Of a stretch of DNA of 64,000 bases, positions 1 to 64,000 are shown one piece after another. Under the pieces are notes generated by a model. The model was not told the DNA's origin, ran no database searches, and saw only the letters and a program-made list of their open reading frames with translations. This stretch comes from Podarcis bocagei (lineage: Eukaryota). A program made the translations under genes and the position numbers. The stretch lies in the NCBI GenBank assembly GCA_964188305.1, contig OZ076895.1; one strand, given 5' to 3'. Each line of letters starts with the position of its first letter. The first letter of the stretch is position 1.

Positions 1-1424
1 TTACCAAGCCCCCCTCCACCTCTTTCCCCCTTTTCTTCCTAATGTAGCACTAATGTCTCAACAAATGAAACTGATCTGTAGTAAATGTAACTTGAAAAAA
101 AGACATTGCACATACTTTTGTAAACCAAGAAATCTTTAATAGAATTATGTTAGAAAACAAACAAACAATGGAAATGGAAGGTGGCCTCAAGATTGTTTAA
201 TTTTATTTCTTTTTCAAAAAAAAGGTGCCTGTACAGTAAAGAGATGCCTTGGATGCCATAAGTATATCATTATTAAATAACTGCATAATGCAAGAGCAAG
301 AACAAATATTTACACAGGAGTAGCCTCTATGAACACTCCATTGAAAATCATGGGGTTTACTTCTGAGTAGACATGTATAGGATTGCACTGTCAGGTAAAT
401 TGAAAGGATTCATATTTATTCTCCCTCTTCTGCACCTGCCCCTCAAGGACAGTATATCTCTCTTGTTTTGGTCTCATATGTCAGTGTTTGCAACAATCCT
501 GGAGGACATGCCGGGAAAAGGAAGAATTTGATGCCTTAGTCAGCATCCATGCTCAAAAAAGTTCATTTAATCACAATTCTTTTTTCTAAGACAAGTACTA
601 ATTTGATGTATTTCCCTACCCCCAGCCAAATGGCTGCAAAGGTCCAGTTTGTCCACAGAGCTAATGAGCTTTGTATAGATTGGTTTCTTCTGTGATCAAA
701 GTTAAGGTAGAACTGGGAAATAATTGACTGTTGAGCGGACCAAGTGTGTGTTAAGAAGAGGCCAGTAGTAATATAATTGTGCTACTTTTTCTCCCTAAGA
801 GAGAGTAACACAAGGGTACCATGAAGGAAAGGAGGCCATAGTGACCGTTTCTGGGCATAGATGGTCTGACCACAGTCATTCATGCTCTGTGCTGACTGTT
901 CCTCGGTGACTTTTGCCTAGGCTAGCCACTCACTAGCTTGCCTACCTCCCTACCTCCCTGCCTGCCTGCTGTTCTGTCATCATGCTGCAACATGACAACA
1001 TCATTACATTTTTAGTATATAGCAAGACAAAGAACTCAAGGTGTCTCCTTCCCATTTTTCCCTCCCAATAGTGACTGATTCAAAGTCATCCAGTGAGCAT
1101 CATCAATTTATGTAGTGTTTATCAATGTTCAAGACAGCAGAAACTTGACCTGAGAGGCTTATGAACCTGATAAAAAGACAAATTTGGAAGAGGGAAGAAA
1201 TATTGATGGGGTAAAGAGGGGCAGACACACAATACATTTAGTTCCATTATACATACCTCATTTTGTGGACTGGGAGTCAGGGAACTTGTGGGTTTTTGTC
1301 AGCTTGATAACTGTGTGTTGCGATTGGGGGGGGGGAGATGTCATTTTAGGTTTTTGGACTCCCGTTTTAAGACCAGAATGCTTAGGTTCCTAGTATGGCT
1401 TGCAGCTAAGCTGGGAAATGGTCT

Positions 1425-1663
1425 GATGATGATGATGATGATTAACAACAATAATTTTATTGTTTATATCCCACCCATCAGGCTGCGTTTCCCCAGTCAG
1501 TCTGGTCAGCTTCCAGCAAAATATAAAAAAATAAAAAAATGTTAGACATTAAAAGCTTCCCTGAACAGGGCTACCTTCAGATGTTTTCTAAAAGTTGTGT
1601 AATTCTTTATCTCCCTGATGGGAGGGCATTCCACAGGGAGGGCGCCATTGCCAAGAAGGCTCT
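1425..1663 (-). mobile_element. L2-clade LINE 3' fragment
   Basis: Reverse complement matches the L2 3' end at 57265-57626 (gaagacatctgaaggcagccctgtttagggaagctttt) and 7284-7710; simple-repeat tail at 1425-1441. Confidence 0.8.
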
Positions 1664-2559
1664 TTCCACTGAACTGTTATATTTGTCTGTCTTTAGAGAA
1701 AGCAGTGAAGGCTTCCAGCTGAGTCCATGACTTGAAGGAAGCCAAAAGAACTGTTTCCTTAAGGAGCTGGCATCTGGGTCTGTGCAGCAGTCGCAAGTGA
1801 AGAGCTATCTATGCATGCATATTTGATAAGTGAGAGCAATGTGGGAATGATAGCAACATCCTCGCAATTGACTATGCTAGGTAAGAACAAGACGTGCTAA
1901 GAATTCAGGGATGGCAATTAAATATATGCAAAGAAAGCTAAAATTTTATTTTGGATCATGAGTCATTGAAGATTTTTAAAAGCCTGTGCTTCTGTTCTTG
2001 CAAGACACAACTTGCTCTTTCTAATTGCTGCAGCACCTTCAATGGCTACTGATCCCTCCCAGAGCTCCCAGAATCAGCGAAACGTGATGGAAGTAAAGCT
2101 GCAATGATTTGAGTGCATAATTTATGTTTTTTAAAAAATAAAATAAAATCTGCATTAAAAGTTCCAATCTATGAAGTCTAACTCAATGAAATATTCAAGA
2201 GACAATAAATACATTTTCAGGTATAAGATGGCTCTGGCACTGCAATAGCTCCTTGGACGTCAAGCCAGAGAGTTCCCAGTCGTGTTGGTGACTCTCTGCC
2301 AAATGACTAACGTACTGTAAGACATGTCTTGCACCAGCTGCCGGGTAACTAGAACTGCTGAGCTCTGACAGCTTGTTTGCACATTTGTATAATATGCTGG
2401 GAAGAGGTGGCGATGCTCCTTTGGGAACCTCTTTATTAAATAATGTGCTTCTGCCCTCTGCATGCCTGGTATTCGTTGAGTAATTCAAATTTTTTGTTTC
2501 TTAAAAAGGACTGCACAGCAGACCCATTCACTACAATACACAATCCCAATGTGTTACAC

Positions 2560-2800
2560 TGGGCTGATGAGCATTTTTTCCAGACTGAAGGCCACCTTCC
2601 TTTCTGGACAGCCTTCTGGGGGCCAAATGCTAGTGACCCAGAGGCAAATGGACGTGGAGTGATGAATGTAATTTTTACCTTTGTATAGGTGGCTAATTTC
2701 AACACACATACTCACACAGTCCTCTGTCCTCCATTCAGGAAAGCAAGAGGCATCACCAGAGTTCAAGGACACATTCCAGCCAAGCAAAAATACTCAAGGA
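2560..2800. mobile_element. Non-autonomous DNA-transposon-like repeat fragment (related to 52831-53520 and ~56200-56530)
   Basis: Internal sequence (tttacctttgta...gttcaaggacacattccagccaagcaaaa) recurs inverted at ~53270-53400 and direct at ~56280-56390. Confidence 0.5.
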
Positions 2801-3415
2801 GGGCATAGGCTCTGGTTCAACTAGCTCCCTGCCATGCAGGTAGCGCTGACCCAGGGTTCCAGCACAGGTCAGCCAAGGGTGAACACCTGGGTAAGCGGAA
2901 AGCCGGGAATGGGCTAACTCCACCCCCAAATGTCTCCCTAGACTCAGGCACAGGCACAACCCCCTATCGGGGTCGACCAAACCATCGAGTCCCTAGATTC
3001 CTTTAACGGAATACCCTTCACATAGGGAAGGCGAGAGTGTTCTCCCATCCCTATCATCTTAACCAGAGCCTATCCGCAACCTTACAAGTTGTGATGATTT
3101 GCTACGCGGCAGGTGAAACCCAAATGGCAACAGCCAATCAGCCAACTGGGGAAAATTCCTGCCGTGCCCCTGTCCCAACAACAGACGACACACGATGGCA
3201 TAGCAAGGTCAAGCGCAACAAGCCCTAAAAGTAGGGAGAGGTGGGCAGGTGTTCCAAATGCACACACCAAAAGAGGAAGCTCTGGATCACAAGCATGGGG
3301 ATAAATAGGTCCCTCGAACCGTTTAGACTGTGTCCCATTGGCCAGATTGCACCTAGCTTTGAGGGACCTACCAATCGGGTGTTGTGGCTGACCAGTGTAC
3401 CCACCCACAACACAG
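2800..3415 (-). mobile_element. Structured non-coding repeat, probably DIRS/Ngaro-type terminal repeat (copy A)
   Basis: Shares core cctatcc..accttaca.agttgtga..ttgctacg..cccaaatggcaa..gccaat.agccaa..tagcaaggtc and terminal cccacccac with 51060-51740; many hairpins; family assignment is from recall only. Confidence 0.55.
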
Positions 3416-4784
3416 GGTGTCAGTTGTTCAGGTTTCACTGCAATACATGCCCTCTTTAAGGGAGGACCCGATTTGCATCAATGTAAATCCTAGCTCAGTG
3501 ACACACCAGTGCAAGGGCCATGGGATCATCTTGAAAGTTAGGTATCTATTGATGCTGCCTCATCAAACTTGTGCTGTCAAAATGTTACCTCTCAAGCATT
3601 GGGTTTCTCTTGATTTCACCAAGATGGCTTGTTAAGCACTGCTCCGTTTGTGTTTGCGTGTGGGTGTAACACTCCTCAAGAAAGCAATAAATAAATAAAT
3701 CTGTTTCCATGGATGAAAAATTTGGCCTTGAGGATGTTGAGAGTGTGCTCTCCATGTCTTTGAGGGAGAAGGTCAAAGGATAGCTAAATTACAAGAAAGT
3801 AGGTCTGATCCTCGCCTTCATATTCTCTCCCAAACGTTGAGCAGTTCATAACCACAACTATTGCAATCAGAAGTAAAAGCAGGGCCCCACTGTCTGTGGA
3901 AAGAGAAAACTTCAATCTTTACAACCATTCTAATATACCAATATGATTATACTATGATCATATGAGAGGGACTTCAGACCAGCTGTTTTGCATAGGTTGC
4001 AGAAAAAGGGACACGGTGTGAGATAGGCTCAAGGCACAAAAACAAGAATAATTCAAGGATTATAACTATAACTATAAACAATGATTATAACCTTAAACTT
4101 CCCAGAGTGAGTCATAGAAAGTGCCAGAATGTTCTTAAGCACTAACTTAGTTGTTCACTTGTCAAAATGTTACAGGAACTGGTCTGTAGTATTTGGAAGG
4201 GGCTGGAGAGCACAGTTACATTAAATACACAAAACGCTGACAGAGAAGTCGATCTTGGGATGAACGAGTTTTTCTGATCGCCAGCTCTTTGTCTCTTTTT
4301 GCACAATGCTCTTACTCGCAATGGGACTTACGCTCAAGTAAGCGTGGATAGGATTTCCATCTAAGTGACACAACCAGAGCTCTCTGCAAAGATTTCCCAT
4401 AGTTCATTACTTCCACGAGCCTTATAGCAGCAAACCATAAGGGAATGACACCTTTAAGATACAAAGAGTGTATTGCCTTTGTGCACAGCTATATGAGAGG
4501 GGGGATATATACATTTCAACACAAAACTCTGCCTTAATGTAACGCAGTAGGCTACTCAGCAAAATATGGAATGTAAAAATCATCCGTCATCCTGTGGTAA
4601 ATGCTCTAATGTACTTGAATCCAGCAGTAGCTGCAGGACTCCCATCAGCAACTTCCCATTTACATTGTTGTTGTTGCTGTTGCTGCTGCTGCTGCTGTGT
4701 TATTATGGGAGAGTTGTGAGTGTCAATTTCAGAGACAGGTGTATGCGATAAACAGAATCTCAGAGCCAGTGTTCTTGATTGAGA

Positions 4785-5054
4785 AGATGAGGAAAGAGCA
4801 AAGAATATAATCTAGATTCCAATCAAATCAGAAACTAAGGAAAGAATGGGAATGTGTGGAAAAATACGTGGCAAAACATTGTTCCAAAATTAAATTATTG
4901 ATATGCATTGGGGGAAGTTCGTGAAGTTAAGGATGTATTATGGAAAGATGGAAAGTGGGGAATACGTAAAGTATATTTACAACACAATATAAAAGTAATG
5001 AATAACAAAAGAAACCAAGCATTGGTACAGGGAAGCCACAAAGGTAAAAATAAG

Positions 5055-5057
<3 letters not shown>
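4785..5057 (+). mobile_element. Degraded L1-like LINE 3' fragment
   Basis: A-rich, reads ..RKEWECVEKYVAKHC.., resembling the ORF2 C-termini at 11259-11330 and 45600-45670; followed by microsatellite. Confidence 0.4.
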
Positions 5058-5104
<47 letters not shown>

Positions 5105-5163
5105 TATAGATAGATAGATGATAGATAGATAGATAGATAGATAGACAGCTATAGATAGATGAT
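5058..5163. repeat. (TA)n followed by (GATA)n microsatellite
   Basis: Direct reading. Confidence 0.97.
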
Positions 5164-6501
5164 AGAACAAACATGCGACTTTGATGATTCTAAAGAGCAA
5201 AAAGGGAGGATATATCAGAGACAAAAAAGGAAGGACATCTTCCCTGGGAGATAGGGATATTAGATTTAATGGAGCTCTTTTTTAACACAAAAAAGTGAGG
5301 GAAATTTGTGGGGAAGCAGCAGCTGTGGGGATTGTTAATGATGAGTTATAGTAAATCTTTCTTGTGAACTCAGCCCCTGAGCCTTTTTTCTGCAACTCTG
5401 CATGGGATCAGATCTAGAATATCAAACATTTCCTGTCTGGTTGCCAGTTATGACTAAATAATAAACTACATTTCCTTCCATGCAGCCCAAGGGAATTGCT
5501 GAATGGGGTAAATTGTTGATTATGTGAGGGAAGATGGTTTTGGAGGACAGTATCCAGAATACTGAGGACAATGACATGCTTCCTGCATCTCTGATGTACT
5601 AAAAGAGAAATAAAGACTGTGTTGAAGATGGTTCTCTTCCTGACTTTGGTCATTTTAGAATCCCCCCCCCCCATGAATATAATGCTCTCTGCATTAGGTT
5701 GCTATTGGCACAATATTCCTGCCCCTTAAGATTTCAAAGGTAGAATGAGAGGAACCAAAATTATAAAGCAGCCAAAGCTCTTTCCCTGTGAGGAAAGGCT
5801 ATGATACCACTTTAAGAGACATGGCTTTGCCTAAATAATCCTTCCTGGGAGCTGCAGTTTGTTTAGGATGCTGACAGTTGTTAGGAGACCTCTAGTCCCC
5901 TCACAGAGCTGCAATTCACAGATTTCCTTGGAAAGAGAAATTGGTTGTCAAGCCACACCAGGAATCGTAGCACAATGTGAGGAACAGGGATCTCCTAACA
6001 GCTCTCAGTACCCTCAACAACCTCAGGATACTCAGCTTGGTATGGAGTTTTGATTCATGTACACATCTGGGCAAGTGATGTCACCTAATAGAACACAATT
6101 TTGTATGTTGTTAACTTTTTGCACACTTTCCCCTAAAATATGCATTTTTGTAAACATTGGTTGGGGAATTGCATCACAAAATTCAACAGAAAGCAAATTT
6201 TGAAGGATGGCTGTGTTTTGGTCCTCCTATTGCTTTGGAAGGAGTGAATTTGATAAAGTCATTTTTTAATCCAAAACTGTATCAAATTTCTCCCCCATCC
6301 CTAAATACAGGTCCTATTGGAGTCCAATAGCATCCAATAAGGGCCATAGGTTCCTTAACACAATTTATGGATTTTATTAGAAGACTGAGGGAGGGACTCT
6401 AAGTCAGAGGGAGGCGTCTTAATTTACCTTTTTGAGAGGGTAACATGCTACAGGTAACAACAAGCATACTTTTGATGTTTAAGGATTGTGTCTGATAATG
6501 A

Positions 6502-6639
6502 TTCCAGTCAGTAGAGCATGAGACGTAATCTCAAGGTTGTGATTTTGAGCCCCACATTAGACAAAAGATTCCTGCATCACACGGGGTTCAACTAGGTGAC
6601 CCTCATGGTCCCTTCCAACTCTACAATTCTATTATTCTA
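6502..6639 (+). mobile_element. SINE with tRNA-Lys(CTT)-derived head and CR1-derived tail
   Basis: cagtcagtagagcatgagac..aatctcaaggttgtg..tgagccccacattag resembles tRNA-Lys-CTT; tail ggtcccttccaactctacaattcta shared with the CR1 end at 37468-37600. Confidence 0.8.
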
Positions 6640-7283
6640 AATATTAGTGAAAGAAAGACTTCAGTTGCTTGCCTTGCTTCTGAACATTCCCAAGCACAAT
6701 AAAAAGGCAATGGAAATATTGCATTTCTTTTTAATACTATCACATTTCCAGCATGCAGGACTACTAAAATACTCATTAGATAGGGCTCATTTTCTACAAG
6801 CTAGTTTCACAACCCAAGCATCTCAAAGTAGTTTATGAAGCAATGTGCTATATGATTCACAATAAATGGCTGTGTGTGTGTGAAATTAGCTACTTAGTGT
6901 TCAAGTATTCACAGCCTTTAGTGAGAAAGGAAAGCTAGCCGGTACATAGTAAGATTTATAACAAGGTGGTGTAGGCCTTCAACTGTTTTCCGAGAGATGC
7001 TCTATAGACACATCATCAGCTTGGAGAAGTGTGCTATATTCACTCCTGCTGTCTGCTGGCAGCACATGGTGGATTGGATTGCTTGGCTTTTTATATTATT
7101 CTGTGTCATGCTGTTCTGTGGTGTTTCCTTCTGCACTCCCCTTTATGCCTTCTGAGCCTGTGCATTTGTAGATACAATGGATTATCACACAGACACCATA
7201 CATTTGCAGGGCTGTCTCTCAGACAGTGTTTGTACCCACCACTTGAGACAGGTATGGCTTGCCTGGTGGGACAGAGCTTCAGC

Positions 7284-7710
7284 AATAATATAATAATAAT
7301 TTATTATTTGTACCCTGTCCATCTGGCTGGGTTTCCCCAGCCACTCTGGGCGGCTTCCAACAAAGATTAAAAATACATTAAAATGTCACACTTTAAAAAC
7401 TTTCCTAAACAGGGCTGCCTTCAGATGTCTTCTAAATGTCAGGTAGTTGTTTATCTCTTTGACATCTGATGGGAGGGCGTTTCACAGGGTGGGCACCACT
7501 ACCAAGAAGGCCCTCTGCCTGGCTCCCTGTAGCTTTGCTTCTCGCACTGAGGGAACCGCCAGAAGGCCCTCGGAGCTGGACCTCAGTGTCCAGGCAGAAC
7601 AATGGGGATTGCAGATGCTCCTTCAGGTATACTGGGCCAAGGCCGTTTAGGGCTTTAAAGGTCAGCACCAATTCTTTGAATTGTGCTTGGAAACATACTG
7701 GGAGCCAATA
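7284..7710 (-). mobile_element. L2-clade LINE 3' fragment
   Basis: Minus strand encodes LVLTFKALNGLGPVYLKEHL and RAFLVVVPTLxNALP-type ORF2 C-terminal motifs; (AAT)n tail at 7284-7299. Confidence 0.9.
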
Positions 7711-7809
7711 GCCTCTCAACAGAAGCATCACTGCACACCAGCAGAGCCATTCTGGGAAATCCCTTCCATTCCTCAAGTCAAACTCCATAGGTCCTGCTTG
7801 AGGACTTCT

Positions 7810-7900
7810 AATAGGCATCTGGATGGCCACTGAGAGAATAGGATGCTGGAAATAGATGGACCTTTTGGTCTGAATCAGCAGAGCTCTTTACTATGTTCAT
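7810..7900 (+). mobile_element. CR1-type 3' end fragment
   Basis: ggcatctgg..ggccactgagagaataggatgctgga..agatgg; same family at ~15170-15285, 18021-18200, 24415-24505, 25560-25676, 60200-60380. Confidence 0.65.
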
Positions 7901-7983
7901 TGTACCCAAGGCTGACTAAGTTATGATGGCACCTGAGCAGCCATTATTGATCTCTACACATTTATGCTTTCAATAAGAAGAGG

Positions 7984-7986
7984 GTT

Positions 7987-8042
<56 letters not shown>

Positions 8043-8044
8043 TC
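7984..8044. repeat. (TTTC)n microsatellite
   Basis: Direct reading. Confidence 0.97.
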
Positions 8045-9382
8045 ACTTCTTTTATGGAATGAGTCCCAACAGCATTTTGTAAAAAATAAAAATAAAAAAT
8101 CACTGCTTTGCATCCAGCTATTGGCAAGAGTGCTCTGTGCCTGAATAAAAACACTTCTTTAAAATCCTCCATCCAGTGAACGAAGCTGTGTAGAGAGACC
8201 CCTTAGGATGTGGGCCAAACCCCAGCGCTATTTCAAACAGGTTTTTACAGGAGACCTTAATCAGCTAGCCATCTATCTGCTCTGCCACCGTGCTGTGCGT
8301 TCTGGATTAATGCACTTGATGAAGGAGATGGATCAGCTGCTCGAAAATGGCAGCTTTATTGGGTATCCGGTACCTCTAGGGAGCAGGAGCTGATTGGCTG
8401 AGAGAACGACATAATGTGTTTTCTCATTTGTCCTTCCTCAAGGTCACTGCCGGCTCGCAGCAGCTGTAAAGATCCTAGACCTCGCTAATTTACCGCAAAC
8501 CCCCATGTTCTCCACACATGACAGTTTTTGCTCTTCCCGTTGAAAGTTCTCTTGACTCCTGCCGAACTCTGCGGAGGGAAAGTGAGTGAAGGGGCCTCAT
8601 TATTTTAAATGGGGCTTGACAGAACCTAACAAAGAGCATAAAACAGAGCAATTTTCACAGGCAATAGCACCAAGGCAGTTAAAGCAAGGCTGAGAACTCA
8701 ATTACAGCCCATTACTGTCGGAGCTGTCTGTTTCTTTCCAGCACATGCTTAGTCTCTCTGGCCATTGCCTTTTGCATCGTGCAATCCGCATGGGCAAAGG
8801 TTGCTCACTATACTTCTATCTCTTTGGTTAATGCTATTCACCAGCTCTCAGGATTCCTCTAAATACTATTTGTGTGTAGTAGCCTTAAAAGGACTGGATT
8901 CACTGTTGCAAAAATCAGCCGAAAAGACAAGGCAGAGTTATGTTCCTAAGAGAGAAATTTCATCGCTCATCAAAAGGTAACATTGAGATTGATAAAGCTT
9001 CCTGAAGGAGGCAACTTGTGCTTCCTCTGTAGAGTTGCACAACTTGTGATTGCCCTTACAGTTTGGCTGCTACAATCCTGCTGAAGGAAACACCTTTCAT
9101 TAGATGCTGTCCAATATCATTAAAATTAAAATCTGGCCACATGAGGTACAGGTGGGTTCGCCATTATGAACCTGGTTAAAAAGTGGGGATGAGTGATGAT
9201 GAAGATGATTTCTCACCTGTCCTTCAACCTCAGATCCCAGCATTTAAAACTTTAAAAAACAAATTGCAATTGCAAGGAATGAGTGGGTCCTAAAATATGC
9301 CTCTCAGATGTCGACCATGAAGTCAGGCAGGCCTTGGGGATAATCTTACAGAGGTTAGTTGTATGTAGTCTATGACTATAGA

Positions 9383-9680
9383 CAGTGGTGGCTGCTGTCC
9401 ATTGGAACTAGTAGGGTGGAAGGCAGGGAGATGCTAGAGCAGTATAGGGGGTGTTAGAGCCAATAACAGATAGAGACAACTAATTCTAGATTTCTCCCCA
9501 TCTTCCTCCCAGCTGAGTTCTGTAAGAGCAGTATTGAGACCATGAGCAAGGAAGATGACAGGCAGCGCCACTCCATGGAGTCAGGTGGGGCGAAGGTAAG
9601 CAGGTGGAGACTGGCTGAGGACAGACTGAAGTTGGTGGGGCAGTGTCCTCTTTGCCTTTGTGGACTGGTCTCCCCTGATT
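9383..9680 (+). repeat. Unclassified interspersed repeat (copy 1; copy 2 at 14121-14400)
   Basis: Shared blocks cagtggt..tgtccattgg.act.gtagg, aactaattcta, ctgagtt, gacaggcag.gccac, gggcagtg. Confidence 0.6.
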
Positions 9681-10989
9681 ACAGAACTAGTTTAAATAGC
9701 AAAGTCTCTCTCTCTGTGTGTAGAGGTGGGACGAGAACGAAATAAATGAGTACTATTTAATACAGTTATTCAACACAGCACCACTCAAAGTTAATTGATG
9801 GGCGATAGAAGAGGAGTAAAAGACAGAGCCTGGTGTAGGAATAAATCCGTTTCCACCAATAATTCATTTCTTGAGAAGTGGTCATGTTAAGCTTTCCTAA
9901 GGCAGACATAACTTCCATCCTTGAATCTCTGTACTCTTCTTCTAGTTGCAAGGAGCTGGCAGGGAATATTTTTACTTTAATTTTATTTATGTACAAAATA
10001 TTTCTATAAAGCATATTAGAACCACAGGACTACAAAATGCAACGGATAATTCAAAGGACACTATTAATTCATTCATGACATTAAATACCGGTAAAGGTTT
10101 GTGTACACAGGTATTTCTTAAACAAGGGCCAGGATGTAATCACTGATGCTTGTTGGAGCGCCAACAGGAGGCAATTCCATTGAAAGGGGGCCACCACAGA
10201 CAAGGCCCTTCCCCTCATTGCTGCTAACTGTGATTGAGGCATAACCTGCTACTGAGCACTATGCTGAAACAGGGCATTAGAGATAGAGGTATGTCTGAAA
10301 CCACCCTGGTCTCAAAAGTTATTGAGGGCTTGACAGGTTATAACCAAAGCCTTCAGCTTGGTGTGATAGATTATTAGTGAGGCAAAGGCTCTTTGTGCAT
10401 GCTCAGAGTCACTCTTATTTCACAACTTCCAGAATAATACTCTAGCATGGTTCTGGAGACCTGAATTTTTAAAAATTGTTTCCTATCGTATGTTTCCTAT
10501 GAAACTTCCAATGCCTTACAAACTGTGGGAAATGCATGCATCTATAATATTCTACCACCTCACATAGTTTGCAGTTCAGCTGAGCTGACCCTGGCACAGG
10601 GCCCAAGAGGTGTGTATCACTGGCCTAATTATTCCTGATCATTCCATTCTGGGGTCAGCTGCAGTCTCAATCAAAATTTTAGCATAAATTGGAGCAGACT
10701 GAAAGGCTGCTCTAATTTACAGCCAGCTGCTCACAGCATTTGGCTCAAGCTGCAGGTGAGAATATCCAGAGTTATGGAACACTTTAGCCACACCCCCATT
10801 TGCACACATGGTGGGGGAGGTAGCAGAGGTGGCAGAGAGCCCATTGTGCACCATCTGGCGGGCTAAGAGAAAGTAGCTGAAACCAAATAGACCCTGTGAG
10901 TGCCAATTGTTTTACAAATGGGATTAACACACCACAGTTTATTAAAGGGCTTTTTGAGAAGATCAGTTCCTAGAGCAACAAAAGTTCTG

Positions 10990-11781
10990 TTTTTGTTTTT
11001 TTTTATAAAATTTTTATTGGTTTTACAAAATTTTAAACAACAAACAAACACTTAAAGGAACAAACATACATGTATAGTTTCATCACCTATTTTCATAAAC
11101 CTCTTTTCTCGGACTTCCCCATACCCCCCCTTCTGCATCCCAGTGTCCATATTTTTATAGCAACTCCCAACTGTTAGTCTCCACCTCTGTCATCTAAGTC
11201 CTCTCTGTATTCTGACCTTGTGTCACCGTATCCCTTTGTTTCTGAAAGCCAGAACACTTTAACATTCATTAAGGTTATAATAGTCTTTAAGATAGCTTTT
11301 AAATTTTCTCCACTCTTCTTCCACCGTCTCTATTCGTTGATCACGGATTCTGCCTGTCATCTCAGCCAATGTCATGTAGTCCATCACTTTCATCTGCCAT
11401 TCTTCCAGAGTGGGTAGATCTTGTGTTTTCCAATACTTCGCGATAAGTATTCTTGCTGCTGTGGTAGCATACATAAAGAACGTTCTATCCCTCTTTGACA
11501 CCAATTGGCCGACAATGCCCAGGAGAAAGGCCTCTGGTTTTTTGGGAAAAGTACATTTAAGTACCTTTTTCATTTCATTATAGATCATTTCCCAGAAGGC
11601 CTTAATCCTCGGGCATGTCCACCAAAGGTGGTAGAAGGTACCTTCAGTCTCTTTACATTTCCAACATTTGTTATCGGGCAAGTGATAAATTTTTGCCAGT
11701 TTGACTGGGGTCATGTACCACCTATATACCATTTTCATAATGTTTTCCTTTAAGGCATTACATGCCGTAAATTTGATACCG
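10990..11781 (-). mobile_element. 5'-truncated L1-clade LINE with TSD
   Basis: ORF 11259-11786 has CWKC..HLWWTCP zinc-knuckle ORF2 C-terminus; A-rich tail on minus strand; 13-bp TSD aacaaaagttctg at 10977-10989 and 11782-11794. Confidence 0.95.
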
Positions 11782-14120
11782 AACAAAAGTTCTGGAATGT
11801 CTTTTGTTTAGTTTGTTGGCTTGTGAGTCAGAGGTCTCCTCTCAACAAAACATTTCTGTTGCAGGAATATTGCATTTGCCCAGCATCCAAAGCACAATAT
11901 ATCAGGCAGTAGCCAGCTAAATAGATCTGCTAGTCAAGGATTTATGCTTGTGCAGTGGAACTTCTCCCTCTCTCTCTTCCAGCACACCTTTTAAATTTGT
12001 TGCGGGTTTCCCCCCAGACCTCTGGAGCAGCTTTGGGGAGGGCATGAGGGTGCATGGCACAAAATGACACAAAAGGAAAAGGAATGGAAATGGAGGAGGG
12101 GGAAAATGGCACATAAGGGGCAGGGAGAAAAGTTGTGCCATTTCCACTGCTAATGGTGAGCCCCAAGAATTTATATTTTCCCTTGAGATATTTGATGAAA
12201 TAGTTCTTCCAATTTCTCTTGGGTAGAGATTTCTGAGAGATCATTTGCACACAGCTCTAAGAAAAGTTTCTAAATACAAATCCTAGACTCTTAAGCACTT
12301 TGCTTTTGTCATTTGATCCTGTGTAAGCCCCCTCTTGCTTTTGTGAAATCCTGAACATATATGATGAAACAATCACAAATGTTTCCAGAGAAGTTGAGCA
12401 CTACAGTAAAGAATTGTTTCAAACCAGAGCTAATTCTGTATGGATATCCAGTTTTGTTTTCATTTGACTGACAACATCATAGGGTATACGTGGCACCTGA
12501 AAGCACCCTCTGAGTTGACTTTCCCTTCATTAGATGTCTTCTAAAATCTCATTTTCTTAGACCATTGAGCTAATAAATCCAAGGTGAAGCTTTCCTGCCC
12601 TGTCTAATCCATTGCAGGTGGCTGAATCATAGGTTTCTCCAGCTTGTCAGATCAATGTACCGGTATTTGCACATAAGAAAGAGGCAGGTATCCTTGGAAA
12701 TATGCTTAGCTATTCTGGTGAGCAAGCCATGCACAGCATTCATTTTCAGAGAGTACAAGGACTACTAAAGCAAAGCACTGATTGGCCGGTTGGAGAGAGC
12801 GCTGCCTCTGATGTGACCCTTATATTGCTGTAGGCAATCACTTATCCCCCGTCTTCCAAGCCCTGAAATGTGGTACTAATCTCCCATCTCCCCTTCATCT
12901 CCCATCTTCCAAGGCCCAAAATCAAAGGGGGTCCTTTCCTCAGCCACCTTTGGAACAAAAGGAATTATACTGGCGATGCTGATGATAATGATACAAAAGT
13001 AATGTAGTAGAAATGTGATTGTACAGTTGGAAGGAAGTGATAACAAGATCTTGAATTTTATGTAACTAATAGCTTTAATGAAACTTGATGGCTGGTGTCT
13101 ATTAGCTGCACCATCTGCTCAGGTGGGGCAACAGGAATTAAGAGGCAGCCATTGCCAACAAAGCGTGCAGTAAAAAGGAACATGCTTTGGAGATAGTCTT
13201 CAAGAGTATGTTGTTTGCTTTTGTGTTTCTTTAAAGACTTGACCATCTGGATGCTTGCCCATTTTCCACACTTAACTTTTGTAAATAAAGACTGCTGGAC
13301 TCCTTCTTCATCACAAGAAAGCTGACCCCAGACTGATCGCAGTCTTGCACAGCATTCCCCAACCTGGTGCCCTCTATGAGCTTTGTACTGCAACTCCCGT
13401 CCAGAAAGCATAGCTGAGTTAACTGGGGTTTATAGGAGCTGTAGTAGAAAGCATCTGGAAGACAGCAGGTTCAGGAAGACTGGCTTTTTATTATTTACTT
13501 ACGTGCACACACACCTGGAATCCACCAGTGATCCACCAATGTGATTTTAAGGTTACAAACAAGAGTGGCTTTAGCACACATAGCTCTGACCACCAACACT
13601 TCACCTCTGCTCCCCATCCCTGCCAGCATGTGCCTCTTGAGGCAACTTCTTCACTTGCCTAACGATAGGGCTGGCCCCAAGTAACACAAAATGCCATTGT
13701 CACCACTAGGGAATCTGGCGGCTGAAGCCCACAAGCCTCTTCCGTCTGCCTCAGCCATTCTTTACTCAGCAGTATAGTCAGACACCAGCAGGAAAGGAGG
13801 AGAGCAGGCTGACAACAGTGGCTGAGGAGCTGTGTGGCCTCTGACCCGCCTGCTTGTCTGATCTCCTAGTGGCAGGAAGCCAAGAGCTTTTGGGGGATTT
13901 GGACAGCCATTCTGTCTGTCATTATCCGGGTTGATTCAAAGAGCTAAGGGCATTCTGAACAAAGCAACAGAGACAGCAGCTCTGCATTTCATTTAGGAGA
14001 GGACATACGGAGGCCAGTTTTGGACTGTCGGATATCACATTCACTGAACAGGAAGGCAAAATTTGGCCTAGGACCAGAGCTGCTTAATTGGAGGAGGAGC
14101 AAAAGATGGCTCTCTGTAAG

Positions 14121-14400
14121 GCAGTGGTTGGCTGTTGATGTCCATTGGGACTGGTAGGATGTAAGGAAGGAAGGCAATAGTAGGTGCAGCCAGAGCCAGT
14201 GAGAGAAAGATGGGAAAACTAATTCTAATTTTGTCCCTATCCTCCCTGCTGAGTTTTACCATGAAACATGAGGCTAAAGAGGAGGAAGCTGACAGGCAGT
14301 GCCACCTTTGGACTGGTTGTAAGAAAGAAAGCAGATAAGTGAGGGCTGACTGAGGGCAGATTGATGCGGCTGGGGCAGTGCCTCTTCTGCCCTCAGGACT
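14121..14400 (+). repeat. Unclassified interspersed repeat (copy 2 of 9383-9680 family)
   Basis: Collinear similarity to 9383-9680. Confidence 0.6.
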
Positions 14401-14890
14401 CACTCTTTCTCCCATTTTCCTGCACCTACCTTTCCTCTTTGTTTCCCCTCTTTCCCTTCCATCATCTCTCCACGTCTGAGACTCTGGATGTTGTCATCCA
14501 AGAGCTCCTCGTAGTTCTTAACAGGGATTATATGAGACTTGTACAGGAGATTAGAAAGACTGTCTTGTGTTTATCCTTCTAATTTATTGAGCCCTCTCTT
14601 GCCTTTTATGAGAAGGAGTTATTTCCTTATGGTTACATTTCTAATTTTCAATTTTATTCACTGGGTCTGTTGAGGTCTGATTTCCTAATAGATGAGGTGA
14701 TTGTGAATGGATTGGCAGAACAAGGAAAGGGAAATATCTTTATTTTTGGTGTTGGACCAGGACCAAAACTGCCTTCTGAAAGGAGGGGAGAGGAGAGAAT
14801 CTCCTACAGTTTATTGAGCAAAGGACTCTTCCATGCTCATCTGTTTAAGCATCACAAAGCTCCTTTTTGCCCAACCCCAAGTTTCCTCTA

Positions 14891-15130
14891 CAGTGGTACC
14901 TCGGGTTAATAACTTAATTCATTCTGGAGGTCCGTTCTTAAGCTGAAACTGTTCTTAACCTGAGGCACCACTTTAGCTAATGGGGCCTCCTGCTGCCACT
15001 GCGCCGCTGGTGCACAATTTCTGTTCTCATCTTGAAGCAAAGTTCTTAACTCAAGGTACTATTTCTGGGTTAGCAGAGTCTATAACCTGAAGCATCTGTA
15101 GCCTGAAGCGTCTAACCCGAGGTACCACTG
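14891..15130. mobile_element. Tc1/mariner-pogo (Tigger-like) MITE, ~240 bp
   Basis: TIRs cagtggtacctcgggtta / taacccgaggtaccactg, TA TSD; four copies in window. Confidence 0.92.
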
Positions 15131-15399
15131 TACCTTTTATTATTCCTCTCAATACCAGCTGTTGGAGAACATCAGCAGGAAAGTGCTATTGTAGTCATGT
15201 CATGCTTGTGGGCTTCCCAACAAACATCTGTCTGGCCTAGATGAATCATTGGTCTCATCCAGAAGGGTTCTCCTTGTGTTCTTATGGAAGCAGAAGCCTC
15301 CATACTGAAGGAGAAGTGGGAAGTGCAGGAGTCTGATGCTCACTTAGGCTCACTCAGGCTATAGCTCAGAGTGGGGAGCTGACTTCAGTCACCAGGCCC

Positions 15400-15670
15400 A
15401 TTGGTAAACCAACTAGGCATTACAAAGATATCTGCAAACATGACATGAAGACTGGCAACATCAACCCCACCATGTGGGAATCCTTGGCAGATGACTGCAG
15501 TGCCTGGAGACAGACAGGTCACACATTGGTAGCAGTGACCCAAGGAGGAATGACAACCAGACACCTTCATTTGCCCTAGCTGCAACACAACATGTCTCTC
15601 CCATATCAATTTAACTTCATTCCTAAAGGTGCACTCCTCCACTGTCTCCCAAGACAGAGAGATGCCAACA
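15400..15670 (+). mobile_element. Old RTE-clade LINE 3' fragment
   Basis: Reads YKDICKHDMKTGNINPTMWESLADDCSAWRQ and FICPSCNTTC; related inverted fragment at 27283-27450. Confidence 0.75.
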
Positions 15671-16679
15671 AGGGTAGCACTCCCTTAAGACTGAAATGAC
15701 GTTTCTGTTTTAAATTGTATGAATTTATATTCTGCCACCCCAAATTATAACTATTTAGGTGTTCAGTTCTCAATCCAAACATGGATTTGGATTGTTTGGT
15801 CTCTAAAAGCTGCCATATTAAAATTGGCAAGAGGCTCTTTCCTTTGACCGCTTTAGGCTCCACCTAACTCAGAACAATTTTACTTCAAAACTTCATCCTT
15901 GGAGTCCTCTCAGTCCTGCATGATAAACTGCCTTGTTTGAAGAAATTTGGTTTGGAAATTACTGTGTTATAAACATTAGAAAACTGCCTGCTGAGCATGC
16001 ACAATCCATTACCTTCTTTGCTAATTTAAGATTGCACCCCAAGTGTGATTAATGTCCCCAGGTGTGGCTATTTGTTAGTGCTCTCAGAGAAATTATAAAT
16101 GGAAAAAGATCTATAGCATCTAATTCATTGAAGATATCCATGGTTAAAGGATTCTTCCCGATAAAAGGCATACTTGTCAGCTGGCAGCAGAGAAAAATTA
16201 CAGAGCACCATTCTTCAAGAATGAAGGAATGTTTTTCTTTCTTCTCTCAATCTGTTTTACTGTGAGCTTGACCTCTGAATCCTTCTCCTCTAACCAGAAA
16301 ATCTCTGGCATCGCCTGGGAATGTCCCCTGCCTGATACCTTGGAGAGTCACTGCCAGTCAGTGTGGACAACACCAAGCTCAATGGACCAATTCGGTATAA
16401 GGTAGCTTCCTATGTTTTTATAAATTTTGGGACTGAATCAGCTTTGGACAACCTGTATCAAAAGCAGGACAGTGGGAGTGTGACTCTGCTTTTGCTTTTT
16501 AATTTTTTTCATTGGTTTTTGATGAGATTGACACTCCTGGACCAGCTGTGGGATGGACAGTGGGGTCAATGTTTTACAGTGGTCCCACTCTTTCGAAAGC
16601 GCATGTCCAGAGAACAGCCTTGGCAGAAATGATAGCGGTGTTGTGTGTTCTAAGTTCTTGAGTCCATGAGCTGGCCTGT

Positions 16680-16994
16680 CCTGGATATGGTTGCACTTTG
16701 CTGGAAGAAGGTTCATAGATCAGGGACACTCTTGGATTCAACACTGTCACGCTTGTTAGTTCCACCACCCTTGGAAGTTTGGGGGGTGGCCCGACAGACA
16801 GCATTCTAGTGGCACCCTTGAGTTGTGGAATTCCCTCTCCACACTATATGTATTTCAGCAAATGCTGCAGGTACACCTCTTTATCCTGGCCATTGACACC
16901 TGAGACGTGCATTTTCAAGACCCACCCTGTTCCTGCTAATTAAATTTAACTGTTTTTAATACTGAATTTTAAATTCATGTAAGCCACCTTTGGC

Positions 16995-17053
<59 letters not shown>
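16680..17053 (+). mobile_element. Degraded L2 3' fragment ending in (AAT)n
   Basis: agcattctagtggcacccttgagttgtggaattccctc (AFxVAxxxLWNSL-like); (AAT)n at 16995-17053. Confidence 0.65.
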
Positions 17054-17467
17054 GGAGACTGTGTTTTGAATCTATTCTCCTTGTGCTATGGTGTACCACG
17101 GGGTGTAATCTTGTCCCCAATGCTGTTTAATAGCCATTGCTAGACCAATCCACAATGAATTTGCATTTAAAGCCATAAAGTCCTGTCATTACATCCTATG
17201 ACAGTGAATTCCATATATTTATTAAAACTGTGTCTTCTTCTTATTGCAGCCTTCAAGAAAGGATAAGGCAGCAGCCATATTTACTTGCCTCTCTTTCAGA
17301 CTCCCTCTTTCATCAAATAAATATCTGTGTAGGGTAGTGGGTGCATCTTTCTGGAATGCACTTGTGTAAAAATGTGTGTGCATCAGCATGAAGAGGCTGT
17401 GTATTGCTCCCCTCCTTTCCCACCATAACTGCCTATCGAGATTGCAAAAGCCGCTGAATGTAAAAAT

Positions 17468-17630
17468 AACAAAGAGTGTCTTTCGACTCTTAAGATTTAC
17501 TGTGGCAGAAGCTTCTGTGGACTGGAGCCCACTTCATCAGATGTGCAATAAATCTGTGAAGTCTTTATGGTGCCACAAGACCCTTTTGTCATTTTTGTTG
17601 CAACAGACTAACGCGGCGACCCCTCTGGAA
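17468..17630. mobile_element. Penelope-like element terminal-repeat remnant (inverted arrangement) with degenerate hammerhead
   Basis: Minus strand CTGATGA-A-GTGGGCT-CC-AGTCCAC-AGAAGCTT; plus strand aataaatct..agtctttatggtgccacaagac..gactaacgcggc. Confidence 0.75.
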
Positions 17631-18020
17631 GCATGTTGGATGCCTTCAAGCTTTAGCTATTCTGCCAGATCCATTGTGAGATTAAACTTTCTTTGGGGTG
17701 TTTTCAAGCATGTTGCAAACTCTCAAACTGTGGCACTCACAAAAGCTTAGGTAATTGCAAGCATCCTTGAAGCAAACTCCCCAACTCTCTTGATGCTGAG
17801 AGTTTGTCATGAGCTCTCCCTGCCCAGAAGAACAATAACTGAGCTTGGAGTGCTAGAAGGAGGCAGGTGGAGGGAGTCACAGAATCCTTGGCAGGAGAAG
17901 ATGCTCTGCAAGGGCTCCAGGTGCAGTCACAATTACTGCTGGATTCATTGCTGGTCAACTGCTGGGCCCTTAGGAGAAGAGAGTGGCAGAGGTGGCAGAA
18001 TTGCTAGAATAGGACACTTA

Positions 18021-18200
18021 TAAGAACATAGGAAGAGCCCTGCTGGATGAGGCCAAAGGTTCATTCAGTTCAGCATCCTGTTCTCACATTAGCCAACCAG
18101 ATGTTCATGGGAAACCTGCAAACAGGACTTGAGTGTAATAGCACTATTCCCACCTGCGATTCCCAGCTACTGATATTCAAAAGCATACTGCCTCCTCTGA
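18021..18200 (-). mobile_element. CR1-type 3' end fragment
   Basis: taagaacataggaagagccctgctggatgaggccaaagg..cagcatcctgttctcaca. Confidence 0.7.
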
Positions 18201-18422
18201 CAGTCTAGGTACCATTTTGGGGTTGATCCTGAGAACATTTCCATTCCAATCCAGGGGTTAAACAAATAGCCAACATTCTGAATGAAGAACATCCAGTAGT
18301 GGTGTGATAATGATGATGTTCCAATTTTAATTAACATATATAATAGAAATACATAAGAAAGAAACTATATCTGCCCACATTAACAATAACCTATCAATTC
18401 ATATTTAAACGTAAGTAGTCCA

Positions 18423-18597
18423 AACGGCGCTTCCGTGCTCTGCTCTGGTTCACCAGAAGCAGCTTAGTCATGCTGGCCACATGACCCGGAAAAACTGTTT
18501 GCAGACAAATGCCAGCTCCCTCGGCCTACAGAGCGAGATGATCGTGCAACCCCAGAGTTGTCCGCGACTGGACCTAACGGTCAGGGGTACCTTTACC
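18423..18597 (+). mobile_element. 5'-truncated Sauria SINE
   Basis: Matches the 3' half of 34734-35050 and 49769-50157; ends in ggtacctttacc; 7-bp TSD tagtcca at 18416-18422 and 18598-18604. Confidence 0.9.
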
Positions 18598-19022
18598 TAG
18601 TCCATATGCCCAAACAGATATCTAAATAAGACTGATGATTATTCAGGTATAGAAAGGACAGTAAGATCTTCAGAACGTGGAGTGGCGGGTGCTCATCCTT
18701 CCAGCCTTTAAGTATAAGTCTCTTTGCTACTGTAAGGGCTCGCAGGAGCCACTTTCAATATTTGTCTGTTAGTTCCCACATCACAATAGTGTAATTCCAA
18801 ATATCAATGATTTCCCTCCCCAAATGAAGCTAATATGAACAATAATCTCTTCTAATAAAAAATAAGACTTCACATGACATGCCCACACCATCTCCTCCTT
18901 CTCCTCCTCCTTTTGATTTCTTACCAGCCCTTCACCATTAGGTGCCAGGGGATGTTACATACTATATAAGAATTCAATATTAAAACCAGTTAAAGCAATT
19001 TACAACCATAAGAACAGAGTTG

Positions 19023-19024
<2 letters not shown>

Positions 19025-19076
<52 letters not shown>
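19025..19076. repeat. (CA)n microsatellite
   Basis: Direct reading. Confidence 0.97.
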
Positions 19077-19078
<2 letters not shown>

Positions 19079-20182
19079 CCAGGGTAAAGCAGTGACTCAT
19101 CTTTACCCAAAAGTGCTATGCAAGTTTACTCAGAGGTCAGTCCCATTAAAGTTCAGTGGGGCTTAGTTTTTAGGAGTATGAATAGAACTGCAGCCTTAGA
19201 CTAGGCTGAATGTGCCCCCCAGATCTCGCTCCCTGCCCCTGACAGCTCTCTTCAGTAATTCTGCCTGGCATCCTCATTGAACTGTGATGATGCCTCTTGC
19301 TTGTGTGTATGTGTGGAAACCAATGAATTCTGTGTGTTTGGAATGCAGCCTACTGCCTACACTACAAAGCTAAGAATCACATCTGTTTCTTCCCAGACCT
19401 CTGCCTGTGGCACCACCCACTTCTGGCAGTCAGTCCCTGGAAAGTTGCAGCTGAGGGAAAGTGGGTCCCAGGGCTGAAGCAGATTCCCCAACCCCCTGCT
19501 CTACATTTGTACTATAGGGGAAACCTCTGGAACTTACTTCTGAATAAACATGGATACCATTGCTCAGTTATTGTAAGAATAGCGATGTTATGAATTAGAC
19601 ATGCCCCTGTTTTTGCCCGTTGAAAAATTGTTGGAAGGTTTCCAGGATGTTTTGTGAACCTTGGGTGCACCATTGTTAACAGCTCATGTGGGCTTTTATC
19701 CTCCTGCAATAACTAGGCTGCTGCTGTTGTTGTTTCTTTATTTGAAGATAGTTTTAATATTTTCCTTTCCTTTCATTCACACACCAGATGTGCAGACAGT
19801 CAACATGTGCCTCTTCAATACTCTGATGAATTTGTTTACAAAATCAGAAAAACAGAGTGAGGTGACTTTGAAAAGGCATCTCTGCAAGAGATTGCAAAAT
19901 ATGAAGGCATGTGAATAACCAGGGTAGGCAGACAATAAGGGTGGGTGGGCAGAAAACATTGGGCAGAGGAAATTAGCCTTATTAGTTAAGGTGGTTCAAT
20001 AACCAAGCTGTGTTAAGCGGCAAAAACAACAGCACTGTGGAACTTTAAAAGCAAAGACATTTATTTTGGCATCAGCTTTTGTAGTGTCATTCTTCACCAA
20101 CCTGATGCCCTCTAGATGTTTTGGGCAATTCCTGTTGTAGTCCAACTGGCTGGAGAAGATGGGAGTTGTAGTCTACAGTGTA

Positions 20183-20424
20183 CAGTGGTACCTCGGGTTA
20201 AGTACTTAATTTGTTCCGGAGGTCCATTCTTAACCTGAAACTGTTCTTAACCTGAAGCACCACTTTAGCTAATGGGGCCTCCTGCTGCTGCCACGCTGCC
20301 AGAGCACGATTTCTATTCTCATCCTGAAGCAAAGTTCTTAACCTGAAGCACTATTTCTGGGTTAGCGGAGTCTGTAACCTGAAGCGTATGTAACCTGAAG
20401 CGTATGTAACCCGAGGTACCACTG
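20183..20424. mobile_element. Tc1/mariner-pogo MITE (same family as 14891-15130)
   Basis: TIRs cagtggtacctcgggtta, TA TSD. Confidence 0.92.
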
Positions 20425-20462
20425 TATAGAGGTTGGCAAAGACTGGGTCCTAAAAGTGTATA

Positions 20463-21055
20463 CAGTGGTACCTCTGGTCACAAACGTACCGTCTTTTTTG
20501 CACCATAACACTCACTTTTTTCCTCCTAGAAAGTAAGGGGAAATGTCTGTGCATGTTATGGAGCGAATGCCTGCTGGTGGCAGGGGGGATCTGCTGCAGT
20601 CGTGAGCAGAGGATCCATGGTTCCCCTTCCTTCCCTCCTCCGTGGTTACAAAGCATGGATCCACATGGATCCTCAGGATTTTTGCATTGGGCTACTCCAA
20701 ACTCACTGTCAGATCACATGTCTGTGGCCACAGCATGAACCACAAAAATCATATATCCACTATTTCGTTTAGAATATTTTTTTTCTTGTTTTCCTCCTCT
20801 AAAAACTATGTGCGTGTTATGGTCCGGTGCGTGTTATAGAGTGAAAAATACGGTAATTCATTCCGGAGGTCCATTCTTAACCTGAAACCGTTCTTAACCT
20901 GAGGTACCACTTTAGCTAATGGGGTCTCCCACTGCCGCTGCACCACCAGCGTATGATTTCTGTTCTCATCCTGAGGTAAAGTTCTTAACCCGAGGTACTG
21001 CTTCCAGGTTGGCGGAGTCTGTAACCCGAAGTGTTTGTAACCCGAGGTACCACTG
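20463..21055. mobile_element. Tc1/mariner-pogo MITE interrupted by a second MITE
   Basis: Left TIR cagtggtacctc at 20463, right TIR ends at 21055; removing 20489-20853 restores the family sequence. Confidence 0.88.
20489..20853. mobile_element. Tc2/pogo-like MITE nested in another MITE
   Basis: TIRs ccgtcttttttgcaccataacac / gtgttatagagtgaaaaatacgg; TA duplicated at 20487-88 and 20854-55. Confidence 0.85.
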
Positions 21056-21944
21056 TATATCATCAAGAGACTAAGGCATCTTCAGCATTTGCCATGAGCT
21101 GTATAGGGAGGAAGTCAGATATTCAGGGTCGCACTGTCCCACATACGAATACATTGCAAATGGGATGTACTTTTGCCTTATGAAAGAAGCAGGGTGGTTT
21201 CCCCCTGTTAAATTACGACAATCCAAACATATAAGCCATATATCACCATAATATATAAGCCATCCTATCTTTAAATCAAAACGTAATATAAATTTTACTG
21301 CTATGGACAGCAGCAACAATACAACTCAGAATTATATCAGTGATGAAAGTAATACATATGGTGGAATGTTATCTTGATATTTCACATTCCAGTGATTTAT
21401 GAATAAACTCCACTTTTTAATGAATTTGCCTGGTGAACATCCTTTCTGACATCTCTGATGATATGTCTCGTTTGGCTTACAGAACTACTGTCCAAATGTG
21501 CTTATACTAGTAAAGAAGCAAGGCTTTAAGCAAGACCGTAAAGAGATCAAGATTCACAGACGTTCTGGTTGTTCCCATCTTAAATGAAAAAAGAAAATGC
21601 CATATATCTGAACCGGGGTGGGGGTGGGCCACTGCCCTCTGTTGGTGGGCTAGCCTTACCTGGCAGATAGCACCAGTGGTCTAAGCAGCACTAGATGGTA
21701 GCTGAGGGCTGCCATTTTAATTTCCACAAAACTGGGAAGGCACAGGGGAAGTGTCAGCAGTAGATCCTAATTTGCTCTACAATGTTCAACAAATAAATTA
21801 AAAAATGCATCAACCCTACAAGAAACAGGTTCAAACGACTGGAAGAACATTGGAGCAATTCTGTCTTCACATGAGATGAATACTGACCATTTAGAATACC
21901 ATCAGACCGGGGGGGGGGGGCGGACTTGAATTGCACTTATCTCA

Positions 21945-24150
21945 ATGAAAAACAATTGATGATATTAACCAGCAGAAAATTAGGCAAAAAGAACAATACT
22001 GGCAATAAATCTTAGAACACTTGATTGCTTTGGTCAGAGTTCTTGGCAGGCTAAACTTGGCATTATGTGGTACAACTGAAACATTGTACACTGCTAGGAA
22101 TATATTTTTTTTGAAGTGTGTATAATATCTGGCCCTTTTTGATCCTATCATGAATGAATTTTAGCACAAAGTTAAAGATCAATAAACAAGAATTAAATAC
22201 CTAGAAAAATATATCCAAAATGAGCTTATAAAGCAGAAACTTTTAACACATGCAAACTCAGCCAAATACTAGTTAATTATTCTGCACTGCATGTCTGATA
22301 TAAGTCATACTGAACAAACAACCATTTTACTGTGTTATGTTGTTGTAATCAAGCCATCAGATAATGAGATGTTCTGAGCCTGAGGTCAGAGAGCACATTT
22401 CTTGGGAGCTTGAGCAACTGGGATTACCAGTTGAGAATCTGCATGGTCAAGGTTTTGATAATGGGAGTAACAGTAAAGGAAAAGGAAATGGCATACAAAA
22501 GAGGGTTCTGGACATAAACTCATGTGTCTTTTTTGCACCCAGTAATGCATATACTTTAAACTTGGTAGCCAATGGTGCTGCTAAATGTTGTCTGGAAGCA
22601 ACTAGTTTCTTCGGTTTCATTCAACAGATCTATATCTTTATGTTATTTTTTTGCACCAACTCAGCATTGGCAAATTCTAACTAGCCATGTACCAGATTTA
22701 GGGAAAGCTGTTAAGTCATTGAGCAAAACAAGGTGAGAGAGTTGGATCAATGCTGTGAAACCACTGAGATATCATCTTGGCAGTATATATGATGCTTTAA
22801 TAGAGATCTTTGATGGCACAAGCTTAAAAGGTTTACCTGGAAATACTTCCTGAATTGAAGCTCAGGCCCTTGCTGACGCAATTTTAAAGTTCAGGTCTGT
22901 GGTATCCTTTGTTACATGGTACAACTTCCTTTTTGAAGTCAATCTTACAAGCAAGCTACTACAAAATAAGGAAGCTGATTTAAATTCAGCTACAAGCCAA
23001 TTGCAAGTGACCCAGAATTACCTTGTGGGCTGCAGGTGTGATGAGGGTTTTCAACAAGTTTTGATAGATGCTACTGAGATTGCAAAGGAGCTAGAAATAC
23101 TACCGAACTTTGAGACAGAACAAGTTAGGAAAAGGAGAAGCAAGCAGCAGGCACTGAAAGATCCAAAGCAGAAATTCAAAGTAGGTTTCTACAATGCTGT
23201 TTTAGACACGGCCATACAGACTGTTGAAGAGAGATTTCAACAGCTACAACAATATAATTCCCTATTTGGCAGCAAGAATTTTGAAAAATCATTGATGCAC
23301 AATGGAAACAAAGATATTGATGCTGGAGATCTGTGCTGTGAACTTATAGCAATACAGTGGTACCTTGGTTCTTAAAGTTAATCTGTGCCTAAACTCTGTT
23401 CCAAAACCAAAGCGTTCCAGAACCAAGGCATGCTTTCCCATAGAAAGTAATGAAAAATGGATTAATCCATTCCAGACTTTTTAAAAAACAACAACCCTAA
23501 AATGGCAATTTAACATGAATTTTACTATCTAATGAGACCACAGAACCATAAAATGAATGCAATAAACAATGCACTGCAGTCGCACAATCAATCAATCAGC
23601 AGCTGTACTGGGTTCCACGCAGTCACAAAAACAAAACAAAAAAGCTGCAAAAACAAAAATGCAAAATAAATAGCAAAAACAGACAGACTTCAGCCTAACA
23701 CTCAAATCGGAAGCGTAACACTCAAAACGGAGCATGTTCAGCTTCCGAAAAAGTTTCGCAAACCGGAACACTTCCTTCCGGCTTTGCAGTGTTTGGGTTC
23801 CAAGTTGTTTGAGTACCAAGGCGTTTGAGAACCAAGGTTCCACTGTAGTTCGAAGACTTCCAAACTCTATGCCACCATAATGAGTACTTCTCTTCATACT
23901 ATAACCAAAATCTCCTGGATAACGTGCCTAATGTTTCTCTTGCTCTAAAGATCCTTCTCATACTTCCGGTGCCAGTAACAAGTGGTGAAAGCAGTTTCTC
24001 AAAGCTCAAGCTTATAAAAACGTACAATCACCCAACAATGGTGCAAAAGAGACTAGTTGGCTCAGCAACTATATCAATTGAACATCAGCGCTTGATCTGA
24101 AGGAATTGGTGACAAAATTTGCAAAGGAAAAGGCATACAGTGAGATTTTG
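21945..24150 (+). pseudogene. Decayed hAT transposase (ZMYM1-like/DUF4371 plus hAT C-terminal dimerisation domain)
   Basis: Motifs YLEKYIQNEL, GQGFDNGSNSKG, AYTLNL, SKTR*ES, LPVPVTSGESSFSKLKLIKTY; several stops and frameshifts; split by MITE 23355-23845. Confidence 0.92.
23355..23845. mobile_element. Tigger/pogo-like non-autonomous element, ~490 bp
   Basis: TIRs cagtggtaccttggttct / agaaccaaggttccactg; TA TSD at 23353-54 and 23846-47. Confidence 0.9.
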
Positions 24151-24818
24151 ATGTGCCTGAAATTGAAACTTTTAAGAGACTTAAATATTAGCATCACAAT
24201 TCACAAGATTATTCAAAAAGATTTCTGTGCTGAAACATTTTCTTTCATATTTGAAAAAGATAATTTGATTGCTGTAATACTTAGTCTTGTGATTTAAAAT
24301 AAATTTAGCAGTTTCAAGTTTTGCGCTTTTCATTTTTTCTGCAAGAAATCTTTCTGAAAATTGAAGTTGGCATCTTTTTTTGGGCTAGCCTGGCACTGGT
24401 ACTGCTTTCAGACTTCCTATAGGCATCTGGTTGGACACTGTGAGAACGTGATCTGGACTAGATGGCATTTTTGCCTGATCCAACTGGGCTCTTCTTATGC
24501 TCTTATTTTTATGCTTATAAACAGCATGTTTTATTTTCCCCTAATTGTCACAGATCTGCATTATTCTGTGCTGCTTTTCCAACCTTTGGATGAAAGATCC
24601 ACCTAAAAATATAAAGAGAAGCTTGGAAAGACCTTGTCATTAAAAAAAGAAGATAAATAATTGTTTTAAAATCAGGTCATGAAATTCAAAAGGTGATCTA
24701 TCAGAATAGAAAATGGAATTTATTTAATTAGCTTTAGAAATTAGAGTTGACAGTATCCCTCTAAGCTCATTACATCATGTTCTGTCCTTGTTCACTAATG
24801 AGAATGATTGGTCTCTGT

Positions 24819-24822
<4 letters not shown>

Positions 24823-24873
<51 letters not shown>
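24823..24873. repeat. (CT)n(AT)n microsatellite
   Basis: Direct reading. Confidence 0.95.
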
Positions 24874-24874
<1 letters not shown>

Positions 24875-25189
24875 GAAGACATAGTTCTATGTTGATATGA
24901 CTAGGTTATTGGGCTTTAGTGGTATATTAATAATCCTCCCTGGAGTTAGACAGCAACCTGAATTGCAGACTATGCTAGCTATTCTTTGCCTAATGTCACA
25001 TCATACCACCATAAAATATTGTTCGGAAGGAAAATTCTTAACGCAGTGTGTGTCTATGGGGAACAGGCACCAGGCACTAATTTTATGTATTGTCTCCTGC
25101 AAGGTAAAATAGTTTGCTCAGAACATGGCAAACAAAGGAACAAATCAATGTCAGTCTAGTCCAGGGAGTAGCCAACTAGATGTCCCTGG

Positions 25190-25676
25190 AAAGCTCATGA
25201 GCAGGACCTGAGTCCACTAACGTTCTTCATGGGAAGTACATGAGCAGGACACACACACAATAACCTTCTCCCACTTGCGATCACCAGCAACTGATATTCA
25301 GAAACATACTCCTTCTGAAACTGGAGATAGTATATAGCCACCATGAGCAGTAGTTATGCATTGCCCTTATGTGCCATGAATTTCTCTAACTCCCTTTTAA
25401 AGCCATTCATGTTGGTGGTCATCACCACATCTTGTGGTAGCTATTAAAAGCTGAGTGAGCCAGAGAAGCTGGTGGATGAGGCCTTTGGGGACCTGTTAGC
25501 GGCATCTAACTGGCAGGGTGACATCTGAATACCTCTAATTAGTAGAAAATGGGAATCAGAAGTGGCTGTTGTGCTTTTGTCCTGTTTGTGGACTTCCCAG
25601 AGGCATGTGGTTGGCCACTGTGAGAACAAGGTGCTAGACGAGATCTGATCCAGCAGGGCTCTCCTTATGTTCTTAC
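25190..25676. mobile_element. Two oppositely oriented CR1-type 3' fragments
   Basis: 25190-25440 matches 18100-18200 and 61290-61420; 25560-25676 ends ctgatccagcagggctctccttatgttctta. Confidence 0.6.
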
Positions 25677-26632
25677 AGGTTGGAAAGCAAGAATCTTAGG
25701 AACACAATTAGCACTGTTGCCATGGATATTGATACAGTTATTCCTGTCAAGAAAGCTCAGGGAAAATTCAAAGTCAAAACAGCGAATAAATAGGAACTGC
25801 AGGAGCAAACGATAGCTTAGCCGGGAAGACACAACCTTTGCCCTTTGCTATGTTTTATGATTGAGAGGGCTATCTTTACAATCAAGAAGATGGCTGCAAA
25901 CTTAATATACAGCACAGGCACATCCATATTTCTGCCACAGAAATTAGGGAGGGGGAACTTGCAGAAAGGCAATTTGTCAACAGGTTCATAAAGGAGGAGT
26001 AAAGAATGGAGCAGATGGGGTCCAATCTTCCATTCCTCTTGCTTTCTAATGGAATTGCCAATGACTTATGATGTAGTGGCACATCAGGAGTTTAGATGGG
26101 CAAAAATTATTGGGAAGCTTTGCTCTCTGACAGAAGGGAGGATTGGCATTTAATGGCACATGAAATCCACTCCATCTGGCTTGAACAAAGCTATTATTTT
26201 CTAAAGAGTTGTACAGGCCCAGAAAGCATTTTCTTTCTCTCCCTCCCTGCTTTCCGGTTCTCAGTGGGCCCATGAATCTTTCTTTCAGACAACAGGTGTG
26301 AAGCAAGCTCACTGGGAAACAGACTAGCTCAAGCATCCTGGTGTAGATATGATTCACTGCTTCAGGAAGTTTTTCATCTGGATTTTGGAGAGGCTGCCCA
26401 AAGACTACAGGCAGATTGTCTTTTACCCTGCTAGTTATACTGAAACTGAGTTGCTTGGAGTTATGTCTGAGGCGGTGTGTAGCAAATAGGGTGGTCATGT
26501 GCCCTGATTTACAGAGGACATCCCTGTTTGAAGGAGTTCTCTATTTGAAGGGTTGTCTTATTTAAGAACCATAAGGAGGGAGAGCAGGCACCTTGAAGTT
26601 GCCTCTTCTCTCCTCTCTGTTGGTGATTCCCT

Positions 26633-26678
26633 CCTTCCTTCCTTCCTTCCTTCCTTCCTTCCTTCCTTCCTTCCTTCC
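26633..26678. repeat. (CCTT)n microsatellite
   Basis: Direct reading. Confidence 0.95.
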
Positions 26679-27179
26679 TGTGATGTGTGGATGGCCACCT
26701 TAGTATAAAAGCAAAACAAATAGCTGATCATGTGTTTAATCAAATATGTGAAACATAGACCACCAGCTTCCTTCTTCCAATGACAGGCCAGCTAACATCC
26801 AACCACTTTGTCCAGGATACCTTAGGAACATCTTTAGTTCTTATATCTTATATACCGTCTGCTTTTGAAGGTCTTCAGGGGAGTTGTTGCTATTTACTTA
26901 CTTACTTGCTTGCTTGCTTGCTTTCATATTTATATGCCATACTTCTAAGAAACATATCAAGGCAGTATCCAACATATGAGAGTAAGGTCAACAAAGGTAT
27001 TCATAAATCCCTCATTAAAACATCAACAGATACTACCACTACTAATACTACTTATCAGTGCTTCCCCCCCAGGGGACACTCAAGGGTACATAGTACCAGC
27101 ACCTCATTTTGTTGTTGTTAAAAAGTGTGACACTTACTGTAAGAACTTTAAGGTGAGTACCTGTACCTATTTTTCTACT

Positions 27180-27216
<37 letters not shown>
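27180..27216. repeat. (ACT)n microsatellite
   Basis: Direct reading. Confidence 0.95.
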
Positions 27217-27217
<1 letters not shown>

Positions 27218-27282
27218 TTTAGACTTGCTTGTTATCTTAAGGTCTTCAAGTGAGTTAAAACACATTTAAAAATACGATTTGT

Positions 27283-27450
27283 TATTGTTGTTGTTGGTGG
27301 CATCCATCTGTCTCAGGAGACAATGGAGGAGTGCACCTTTGGGAGTGAAGTCAAACCATTGGAGAGTTACAGTGCCTGCTGTGGCTGTAGAGACAGATAT
27401 GGGACAGACATATTTTGTTGCAGCTGAGACAGATGAAGGCGTCCAGTTGT
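27283..27450 (-). mobile_element. Old RTE-clade LINE 3' end
   Basis: Reverse complement similar to 15555-15670; (CAA)-like tail. Confidence 0.7.
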
Positions 27451-29283
27451 GCTATTAATTTATACTCATATAAATACATTATAACATTTTAAAAAAATCC
27501 AATCCCCATAACAGCCGCTGGAAATTCGGGCAGCACGCTAGCAAAATAAATGAATAAATAAAAATCAACATCTCAGTCTATCAAACAGATGTCAATATGG
27601 GCCAACATAAGGGGGGGATGTGCTATGGAGGAGAAGGTCCAAAGGCCCCTTCTGTGTACATCCAAAGTTAACAATAATTAAATAAATAAAACATCAGGGT
27701 TGTGCATGCCCTTCCCTGGTCATATTTGGGGCCTGATCCAAGATGGTCTAAGGACTGACCAGGAACCTAGATCTGGGTCCTGAACTGTTTCAAGGGCCTT
27801 GCACAGTATTTAAGGTTTAAAGTAACATGCAAAATTTCTGAGGGGTGGTTACAGGAGCAGGGGAGTTTTGTTAAATGAAAAAAGACAGCTTCAGGCTTGT
27901 GCTCTGATCAGCTGGTGCAAAACATCACAGGGAAGCTGGACGCAGAGCTGATTTGACAGGAGTCGATATGTGTGCATGTGGCACAGGACTTGAATGCCTA
28001 GTCTTTCCCCTGAAAACTTCAGTAGCGTAACTAGCAAAGAGCACAGCACATACAAGATCAAGATCATACATTTCTTCCACAAAGCACTGTCACTAGAAAG
28101 CCATGGTAAAGCTGGACACATAAGGAAAACCATTTTTGCAAGCACACTATGAATTTTTTTCCCTTAAAAAAACAACAATATGTGAAGTGGCCCAAAGCAC
28201 TTCAATAATTCCCACGTTGGTTCAGGGTGTTTCAGAGAGATCCTACCCCAAATCTGTCTGCAACAGCCATGCTTCAATTCTCAATTGGTGATTCACCCAA
28301 ATATTTAGCGCACCCCTAATTGTAACATCTTCCGGCACTTGTGATTATACTAGTGAGTATGGAACCTGCCAATCCTGCTATGCTTGGAGGGTGAAGGATG
28401 CCATAATGTCCTAAACAATTTGAGAAATTCTGAAGGTACTAATTTCTTTGAGAAAAAGTTATTTAAATAGATTTTGTTGGAAGCCGCCCAGAGTGGCTGT
28501 GACAACCCAGTCAGATGGGTGGCATGTAATTAATAAAATTATTATTAAATTGATTAATAAGCATGAGGAATAAACAAATAATGAATAAAATCAGTTGGGA
28601 AGAAAACAAAGCAGTCATATAACAAGGTAGGCACTTATCAATTAATTGCAAACAGTAGGGAGGCAGCAGGATGATAGACAGAGCTGGTCTCACACCAAAT
28701 GGATCAATGTAACTGTCTTTTTATTTTGTATTTATAAGGATGACACTGAAAGCTGAAAGTAATTGGCTCTCAGTTTTGGAATCTGGAGCATCTGGAGAAA
28801 GCTCAGTAACATCCAGCTAATCATATTAGCTGGATTGATTTCTGTTGTGGATATGGGACAAATAAGCAAACACTGGCATTTTCTGCTGCTCTTTTAATTT
28901 TTGTCAGAATTCTCCTATGTCCATATAAATCGTTAGTTTGTGCCTCTTGACTCAGGCATGGCATGAACTATTTCTGTCCCCGTGGAATGGAAGTGTCCCC
29001 CTACCTCTATGACAGTAGAGCTGTAGCAGGTCAGTCTACTAGACTTGGGTCTACATCACCATAAACCCACAATGCCATTTATCAATGTCCATCCACAAAG
29101 TATCAGCATAGCACAGGGATGTGGATCTGCCAGATTCTTTTGATGGCTACACTATGCACCCAAGAGCAACAAAACAGAATGATGGATCTGAAAATGAGGA
29201 AATTTGCCCATCTCTACTTTTAAGCAGAAAAGTGGAATACTGGTAGATAGTTTGCTATGTTGACAGTGTATTTTAATCTGAAC

Positions 29284-29428
29284 CAATGTTTTTTTTCTTT
29301 AAAAATATTTTTGGGTACTCTCATTTTCCTACTCACATTGAAATACTGCCCCTCAATGAGGCTAAACTAAGATTCACAAAATGTTTAGGGGTATGCGTAC
29401 CCCTGCGACCCCCCAGAAAAAAGCACTG
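29284..29428. mobile_element. hAT-type MITE
   Basis: Termini caatgttttttt / aaaaaagcactg; 8-bp TSD atctgaac / gtctgaac (7 of 8 match). Confidence 0.75.
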
Positions 29429-30812
29429 GTCTGAACCCCCTCCACAACAGTGGCTTGGGGCATTTTTATTTTAATGAAGTTCATTTACTCTCCAAATTCT
29501 GTTTCTTTTATTTTACCTTTCTTCTTCCTCTTGCATTACCAATAGCTGTTCACGTATGCTGCAGTACCAATTCCCGAATCCTTAGCATATCCTAATCCGT
29601 ACTTTGGGATAAGAAAAATAAAATAAAATCTAATTTCCATGCATAAAGGCATTTTTGCAGTGCTGCCAATAAATCCCCCACCTCCGTCTGCACTACATCT
29701 ATTGTGGATGCTGTTAATGCTCTAAAGAGAAGGAAAGACAATCATTTTCAAAGTGGATGCACATTCTGATCAATGTGACTCTTCATTTGGTTCACAAACA
29801 TGGAATTTAAATAGAGTTGCTAACATTGCTTCATTTAATAAATCCATATCTACCTTTTTGTGAGAGCTTTACAACAAATGAACACTATCCAAAGAGTTAA
29901 AAACTAAGATATAGCAACTGAAACAGCAGGAGGCTCAAGCCAGTAAAAAATCTCATTATGGAGTAGAGTGGAATAAACATGTTTTTGATGCCCACTTAAA
30001 AGAAACCAATCAAAGGGCTTTCACCCCTCCAAGCTGAGGGGATTTCATAGCTAAGAGGCCACCACCAAAAAGGCCTTTTACCTGGGATCCACCAGCCTGA
30101 TAGCTCTTAATGGTGTGCTAGAGAGCAGAGCACCAAAGGCAAAATTCAAGGCCAAGGCAGTTTCATATGAGTGAAAGCAGCCCACCAAATACCGTAACAG
30201 CATTCGTGAATTATCCTGATCCTATATATGCTTGCCTGGATGTAGTACTAGTGAGTACTAGGGATAAAAGAGAAATTATTTCAAATACAGGAGGGAATTT
30301 ATTATTGTTGTTATTTAACAAACACAGAAAAAACCTTTTGTAAACAACAGCACATCATGCCATATTTTATACCTTTAGATTTGACAGAGATGGTTAAAAA
30401 TAATTACTTGCTTCTTTAATATAGTTATATCTCACCTTTCTCCCAAAGTGGGATTCAAGGCAGCTTACAATGTTTAAAAACAAAATTATACAGTACAAGG
30501 TAATAAAATCAACCTAGCTTAAAAGCAATAATTAAAATACCATACCCTCCAACACCTGGACAGCAAAATCCAGAACATCATCTTCCAGGGTGCCATCTTC
30601 CTGTTTTTTCCTCATGACAGCACAGCGGCCATTTGGGGAGCTGTGATGTCATGCAATTTTGTTTCACAATTCTGCCCTGTCCCCCAAAAAAGTGCTTTTT
30701 CAGGCAAGGTACAACCTTGGCATTCAGCAGGGATAACAGCACAAAATCATGCAAGATCACAGCACCCCAAATTGCCGCCATTCTTTCTGGGACATTTCTG
30801 CAGTATGAAATA

Positions 30813-31054
30813 CAGTGGTACCTCGGGTTACATACGCTTCAGGTTACATACGTTTCAGGTTACAGACTCCACTAACCCAGAAATATTGCTTCAGGTTAAG
30901 AACTTTACTTCAGGATGAGAACAGAAATTGTGCTCTGGCGGCGCAGCAGCAGCAGGAGGCCCCATTAGCTAAAGTGGTGCTTCAGGTTAAGAACAGTTTC
31001 AGGTTAAGAACAGACCTCCGGAACGAATTAAGTACTTAACCCGAGGTACCACTG
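30813..31054. mobile_element. Tc1/mariner-pogo MITE (opposite orientation to the other copies)
   Basis: TIRs cagtggtacctcgggtta / taacccgaggtaccactg, TA TSD. Confidence 0.92.
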
Positions 31055-34000
31055 TACATCAAAACACATTTTAAACCAGCAATTAAATACCAGCAGTCCA
31101 GTGATCAGCATCACCTGCACCTCAATTTTCAAAGGCCTGTCTGGACAAGAAGGCATTAGCCTGCCAGAGGAAGGATATCAAACAGGGAGCCAGTCTTCTT
31201 GGAAGGGAATGTCATAATATGGGCGTATCCCTTGCTGATGTTGATGGGACCGAGAGAAGGTTAGCACCCAGGCACGTTTGCATATTAAAATATGAACTTT
31301 CAGGTAGCCTGGGCCCAAATCACATGCCCTTTATAATGTCCTTATAAAGCTTTTTGTTCACCATCCCAATGTCAATCAGAGCAAACAAGGCAGTTCCAGT
31401 GCCATTACCAGGCCTGAAGTCACATGCATTTCAAAAACAGGGGAGTGGAACCTGTGACCATCCTTACGTTGTTGGACTACAGCTCCCATCAACCCTAGTC
31501 TACATACCCAATGGTCAAGGATGAGGTAGTCCAGAATACCTGGAGGGCCCCTGATTCCCACCCTGGATGTACCGGAAGAGAGGTGCCAGCTTATGAGAAC
31601 GATTGGAGGTGGAGACCAGTGTCTCACACGCAACATCCCAACATCCTAATGTCCAGATGTTGTACATGTGACGTCAGGACATTGGAAGGAGCCAGGAGCA
31701 GAGCCAAACACGGCTCCCCTCTGTGGCAGAAGGAGGAGGAGAAGGAGCCTCTGCACTTTTCAAACATGGGGGGGGCATTCATGGGGAGGCAACCCCAAAA
31801 ACATAGGGCCCCAAAAGGGCTCAGCCCCCTGCAGTTTGTGTACCCGTAGTGGAATCTCAGAAGATCCATTGCAAATGTGCCTTCTCTCAGGAAAGGATGC
31901 CTTAATTTTCAGTTCTGCTAGTATAAGGGCTACCTGGTGTTTTTTTTAACTTACTCCTGTTCTCTTACAAAAGAATTGTGAATCCATTCCAGTTAGCGTT
32001 AGAGACAAGTCTGACTAATTATACTGATGAACTGTATTTCTAAAAAGCGGTTCTCCAATTGCCTCTCTGTCCCAGCACGCCTTTGATCTTTTGCACGGGT
32101 CACGGTTGTCTAACCTAATTAGACTGCAAGGGCTTCCCCCATCTTTAAGACTGAAACAGTTTGCAAGCAAGGCTTAACACGGTGCCCTCTCTCTCTCAGA
32201 CATCCTCCTACCACACCATTTAATTTCCTTTTAACATTCAGCCTGAAAAGGAGTTTTTTGCAGCTCAGAAATCATGCCATTCCATGAACATTGCTTTGTC
32301 TTTATTCTTTACTAAGATGCTACATTCATATTATACCACTGGCACAGTGGAACAAATGGGTGGATGAACAAATCCCATCACAGTGAATTGGATAAATGTT
32401 AGATATGGGCAACTGATCTTGAGATCATGATAGTTCACTGGTGCCTCCCTTGACTGTGTGCTGGGGCGCTGATTTTGGCTTTCTTGTCCACCTCTTCACC
32501 TTCTGTGGATCTGAACAGGAAGCAAAGGAGCTCAGCAAAATTGGAGAGGGTCAGAAATAAAAAAAGATTCAGAAGTGTCATCCTATATAACGAAGCCTTC
32601 CTTAAAGATCAAGTCTCTGCAGGTAACCATAGAAATAAGTGGCAGTCAAGACTCAGGTCCACCAACACTTGCAATCAAAGGAAAGTGATAGCCTGAGATA
32701 AGTCTTTTTGATCCACACTTGCAGCTCTGATAGAAGCCGGAAAAATCCAGGCTCTGTTACAGGATGTCTCTTCCGTTACATTTCATCTTGTTTCAGAAAA
32801 CAGCAGAAAAAGAAATGACAAAAGCAGATGGGGTTTGGATCAATGTTTCAACTTTCCAAATGCTCTTAGATTGGTGTGTTGCACACATATAAGGCTTCCA
32901 GTCTTCTTGCTAATTTTAGCCATTTCTGCTTGCCTGGAATAATCACTACACATCATTCCCCTTGCAATTTTGTTTTACATCTTCTCTCAACACCTATTTA
33001 TTTTGGCAGACTTATCCAAGATAACATGCCTTTGTAGATTTCAAATGCTAGATTTTATTTTAAAATGTTGCCCAGTCTGGGGTGCAATTGCTTTGAAAAT
33101 AGCAGTAGCAGTAATAATAATAATTATAATAATAATAATGCACATCAGGTCCTGTGATCTCTTTCTTTGAGATAAGTTATTTAGGCTTTTGAAGGCTTTG
33201 CTGCTGCTGCTTCTTTTGTGGCCTTCATTATTGCTGACTATGCTTCTGTTTGTTTATATGTTAGGATTTTGTGATTTTACTGCCATATTATCCATGATTA
33301 TGTTATGTCTTTTGTATAATGCTTTGGGGGCCTCGGGGGGAAAAAAATCAATAAATCAGTCATAAACACTTCAAATGAATGACTGAACAAACACCACCAC
33401 CATGCCTGGAAACAAAATTCAAGATGTTATACATTTTTTTTTAAAAAAAAAGAATAGTTCTTCTTTTATTTAGCTGGGAACATGCTTGTTGCATGTCCTG
33501 GCCCCTTCCATTGGGTGCTTAACAAAATGGTATTCCTGGTTGAGTCTTACACCCATCTTTGTGTGTGCTCTCTGCAGGCTTCCTGCCCAGGAGCTATATG
33601 GGTGCTGTGTTGTATGGGCTCCCTGTCATGTTCTCTGACCTCAATCCCCACTCTGGTTCAACAAGAGACTGAGAAGGATTGCCTGGGCAGCCATTGTCAC
33701 TTGCTCCGGAACTATATTATGTTCAGAGGATGTGGTTTTGCCCAGCTCATCAGACTCAGAGGGCACTTCCCCAAGGCAATCCTTGCTTCTCCTTTGCTGT
33801 AGGAGTCAGCAACCCTTTGAGAAATGGACAGCTCCTTACAGGGCTTCACAAAAACAAACAAACAAAATATACGAAGAATTGAATTCACCAAAAGTTAAGC
33901 TTTTTCAGCTATTTAATCCCTTCCATTTAATCAATGGGATTGAAAAGCAGCTTGATTGAGCCCCAATTATTCAAAACACCTTTACCTGTTACTCAAAAGA

Positions 34001-34733
34001 GATGTTTAAACTTGGTCTTTGTCCTGTTCCTTTCATGTTCCTTACATCCAGTTGTTTGTTTGTTTTTGCTACTGTGGTCAACCTTCCTGCCACAGCATGG
34101 AATATTTGTTCTTTGTCTTTCTTCTGTGTGGCCAACATGCATAGAACAATCTGGCTATGGGCAGCTGTGGAAATGACCGTTAACAGTTATTTTTATGTAT
34201 GATCTTGATGTATACCTTCTCTATTCAAAAAGCATTAGAAAGTTCAACAAGAACACTTTCAGAGTTGTTCTCTGCATGTGAAAATTGGCACAATGCAATT
34301 GTTCAACCCATGTATGCTTGATGACGCATGTGTGCAATGATCAATATAGCTGGGAGCAATGTTTGTGATTGTGGTAGCTAGGAAAAAGTTGTAGACCCAG
34401 GAAGAGCAGATTGTTGTTGGTATCTGTGATATCCAAGTTCACCTTGACCCAAGTCTGGGTAGGATTGCCCAAAGATTTTGCTTCATCTGCTTTTTTTAAA
34501 TGTGCTGATTGATTTGCACTTTTGGGACTAATACCCAGTTTGAAATACCATGCTTTCTCAGAGGTCTGAATTTTGCAATAAAGTATTCTGCCCAAAAATA
34601 ATACTGAAATGCATATAAAAACATTTCTTAATCTTTTTTAGAATTCAAAAATTTCTTTTAAAAAATAGAATTTAGAATTTAGAATTTTTAGTAGGAAATG
34701 ACTATTTTAGAATGATGTACATACAAAAATGGT

Positions 34734-35050
34734 GGGACGCGGGTGGCGCTGTGGGTAAAACCTCAGTGCCTAGGACTTGCCGATCGTATGGTCGGCGGTT
34801 CGAATCCCCGCGGCGGGGTGAGCTCCCGTCTTTTGGTCCCAGCTCCTGCCCACCTAGCAGTTCGAAAGCACCCCTAAAGAGCAAGTAGATAAATAGGTAC
34901 CGCTTTATAGCGGGAAGGTAAACGGCGTTTCCGTGTGCTGCGCTGGTGCTGGCTCGCCAGAGAAGCTACGTCACGCTGGCCTCATCCGGACAGCACTGGC
35001 TCCCGGCCTCTTAAGTGAGATGAGCGTACAACCCTAGAGTCGGACATGAC
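34734..35050 (+). mobile_element. Sauria SINE (young, CpG-rich)
   Basis: gggacgcgggtggcgctgtggg head, B-box ggttcgaatccc, agtagataaataggtacc body, Bov-B-like agagtcggacatgac end. Confidence 0.95.
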
Positions 35051-36874
35051 ATCACACAAATATATGTGCATACTATATTTATTTATAAATGGCATGAATT
35101 CTGTGAATTCTTTTTTTTTCTTTTTAATGCAGTTGATGTGGAAACGAGACAGAACAGACTTATGAATACATATGAAACTCACATGGGCCACCCATTCCTG
35201 AGCCCAGCTGTAGTCATGCTTAAGTTATTGGGGCTTATGTTCCATTTAGATCAGTTGTACACCTGATTTACATATGTCAATGGGTCTTAGGCGTGACTAA
35301 TATTCCCTCCACTGAGGTCGTTATGGGTTTTTTTGTAAGTGTGTAACCTCAGGAATGACTGGAATTTCTTGTATGGACAAAGTATTTATTACAAAATATA
35401 TACTCAACTAGGCCTTACTGAGGGTTCGATTTCTTTTTTCTTAAAAAAAAATATCCCCAGAAATAATAATTTGGGGTGATTATGGAAAAAATTGCTCCCA
35501 GTTGAGCTGAGGAGACTGGGGAAAGGTTAAGGCAAATCATTGCTAAGCTTATTCCAGATCAGATAAAGTTTAGAGTTTTGATAATAAAGTTGGCTCTGAA
35601 CATCTAGCATTTATGCTGTATTTATCAGATACGCTTTTCAATTGAATTTTAATGTCTTGTGAGGGTATCTTCACTTTCTTCAAGACTGCTTTTTATGGCT
35701 ATTTAATCTTCTCCAGGTTTCTTAATGAGCTAGCCCCGCCTTTCATGCCAAGATTTATAATTGTTTTTTAATTAAGAAGTCATCAAACAGCACTTGACAG
35801 GCCATTTTCTGCCTCAGTACAAACGTTTTCTTGATTAAATTTTAGATACAGTCAACATCCTGTAAATCAGAAAGGTTCTGTGTTCTCCTTCCCATAGTCC
35901 CTGAATACATGCGACAGGTTTATTCTCTGTCAATAATGTCTATTTATTTTCTGGTACAATACATATTAACAATGAGCTGTGGGGCTTGCATGAGCTTAGT
36001 TTACGATGCATGAGCCTAGCAAACGGGGGGAGGGGGAAAGAGAGAACTGCATCCAACACAATCATAATTGTGCTGTGGATAACTGGCAACTCACATAAGA
36101 AAAATGGGAAATGCTTATTAATGCCCAACAGACTTTGGTTGAGCAAAGACTTTTCTATATAGCTTCACATGTCAATGGGCTTGCAACAAACCTTTTAAAA
36201 AACTTCTTTTATCAGATTTTGAACAAAGCAAGAAAAACATGATGACACAAGAATCAATGAAGCACAAAGAATTGACATATATTTCCTTTATAATACAGAA
36301 AATCATTGCAAAAACCAGACTGGTATGTGGGTGTTTCTTTTCACTTGGGTATGCTTGGGGTGAAGGGGGAGGGTGGAATATGCAGGTGTCCTCTCCATAA
36401 AGTGATCTGGGTCATTGTTGGATAGAACAGAACTCCATCTCTATTTAGATAAAACAAAATGGGTCTCCAGATGCACTCAAAGTTATCCCTCCCATTTAGC
36501 TGCCCCTCTAAGTGCATCAAACTGATATGCCAATCGTTCAGATAAGGCTGCGTCCCATGTTTTAGCTCACCATCCTTTCATAGTGAATCCAGATGTCTTC
36601 CAGACACTAGCTCTTTTCAAGAGGGCTGCTTCAATGAATAAATCCAAAGATGAAAACAGTTAAGCTTGCTGGGCAGCTGTTCTGTGCAGTGGGTAGGGAC
36701 GAGCAGGTTGTGCCCTGTTGTCATGCCCTAGCTTGAGGAAGATATGGAGCCCAAGGATGGAAACTAGGGCAGGCTCATTCTCAGTGTCCCACACTGAGTT
36801 CTATGAGACGTTGTATTGAGTTCCAATTGGCAAGTAAAGCTGAGGCAATTCTATCCCATGCCAGTGTTAGGAAG

Positions 36875-37384
36875 TGTCAGACTTCAGGGAATTGACTTCC
36901 TCCTCCCTTGGCAGTAGATACACAGAACAAAGATGAAGGAGTCTTCTTACCAGTTAGAGACTTTAATGATCACAGCGAGAGAACAAAGAATCCATTCCTA
37001 GGAATGAAGGTGCTCCCAATTAAGGGTTCCACCCACTTCCTCCGTAATCACGTCACTACTGCATCTTGTAATCTAAGTTCGTAACCACTGTGCTTTCTGT
37101 GATGCCACCTTATCTGCTCTTCTTGGCCTTGGGCTGAGTGGATGAACGCTTTCCAGAGAAAGTGTCTCTTAACTCTCTCTCCCCCAGTGCTTTTCCTCCT
37201 AGCTGTTCCCCATCCAGTACTTCCCTGCTTCTCCCTTCTGAACTATGTCCTCTGCAAACCACTGTTCCAAATCTATACTGTCCTCCTGCTCCTGGGAAGA
37301 TTCAGGATTTTAATCAGGAGCAGGTGGGGGGAAGACTCCCACCATTCCTTCTCAGTGCAGCCCTCCTCAGCATGGTCCCTGACA
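36875..37384 (-). mobile_element. Solo LTR (probably Gypsy), 510 bp
   Basis: tgtcag...ctgaca termini; 5-bp flanks ggaag/gggag; ATTAAA on minus strand near 36961-36966. Confidence 0.8.
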
Positions 37385-37467
37385 GGGAGCAGGCATGGCC
37401 CCCACTCACACAAAGAATATAGAAGCTGATAAACTATTCAAAACTCAACATCTCAGAGTTATTCAAC

Positions 37468-37600
37468 TCTTCTTCTTTGGAGGTTTTTAAGCAGAGGTTG
37501 GATGGTCATTTGTTATGGATGCTTTAGCTGAGATTCCTGCATTGCAGGGGAGTTAGACTAGATGACCCAGTAGGGTCCCTTCCAACTCTACAATTCTATA
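37468..37600 (+). mobile_element. CR1 LINE 3' end
   Basis: ttggaggtttttaagcagaggttggatgg (EVFKQRLD) ...ggtcccttccaactctacaattcta. Confidence 0.85.
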
Positions 37601-37728
37601 GCTATATGAAATATTAAATCTGCCTATATCACTATTTCTCAAGGCCTACGAAGACGTTCACACAGTACAGCATTCCCTCCGGGGTATGAACTGCAGGGAT
37701 GGAGCCTACACAGATTCATTTCTAGAGA

Positions 37729-37942
37729 TCCAGTTACAGATAGGTAGCCATGTTGGTCTGCCATAGTCAAAATAAAAAATTCCTTCCAGTAGCACCTTAA
37801 AGACCAACTAAGTTAGTTCTTGGTATGAGCTTTCGTGTGCATGCACACTTCTTCAGATATATCTGAAGAAGTGTGCATGCACATGAAAGCTCATACCAAG
37901 AACTAACTTAGTTGGTCTTTAAGGTGCTACTGGAAGGAATTT
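37729..37942. mobile_element. Penelope-like element inverted terminal-repeat insertion (palindrome 37775-37944)
   Basis: 85-bp arms, no spacer, one mismatch; 14-bp TSD ttcatttctagaga at 37715-37728 and 37943-37956. Confidence 0.9.
37860..37895 (+). ncRNA. Minimal type I hammerhead ribozyme motif (Penelope-type); mirror copy at 37824-37859 on minus strand
   Basis: UAU-CUGAAGA-A-GUGUGCAUGCACAY-GAAA-GC-UC-AUA. Confidence 0.8.
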
Positions 37943-38343
37943 TTCATTTCTAGAGAGTTAGGTCAAATATTAAATATTGTAGCATTATCAAATTCCATCA
38001 AATATGAACTACTGTTGCATAATAGCCATCAAGTAGTGGTCAAATACTAAATACTATTACATGGCAAATATTAATAATGTCAAATACTGAAATCAAATAT
38101 CATCAACTACACATATCAAATATTCGGTGAATCTTTGGAGAAGAGCTGAATACTCCGGAATCTGTCGGTCAATATTTGACATTAAAAAAAACAACAACCA
38201 TAGAGGAGAATTTTGTTTCAGTTACAGCTAGCAACCCACAGGGTGACTCCAAAAGGAAAAGGTATTTAGACCATTATCACACAACACAAAAAATGCCTTG
38301 GAGCCTCTCTGAGGTGTTCATGTGTGACATGAGTGAATGAGGT

Positions 38344-38455
38344 GAAGAAGAAGAGGAGGAGGAGGAAGAGGAGTCTCAAAGCAGCTAACATTCTCCTTTC
38401 CCTTCCTCCCCCACAACAAACACTCTGTGAGGTGAGTGGGGTTAAGGAAGGACAC
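38344..38455 (-). mobile_element. Squam3/MIR-like CORE-SINE fragment
   Basis: ggagtctcaaagcagctaacattctcctttcccttcctccccacaacaaacactctgtgaggtgagtgggg with purine-rich tail; family from recall. Confidence 0.65.
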
Positions 38456-38689
38456 ATGATGGAAAGGGGTCATTTTAAAACTGAATGTTCATTCTTCCCC
38501 ATGTAGTATCTACATTTTGCATGACTGACCGCCTAACTGCAAAAAGCACTTTTGTGTCAGCCATGAAAACAGCTTTAGATGGAATGGAAAGGTTTTTCTT
38601 CCTATTTTATCCATTCTCCTAATGGACAGTATAATACTTCCAGGCGACCCAAGAAAACATAGTCATATATTAAAGATTGTAACATTTAT

Positions 38690-39480
38690 CAGGATCAGGT
38701 TACTTGAAAGACCACCTTAGTTCTTATATGCCCAACAGATCACTGTGGTCTGCAAGAGAGTAATTCAGAGCAGGGCTTTTAGCAGGGCTGCCCTTGTTTC
38801 CAGCATTTGCATTCCTGTCAATATATGACAGCTGGCCACCATCTGCACTTTCTGGAAACAACTTGTAGTGGTTGAGAGTTACTCATGCGTAATCCTGCCC
38901 CGTTTGAGCATTGGATTGCCTGGTTAAACCCTCCGGACTGCACAGCCCATCTCAGCGTGGCTGCCCTTAGTCACTCATAGAATCTGTCTGTGGGCGTTTC
39001 TTAAAGCGTTGCCAACATAAGAGTTGTTTGACGCCCAATCGTCTCCGCCTCTCACTGCGCGGGAGTCTCCTGCGCAGGGTGGGTGTGGGCAGCGGGGTGC
39101 TTGGGCTCTCCTCACTAACTTCCAACGAAGAGTCCTGGAGCCCCTGCACCTCCCTGTCCTGTTGCTCTCCTGGATCCCTGGTGTTACACTCATTCTCTTC
39201 CCCTTCTTCCCAGCGGAGTCACCCCCTAGCGCTGGGACCTTCTCATGCTGAATCAGAGACCCTCTCCTTCTCCCGTGCCTCTGATGTCAGTTCCCTGACA
39301 CAACTGAAGACATTTTTATTCCAATACTCTGTCCCAGCTGGATAAATGGGTCTTTACTATGAATGTTTGGCTGTTGGGGTTTTAGGCTTGTTTTAAATGT
39401 ACTTGTTGCTTTTCTGTTTTTAACTATTTTAAATTATTTTATATGTAAATTGTCTTGAGATCCTGGTTTAGAAGGTGATT
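38690..39480 (+). mobile_element. Degraded L2 3' fragment split by solo LTR
   Basis: GSGYLKDHL upstream; joining across the LTR gives TFWKQLKTFLFQ. Confidence 0.7.
38864..39300 (-). mobile_element. Solo LTR (probably Gypsy), 437 bp
   Basis: tgta...gaca (TG..CA) termini; perfect 5-bp TSD caact at 38859-38863 and 39301-39305; CpG-rich. Confidence 0.88.
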
Positions 39481-42400
39481 AATTAATCAATGTTCACCAC
39501 CATCATCAAATACTGTCATATACGTGTGAATGCATCACAGCAAACAGGAAGCTGTCAATATTATTGAAGGACAAATAATGCTGTAAAATACTGAAATCAA
39601 ATCAATATTTCAAGTAATGAAATTTAATTAAATGCAAATATCAAAAGGAGGAAAGGGAACAAATGTTGTTTCCCTGAGAGAAAACATCGTGCTTTATAGA
39701 AAACAAACACAACTGTAATCTCCCTTCAGATATATTCCAAAATATTACCAGGTGACAATTTCATCTAGTTGATTGCCTTCTGTTTAAAACTCCTCTGATC
39801 TTTTAGAGTTTGTATTGTTTGCTCTTTCATGTTTGTGGATCATAAAAGAGATCAAATGAGAATGATGTGATGGCAATTTGACAAAATTGCTCAAAAAAGA
39901 TATTAGCTGGGAAAATGCAGATAAGAGCATGTTTGATAAAAGCAACTGGTGGGGAATTCTTCTCCAAATGGAGAATATCTAGGGCAATGTTGCTGTCCCT
40001 GAATTGGGGGCAGAATTTTGGGTGACTGTTTTCTTAGTTCTTGCTCCTCAGCTGAGCCAAAATCTCTCAGAAAATGTGCTTTTTCTGATATGCTTTCTGA
40101 GAATTTGTTTTCGAATGAGGGTGTGCCTTGTACCTTTCAACTTCTGTTTCTTCCCTCTGCCTATTTCGTTCTCTGGAGTACAGAAAAACAGGCAGATTAG
40201 AATCCCTAAATCATAGCATGGGAAGCTGGCTGATAGGACAGTTTGGCCGGCTCCATGCTTGTTGCAGAGGTTCAGAAGGACAGCATCCCCAACCAATGGC
40301 TCTCCAGCAAGAGCAAGCCTGCCCACTCCCCTCTAGAACATGGCTTTCACCATCAAACTGCTGTGGCCAACAAGGAATGTTTCCTGATATTCAGCCAAAA
40401 TGTACCCTTCTGTAACTTAACTTGCCCTGTCTTTTGGGGCTTCAGAGATCAAGCCCTTTTCTCTCTGTGTGAGACAGTCCTTCAAGTATTTGAAGAGTGC
40501 TATCATGTCTCCCTTCTCTCTCTCTCTCTCTCTCTCTCTTCCAGGTGATACATAGCCTTTTATTTCAACCTCCTCCCTCTAGGACTTGTTTGCCCTACCA
40601 CTTCCCCCCTCTGAACTCATTCCAATTTGTTGATATCATTGTAAAGTGTAGCACCTCAGACTGGACACTGTACTCTAGAGAAGGTCTGACTAACAGCATC
40701 TTAATGTGGTAATGGGGGGAAGTTATATGAAACTAGTAGCAGAGATTTCTGCTGGGGTATTAGCTGCCAGGGGAAATCATGGAGAAAAATGGGCCATTTA
40801 GACATTATGGAGGATCAAATAAAGACACAAGGAAGTGGGTCAACAGTTCCACTAAACCACCAGACAAAGTATAATAATGCTCATGTTTCAGGGTGTAAAT
40901 GATTGCCTGTCATAGTTGCTGTCTTTTACAGCATTACAGTATGCTGGGTTTCAATTCTTCCCTCTGAAGAGATAGTACCACTTCCTTAATTGCATTGCTT
41001 GTAAAATTAATACAGATGAAGAGAATGTGGGTATGTGGATCTGCTGCTGTCAGACAGCCAACATGAAAAGTTAACCTTTATATGGAAGTTTTTATTACAT
41101 TGCCTACAGGATTCAATATGGCAGTTGTGTCATCGTTTCCTGTTGGAAAATCTAGCAACACTGAATAAAGGAGAGTGTTAAGAATAATTTCCATAGCTCT
41201 TTGATGGCAAAGTCAGTGATACCGAGTTAAATGATGGATACTCTCAAGGAAGTATGAAGAGGATTATGCAATTGTGCTTGTACAATTTGGGGACCATCTA
41301 AGTCCAACTGCCTGCTCAATGCATGATCTGCAGTGCTGAATGCATCTATGATATACTGACAAATGGATGTCCAGCCTGAGATTCTGCATAAATATCAGCA
41401 AAGGAGAGCCAACTCCACACCCAAAAGACACTCTGTTTCACTGTTGTAGAAACCATGCCATTAGAAAGCATCTCATATTGTTTTCTGAAATCTGCTTCTT
41501 CACATTAATTCTACTACTGTTCTCTGAAGTAGCAGAGAACAAGTCTGCATGACAGTCTTTCAGATATGCAAAGACATGATCTCATCCGTCATGACATCAA
41601 TCTGACAAGCTGGTTCCTGTTTCTGAAAACTGAGGTTGTGAGCCAATGGTCAAGAAAGGGTTGAATCCAGTGCTCCCAGGTCTCAGCCCAACCATATGGT
41701 GACACCATCAGATGCTAAAGGACGTTTTGAAGTATTTTTCTTTGTTATTCCAGGTCGGGAAGATTCAAGAAATAGTATTTCTATGCCTCTGGGAGTTGAG
41801 AGAACATTTTGACAAAGTGTCTGCTCTAGCTACCTTGACATAAATCCAGTGCAATATAGTGCCAAAAATAGCTAAGATTCAGTTTTATTGTGTGGCTGGG
41901 GATTTAATCCATGAATGCAGATTGGAAGAATTAATGGCTGTTTGAAAAGGAGTAGTGGGGAAAAGTACCCAAGAAGATATGTGGTGACATCCACAGGCTT
42001 GGTAGTACATGTGATACGGCGAGATTTGCTTCCCTAAATGCCTTACCTGTGCAGGAAAGGGCTTCAGAATAAGAGCCCAGTTACTTCACTGGCATTTTTA
42101 ATAAACTAAGTTTGGAATTCTGCTCTAGGCATAGACTTGTCATCAGCCCCATGGAGATGTCTTGGAGAGGCTTGTCTGCTTAAGAATAGGGGTGGGAGGA
42201 GCTTGAGGAGCTGGAGTTTGGTGAGGGACAGGGGTCTTAAAGAATCTAGTCCAACTCTTTGCCATCACTCTTCCTCACTCAGCCCTCAAGTAATATTCTC
42301 CTCTCCTATAGAGCTGTGCTAACCTCCTAGAGCTGTGCTGCTCGTCAGACAACACTATGTTCTCTGTTGTATACAACAGACCTAAAGACTGATTTTACAA

Positions 42401-44129
42401 GAGCCTTTTGTCCTAACACTCTGGAAAATCAAGCATCCTGTCAATTTTATTCTGCAGCCTGTCACAAACATTGGAAAGTGCAGCAAAAGTGTAAGGGGGC
42501 GGAAAATGATATTGTAGAGGATTCACTAGGTGGCAACAGAATGACAGAACAGAAAGCTCATTGCAATGTATGTCAAGACATCCACCACTGCACTTCCATC
42601 CTAAGTGGATGTCTCAAGTGCATACCCAGTCAGAACAGAGCATTTGAGAACCTTCTTCTAACCGCCATTCTGTCTTGCATCAGAATTTTCCTTCTCCTAG
42701 ATGGGCTACCTTCCCAGGTTGATGATCCCCATCTGCCCCTTGCTTCCCTCTACAGAAACAGCCTTCTTGACTGTTGGACCTTGAGCCTAGCCTGGCAGTA
42801 TCAGGGCAACATCCATGGAGAAGCACTCTGGTGCATGCAAACTCCACAAACATGCGGAGATCACAAACAGTGACATGCAATGAAATTTTCTGTAAGGGAA
42901 TAGTTATGTCTAGAGGCGCCAGCTTGTGAGGGTGATGGGGAGGGTTGATGTCATGCATGTGAGCATCGTGCCTCCCTCCCCAGCCAGGGCAGAAGCTTCC
43001 ACTCACCGCACGCCACTACTAGTAAACATAGAGGAAGTTCCATCCTGGAATAATTCAGTAAAGCAAGTACAACAGAAACTTCTTTTTCCCTTGCTGTTTC
43101 CACAACCCTTCTATTCTCTTTAAACCAAGTGCATTAAACTTCAACAAAGCACCTCTTTGTTCTAGTCAGCCTTGAAGGTTTAGTTTCTGAAAACAAATGG
43201 GATACTACTTTGTCATAATGGGGTTTCATTTTCATACTGCTTAGTTGGATAGTAATTACAGTGCGGTGTAGGTGGGGGAGAGAAAAAGAAGGTATGTCCT
43301 AAATGGTTAATGATCCTCGGCAAGCAATCTGTCCAAAGAAGGAAAGATTTCTCCCGTACTCTGGAAATTGATCTATAATCTTGTTCTGCTTCATTGGTGT
43401 TCTTGGCCCTTCCCCACCTTTCCTTGTAGGGTTGCAAGTGCATCTGATGAAACTGCCTGGTATTATTTATCAGCACATCGCCAAGCCATCAGGCAATACT
43501 TCTGTTAATTTCAGTGTATTTTCTTGGCCATATAGAGAGGAAAGCAACCAGGGTTTAGAAATGTATGGATGAGATTCTCCTTACAGCCCAGGGGGTGTTA
43601 GCTCTGATAAGTAGTGAAAACTGGAAGCAAGAAAGAGTTTCCAAGTGATTCTGAAATATATTGCTTTCAGACATTCCTGATTGCAGGGAGCAGCCTGCTC
43701 TTCAGAAAGGACAGGATGGTTGCAACTTGGGATACGGTGGGAAATGAGTTCTCATTTTTATGTAAAAGTGCCAAATCCACACTTCATGGACCAATACAAG
43801 GACCAAAATGCAGCTATACTTCAAAGTTTTGTTAATATGTATAAAAATGAATATATTTGGGGAAATGGCATACAAAAACAAAATACATTGCATATGGGAA
43901 GACTGGTAACAAAAAATTGTACATTAGGCAAAATGTGTATTTTAGGAGATATGTCCACAAAAGTATACTGATGTGGAAATGGGGCAAACTGAACTTAAGA
44001 CTGGAAAAAGATGAAAAGGGGGAGAAACTGAAATTGATGCATAGAAACTGAAATTGACAGATTCACCCAACCATGAACAAGGGCAATTTTGGTTGTATAC
44101 CCAGTCTCAAAGCACTATTAAATTTGCTC

Positions 44130-44600
44130 GGTAAGGGGGATGTCCTGTTGTGTTTTCTTTTTGGTCAGAAATTATTTCTTGTATCAACTTGGTCTTGGGA
44201 GAAATCCTTTATATTTGTGGATGTTTACGTACTCTTAAATTATATTCCTGCGGTATGGAGGACAAAGAAAAGGACAACAAAAGTGGGCTCTGCAAACCTT
44301 TGTGGTGGCTAAGAGACTTACACAACAAAGCTGGAAGGACATAAATCCATCATTCAGTAGTTTGAAGATCTCACCACCCTTTCGACATTTGAATGTATGG
44401 CTTATAATCACCAATTGCATTTAAACACCTAATTGGAATGCTTATATTAATGTATATGTTTTAATCATAATTGGTGCAGTATTCTTATTGTCAATGTCAG
44501 CTAGCAATAGATTTTTTTGTTGCTATTTTGTTCTCATTATTGCTTGTGTTTGTTTTTCTTTTCTTTTTTCTTACAATTGCAAATTAAAAATGGGGGGAGA
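44130..44600 (+). mobile_element. Degraded L1/Tx1-like 3' fragment
   Basis: Fragmentary FWSEI.., LLNYIP, AKRLTQQSWK, FEDLTTLSTFECMAY; T-rich UTR and A-rich end. Confidence 0.55.
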
Positions 44601-45472
44601 TTAAAAAGAATTTTTGGAAAATGCTTAGTAAATGCTATAAGTAACTTTAATAGTTCATTTTTTAAAAAATGATGGCTTACAAAAACATTGTGAGAACTCT
44701 AGGGATATGGCTACCTCTACATTTCTAAAAAGAGTGTTCCATTCTTGGACAACATTCATCAATTTAGCACCTGCCTCACACTTCAGATGGTGCTACCCAC
44801 CATCCCTCTTTCTTCCCTCAAATATACTGATGGGAAAGCTTCCCTGGCTTAAACAAGAATTGGTTTGGTATTCATGAGCTCTCCTAAAAACATATTGGGA
44901 AGGAAATCTCCTGAGAATTTTCTTCCAGTCCATAATGTTGGTGCATGCATGTTGATGCACACATGAACCTTATTGGACCCTTTGCTGGAAATTGTAGCAT
45001 TCAATTTACCTCCTTACTTTCTCCCAAAAACCATATATAGGGAGAAGATGAGTCTTTTAATCTGGAATAGGAGAAAATAATCATGGAAACTAACCCAAGG
45101 AGTGAAAACACCAACAAAAGACTACTTGGTCAGGTGTTCAGGTTGCATAAGGCATGTTCAGAAATATGCCTCAACAAATGAACACTGTATCCAGGGATGG
45201 GAAGCAGGGATGTGAAAGAACTGTGAGCTCAATTCAGTTCTGGTACTATTTTTACCCTCTTGTGCTAAGAATTATTTCATTCTTTTGAGCCAAGTTCCAA
45301 CTGGTGTAACTTGGGGTTCTATTAAATAACAAAAATGGACCCTGAAAGCCTGGAGACTTCTCAGTCCTGGCATCCACAAATGATGCTAAACAGGTCAGTG
45401 GAACAGCACATACATTTCATGAAGTAGATCCCACGTTCCAATTCCTGGCATCTCCGATGAAAAATGATCAGG

Positions 45473-45878
45473 CAGATGGAAAGAAGACAAAGTCCCAATC
45501 AGAGAAGAATGGCAGACCAAGTTGACAATCTATGCTGAAATGGCAAAAATGATGGAAAAGATCAGAAATCAGGAAGACCATTTTTTTTTTGTTCATTAAG
45601 GACTGGAATAGTTTTATAACATATCTTAGAGACCACTGTAAACAGTTGAAAACATTAGCAGAAATACAGTAACACTTGTAAAGTAACATGAACTTTGGAT
45701 ACTATGGATAGATTACAGTGAGAGATGCAGGAATAAAATTTAGAAATGGAACCCATGGAAGGAGGGAGGGAGGTCTGAAAGTTCGAGAGAACCTTTTGTT
45801 TTTTCTTTGGAATTGTTATGTTTGTTGTATATGATTATTATGCCAAACTAAATAAAGAAATTACAAAAGAAAAGAAAA
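45473..45878 (+). mobile_element. 5'-truncated L1-clade LINE with TSD
   Basis: RWKEDKVPIREEWQTKL..AEMAK..IRNQ aligns with the ORF at 11259-11786; AATAAA plus A-rich tail; 14-bp TSD gaaaaatgatcagg at 45459-45472 and 45879-45892. Confidence 0.9.
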
Positions 45879-47195
45879 GAAAAATGATCAGGGAGCAGAC
45901 CTCTGCCAAAGACCCTGGAGAGTCACTGTCAATACTAGGCTAGATGAACAAATAGTCCAACATGGCAGGATGCAGCTTCCTATACTAGTAAGTAAGTAAT
46001 AACAACCTCACTAAGATTGATAAATCATTGCCTCCACCAGCTGCATTTGGAATACTAACCTTACGCCCCGCCACACACACTAAATATTACTTCCAAATTT
46101 GGGCTGTTTTATGTGCATATGCCAGGCTTAACAACTGCTGTAGTTTGTATTCCCTATGGGCCTATTGAATCCTCAGAACTGCAGTGTCCTCTGATTTCCT
46201 TTTCTCCTCTCAAACCCCGTAAGGAATGAATGAGACACAACTTTAGGTATGGTGCACAGCCCTGCTTGTCACCAGCTTGTGTGTAAACAAATAGATTTGA
46301 TTGTAATCTGTACAATGCAGCCTATCAAAAGCATTGTTTTCCCTATACAATGCCTACTTCTGATTTTGTGGAATCAACAAACACTTTGAAGAAGGGGAAC
46401 AATGTAATCAAGGGAAGCGATGTAAAGGATATTAATTTTGAATTTCATTCAAAATGTGAATTCCATTCTGTGTCTGTTTTTACTTCTTTTTCTTTTTTGC
46501 TGTGAGCAAAAGGTTAACCACTCTCCTGTGCAATGGGCAGTTCCAGGAAATGGACATTGTAATCAGCTGCTTTGAATGTTATTGCTGCCAATAAATCCAG
46601 GTTAATAAGAAGGTCTGCACTGTTTACTGCAAGCACTGAAACTCATGTTCAGATATACAAAGAAAAGTATGTATGTATCCATATCCATATCCACACAGAC
46701 ACGCATGCACATTGGAGGGTATGGATACTATGCACTGCCTCTGGCCTGGCCAGGCCAAGTGTAGCATAAGTCTGCTCTTGCTAAGCACCCATGCAGAGTT
46801 TCAAAAAGAACTAGCTCTCTTAATGGAATGGCAGCAAAGTTTAAATGGCTGGAATGATTTTAATGGCTGCTGCTTAAGCATCATAATCGAAAAAGCAAGC
46901 AAGGACAACTAAAATCAAATTCCTTTAGTTGTGGCACAACCAGGATATTCAGGCCTATGAACATTGGAGCCTAAGCCTGAGACAGTTGAGGAGATAGATA
47001 TCTGGTAGGCTTTTCTCCTGCCCACTGGGGAGCAAGTGGGGAGGCAGCAAGGAGGTTGTCTGGTGCAAATGCAGAAGAGCTGCATTGAGTTGGCCAGTGC
47101 ATTTGGACCATGCTGGCCTTTCTGTCTCCCCTCACCTCCCCATCTCATAAGCAGCAGCGACTCAGATATGTGCATCCTACCAGTGTGCCAATGCC

Positions 47196-47690
47196 TGTCA
47201 GGGGGCAGAGGAAGCAACTCCCACGCCAGGTTGCCGGGAACAGATAAGACAAAGAAAAGTTCTTACCAGTTGCTTTTTATTCAATATTTACAGAGAGAGG
47301 CTTGGAATGCAGCCTCTTGGAATAATGGCGTTGTCTTGAGTGACTGTCCACCCTCTTTTTCTCCCACTTCCTAATTTTTCATCATCTCCTCTATGGGTGG
47401 CGCCGAGGGCTCTTTGCTTCTGAGCCCTTTGCTCTACTACTTTCAAGACTCACCGGGTGCTGCGAGAGGGGAGCTCTGGAATGCTTTCTAAAGACACTGT
47501 GTCTCTCAGCTGTTGCCCTCCTGGTGCTTCCTTCTCCTCCTTTCCCATTATTTCCCAGCTTTCCCCCTCATCTGCCTCTGAGCTGTGACCTCCCTCAACC
47601 CCCTGTTGTAATTCTGAACTGTCTTCTTCTCTGGAAGGGTCATGCTGGGGAGGCGGTCTTCACCATTCCTCCTTTGCCCAGTCCCTGACA
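47196..47690 (-). mobile_element. Solo LTR (probably Gypsy), 495 bp
   Basis: tgtcaggg...ccctgaca inverted termini; AATAAA on minus strand near 47276-47281; related to 36875-37384; TSD imperfect (atgcc/atggt). Confidence 0.8.
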
Positions 47691-47742
47691 ATGGTTACTG
47701 GTCAGAGCTGAAATTCAGGCAGGAGTCAGGAGCAAACCAGAC

Positions 47743-48028
47743 TTAGAATCGTAGAGTTGGAAGGGACCCTGAGGATCGTCTAGTCCAGCCTTTCTCAACC
47801 TTGGGTCCTCAGATGTTTTTGACCTACAACTCCTATCATCCCTGACCACTGGTCCTGTGAGCTAGGGATCATGGGAGTTGTAGACAAAAAACATTTGGGG
47901 ACCCAAGGCTGAGAACCACTGGTCTAGTCCAATCCCCTGTAATGCAGGAATATACAGCTGCTCCATACTGGGATCGAACCTGCAACCTTGGCATTATCAG
48001 CATCATGCTCCTACCAACTGAACTGTCC
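47743..48028 (-). mobile_element. SINE with tRNA-Ile-like head and CR1-derived tail, split by hAT MITE
   Basis: Minus strand tcagttggtaggagcatgatgctgataatgccaaggttgcaggttcgatccc resembles tRNA-Ile(AAT); tail ggtcccttccaactctacgattct. Confidence 0.82.
47786..47921. mobile_element. hAT (Charlie-like) palindromic MITE
   Basis: cag...ctg termini, near-palindromic; perfect 8-bp TSD gtctagtc at 47778-47785 and 47922-47929; related relics near 13350-13480, 20100-20445, 31438-31565, 53720-53845. Confidence 0.9.
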
Positions 48029-49768
48029 ATATAGTGGCCATGGCACAAAGAAGCCAGCCAGATTGGGAACATCATGTTGGGAGGCTCCTGTAACCACTAT
48101 GATGCAGTTGGCCTTGCCTTCCTCTCCATCTCCCGACCCTCATCATGATGAGGTGCCTTCCTCTGGAGCCCACAGCATTTCCTTTTCTGGTTAAGTTCTA
48201 TTGCCATGGCAAAGCACCAGGTATTTTTAAACATCAGGCAAGTGTTCTGTCTCAATTTAATCTAGGGAATCCCCACCTTCCCGGCTTCAGAAAGAGTGTT
48301 CAGGATGGATTAGCTTAGAAAGCAAAGTCCAGATGGCTCTATGAAGTGTTTTTCATTATAATTATGCCATGTCCCACTGCAGAAATAGTTTTGCAAAGCA
48401 TTCTGGTGTTATTGGGCCCCGGAGAGCATGAGGCACATACTTATGCTGCTGTCACCTGCTTTGAAAGCCCCAGGACCACCCTCTTGTTCCCCGTGAAATG
48501 GTTTGAACTATTAACAGATGGCTATTATGGGATCAGAAAGGAACAGATCAGAAGTTCAGTGGTCCTAAGGGGGGTTAGCAAATGTTCCCAGCAGGAAGGT
48601 GTCAATGGAGTTTTAATTTCCACGTGTATTGTAGCTTGCCACTTCCCAGACGTCACATAAACTGGAGCCTCAGCAGACTCACAGCAGGACCGGGTTATCA
48701 GATTCCATTCAAAGGCTCAGTTTGAATCTGCAAGAATATTAAGTTAACAGCAGTAGTTAACCATCAGCAACTGCTATTATGAGTCAGAATGGAAGCAGTG
48801 GGTATTTGCTCCACAGCAAAGGAAACACAGTTTAAGCGAGCAGAAATGTAACCTGCATTTTTTATATAACTAGGTAGAGATTCCAAGATTAGCAGTAGGG
48901 ATGGGTGGGGAAGACCTATGAGAAATGTTGCCAGTCCAAATTCAGGGACATGTGTTGAGGGGGAATGGAGGGCTGTTCAAGACCTTGTTGCTAACATACA
49001 GCACTGAACAATGTGGTACCACGTTACCTCAAGGACTGTCTGTCCCTGTGTTGACTTAGTTCTTCTCTTGAACTTTTATTCATGGCACCACAGCTTACAG
49101 AAGATCATAGGATGGTGATCCCCAAATGGGCATTTTCTGCTGTTACCTGCTAAATTTTGGGATGGTTTTCCCTCTGCTATACCTGAAGCATAATCCATTA
49201 TTTGCTTTAGATGTCTTGCAAATACATTTTTTTGTGTATTTTCCCCTGATCCACAAGAATGAATAATGTATCACTGGATTTCTGTTTTTGTGATATTGTT
49301 TTCATGTGGATTTGTATTGTTTCTACACTACTTAGATTTTTTTTTAAAAAAAAGCAACAACAACTATGTGGTTTAGAAAGATTTTTAAATAGATTGATAG
49401 ACCGTGTTGCTACTTTGGTACAATGATTGCATCATTTAATTAATCCAGCATGGATGTGTGTGCCCAGCACATCCTGTCCCTTTCAGAGTGGCTGGACCCC
49501 ACCACACTATGAACCCACCAATGGAACTGGGACATCTCAAATTAATTTTAGGCTGGGGGTGGCAAGATTAGAAAGTCATATGGATGGAAAATCCTGGTGG
49601 ATTGGATGTTTTCCAAAATCAGTCACGTCAGTGATGGACTTGGGTAATATGGCACCCTTTGTGAGACCAAAAAGACACTAAAAAATTGGCTGACTGATTG
49701 CCCACAAAACTACCCTAGATTAAGATATATTACCCTAAAGTAGCTTGGTTGTCTGCACGAAGAATTGT

Positions 49769-50157
49769 AAAGGCAAAGGTAAAGGACCTCCTGGACAGTT
49801 AAGTCCAGTCAAAGGTGACCATGGGGTTGCGGCACTCATCTCGCTTTCAGGCTGAGGGACCCAGCGTTTGTCCACAGACAGCTTTCCAGGTCATGTGGCC
49901 AGCATGACTAAACCACTTCTGGCACAACAGAACACCGTGACGGAAACCAGAGTGCATGGAAATGCTGTTTACCTTCCTGTTGCACCAGTACCTATTTATC
50001 TACTTGCGTTGGCGTGCTTTCAAACTGCTAGGTTTGCAGGAGCTGGGACCGAGCAATAGGAGCTCACCCCATCGCGGAGATATGAACTGTCGATCTTCTG
50101 ATCGAAAAGCCCAAGGGGCTCAGAGGTTTAGACCACAGTGCCACCCGCATCCCTGAT
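49769..50157 (-). mobile_element. Full-length Sauria SINE
   Basis: Head gggatgcgggtggcactgtgg on minus strand, (ACCTTT)-like tail; 12-bp TSD acgaagaattgt at 49757-49768 and 50158-50169. Confidence 0.95.
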
Positions 50158-51059
50158 ACGAAGAATTGTGTTGTCCATCAGGTGCACAAGGGCAAAAGGG
50201 CCATCCTCCCAGCTACTTCAAAGGGAGGAATGGAGCCTGTGCACCCTGTAGCAGTTGTTTGGACCACACCGATGAGGTCTACCTCTCCTCTGAGAACCAT
50301 GGCTCTAGCAATTTATTTTTGGTGAACTGAATATTTGATGATCTGGCATCCTAGGGCAGTTGCCATAGTTCTAGAACTGTGACAGGGCCCACCAGTGCAG
50401 ATGCTTTCTCTGGGCACACCATTGCCCACGGCCTGGGTCCCAGCTTACCAAATGGCAGCTGTGGACAACTGGGAAGCTACCATTCAAAAGTGCCTATAAT
50501 GCCCCAGAGTGCAGCTATGCTGCTGGGGCATTAGGGGGAAATCCTATGACAGGTGACTTGCAGCCAGTCACTGCAAATTTAGGTAAAATCATGGCTGCCC
50601 TTGCTTGTAAGCCTGCTTTAGGAGAAGGGAGTTGTGATGTTGAAGGGGGTCCACTGGAGACAGGTATCTACTGCACAGAACCCCATGGTTGCTGGAAGTT
50701 GCTGCTGGCTGGAAGACAAAATAAGCCAGATGAAGATTGAAAGAAAACAAAAACAAAAAAACCCCATGAACATTAGACATTCATTCTTTCTCTGTTTTCC
50801 CCAGCAGGGAATAATTGCTGGTCAGGCCCAGGCAGGAGGTATACAGTAATAATGAGCGTAGCTGTCAGCATAAGTGACAGATATTTGCTGCTGTTCCTTC
50901 TGTTCTGTTAACACAGGAGGGACATTTTTGAATGAGAAACATTGCCATTACAATCATTATGTCCACGTGTTGCTTTCACTGCAAGCCACGGACCAAAAGA
51001 GAAGAAAGCAGACTGAGTGTAGGTATCAGAATTACAGGCTCTTTTTTCTATTGTGCATC

Positions 51060-51740
51060 AAGGCCCCATGACCACCCTGTTCCCTAAAGTGTAAATAACT
51101 AGACACCACACAGGATATTAGTTTGGGATCAAATAAGGCCACAACTTTATTGGTTAGAGAAGTGAAGTTTGGCCATAGGCATTGTGGTAAGCAACTGCAT
51201 ATATCACTCCTGCCCACCCGCTGGGAGTGTTTCTAAGGGTGAAGCTGGTGGGGGGGTGCCCTATGACCTATGTAAAATTGGGGTGTCTCCCAAGTGGTCC
51301 CCATTGTGAGGAGTGGTATGGCCCTAGCCCCCATCTAGGCATTGGAAAGGAACCACTCCTCCCAGATACCCTTACCCGTGGAGGGGCAGGCAGAGACTAC
51401 AACCTCCCCTCCAACCAAGACTAGGCTTACCCAATGCCTATCCACCTTACACAGTTGTGACGATTGCTACGAGGTAGGCAAAAGCCCAAATGGCAATGCC
51501 AATTAGCCAAGTGGAAAAAAATTCATGCCCTGCCCCCTGAAAATTAGGCGACCAACATTGTCTATAGCAAGGTCGTACCATCCATGAAAATCCTAATCTG
51601 AGGGAGGGTGAGTGGAACGCCTGCTACCTCTCGCCGCCATTGGCCCATTTAATGGCAGGAACATGATACAGTCAGTGATAGGCTAGTTTACTAGGAAGGC
51701 CCGGGGCCTGCTTGCAAAGCCACCCACCCACAAAGGGGGC
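51060..51740 (-). mobile_element. Structured non-coding repeat, probably DIRS/Ngaro-type terminal repeat (copy B)
   Basis: Core shared with 2800-3415; minus-strand AATAAAGTTGTGGCC at 51137-51151; family assignment from recall. Confidence 0.55.
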
Positions 51741-52830
51741 AAACAGACATACTAAATTTGGCTGGCTGGCATCTCAGGACTTTCAGGAACTGCTCTGCCT
51801 CCATGGTTGGAGCCAAGGAATGTTTCTGAATGCCAGTTGCTGGAAACCGCAGCAATTGGCCACTGTGAGAACAGAATGCAGGGCTATATCAATATTTTTA
51901 TAAATAAAATAAATTAGTAAGAGAACCCTGTTCCCCTTGCAGAGCTGCGGTTCCCAGAGCTCCCTGGGAAGAGGGATTGACTGTTAAGCCACTCTGAGAA
52001 TAGTAACTCTGTGAGGGAAATGCACCCTGATAGCTGAAGATGACACTTCATGGCCAAGATGAAGTAGACTGCAGTCAATTATAAGTCTGCTGCAATACTT
52101 TTTGATGTGTTCATTCACAGAGCATTCCTTGAGATGGGCATAAACATGGAAGCCCCTGCTTGTGTAGAGCTTGCAATGTTTACCAGAGTTCCCACCTAGC
52201 ACCATGGAAATACTGGACTGAAGCAAATATAATTTTCTCAGAATACTTCAGTACTCCTTATTTTCTTTGCTCTGACTGTGAATATATATTCAGTCTGTGT
52301 TGTATGCAGTCCTTTATCCCTTCACTCAGGTGGTAAACAGTACAATATAACATGGCAATGGCTGATTCCGAAGGGGGATCACAGTCCTTTTTAGAGACAC
52401 CTTCTGGCATTTGAGAAGCACACAGGCTACTCAGAAGAGAAGTGTAGGTTTCCTGGGATACTAATGGAGCCAGATCTGTCCAAAATTGCCTTTGGGCAGA
52501 TGAAAATCCAGTTGCAAAGGTTGTAGAGGTTCAGAAAATGTCCCAATTTCTTTGGCTGATAGGGAAAGAGATGTCCCTGAAGATCTGGATCTTTAATCTC
52601 CAAGGAGCAAGAGTACAGTAAACTGGCTGGCGGGCTGACAGAATACATGTAAGGGTTTGTATCTCCTCCTGCTCAAACCAAAGGTTATAAATGCTTCCCT
52701 GTCAGAAGCTTTCCCCATGTAACACTCATGCACACCTAAATAGGGAAAGTGCAGCCTGTATCTCTGCTGGCAATGCTGCAGAATGTATAGATGGAAGTAT
52801 GAATTTATAGGCCAGGATTTCATTTTAAAT

Positions 52831-53520
52831 CAGGGTTCAAGAACCTCAGGCCTGTGGGCCAAATGTGCCCCAGCAACTATTCAGCTGGCCCTCTTAAGTG
52901 CCCCCAGGCAACCCCCCTCACTGGCCCTGCTTCATATCCCATGCAGTGGCATAGAGTGGGTTGCCAGTGTCTAGGGCCACACGGAGTGGGGTGGGAGGGA
53001 AACAGAGTACGCATACACATTCAACCACCTAAAGGCATCCGCCAAACCAGGAGATCGCAGACACAGAAATAAGTAAAGAAGAGTTGTTCCATTGTCTGCA
53101 GAGATCAATCCCTGGTTTACATGGAGAAGCCATTTTCAGTGGAGCCCAGTGAAAGAAGAATGCAGCTGTATTGAGGCAGCACTGGGTTTTGAAATTTTGC
53201 ACCTCTAACAATTTTGATCCTGCGGCAACTGCCCCAGTTCCACTCCATGCTATGTTGCTAACCCCACAGGCTTTTGCCTGGCTGGAATTTGTCCTTGAAT
53301 GTGCCTATAAATGCCTGCTGCATCTATGGATGGAGATAGAAAAGGGTATGTGAGTCTGTGTGTGTAGAAACGAGCCTACTGTACTAAGGTAAGTTTTTCA
53401 TCCATTGCTCTCCCCACTTTTGCCTCTGGTGCTGCCTACCCCTGGCATCTTGCCCTAGGCAGATTGGCCAGAAGGGAATGTGGCCCCTGGGATGAAATAA
53501 AAACCCCTTCATTATCCCCA
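52831..53520. mobile_element. hAT-like non-autonomous element
   Basis: Starts cagggttcaagaacctcaggcctgtgggccaaatgtgcccc, ends near tgtggcccctggg; internal similarity to 2560-2800. Confidence 0.5.
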
Positions 53521-53950
53521 TTGTTTTTTTTTAAACAACAACAACAACTCTGGCTGTCAGCGGAAAGGTATATGTCATGGATCGTACCATGATATTAGGT
53601 GTGTTACAAACATGTCCTTATTTTCATTTGTGAAATGTTGGAAGGTACATTGAAGTAGCAGTTTTTAACTAAATGTACTCTGCAAAACAAACCACTGTTG
53701 AAAACTTATGTTAAAACACAGATAAGGACCCAGATGTTGATGGATTCCAGTTCCCATAAACTCTGATCACTGGCCATATTGCTCCAAGCTAATGGGATTT
53801 GGAGTCCCTAATAGCATATGCAGAATCACAAGTTTCCCATTGCCATGTTAAAATGTTTCTGTTTGTTTGTTTTTAAGTGGGAAGTTTTGTCTAACCTCAC
53901 TCTGGCAGACATATGCTGTAATTTTTGCTTTGGCAAATCAGGCATACTAG

Positions 53951-53954
<4 letters not shown>

Positions 53955-54022
<68 letters not shown>
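53955..54022. repeat. (CT)n(CA)n microsatellite
   Basis: Direct reading. Confidence 0.97.
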
Positions 54023-54027
<5 letters not shown>

Positions 54028-54714
54028 ATGTGCCTTTATTTTGCTAACCCATTTGCACAGCTAACAATTTTCCCTTCATCTCCATGAATGTAATAAACAA
54101 TTTTGACCAATGAATGCCTTTACAGAATGGAAACGTCTGATATTTGGAACTTGACAAATAGCATATTTTCTTATATATATCTCCCTCTCGTTGAAAATAT
54201 GACATTTTTACAACAAAGAGAAAAACTCAGCTTTCCACCCGAGGGTGAATAAGACATGCTGAACTTTATGTCATCTTTCTTGTGAAGACTCCCATCAACT
54301 GGATTGTATGAAACTTTTGGATAGAACGTAAGTGTATAGTTTGATATAATCAGACTGGCTATAGAATTTTTTTAAAAAAGCAAATAGAGTGAGCACCTAT
54401 TTCCCACATACTCCGTGTTTCAAAGACTGGACAGCAAGTGCCGTTTGGGGTTATTTTGGGGAATGATAAGAGCAGGCTATTTCTAATACCTTGCAAATCT
54501 TGATAGACACTGGAAGGATTTCGAAACATTTCTTAATCCATTTCAGCTGCATTGTATTATGCACCAAGATAAACTAAGCCATTACCACCCAGAGTTAAAT
54601 CTTAGCCTTGACTAATTCAAGTCCAGTTGATTTCAATGTGTCTACTCTAAGTATGATTAAGTTTGGATCCCATCCTGTGTGTGCCTTTCAATGCTGAATA
54701 TTTATGTAAAGGAA

Positions 54715-54800
54715 TCAATAGTCTTGTAGCCCCTTAAAGACTAGCAGAGTTATTATGACACAAACTTCTATGAACTGCTACAGTTTACTTCATCAGCTCC
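54715..54800 (-). mobile_element. Decayed Penelope-like terminal repeat with hammerhead remnant
   Basis: gtcttgtagccccttaaagacta.. and minus-strand CTGATGA-A-GTAAACTG..CAGTTCAT-AGAA. Confidence 0.55.
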
Positions 54801-57264
54801 ATCAGATCAGCTATGAAGTTTGCTGCAGATCTCAGTTATGACTCTACTTTAACCCAATCATTGTTTCTGCCTCATTGTTTTGTATTTGGGGCTCAAAAGT
54901 CTTGCCCTATTCAGAGGTGGATGCAATGCCCCACACCCAACACATCTGTACTAAGCAGGAAAAAGGAAGGAGAGATACTGTGTCCTTTTCCACCTTCTCC
55001 CTCAGAGTTTCCCAGCGATATTCTGTTGTAAGGCTATGACGTGATGTCGAGTCACATTAAATGAGACGAGATGGGAAAAGACAAACTCTAATACTCCTTG
55101 ATTGCCTTCAACCACTGTTAGCTTTGGCAATTAAGAAGACAGTGTTTCATGGGCAGCTTATGCCTTGACTATATGAATTCTGCTGTTGGAAATTCCCTGC
55201 CTTGTATAAATACCCACCTCTTGGACTTCACAATCTGGGTGAATCTGCCTGTTTGGTTTCTATTAGTTTCTTATTTTTCCAATCTACGGTTCAGTTCTCC
55301 ATATTTCCACATCAGTTTGGATTTGATAGAAAGAAGTCCTCTTGAAAATCCAGCAGTATTTTAGGGTAAATTACTCCTAATATACACATTTGCATGTCAT
55401 TTTGCGTAATATATACATTTTTGCAAAGCTATCTTTCCATGTCATTTCCACTAATACCTGCAATTTAATGCACATTTTACCACAGTACATTGCATTTTTG
55501 AACATTTTATTTGGCTGGGGAAAAATAGTTAGGAGGATTTGCTTGGTATTTTAATGCTAATAAGAAGCTAGATCATAACACTGTAGATTGGTGGGATGGA
55601 TTATGCTGTACTGAATCCCTGCCACCCATTTTATGAAACTTTTCACCAACCAGCAAAAATGAGGTGCACTTTTCTGCCACTGTGTGTGTGTGCACTTCAA
55701 CTTTCTTGCCTGCTTGCTTTGCCAGGGCTTGGTGAAAAGCACAGGAGGAACAATTTCACTCCCCATTGTGGGTCTGAGTGGTGAAGCTTTAACCAGCCCT
55801 GCCATGTTACCCCTTCCTCTTCTTTTGCTGGAAAACATCGGAGCAGGTCAGAGCACTCTGGAAACAGGAAGTACTGCCATGTTTATTGAGCTGTCTTGAA
55901 TCATAGCTCCTGGATGTATTAGCTGGTGCTCAGGCCCTGAAAACATGAGCACCATGAATGCAGAAGGGATGAATTCACAGAAAAAATGCTGACAGACAGG
56001 AGGGAGAGGACCTGGCTGGAAAGTTCAGAAGGTGCAGCAGGGCCAAGCTGAGGAAAACCATGCCTTTTCCATGAAGCTATATCATCTGCAGCTGGAAAAA
56101 CCAAGGGGGCAACTGGTGTGCCATTTCAAAAAGCTTGGAGGGATGGAACTGGCTCAAAGACTGGCAGATTACTACTCCTGCTGTAAAGTAGGAACAAATC
56201 CTATTCCCTTCTGGACAAGCTTCTGATGGCCACATGTCATGGTTGGGTGCGGCTAGAAGCAAAAGGTGGAGGAGGCAATTAATGTACAGTTTACCTTTGT
56301 ACAGTCAGCTGCTTTCTGTACATGTTCACGCACCCTTCTGTACTCCATTCAGGGAAGCAAGAGACATTATCAGAGTTACAGCCTGAACTCTGAAGCCGCT
56401 GAAGAGGATATGAAGTAACATAGTGGAGACATGTCTGGGGATGGGTGTCTGCCTTAAGGAGAATTCTTAGGGCCAGATAGAGGGACCTGGGGGGACCAAG
56501 TTCAAATATCAGTCCTAAGGACCCCTACCTGCTGTAAGATAAAAATAAAGGGAAGATTACACAACTCAACCACCTCATAAAATTATAACTTGGTTGTGAA
56601 GGTAAAAGCTGTGAAAAATCTCACTGAAGTTCTCCCACTCAACTCCCTCCCTCCGTCCCCCCCCCCCAAATGTTATGGGGATGAAGGGCAAATACCCACC
56701 AAAGCTTCCAGAGTTTTCTGATTTGAAACTCTCTCACGCTATCTGCTTGTCTACGGATCAAGTATGACTCATCTCTGTTCCTGCACATCTCCCACTTCTA
56801 GCAACTAAGTTTCCTTGAAAAGCTCACGCGCATGCTATATTTAAAGAAAATAGGTTGCAATTAAGCAAAGTTATTAATCACCATTGTGATTCACTATAAT
56901 GAGGGCAATTTGAGCATTCAATTTTTTCCCCTCCCCGAAAGCATTAAGACAGATGTATGCTTCAACAGAGTCTAACTAATGCTCAAATCCAATCTTACGC
57001 TTTCTGTAGAAGAAACCCGAGGTTTCAAAAGAAGACCTTGGAACAGCAAACACTTTGTTTTGGTTGTTTCGTAGCACTTGTATCTTTCTTTGTCATTCTC
57101 CACCATCTCAGAGGCCAGCTGGTTTGGTGACAGAATTATTCTGCCTCAGCTGTCCTCTTCAGCAGCCATTCCATCAGGCTGCAGGAGACAGAATGAGATG
57201 GGAGCAAAGGGGCTCTCCTAGCGGCTGCATTGAAAGACCAGTACCATCCATTCATTCATTCATT

Positions 57265-57578
57265 CATCCACCTCCATAGTTCTGCCCGGACACTGAGGTC
57301 CAGTGCCAAGGGCCTTCTGGTGGTTCCCTCACTGCGAGAAACCAAGTTACAGGGAATCAGGCAGAGGGCCTTCTCGGTAGTGGCACCCGCCCTGTGGAAC
57401 GCCCTGCCACCAGATGTCAAAGAGAAAAATAACTACCAAACTTTTAGAAGACATCTGAAGGCAGCCCTGTTTAGGGAAGCTTTTAATGTTTAATAGGTTA
57501 TTGTATTTTAGTGTTCTGTTGGAAGCTGCCCAGAGTGGCTTGGAAAACCCAGCCAGATGTTGCGGGGTATAAAAATAA

Positions 57579-57626
<48 letters not shown>
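57265..57626 (+). mobile_element. L2-clade LINE 3' end
   Basis: ARTLRSS..LLVVP..RQRAFSVVAPALWNALP..FRRHLKAALFREAF; (TTA)n tail at 57580-57626. Confidence 0.92.
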
Positions 57627-57628
<2 letters not shown>

Positions 57629-58489
57629 TTCAGATTATTTGGAATTTCATCCCATTCTTCACCAAGTCCCTAGGGTGGGTTACAAAAATAAGTAGTAAAT
57701 TAAGCACAATGAGCATTGCAATCATAAAATAAAACCACAAAAACAACTAAGATCAGAATAAAAAAGCAGCGGTGAGGCATAGCAATTGACAGAGGTGCAG
57801 GAGGAGAGAAAACATGCACTCAACCAAAGGCCTGGGGAAAGAGGTGTGTCCTGATCAATCATCAAACTGCATACATGGATGGTGTATTCATTTGTGTAAT
57901 TTGAGCTCATAATACTTCTTCCTTTCCCTTCACTCTTTCTATTCCATTGCAATGGCAATAGTATCAGAGTTTCCCTTTTTTTTCTTCCTCCCTCCTACGG
58001 CTCAGAAAAAAGTGTTGTGATGAACTCTTTCCTCCATTTTTTTTTCTTCCGCTGGGAAAGAGGATTCCATCTTTCTGCCTCATTCTCAGGGCACTTACTT
58101 TATCATTACTGAGGGCTGAAGCTGAGGGTAAACCTTTCTTCATCATTCTGCAGCTTCCACATTTCCTGATCTGAAAAGCCTAATGATGTCTTCCCTAGGT
58201 TGTAATGGAAGGGTAGGAACTCAGGAAGGCCATAGTTTGCATACCATTGGTGAGATGCTTGAAAGAAAGGATGCTGAAAAATACCCCTTGTAAAGTAAGC
58301 ATGACAAAAACCCTGTAGCCCACCTATAAGGAACTTCACTGAATTTTTCTACTCTCTTTGATATTTTCAGATTATTATTTTTTTATTTGTTGGATTTGCA
58401 TACAGCTCTTCAAATTTATTAAAATTTATTAAATTTGCATACAACTCTTCGTCCAGTTAGCAACAGGAAAATACAAAATGGGAACACAA

Positions 58490-58780
58490 ATTCATAATAA
58501 AACGAAAACAAACCAATAACACCTCCCCCACAAACACATTTTTAAAAGCCATGAAATGTCAATCAGCCAAATGCCTGGTTGAAGAGAAGCACTTTTGCCT
58601 GGTGCATAAATATATGTAATAAAGGGGCCAGGCAAGCCTCCCTGGGGAGAGCATCCCACAATTGGGGGGCCACCACAGAAAAGGCCTGTTCTCATGTTGT
58701 CACCCTCTGGACCTCTTGTGAAGGCGGCACACAAAGCAGGGCCTCAGATGGTGATTGCAAGGTCTGGGTGCAACAGGGTT
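58490..58780 (-). mobile_element. L2-clade LINE 3' fragment
   Basis: Minus strand reads EQAFSVVAPQLWDALP..QAKVLLF. Confidence 0.75.
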
Positions 58781-58970
58781 CTCATTAATTGATGGAGGAT
58801 GGATGAAAAAGCATAAAAGTCTTTGGCACAGCACTAACAGGACCATGGAGAGCTCCAAGGGACCTGCAGGCTGAAGCATTATCTTTTTACAGCAGCTACA
58901 GGGAAATGTTATAATCAACAGCGGCCTAGAGGCAAAATAAGCCTTTCATAGAATAGTGAAAGCTTTCATA

Positions 58971-59943
58971 GAAGCTACAGTTAGACCTGGATATGGAACA
59001 ACTGATTGGTTCAAAATTGGGAAAGGAGTACGACAAAGCTGTATATTGGCTCCCTTCTTATTTAACTTATATGCAGAATTCATCATGCGAAAGGCTGGAC
59101 TGGATGAATCCCAAACCGGAATTAAGATTGCCGGAAGAAATATCAACAACCTCAGATATGCAGATGACACAACCTTGATGGCAGAAAGTGAGGAGCAATT
59201 AAAGAACCTTTTAATGAGGGTGAAAGAGGAAAGCGCAAAATTTGGTCTGAAGCTCAACATCAAAAAAACCGAAGATCATGGCCACTGGTCTCATCACCCC
59301 CTGGCAAATAGAAGGGGAAGAAATGGAGGCGGTGAGAGATTTTACTTTCTTGGGCTCCACAATCACTGCAGATGGTGGCAGCAGTCATGAAATTAAAATA
59401 TGCCTGCTTCTTGGGAGAAAAGCAATGACAAACCTAGACAGCATCTTAAAAAGCAGAGACATCACCTTGCCAACAAAGGCCCGTATAGTTAAAGCTATGG
59501 TTTTCCCCGCAGTGATGTATGGAAGTGAGAGCTGGACCATAAAGAAGGCTGATCGCCGAAGAATTGATGCTTTTGAATTATGGTGCTGGAGGAGACTCTT
59601 GAGAGTCCCATGGACTCCAAGAAGATCGAACCTATCCATTCTTAAGGAAATCAGCCCTGAGTGCTCACTGGAAGGACAGATCCTGAAGCTGAGGCTCCAA
59701 TACTTTGGCCACCTCATAAGAAGAGAAGACTCCCTGGAAAAGACCCTGATGTTGGGAAAGATTGAGGGCACAAGGAGAAGGGGACGACAGAGGACTAGAT
59801 GGTGGGACAGTGTTCTCAAAGCTACAAACATGAGTTTGACCAAACTGCGAGAGGCAGTGGAAGACAGGAGTGCCAGGCGTGCTGTGGTCTATGGGGTCAC
59901 GAAGAGTCGGACATGACTAAACGACTAAACAACAACAACAACA
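58971..59943 (+). mobile_element. Bov-B (RTE) LINE, 5'-truncated, RT C-terminal half
   Basis: WFKIGKGVRQ, NNLRYADDTTLMAESEE, IDAFELWCWRRLLRVPWT, GVTKSRT; (CAA)n tail; one frameshift near 59262-59270. Confidence 0.97.
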
Positions 59944-61199
59944 GAACAGTGAGACTGAAAGGTTCAAGCTCTCTAGAGGAATGTCTGGGTGATTAAATGT
60001 CCTCACCTTGTTGAGTGGCCTTTGACTTCTGTGAAACTGGGAAGGTAAAAGTACTTCATGGGACACATATTATGTGTCAAACGATGGTGGCAGGGCTATA
60101 TCTTCCAACAGGGCTGGATCTTCTGCTTTTTCCACTGAGGAAGCAGCCTGAAGGCCATCTTCATCAGACTCTATCACCATGCACTGAAACATCTGCCACT
60201 CATTGATCATGATAACCTCCAGGTTCAGAAGCAGCAGGTCCCTGAATACCAGTCACTGGGGAACAAGACTGGGAGATGGCTCTTGTCCTCCTTCTCTATT
60301 TATTGGAAAATAGGCGTCTGTTTGGCCACTGTGAAGACAAGGATGCTGAACAAAACTGGCCTATGTGTTGATCTTCTTGTACTTTGTGTCTATGAATTGT
60401 TAGCTTCAGAAACATGCTAATTTAAAAAGAACATTTTTTTTTAAGTTCAGAATATTTAACTTATTTATAATGGAACATCTTCCTTAATTAAATAAACACT
60501 TCATGCAAAGAAGACAGATTTATGAATGAGTTTGTGCAGGCTTATGTGAAAGCTGAGAGTAACAGAAAATCAATTAAAAACACCTTTGACTAAATGACTG
60601 GGGGGGGGGTGTATTCCTAAGGATTATTAAACAAAAGTAATAATTAACAGTAAACAATGAACGCAGTGTAAAATAAAACAGAGAGTGAGTGAGAGAGTGG
60701 TGACAGTTCCTCTTAAACATTGTCTTAATTAATTTTATGTTGCACACCAATATAAATAACAGCTCAAGAACAAGAGTAAAGGTACAATCCAACCCAAATA
60801 TAGTGTTGTTCTCAATGGGGGGAGTGAAGCTGAGCACATTCTTCCCTTTGCCACTGAAATCGATAAGCCGTTTTTAACTGGGTGCTGGAGATATTTTTCT
60901 GTCCAGCAGTTTTGATGAAGCTGCATGCTGCTGGGTACACATTTTGGAGTATAATTAGAGACAGCAGGGGAAGCAGTGCATATCCAGGGCACTAGCAGCC
61001 TTCAGTGATGGCAGGGGAATACACAGGGCTGCTACTTAATGTATGCAACAGTCTCCCTGTTTCTCTTCTCAGGATTCTCCCTTTGATTATGGGGTTGGAA
61101 AAGAAACAGCATTTTTTCCCCAGCTCTGAAAAGGAAGGATAAAGCTGCTGCATTGGTTTACATCAGGAGTGTGCAGCTAAGGATTGCTTTGCTGGAGTA

Positions 61200-61430
61200 G
61201 ACGTCTGGCTAGCCACTAGCCAGGACCCATGCCCAAGAGCACTGTGTCCCCCATGCGGTTTGCAGCAACTCGCATTGCTGACTCCAGCAATGGAGGCAGA
61301 GCATCACCACCATGACTAGTAGCCATTGATAGCCTCATCGTCCATGAATTTGTCCCATCTGCTTTTAAAGCCATCCAAGTTGGTGGCCATTACTGCCTCT
61401 TGTGGGAGCAAATTGCATCGTTCAACTGGT
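61200..61430 (-). mobile_element. CR1-type 3' fragment
   Basis: Minus strand LLPQEAVMATNLDGFKSRWDKFM is a CR1 ORF2 C-terminus. Confidence 0.8.
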
Positions 61431-61688
61431 GGTATGTTGAGAATCAGTTGTGAAACAAAACCAGGGGAGAATAGGAGTAGATGGCTGGCAGAGGCTGATG
61501 AATAGGGAGGAATAGCCATCACAGCCAGGGGTAATCAGGTGGCAGGTGGGTGGGAGACACTAGCTGAAAAAGAAGACATAGGAAGCTATCTTATGCCAAG
61601 CCAGACCTTTGGTCCATCTAGCTAAGTATCACCTACATTGATACATGTATGGTTGGCCACATGTCTCCATCCTGGACATTTGCTTAAC

Positions 61689-62173
61689 TTCTTTCTCCTT
61701 TGGTGATCACTCGTAGCCGAGTAAGATTGTCTTTGGTAAACACGGTTTTAACAGTGAGTCCGTAAGTGACGGTGGAGGTCAATTCTGGATCCACATGTCC
61801 TTCCACAGTGGGGACATAGATTTCTGGGCGGGAGCTAATCATGGTGAGGGTTTGCCAAGTGTGCCTTCCTCTTAGCACGTTTCTCCCTTGCGTCCTGAGT
61901 TCAAGTGTCTTCAAAGTCCATGACACCTTTGGTAAAGGCTGTTCTCCAATTGAAGCGCTTGCAGGCCAGTGTTTCCCAGTTGTCGGTATTTATACAACAT
62001 TTTTTTAGATTTGCCTTGAGACAGTCTTTAAACCTCTTTTGTTGACCACATGCGTTACGCTTTCCATTTTTAAGTTCAGAATAGAGTAGTTGCTTTGGAA
62101 GACAATAATCAGGCATCCGCACAACATGACCAGTCCAACGAAGTTGATGTTGATGTTGAAGAATCATTGCTTC
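61689..62173 (-). mobile_element. 5'-truncated RTE-clade LINE (distinct from the Bov-B copy)
   Basis: QLRWTGHVVRMPD..LPKQLLYSEL..GQQKRFKD; C-terminal CPHC..H..H; 14-bp TSD gacatttgcttaac at 61675-61688 and 62174-62187. Confidence 0.93.
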
Positions 62174-63758
62174 GACATTTGCTTAACAACACCCTAGACA
62201 TGTACAGACATTCTCGTTCACCAAGGCATACACTGGATTCTTTTTAATGTGCAATTCCATTCAGAATAGTTTCCACCGAATAGTGATACATTTCAAATGC
62301 AATTAAGGAAGATCATTTAGCACATTATCTATGATAAATGAGAGCTTTAGATTACTAATGGCTTTGTGTGAACAATTGAGCTTTGGTAGGGATGTTGATT
62401 AGGAGGCAGTTGCATAATTAAGGTTTGAAGCAGGTTTCCTTTATTTTAAATCTTTTTTTTTTAAGTTCCAATTATCACATTAATTAACATGAAGGCACTT
62501 CAATGATATTCATCAGTAGAGATAGATAAAGTGGGGGCAGTCTAACATTTCCTTCTCATTCAGTATTCTGAACTGCTCCATCCATTTCAGCTATTTATTT
62601 TTGGCCAGGTTTGAAGACTATCAGAAGAGTCTCTGGAATGTGCAATTTGAAATCCAAGGCATATTCGGAAGATACCTTCTTTGCAATTTTAATATTATTA
62701 TTATTATGGACATACCATAGCTCAAGAATAGTTTGCCCTAGAAATTTCAAGTGTGGCTTTTTCAGGGGGTCTTATTTATTTATTTTACTCTACTTAGTGG
62801 ATAGGACTTCTGGTGTGTTGCTGTTTTTATTTTTGGTAGTTATTAGCTGCTGTGCTAGAGAGAGAAACATAATTTGTCACCTGTTGAGATTCAGCATACC
62901 TGATTACTGTCACCACAGTTGCATTGGAGTTGCACAGACTTAAATGACAGGTTGGCACAGAATTTTTTAATGGATTTTTGAAGGGTCACCAGTGGTTTCC
63001 CCCACCTGACAGGACTCCCTTGCTCTTACATGCTCCTGTCAAGCAAACATTTCATAGGCAAAGCTTTTGCCTGTATTTGCAATATGCATTTAAAGAGGTA
63101 GTACTTTTGTAGTAGGAATATTATTCCATTTGTCATACTGGTTCCCTGGCCGGTTTTCAAAAATGCTGTTTGCTTGTTTGTTTGTTGTTATATTGCTGTT
63201 GCTATTGCTGTTGTGCTTTGTTCATAGCTGGGGAAGCAAGTAATCAAGAGAATAAGATAATATATACAATGAGTCTTTCCTCAGTGGAGATCAGGGTGGG
63301 GTGCATCCCATTTTATTCTGTTATTACATTGAGGGAAACAGTGATTTACTCAAGGTGCTGAGCAGGGATTTTTGAACTGAGGTGTCCAAGGTCAACACTC
63401 CAGCTACACAGCACTGCCATACTGGTTTTACTTATTTAGCAAAGCATTTTCTAACCGAAAAGAATGAGATACAGCCAGGATCCTGTAAGGGTTGCTGAGT
63501 TATTACATTGCAAGGCTAACAGTGCCCCTTCCTGCTTCCAATGTGTGTGACAGCCATGCCCCACACAAGTGATCCCTACAGAGGCTGCCTGCAAATACGA
63601 GACTTACTCCCAGGTGAGCACGTAAGCATGTATATGACTGCTGTCTTAACACACTTATTTTCCTTTCCCTGTTTCATTCTTTTGTGCCATGTATGGCAAC
63701 CTGTTCTGGCTGTGCCCTGTTTATTCTTCATACACCAGCCACAGAATTTTGCTCCTAC

Positions 63759-63759
63759 T

Positions 63760-63790
<31 letters not shown>
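63759..63790. repeat. (ATCA)n microsatellite
   Basis: Direct reading. Confidence 0.93.
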
Positions 63791-63791
<1 letters not shown>

Positions 63792-64000
63792 CTACCAGTG
63801 GATGAGTGTATCTGGAACACCTCCATACTTCCATACAGCCTTCTCTGGAAACAATTTCCAGTATGAATTTGATTCCCAAACCTTTACTGAAGATTACAGA
63901 AATCACAGCAGTTCAAGTGTGGCTTTGTTAATTTTCTGGTCACTCGGTTCCATTATGTCACTGTGGCTATCAACACTATCAACACAACTGCTAACATCCT

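Follow-up and report, generated by a model that had tools for sequence, protein, structure and literature searches.

Two distantly related repeats in the window, the whole 64,000-nt stretch of Podarcis bocagei DNA analyzed here, are dead, diverged members of different subfamilies of one repeat family, which is LTR-like and very abundant in lacertid lizards. On balance, we propose that both (copies A and B) are dead copies of a unit transcribed from what is here the minus strand, and that the RNA of the active members of the family probably carries a cis-acting fold maintained by selection. At the two window loci the sequence itself does nothing, and these dead repeats have little weight for the annotation of the window.

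Copies and layout of the repeat unit

The first-pass annotation had taken the stretches 2805-3206 (copy A) and 51175-51570 (copy B) for a diverged repeat pair of about 400 nt. The two are indeed true homologues from an interspersed retroelement-type family, but the unit measures about 0.8-0.9 kb. Their relationship is distant: nhmmer aligned 2951-3240 with 51318-51608 at an E value of 6e-15, and a blastn self-comparison of the window missed the homology. The 3' part of the noted stretch (about 3061-3215) is approximately 75% identical in copies A and B, and the part closed by the long-range helix P1 is hardly alignable by sequence between them. When two low-coverage DNA runs were compared with 2400-3800, the summed contig depth was 9,000-116,000 over about 2729-3480, versus about 10 in the flanks of copy A, which are single-copy. 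Copy A thus comes from a family that numbers thousands of copies in each genome, and the range of high depth indicates that the repeat unit is wider than the noted stretch. The family of copy A was present under at least two species labels in these two runs.

A third, better preserved copy was found at 5266-6172 of L001, a 34.7-kb stretch of Podarcis raffonei fetched via a BovB protein match. It was the one copy yielded by the four lacertid loci sampled through BovB proteins (97 kb in total), and it is the only complete copy among the three. An HMM of the three copies detected no additional copy in the window or the sampled loci. Reads from a single-cell RNA run on the copy A region were equal in both directions, for the most part less than 95% alike and derived from other members of the family; they are no evidence that one strand or these loci in particular are expressed.

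All three copies were read with the sense strand being the minus strand of the window and the plus strand of L001. They share one sense order: an edge motif, about 200 nt of subfamily-specific sequence with CCAAT and TATA-like words, domain 2, a linker, and domain 1. In copy B and L001, domain 1 is followed by about 25 nt, AATAAAGTTGTGGCC, about 85 nt, and a second edge motif. The window holds the following parts of the unit, together with a repeat that adjoins copy A.

2805-3479, minus strand: copy A of the LTR-like unit (contig depth; only about 2805 upward aligns with the unit in the three-copy alignments)
3473-3479, minus strand: 5' edge motif GATGCAA of copy A, coinciding with the depth boundary near 3480
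3299-3343, minus strand: promoter-like part of copy A, with GGCCAATGG at 3335-3343 and CCTATTTATCC at 3299-3309 in the sense direction (motif positions)
2495-2803, no strand assigned: unrelated abundant repeat abutting and truncating copy A (contig break points 2790-2803; not part of the unit)
51051-51850, minus strand: copy B of the unit, 5' edge approximate (nhmmer against L001 aligns 51609-51041; the three-copy HMM, 51849-51101)
51051-51059, minus strand: 3' edge motif GATGCACAA of copy B (motif match)
51137-51151, minus strand: candidate poly(A) signal AATAAAGTTGTGGCC, a block that begins about 25 nt past P1 on the 3' side and is common to copy B and L001 (three-copy alignment)

Copy A is truncated by the unrelated repeat immediately past the P1 3' arm and hence is without the AATAAAGTTGTGGCC block; positions 2741-2803 belong to that repeat and not to copy A. 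The truncating repeat is about 300 bp long and interspersed, with other window copies at 19249-19550, 53270-53506, and 56202-56381. The L001 counterparts of the promoter-like words of copy A are GCCAATTAG and CCTATTTGTTAAATA, and the CCAAT/TATA-like part upstream of the fold is a putative promoter, judged from these motifs.

The edge motif GAYG(N0-2)CAA (7-9 nt) was found at both edges of L001 (GATGAACAA at 5266-5274 and GACGCGCAA at 6164-6172), at the 3' edge of copy B, and at the 5' edge of copy A. Repeated at both unit edges, it resembles the common core of a site used in site-specific recombination. L001, the one complete copy, showed no target-site duplication and no matching flanking 4-6-mers. 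No terminal inverted repeats were found in copies A, B, and L001; the units contained no split direct repeats, their sole internal direct repeat being a 50-nt tandem duplication in L001; and no reverse transcriptase (RT), tyrosine recombinase (YR), or SGNH ORF lay in or beside any of the three. Spurious ORFs across the unit gave no matches in exact lookup, single-protein searches, and three-copy-profile searches. A palindromic repeat of about 110 nt that matches itself on both strands (MITE-like) occurs just upstream of copy B at 51913-52025 and again at 5877-5999.

The minus strand of the window is the likelier sense strand, since on it P1 is followed by AATAAA in copy B and L001 and preceded by CCAAT/TATA-like words. 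A G-U wobble in the closing pairing of the second domain had previously been cited in favor of the minus strand. This argument failed: it concerns a single invariant pair, and the 21 G-U versus 10 A-C candidates match the expectation from composition. The wobble pairs leave the strand unsettled.

Helix P1, the interior hairpins, and domain 2

Helix P1 closes domain 1, which is 269 nt long in copy A, 267 nt in copy B, and 360 nt in L001. Its arms in the window were assigned from folds and pair counts.

3061-3073, minus strand: P1 5' arm of copy A, sense AUAGGCUCUGGUU
2805-2817, minus strand: P1 3' arm of copy A, sense AACCAGAGCCUAU
51425-51441, minus strand: P1 5' arm of copy B, sense AUAGGCAUUGGGUAAGC
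51175-51192, minus strand: P1 3' arm of copy B, sense GCUUACCACAAUGCCUAU, with one bulged A

Both helices lie where they had been described, with 13 perfect pairs in copy A (2805-2817 with 3061-3073) and 17 pairs and one bulge in copy B (51175-51192 with 51425-51441). The compensatory change claimed for them was borne out as well: the 10 pairs common to the three copies include three double changes, and none is broken. Pair 1 is A-U in copies A and B and U-A in L001; pair 7 is U-A in copy A and A-U in the other two; pair 8 is C-G in copy A and U-A in the other two. Past these 10 common pairs, P1 is extended differently in each copy. For another subfamily, RNA reads give the consensus UUAGGCAUUGGUU at the P1 5' arm, a sequence to which the L001 3' arm is complementary.

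The interior of domain 1 is made up of hairpins, as follows.

2818-3060, minus strand: domain 1 interior of copy A, with H1 3022-3054, H2 2996-3013, H3 2940-2992, H4 2875-2938, H5 2845-2873, and H6 2824-2844 (minimum-energy folds)
51193-51424, minus strand: domain 1 interior of copy B, with H1 51379-51413, H3 51308-51361, and H6 51205-51229 (folds)

H1, H3, and H6 occupy homologous slots that are bounded by shared anchor words and hold stems of different sequence; H2, H4, and H5 are without clear counterparts in copy B. The stems of the three shared hairpins are listed here.

H1: AUAGGGA/UCCCUAU in copy A; UGGAGGGG/CCCCUCCA in copy B; UGGAGGGG/CCCCUCCA in L001
H3: GGACUC/GAGUCU in copy A; GAGGAGUGGU/ACCACUCCUC in copy B; CCCAGGGGCU/AGCCCCUGGG in L001
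H6: GCUACCUGC/GCAGGGAGC in copy A; CACUCC/GGAGUG in copy B; CUGUCCCCG/CGGGGGCAG in L001

In the H3 slot, copies B and L001 carry perfect 10-bp stems of unrelated sequence. The former is the gaggagtggt/accactcctc pairing of the first-pass annotation, which forms 10 perfect pairs at 51308-51317 and 51352-51361, and the tgtctccc anchor was likewise found at 2931 and 51284. An aagggt/accctt helix had also been described as kept by both copies. The words are present at 2875-2880/3013-3018 and 51235-51240/51368-51373, but the minimum-energy fold of copy A leaves this pairing unused, ACCCUU pairing there with a nearer AGGG and not with AAGGGU; in L001, read by eye, the pairing carries one mismatch. 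At 5708-5830 of L001, H1 is duplicated in tandem with a 50-nt period (86% alike), followed by a (CTG)n run. The domain 1 interior tolerates the loss, gain, and duplication of hairpins, and hairpin number differs between copies.

On the 5' side of P1 lie the linker and domain 2.

3074-3098, minus strand: linker between domain 2 and P1 in copy A, sense AAUCAUCACAACUUGUAAGGUUGCGG, the best-conserved block of the unit
3099-3206, minus strand: domain 2 of copy A, with the clamp UUGCUAU (3200-3206) paired with GUAGCAA (3099-3105) around a side hairpin and a U-rich hairpin at 3107-3164 (folds)
51442-51570, minus strand: linker (51442-51463) and domain 2 (51464-51570) of copy B, hairpin degraded (broken pairs; z 0.0)

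The linker sequence AAUCGUCACAACUUGUAAGGUUGCGG is nearly invariant in the three copies, and the depth peak of the unit, 116,000 at 3058-3104, covers it. It had no match in metagenome contigs or viral contigs, and its three matches in bacterial genome contigs were taken for chance. A second domain closed by ttgctac/atagcaa had been part of the proposed conserved fold. The two words are in place (3099-3105/3200-3206 and 51464-51470/51564-51570), but they are invariant in the three copies and show no covariation. This clamp helix competes with an equally invariant pairing, GACCUUGC/GUAAGGUU; both helices of domain 2 being invariant, they say nothing about conservation of structure. The z score of the domain 2 fold was -2.8 in copy A, -2.2 in L001, and 0.0 in copy B. 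The U-rich hairpin has a single double change in its lower stem (C-G to U-A, between copy A and L001), and copy B is broken at two pairs. The loop strands of this hairpin are AAUUUUC/UUUCA in copy A (U4/U3) and U4/U4 in L001.

The two best-conserved blocks contain words that are complementary over 8-9 nt, CACAACUU in the linker and AAGUUGUG immediately past AAUAAA. These blocks lie at 3078-3092 and 51137-51151 in the window and at 5663-5680 and 6075-6089 in L001. As a long-range helix, the linker-tail duplex was no better than with shuffled tails (P about 0.4).

A short sense ORF of 36-44 aa is open over the U-rich hairpin and the linker in all three copies, with a common UAA end.

3085-3201, minus strand: short sense ORF of copy A
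51450-51581, minus strand: short sense ORF of copy B
5548-5679 of L001, plus strand: short sense ORF of L001

With about 3 synonymous versus 9 non-synonymous differences between copy A and L001, this ORF is probably not coding.

Fold statistics and competing explanations

The evidence for the fold comes from three related copies (A, B, and L001), and the covariation statistics are accordingly weak and ignore phylogeny. Compared with dinucleotide shuffles, domain 1 gave sense z scores of -5.8 (A), -2.4 (B), and -2.8 (L001) and antisense z scores of -4.4, -3.5, and -2.9, in the same order. The whole stretch of copy B is barely above shuffles (z -1.9 on the plus strand and -1.1 on the minus strand), and most of its hairpin slots are near shuffle level. 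An RNAalifold consensus of 74 pairs, computed from a plain MAFFT alignment, had an energy that no column shuffle attained in sets of 200 and 150 (z -6.7 and -5.6). The same test gave z -3.0 for the upstream control region and no significance for the tail; the control value indicates that part of the fold signal is generic. On the antisense strand the consensus z was -4.6, and the sense and antisense consensus energies were -58 versus -41 kcal/mol. The consensus structure contained 26 compensatory pairs versus 18.6 +/- 3.8 in shuffles, about 2 sd above them.

We also projected the minimum-energy pairs of one copy on another for the six copy pairings, with permuted partners as the null. Double-changed pairs that still pair numbered 11-16 versus 6-8 expected, with P values of 0.002-0.05 in five of the six pairings and 0.2 in the sixth; approximately half of the pairs changed between copies are broken. 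Copy A differs from the family majority at seven paired sites; at six of them the majority letter pairs too, and at four of these six it converts G-U to Watson-Crick. The claim of an approximately 270-nt fold conserved through compensation thus stood for P1, H1, H3, and H6, but not for the domain as a whole, about half of the changed pairs being broken and copy B poorly structured.

The broken half of the changed pairs could be read to mean that no fold was ever selected, a G+C-rich, hairpin-prone repeat and a loose alignment mimicking compensation and only a short inherited P1 inverted repeat being real. We consider this quite unlikely. The near-shuffle level of copy B in most slots, the compensatory count only some 2 sd above shuffles, and the z score of -3.0 of the upstream control agree with it. 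It conflicts with the three double and zero single changes in the 10 common pairs of P1, for which chance was roughly estimated at about 1 in 10,000, with the perfect, unrelated 10-bp stems in the H3 slot of copy B and L001, and with the consensus energy that no column shuffle reached. A different possibility, to which we give limited credence, is that the fold acts at the DNA level: single-stranded minus-strand cDNA (the window plus strand) would fold, or the P1 arms would be copied from one another during replication or strand transfer. The arms would then co-vary without selection on RNA shape, just as the internal complementary region of DIRS elements mirrors the termini. Folding is nearly as good on the antisense strand (z -4.4, -3.5, and -2.9; alifold z -4.6), the wobble pairs give no strand signal, and DIRS-1 offers a precedent in its single-stranded linear cDNA and complementary internal sequences (PMC7192593). 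Against a DNA-level origin, the P1 arms lie well inside the unit of about 900 nt, at about 410 and 680 nt, and not at its termini, and no part of the unit is complementary to the unit ends. Templated copying cannot account for the compensated stems H1, H3, and H6, and the sense energies are the lower ones.

The third alternative concerns the kind of element and not the fold: the unit may be a solo LTR (U3-R-U5) whose R is long and structured, left by an endogenous retrovirus or by an LTR retrotransposon of the integrase type, a possibility that we find rather improbable. CCAAT and TATA-like words, about 500 nt of transcribed sequence, AATAAA, and a further 85 nt or so do resemble U3-R-U5; a reading of the unit from TG to CA is possible; and isolated copies number in the thousands. 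Set against this resemblance, the sole complete copy, L001, has no 4-6 bp target-site duplication, and the same 7-9 nt GAYG(N)CAA at both edges fits site-specific recombination better than an integrase. A selected, RNA-level fold in the active members is the reading that we carry forward.

Element class and a possible 3' platform

As to its class, the likeliest reading of the unit is that of a terminal repeat (A+B) from a tyrosine-recombinase (Ngaro-type) retrotransposon, because L001, the one complete copy, is without a target-site duplication and a common short motif marks both edges. Ngaro-like elements of the DIRS order encode RT/RNase H and a tyrosine recombinase and, in amphibians, also an SGNH hydrolase; their split direct repeats are laid out A1...B1-A2-B2, and they integrate without target-site duplication. 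The present unit is likewise a vertebrate retroelement repeat, with no target-site duplication around its one complete copy; it is LTR-like, with a promoter-like part and a candidate poly(A) signal. It differs in that its copies are isolated, without RT, YR, or SGNH ORFs and without split direct repeats; the window loci and L001 hold single units, which could be solo A-B products. The literature on Ngaro and DIRS elements describes repeats and ORFs, and we found in it no conserved RNA fold for Ngaro repeats.

Other classes are marked by other features. Integrase-type solo LTRs have TG...CA termini and a target-site duplication of 4-6 bp. Whereas tRNA-derived SINEs have a tRNA-like head and an A-rich or simple-repeat tail, ARAGORN found no tRNA-like sequence in the window, and the units end in GAYG(N)CAA with no tail. 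DIRS-like elements carry inverted terminal repeats and, internally, a region that complements both termini, whereas the inverted repeats found here (P1, H3, and H4) are internal, none involving the ends of the unit. The first-pass annotation had also considered a ribozyme or an IRES-like element. Neither has support: no Rfam hit reached the gathering score in the window, and the three units gave chance-level hits only (E >= 0.2).

DIRS-1 amplifies via single-stranded linear cDNA and needs complementary internal sequences; the primer of its reverse transcription is unknown, and a 3' self-priming hairpin has been proposed (PMC7192593). Complementary sequence blocks, to which a role in cDNA synthesis is ascribed in DIRS-1 (PMC7192593), also lie within the present unit, which probably comes from a tyrosine-recombinase retroelement. 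The blocks of the present unit differ from those of DIRS-1 in that the arms close an internal 270-nt domain, and do not mirror the element termini, and in that further hairpins co-vary.

Cis-acting folds are already known from the ends of retroelements, and the present one would add to them. Structured R regions occur in retroviral LTRs, as in the Rex-responsive element of HTLV-1 and BLV and the TAR and poly(A) hairpins of HIV. The present unit, LTR-like itself, likewise has a long fold, closed by a stem, that separates its putative promoter from its poly(A) site and might draw remote 3'-end signals together; unlike those of the viruses, this fold has no sequence or Rfam similarity, precedes AAUAAA instead of following it, and has no retroviral genes nearby. 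The ENE elements of KSHV PAN, MALAT1, and plant and fungal transposons clamp poly(A) in a triple helix, in which a U-rich internal loop (about U5 per strand) between stems acts on a 3' A-rich tract. By analogy, the hairpin at 3107-3164 is an ENE-like candidate, with U runs flanking an internal loop, G-C-rich stems, and a position upstream of the poly(A) signal; yet its U runs are short (U4/U3 and U4/U4), it lies about 330 nt from AAUAAA in sequence, and in copy B it is degraded. In R2 and in stringent-type LINE/SINE tails, the reverse transcriptases of these non-LTR elements recognize 3' UTR structures. Similarly, a conserved 3' RNA structure in thousands of ORF-less copies could here exploit an autonomous partner, but the element class is another one, the fold is much larger and multi-branched, and the copy ends have no poly(A) or simple-repeat tail.

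If the fold is selected at the RNA level, the transcribed part of active members would carry a cis-acting folded region between the CCAAT/TATA-like part and AAUAAA. This region would consist of the clamp helix with the U-rich hairpin, the single-stranded linker, and the multi-hairpin domain of 267-360 nt that P1 closes. In master copies, selection would keep P1, H1, H3, and H6 paired while their letters change. P1 may compact the 3' region, such that the linker and the U-rich clamp adjoin the poly(A) signal and tail, and the resulting platform might stabilize the element RNA and be recognized or primed by its reverse transcriptase. A more specific proposal, which we offer as a long shot, is that the P1-clamped 3' platform is the cis signal for recognition and RT priming of lizard tyrosine-recombinase retrotransposons and their ORF-less riders, with CACAACUU/AAGUUGUG as the fold-back priming site. 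If true, the platform would be the first handle on how such elements prime reverse transcription. A conserved fold in a family of thousands of copies could also explain the abundance of ORF-less units in lacertid genomes, and the many subfamilies would form an unusually rich natural covariation data set. Such a fold would give a concrete cis element for work on a question raised for the DIRS order (PMC7192593), how its retrotransposons select their own RNA and start reverse transcription.

The window contains several other repeats. Remnants of a BovB/RTE-type reverse transcriptase lie at 58956-59916; their best protein matches, at 89-90% identity, are from Podarcis. Judged by eye from their translations, the ORF at 11259-11786 (minus strand) looks like a LINE-1 ORF2 C-terminus and the ORF at 22899-23375 (plus strand) like a hAT-transposase fragment. 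A probable SINE, young and about 250 bp long, occurs at 20179-20427 and 30810-31058 and also at 14889-15132 and 20854-21063; two of its copies are 95% identical and in opposite orientation.
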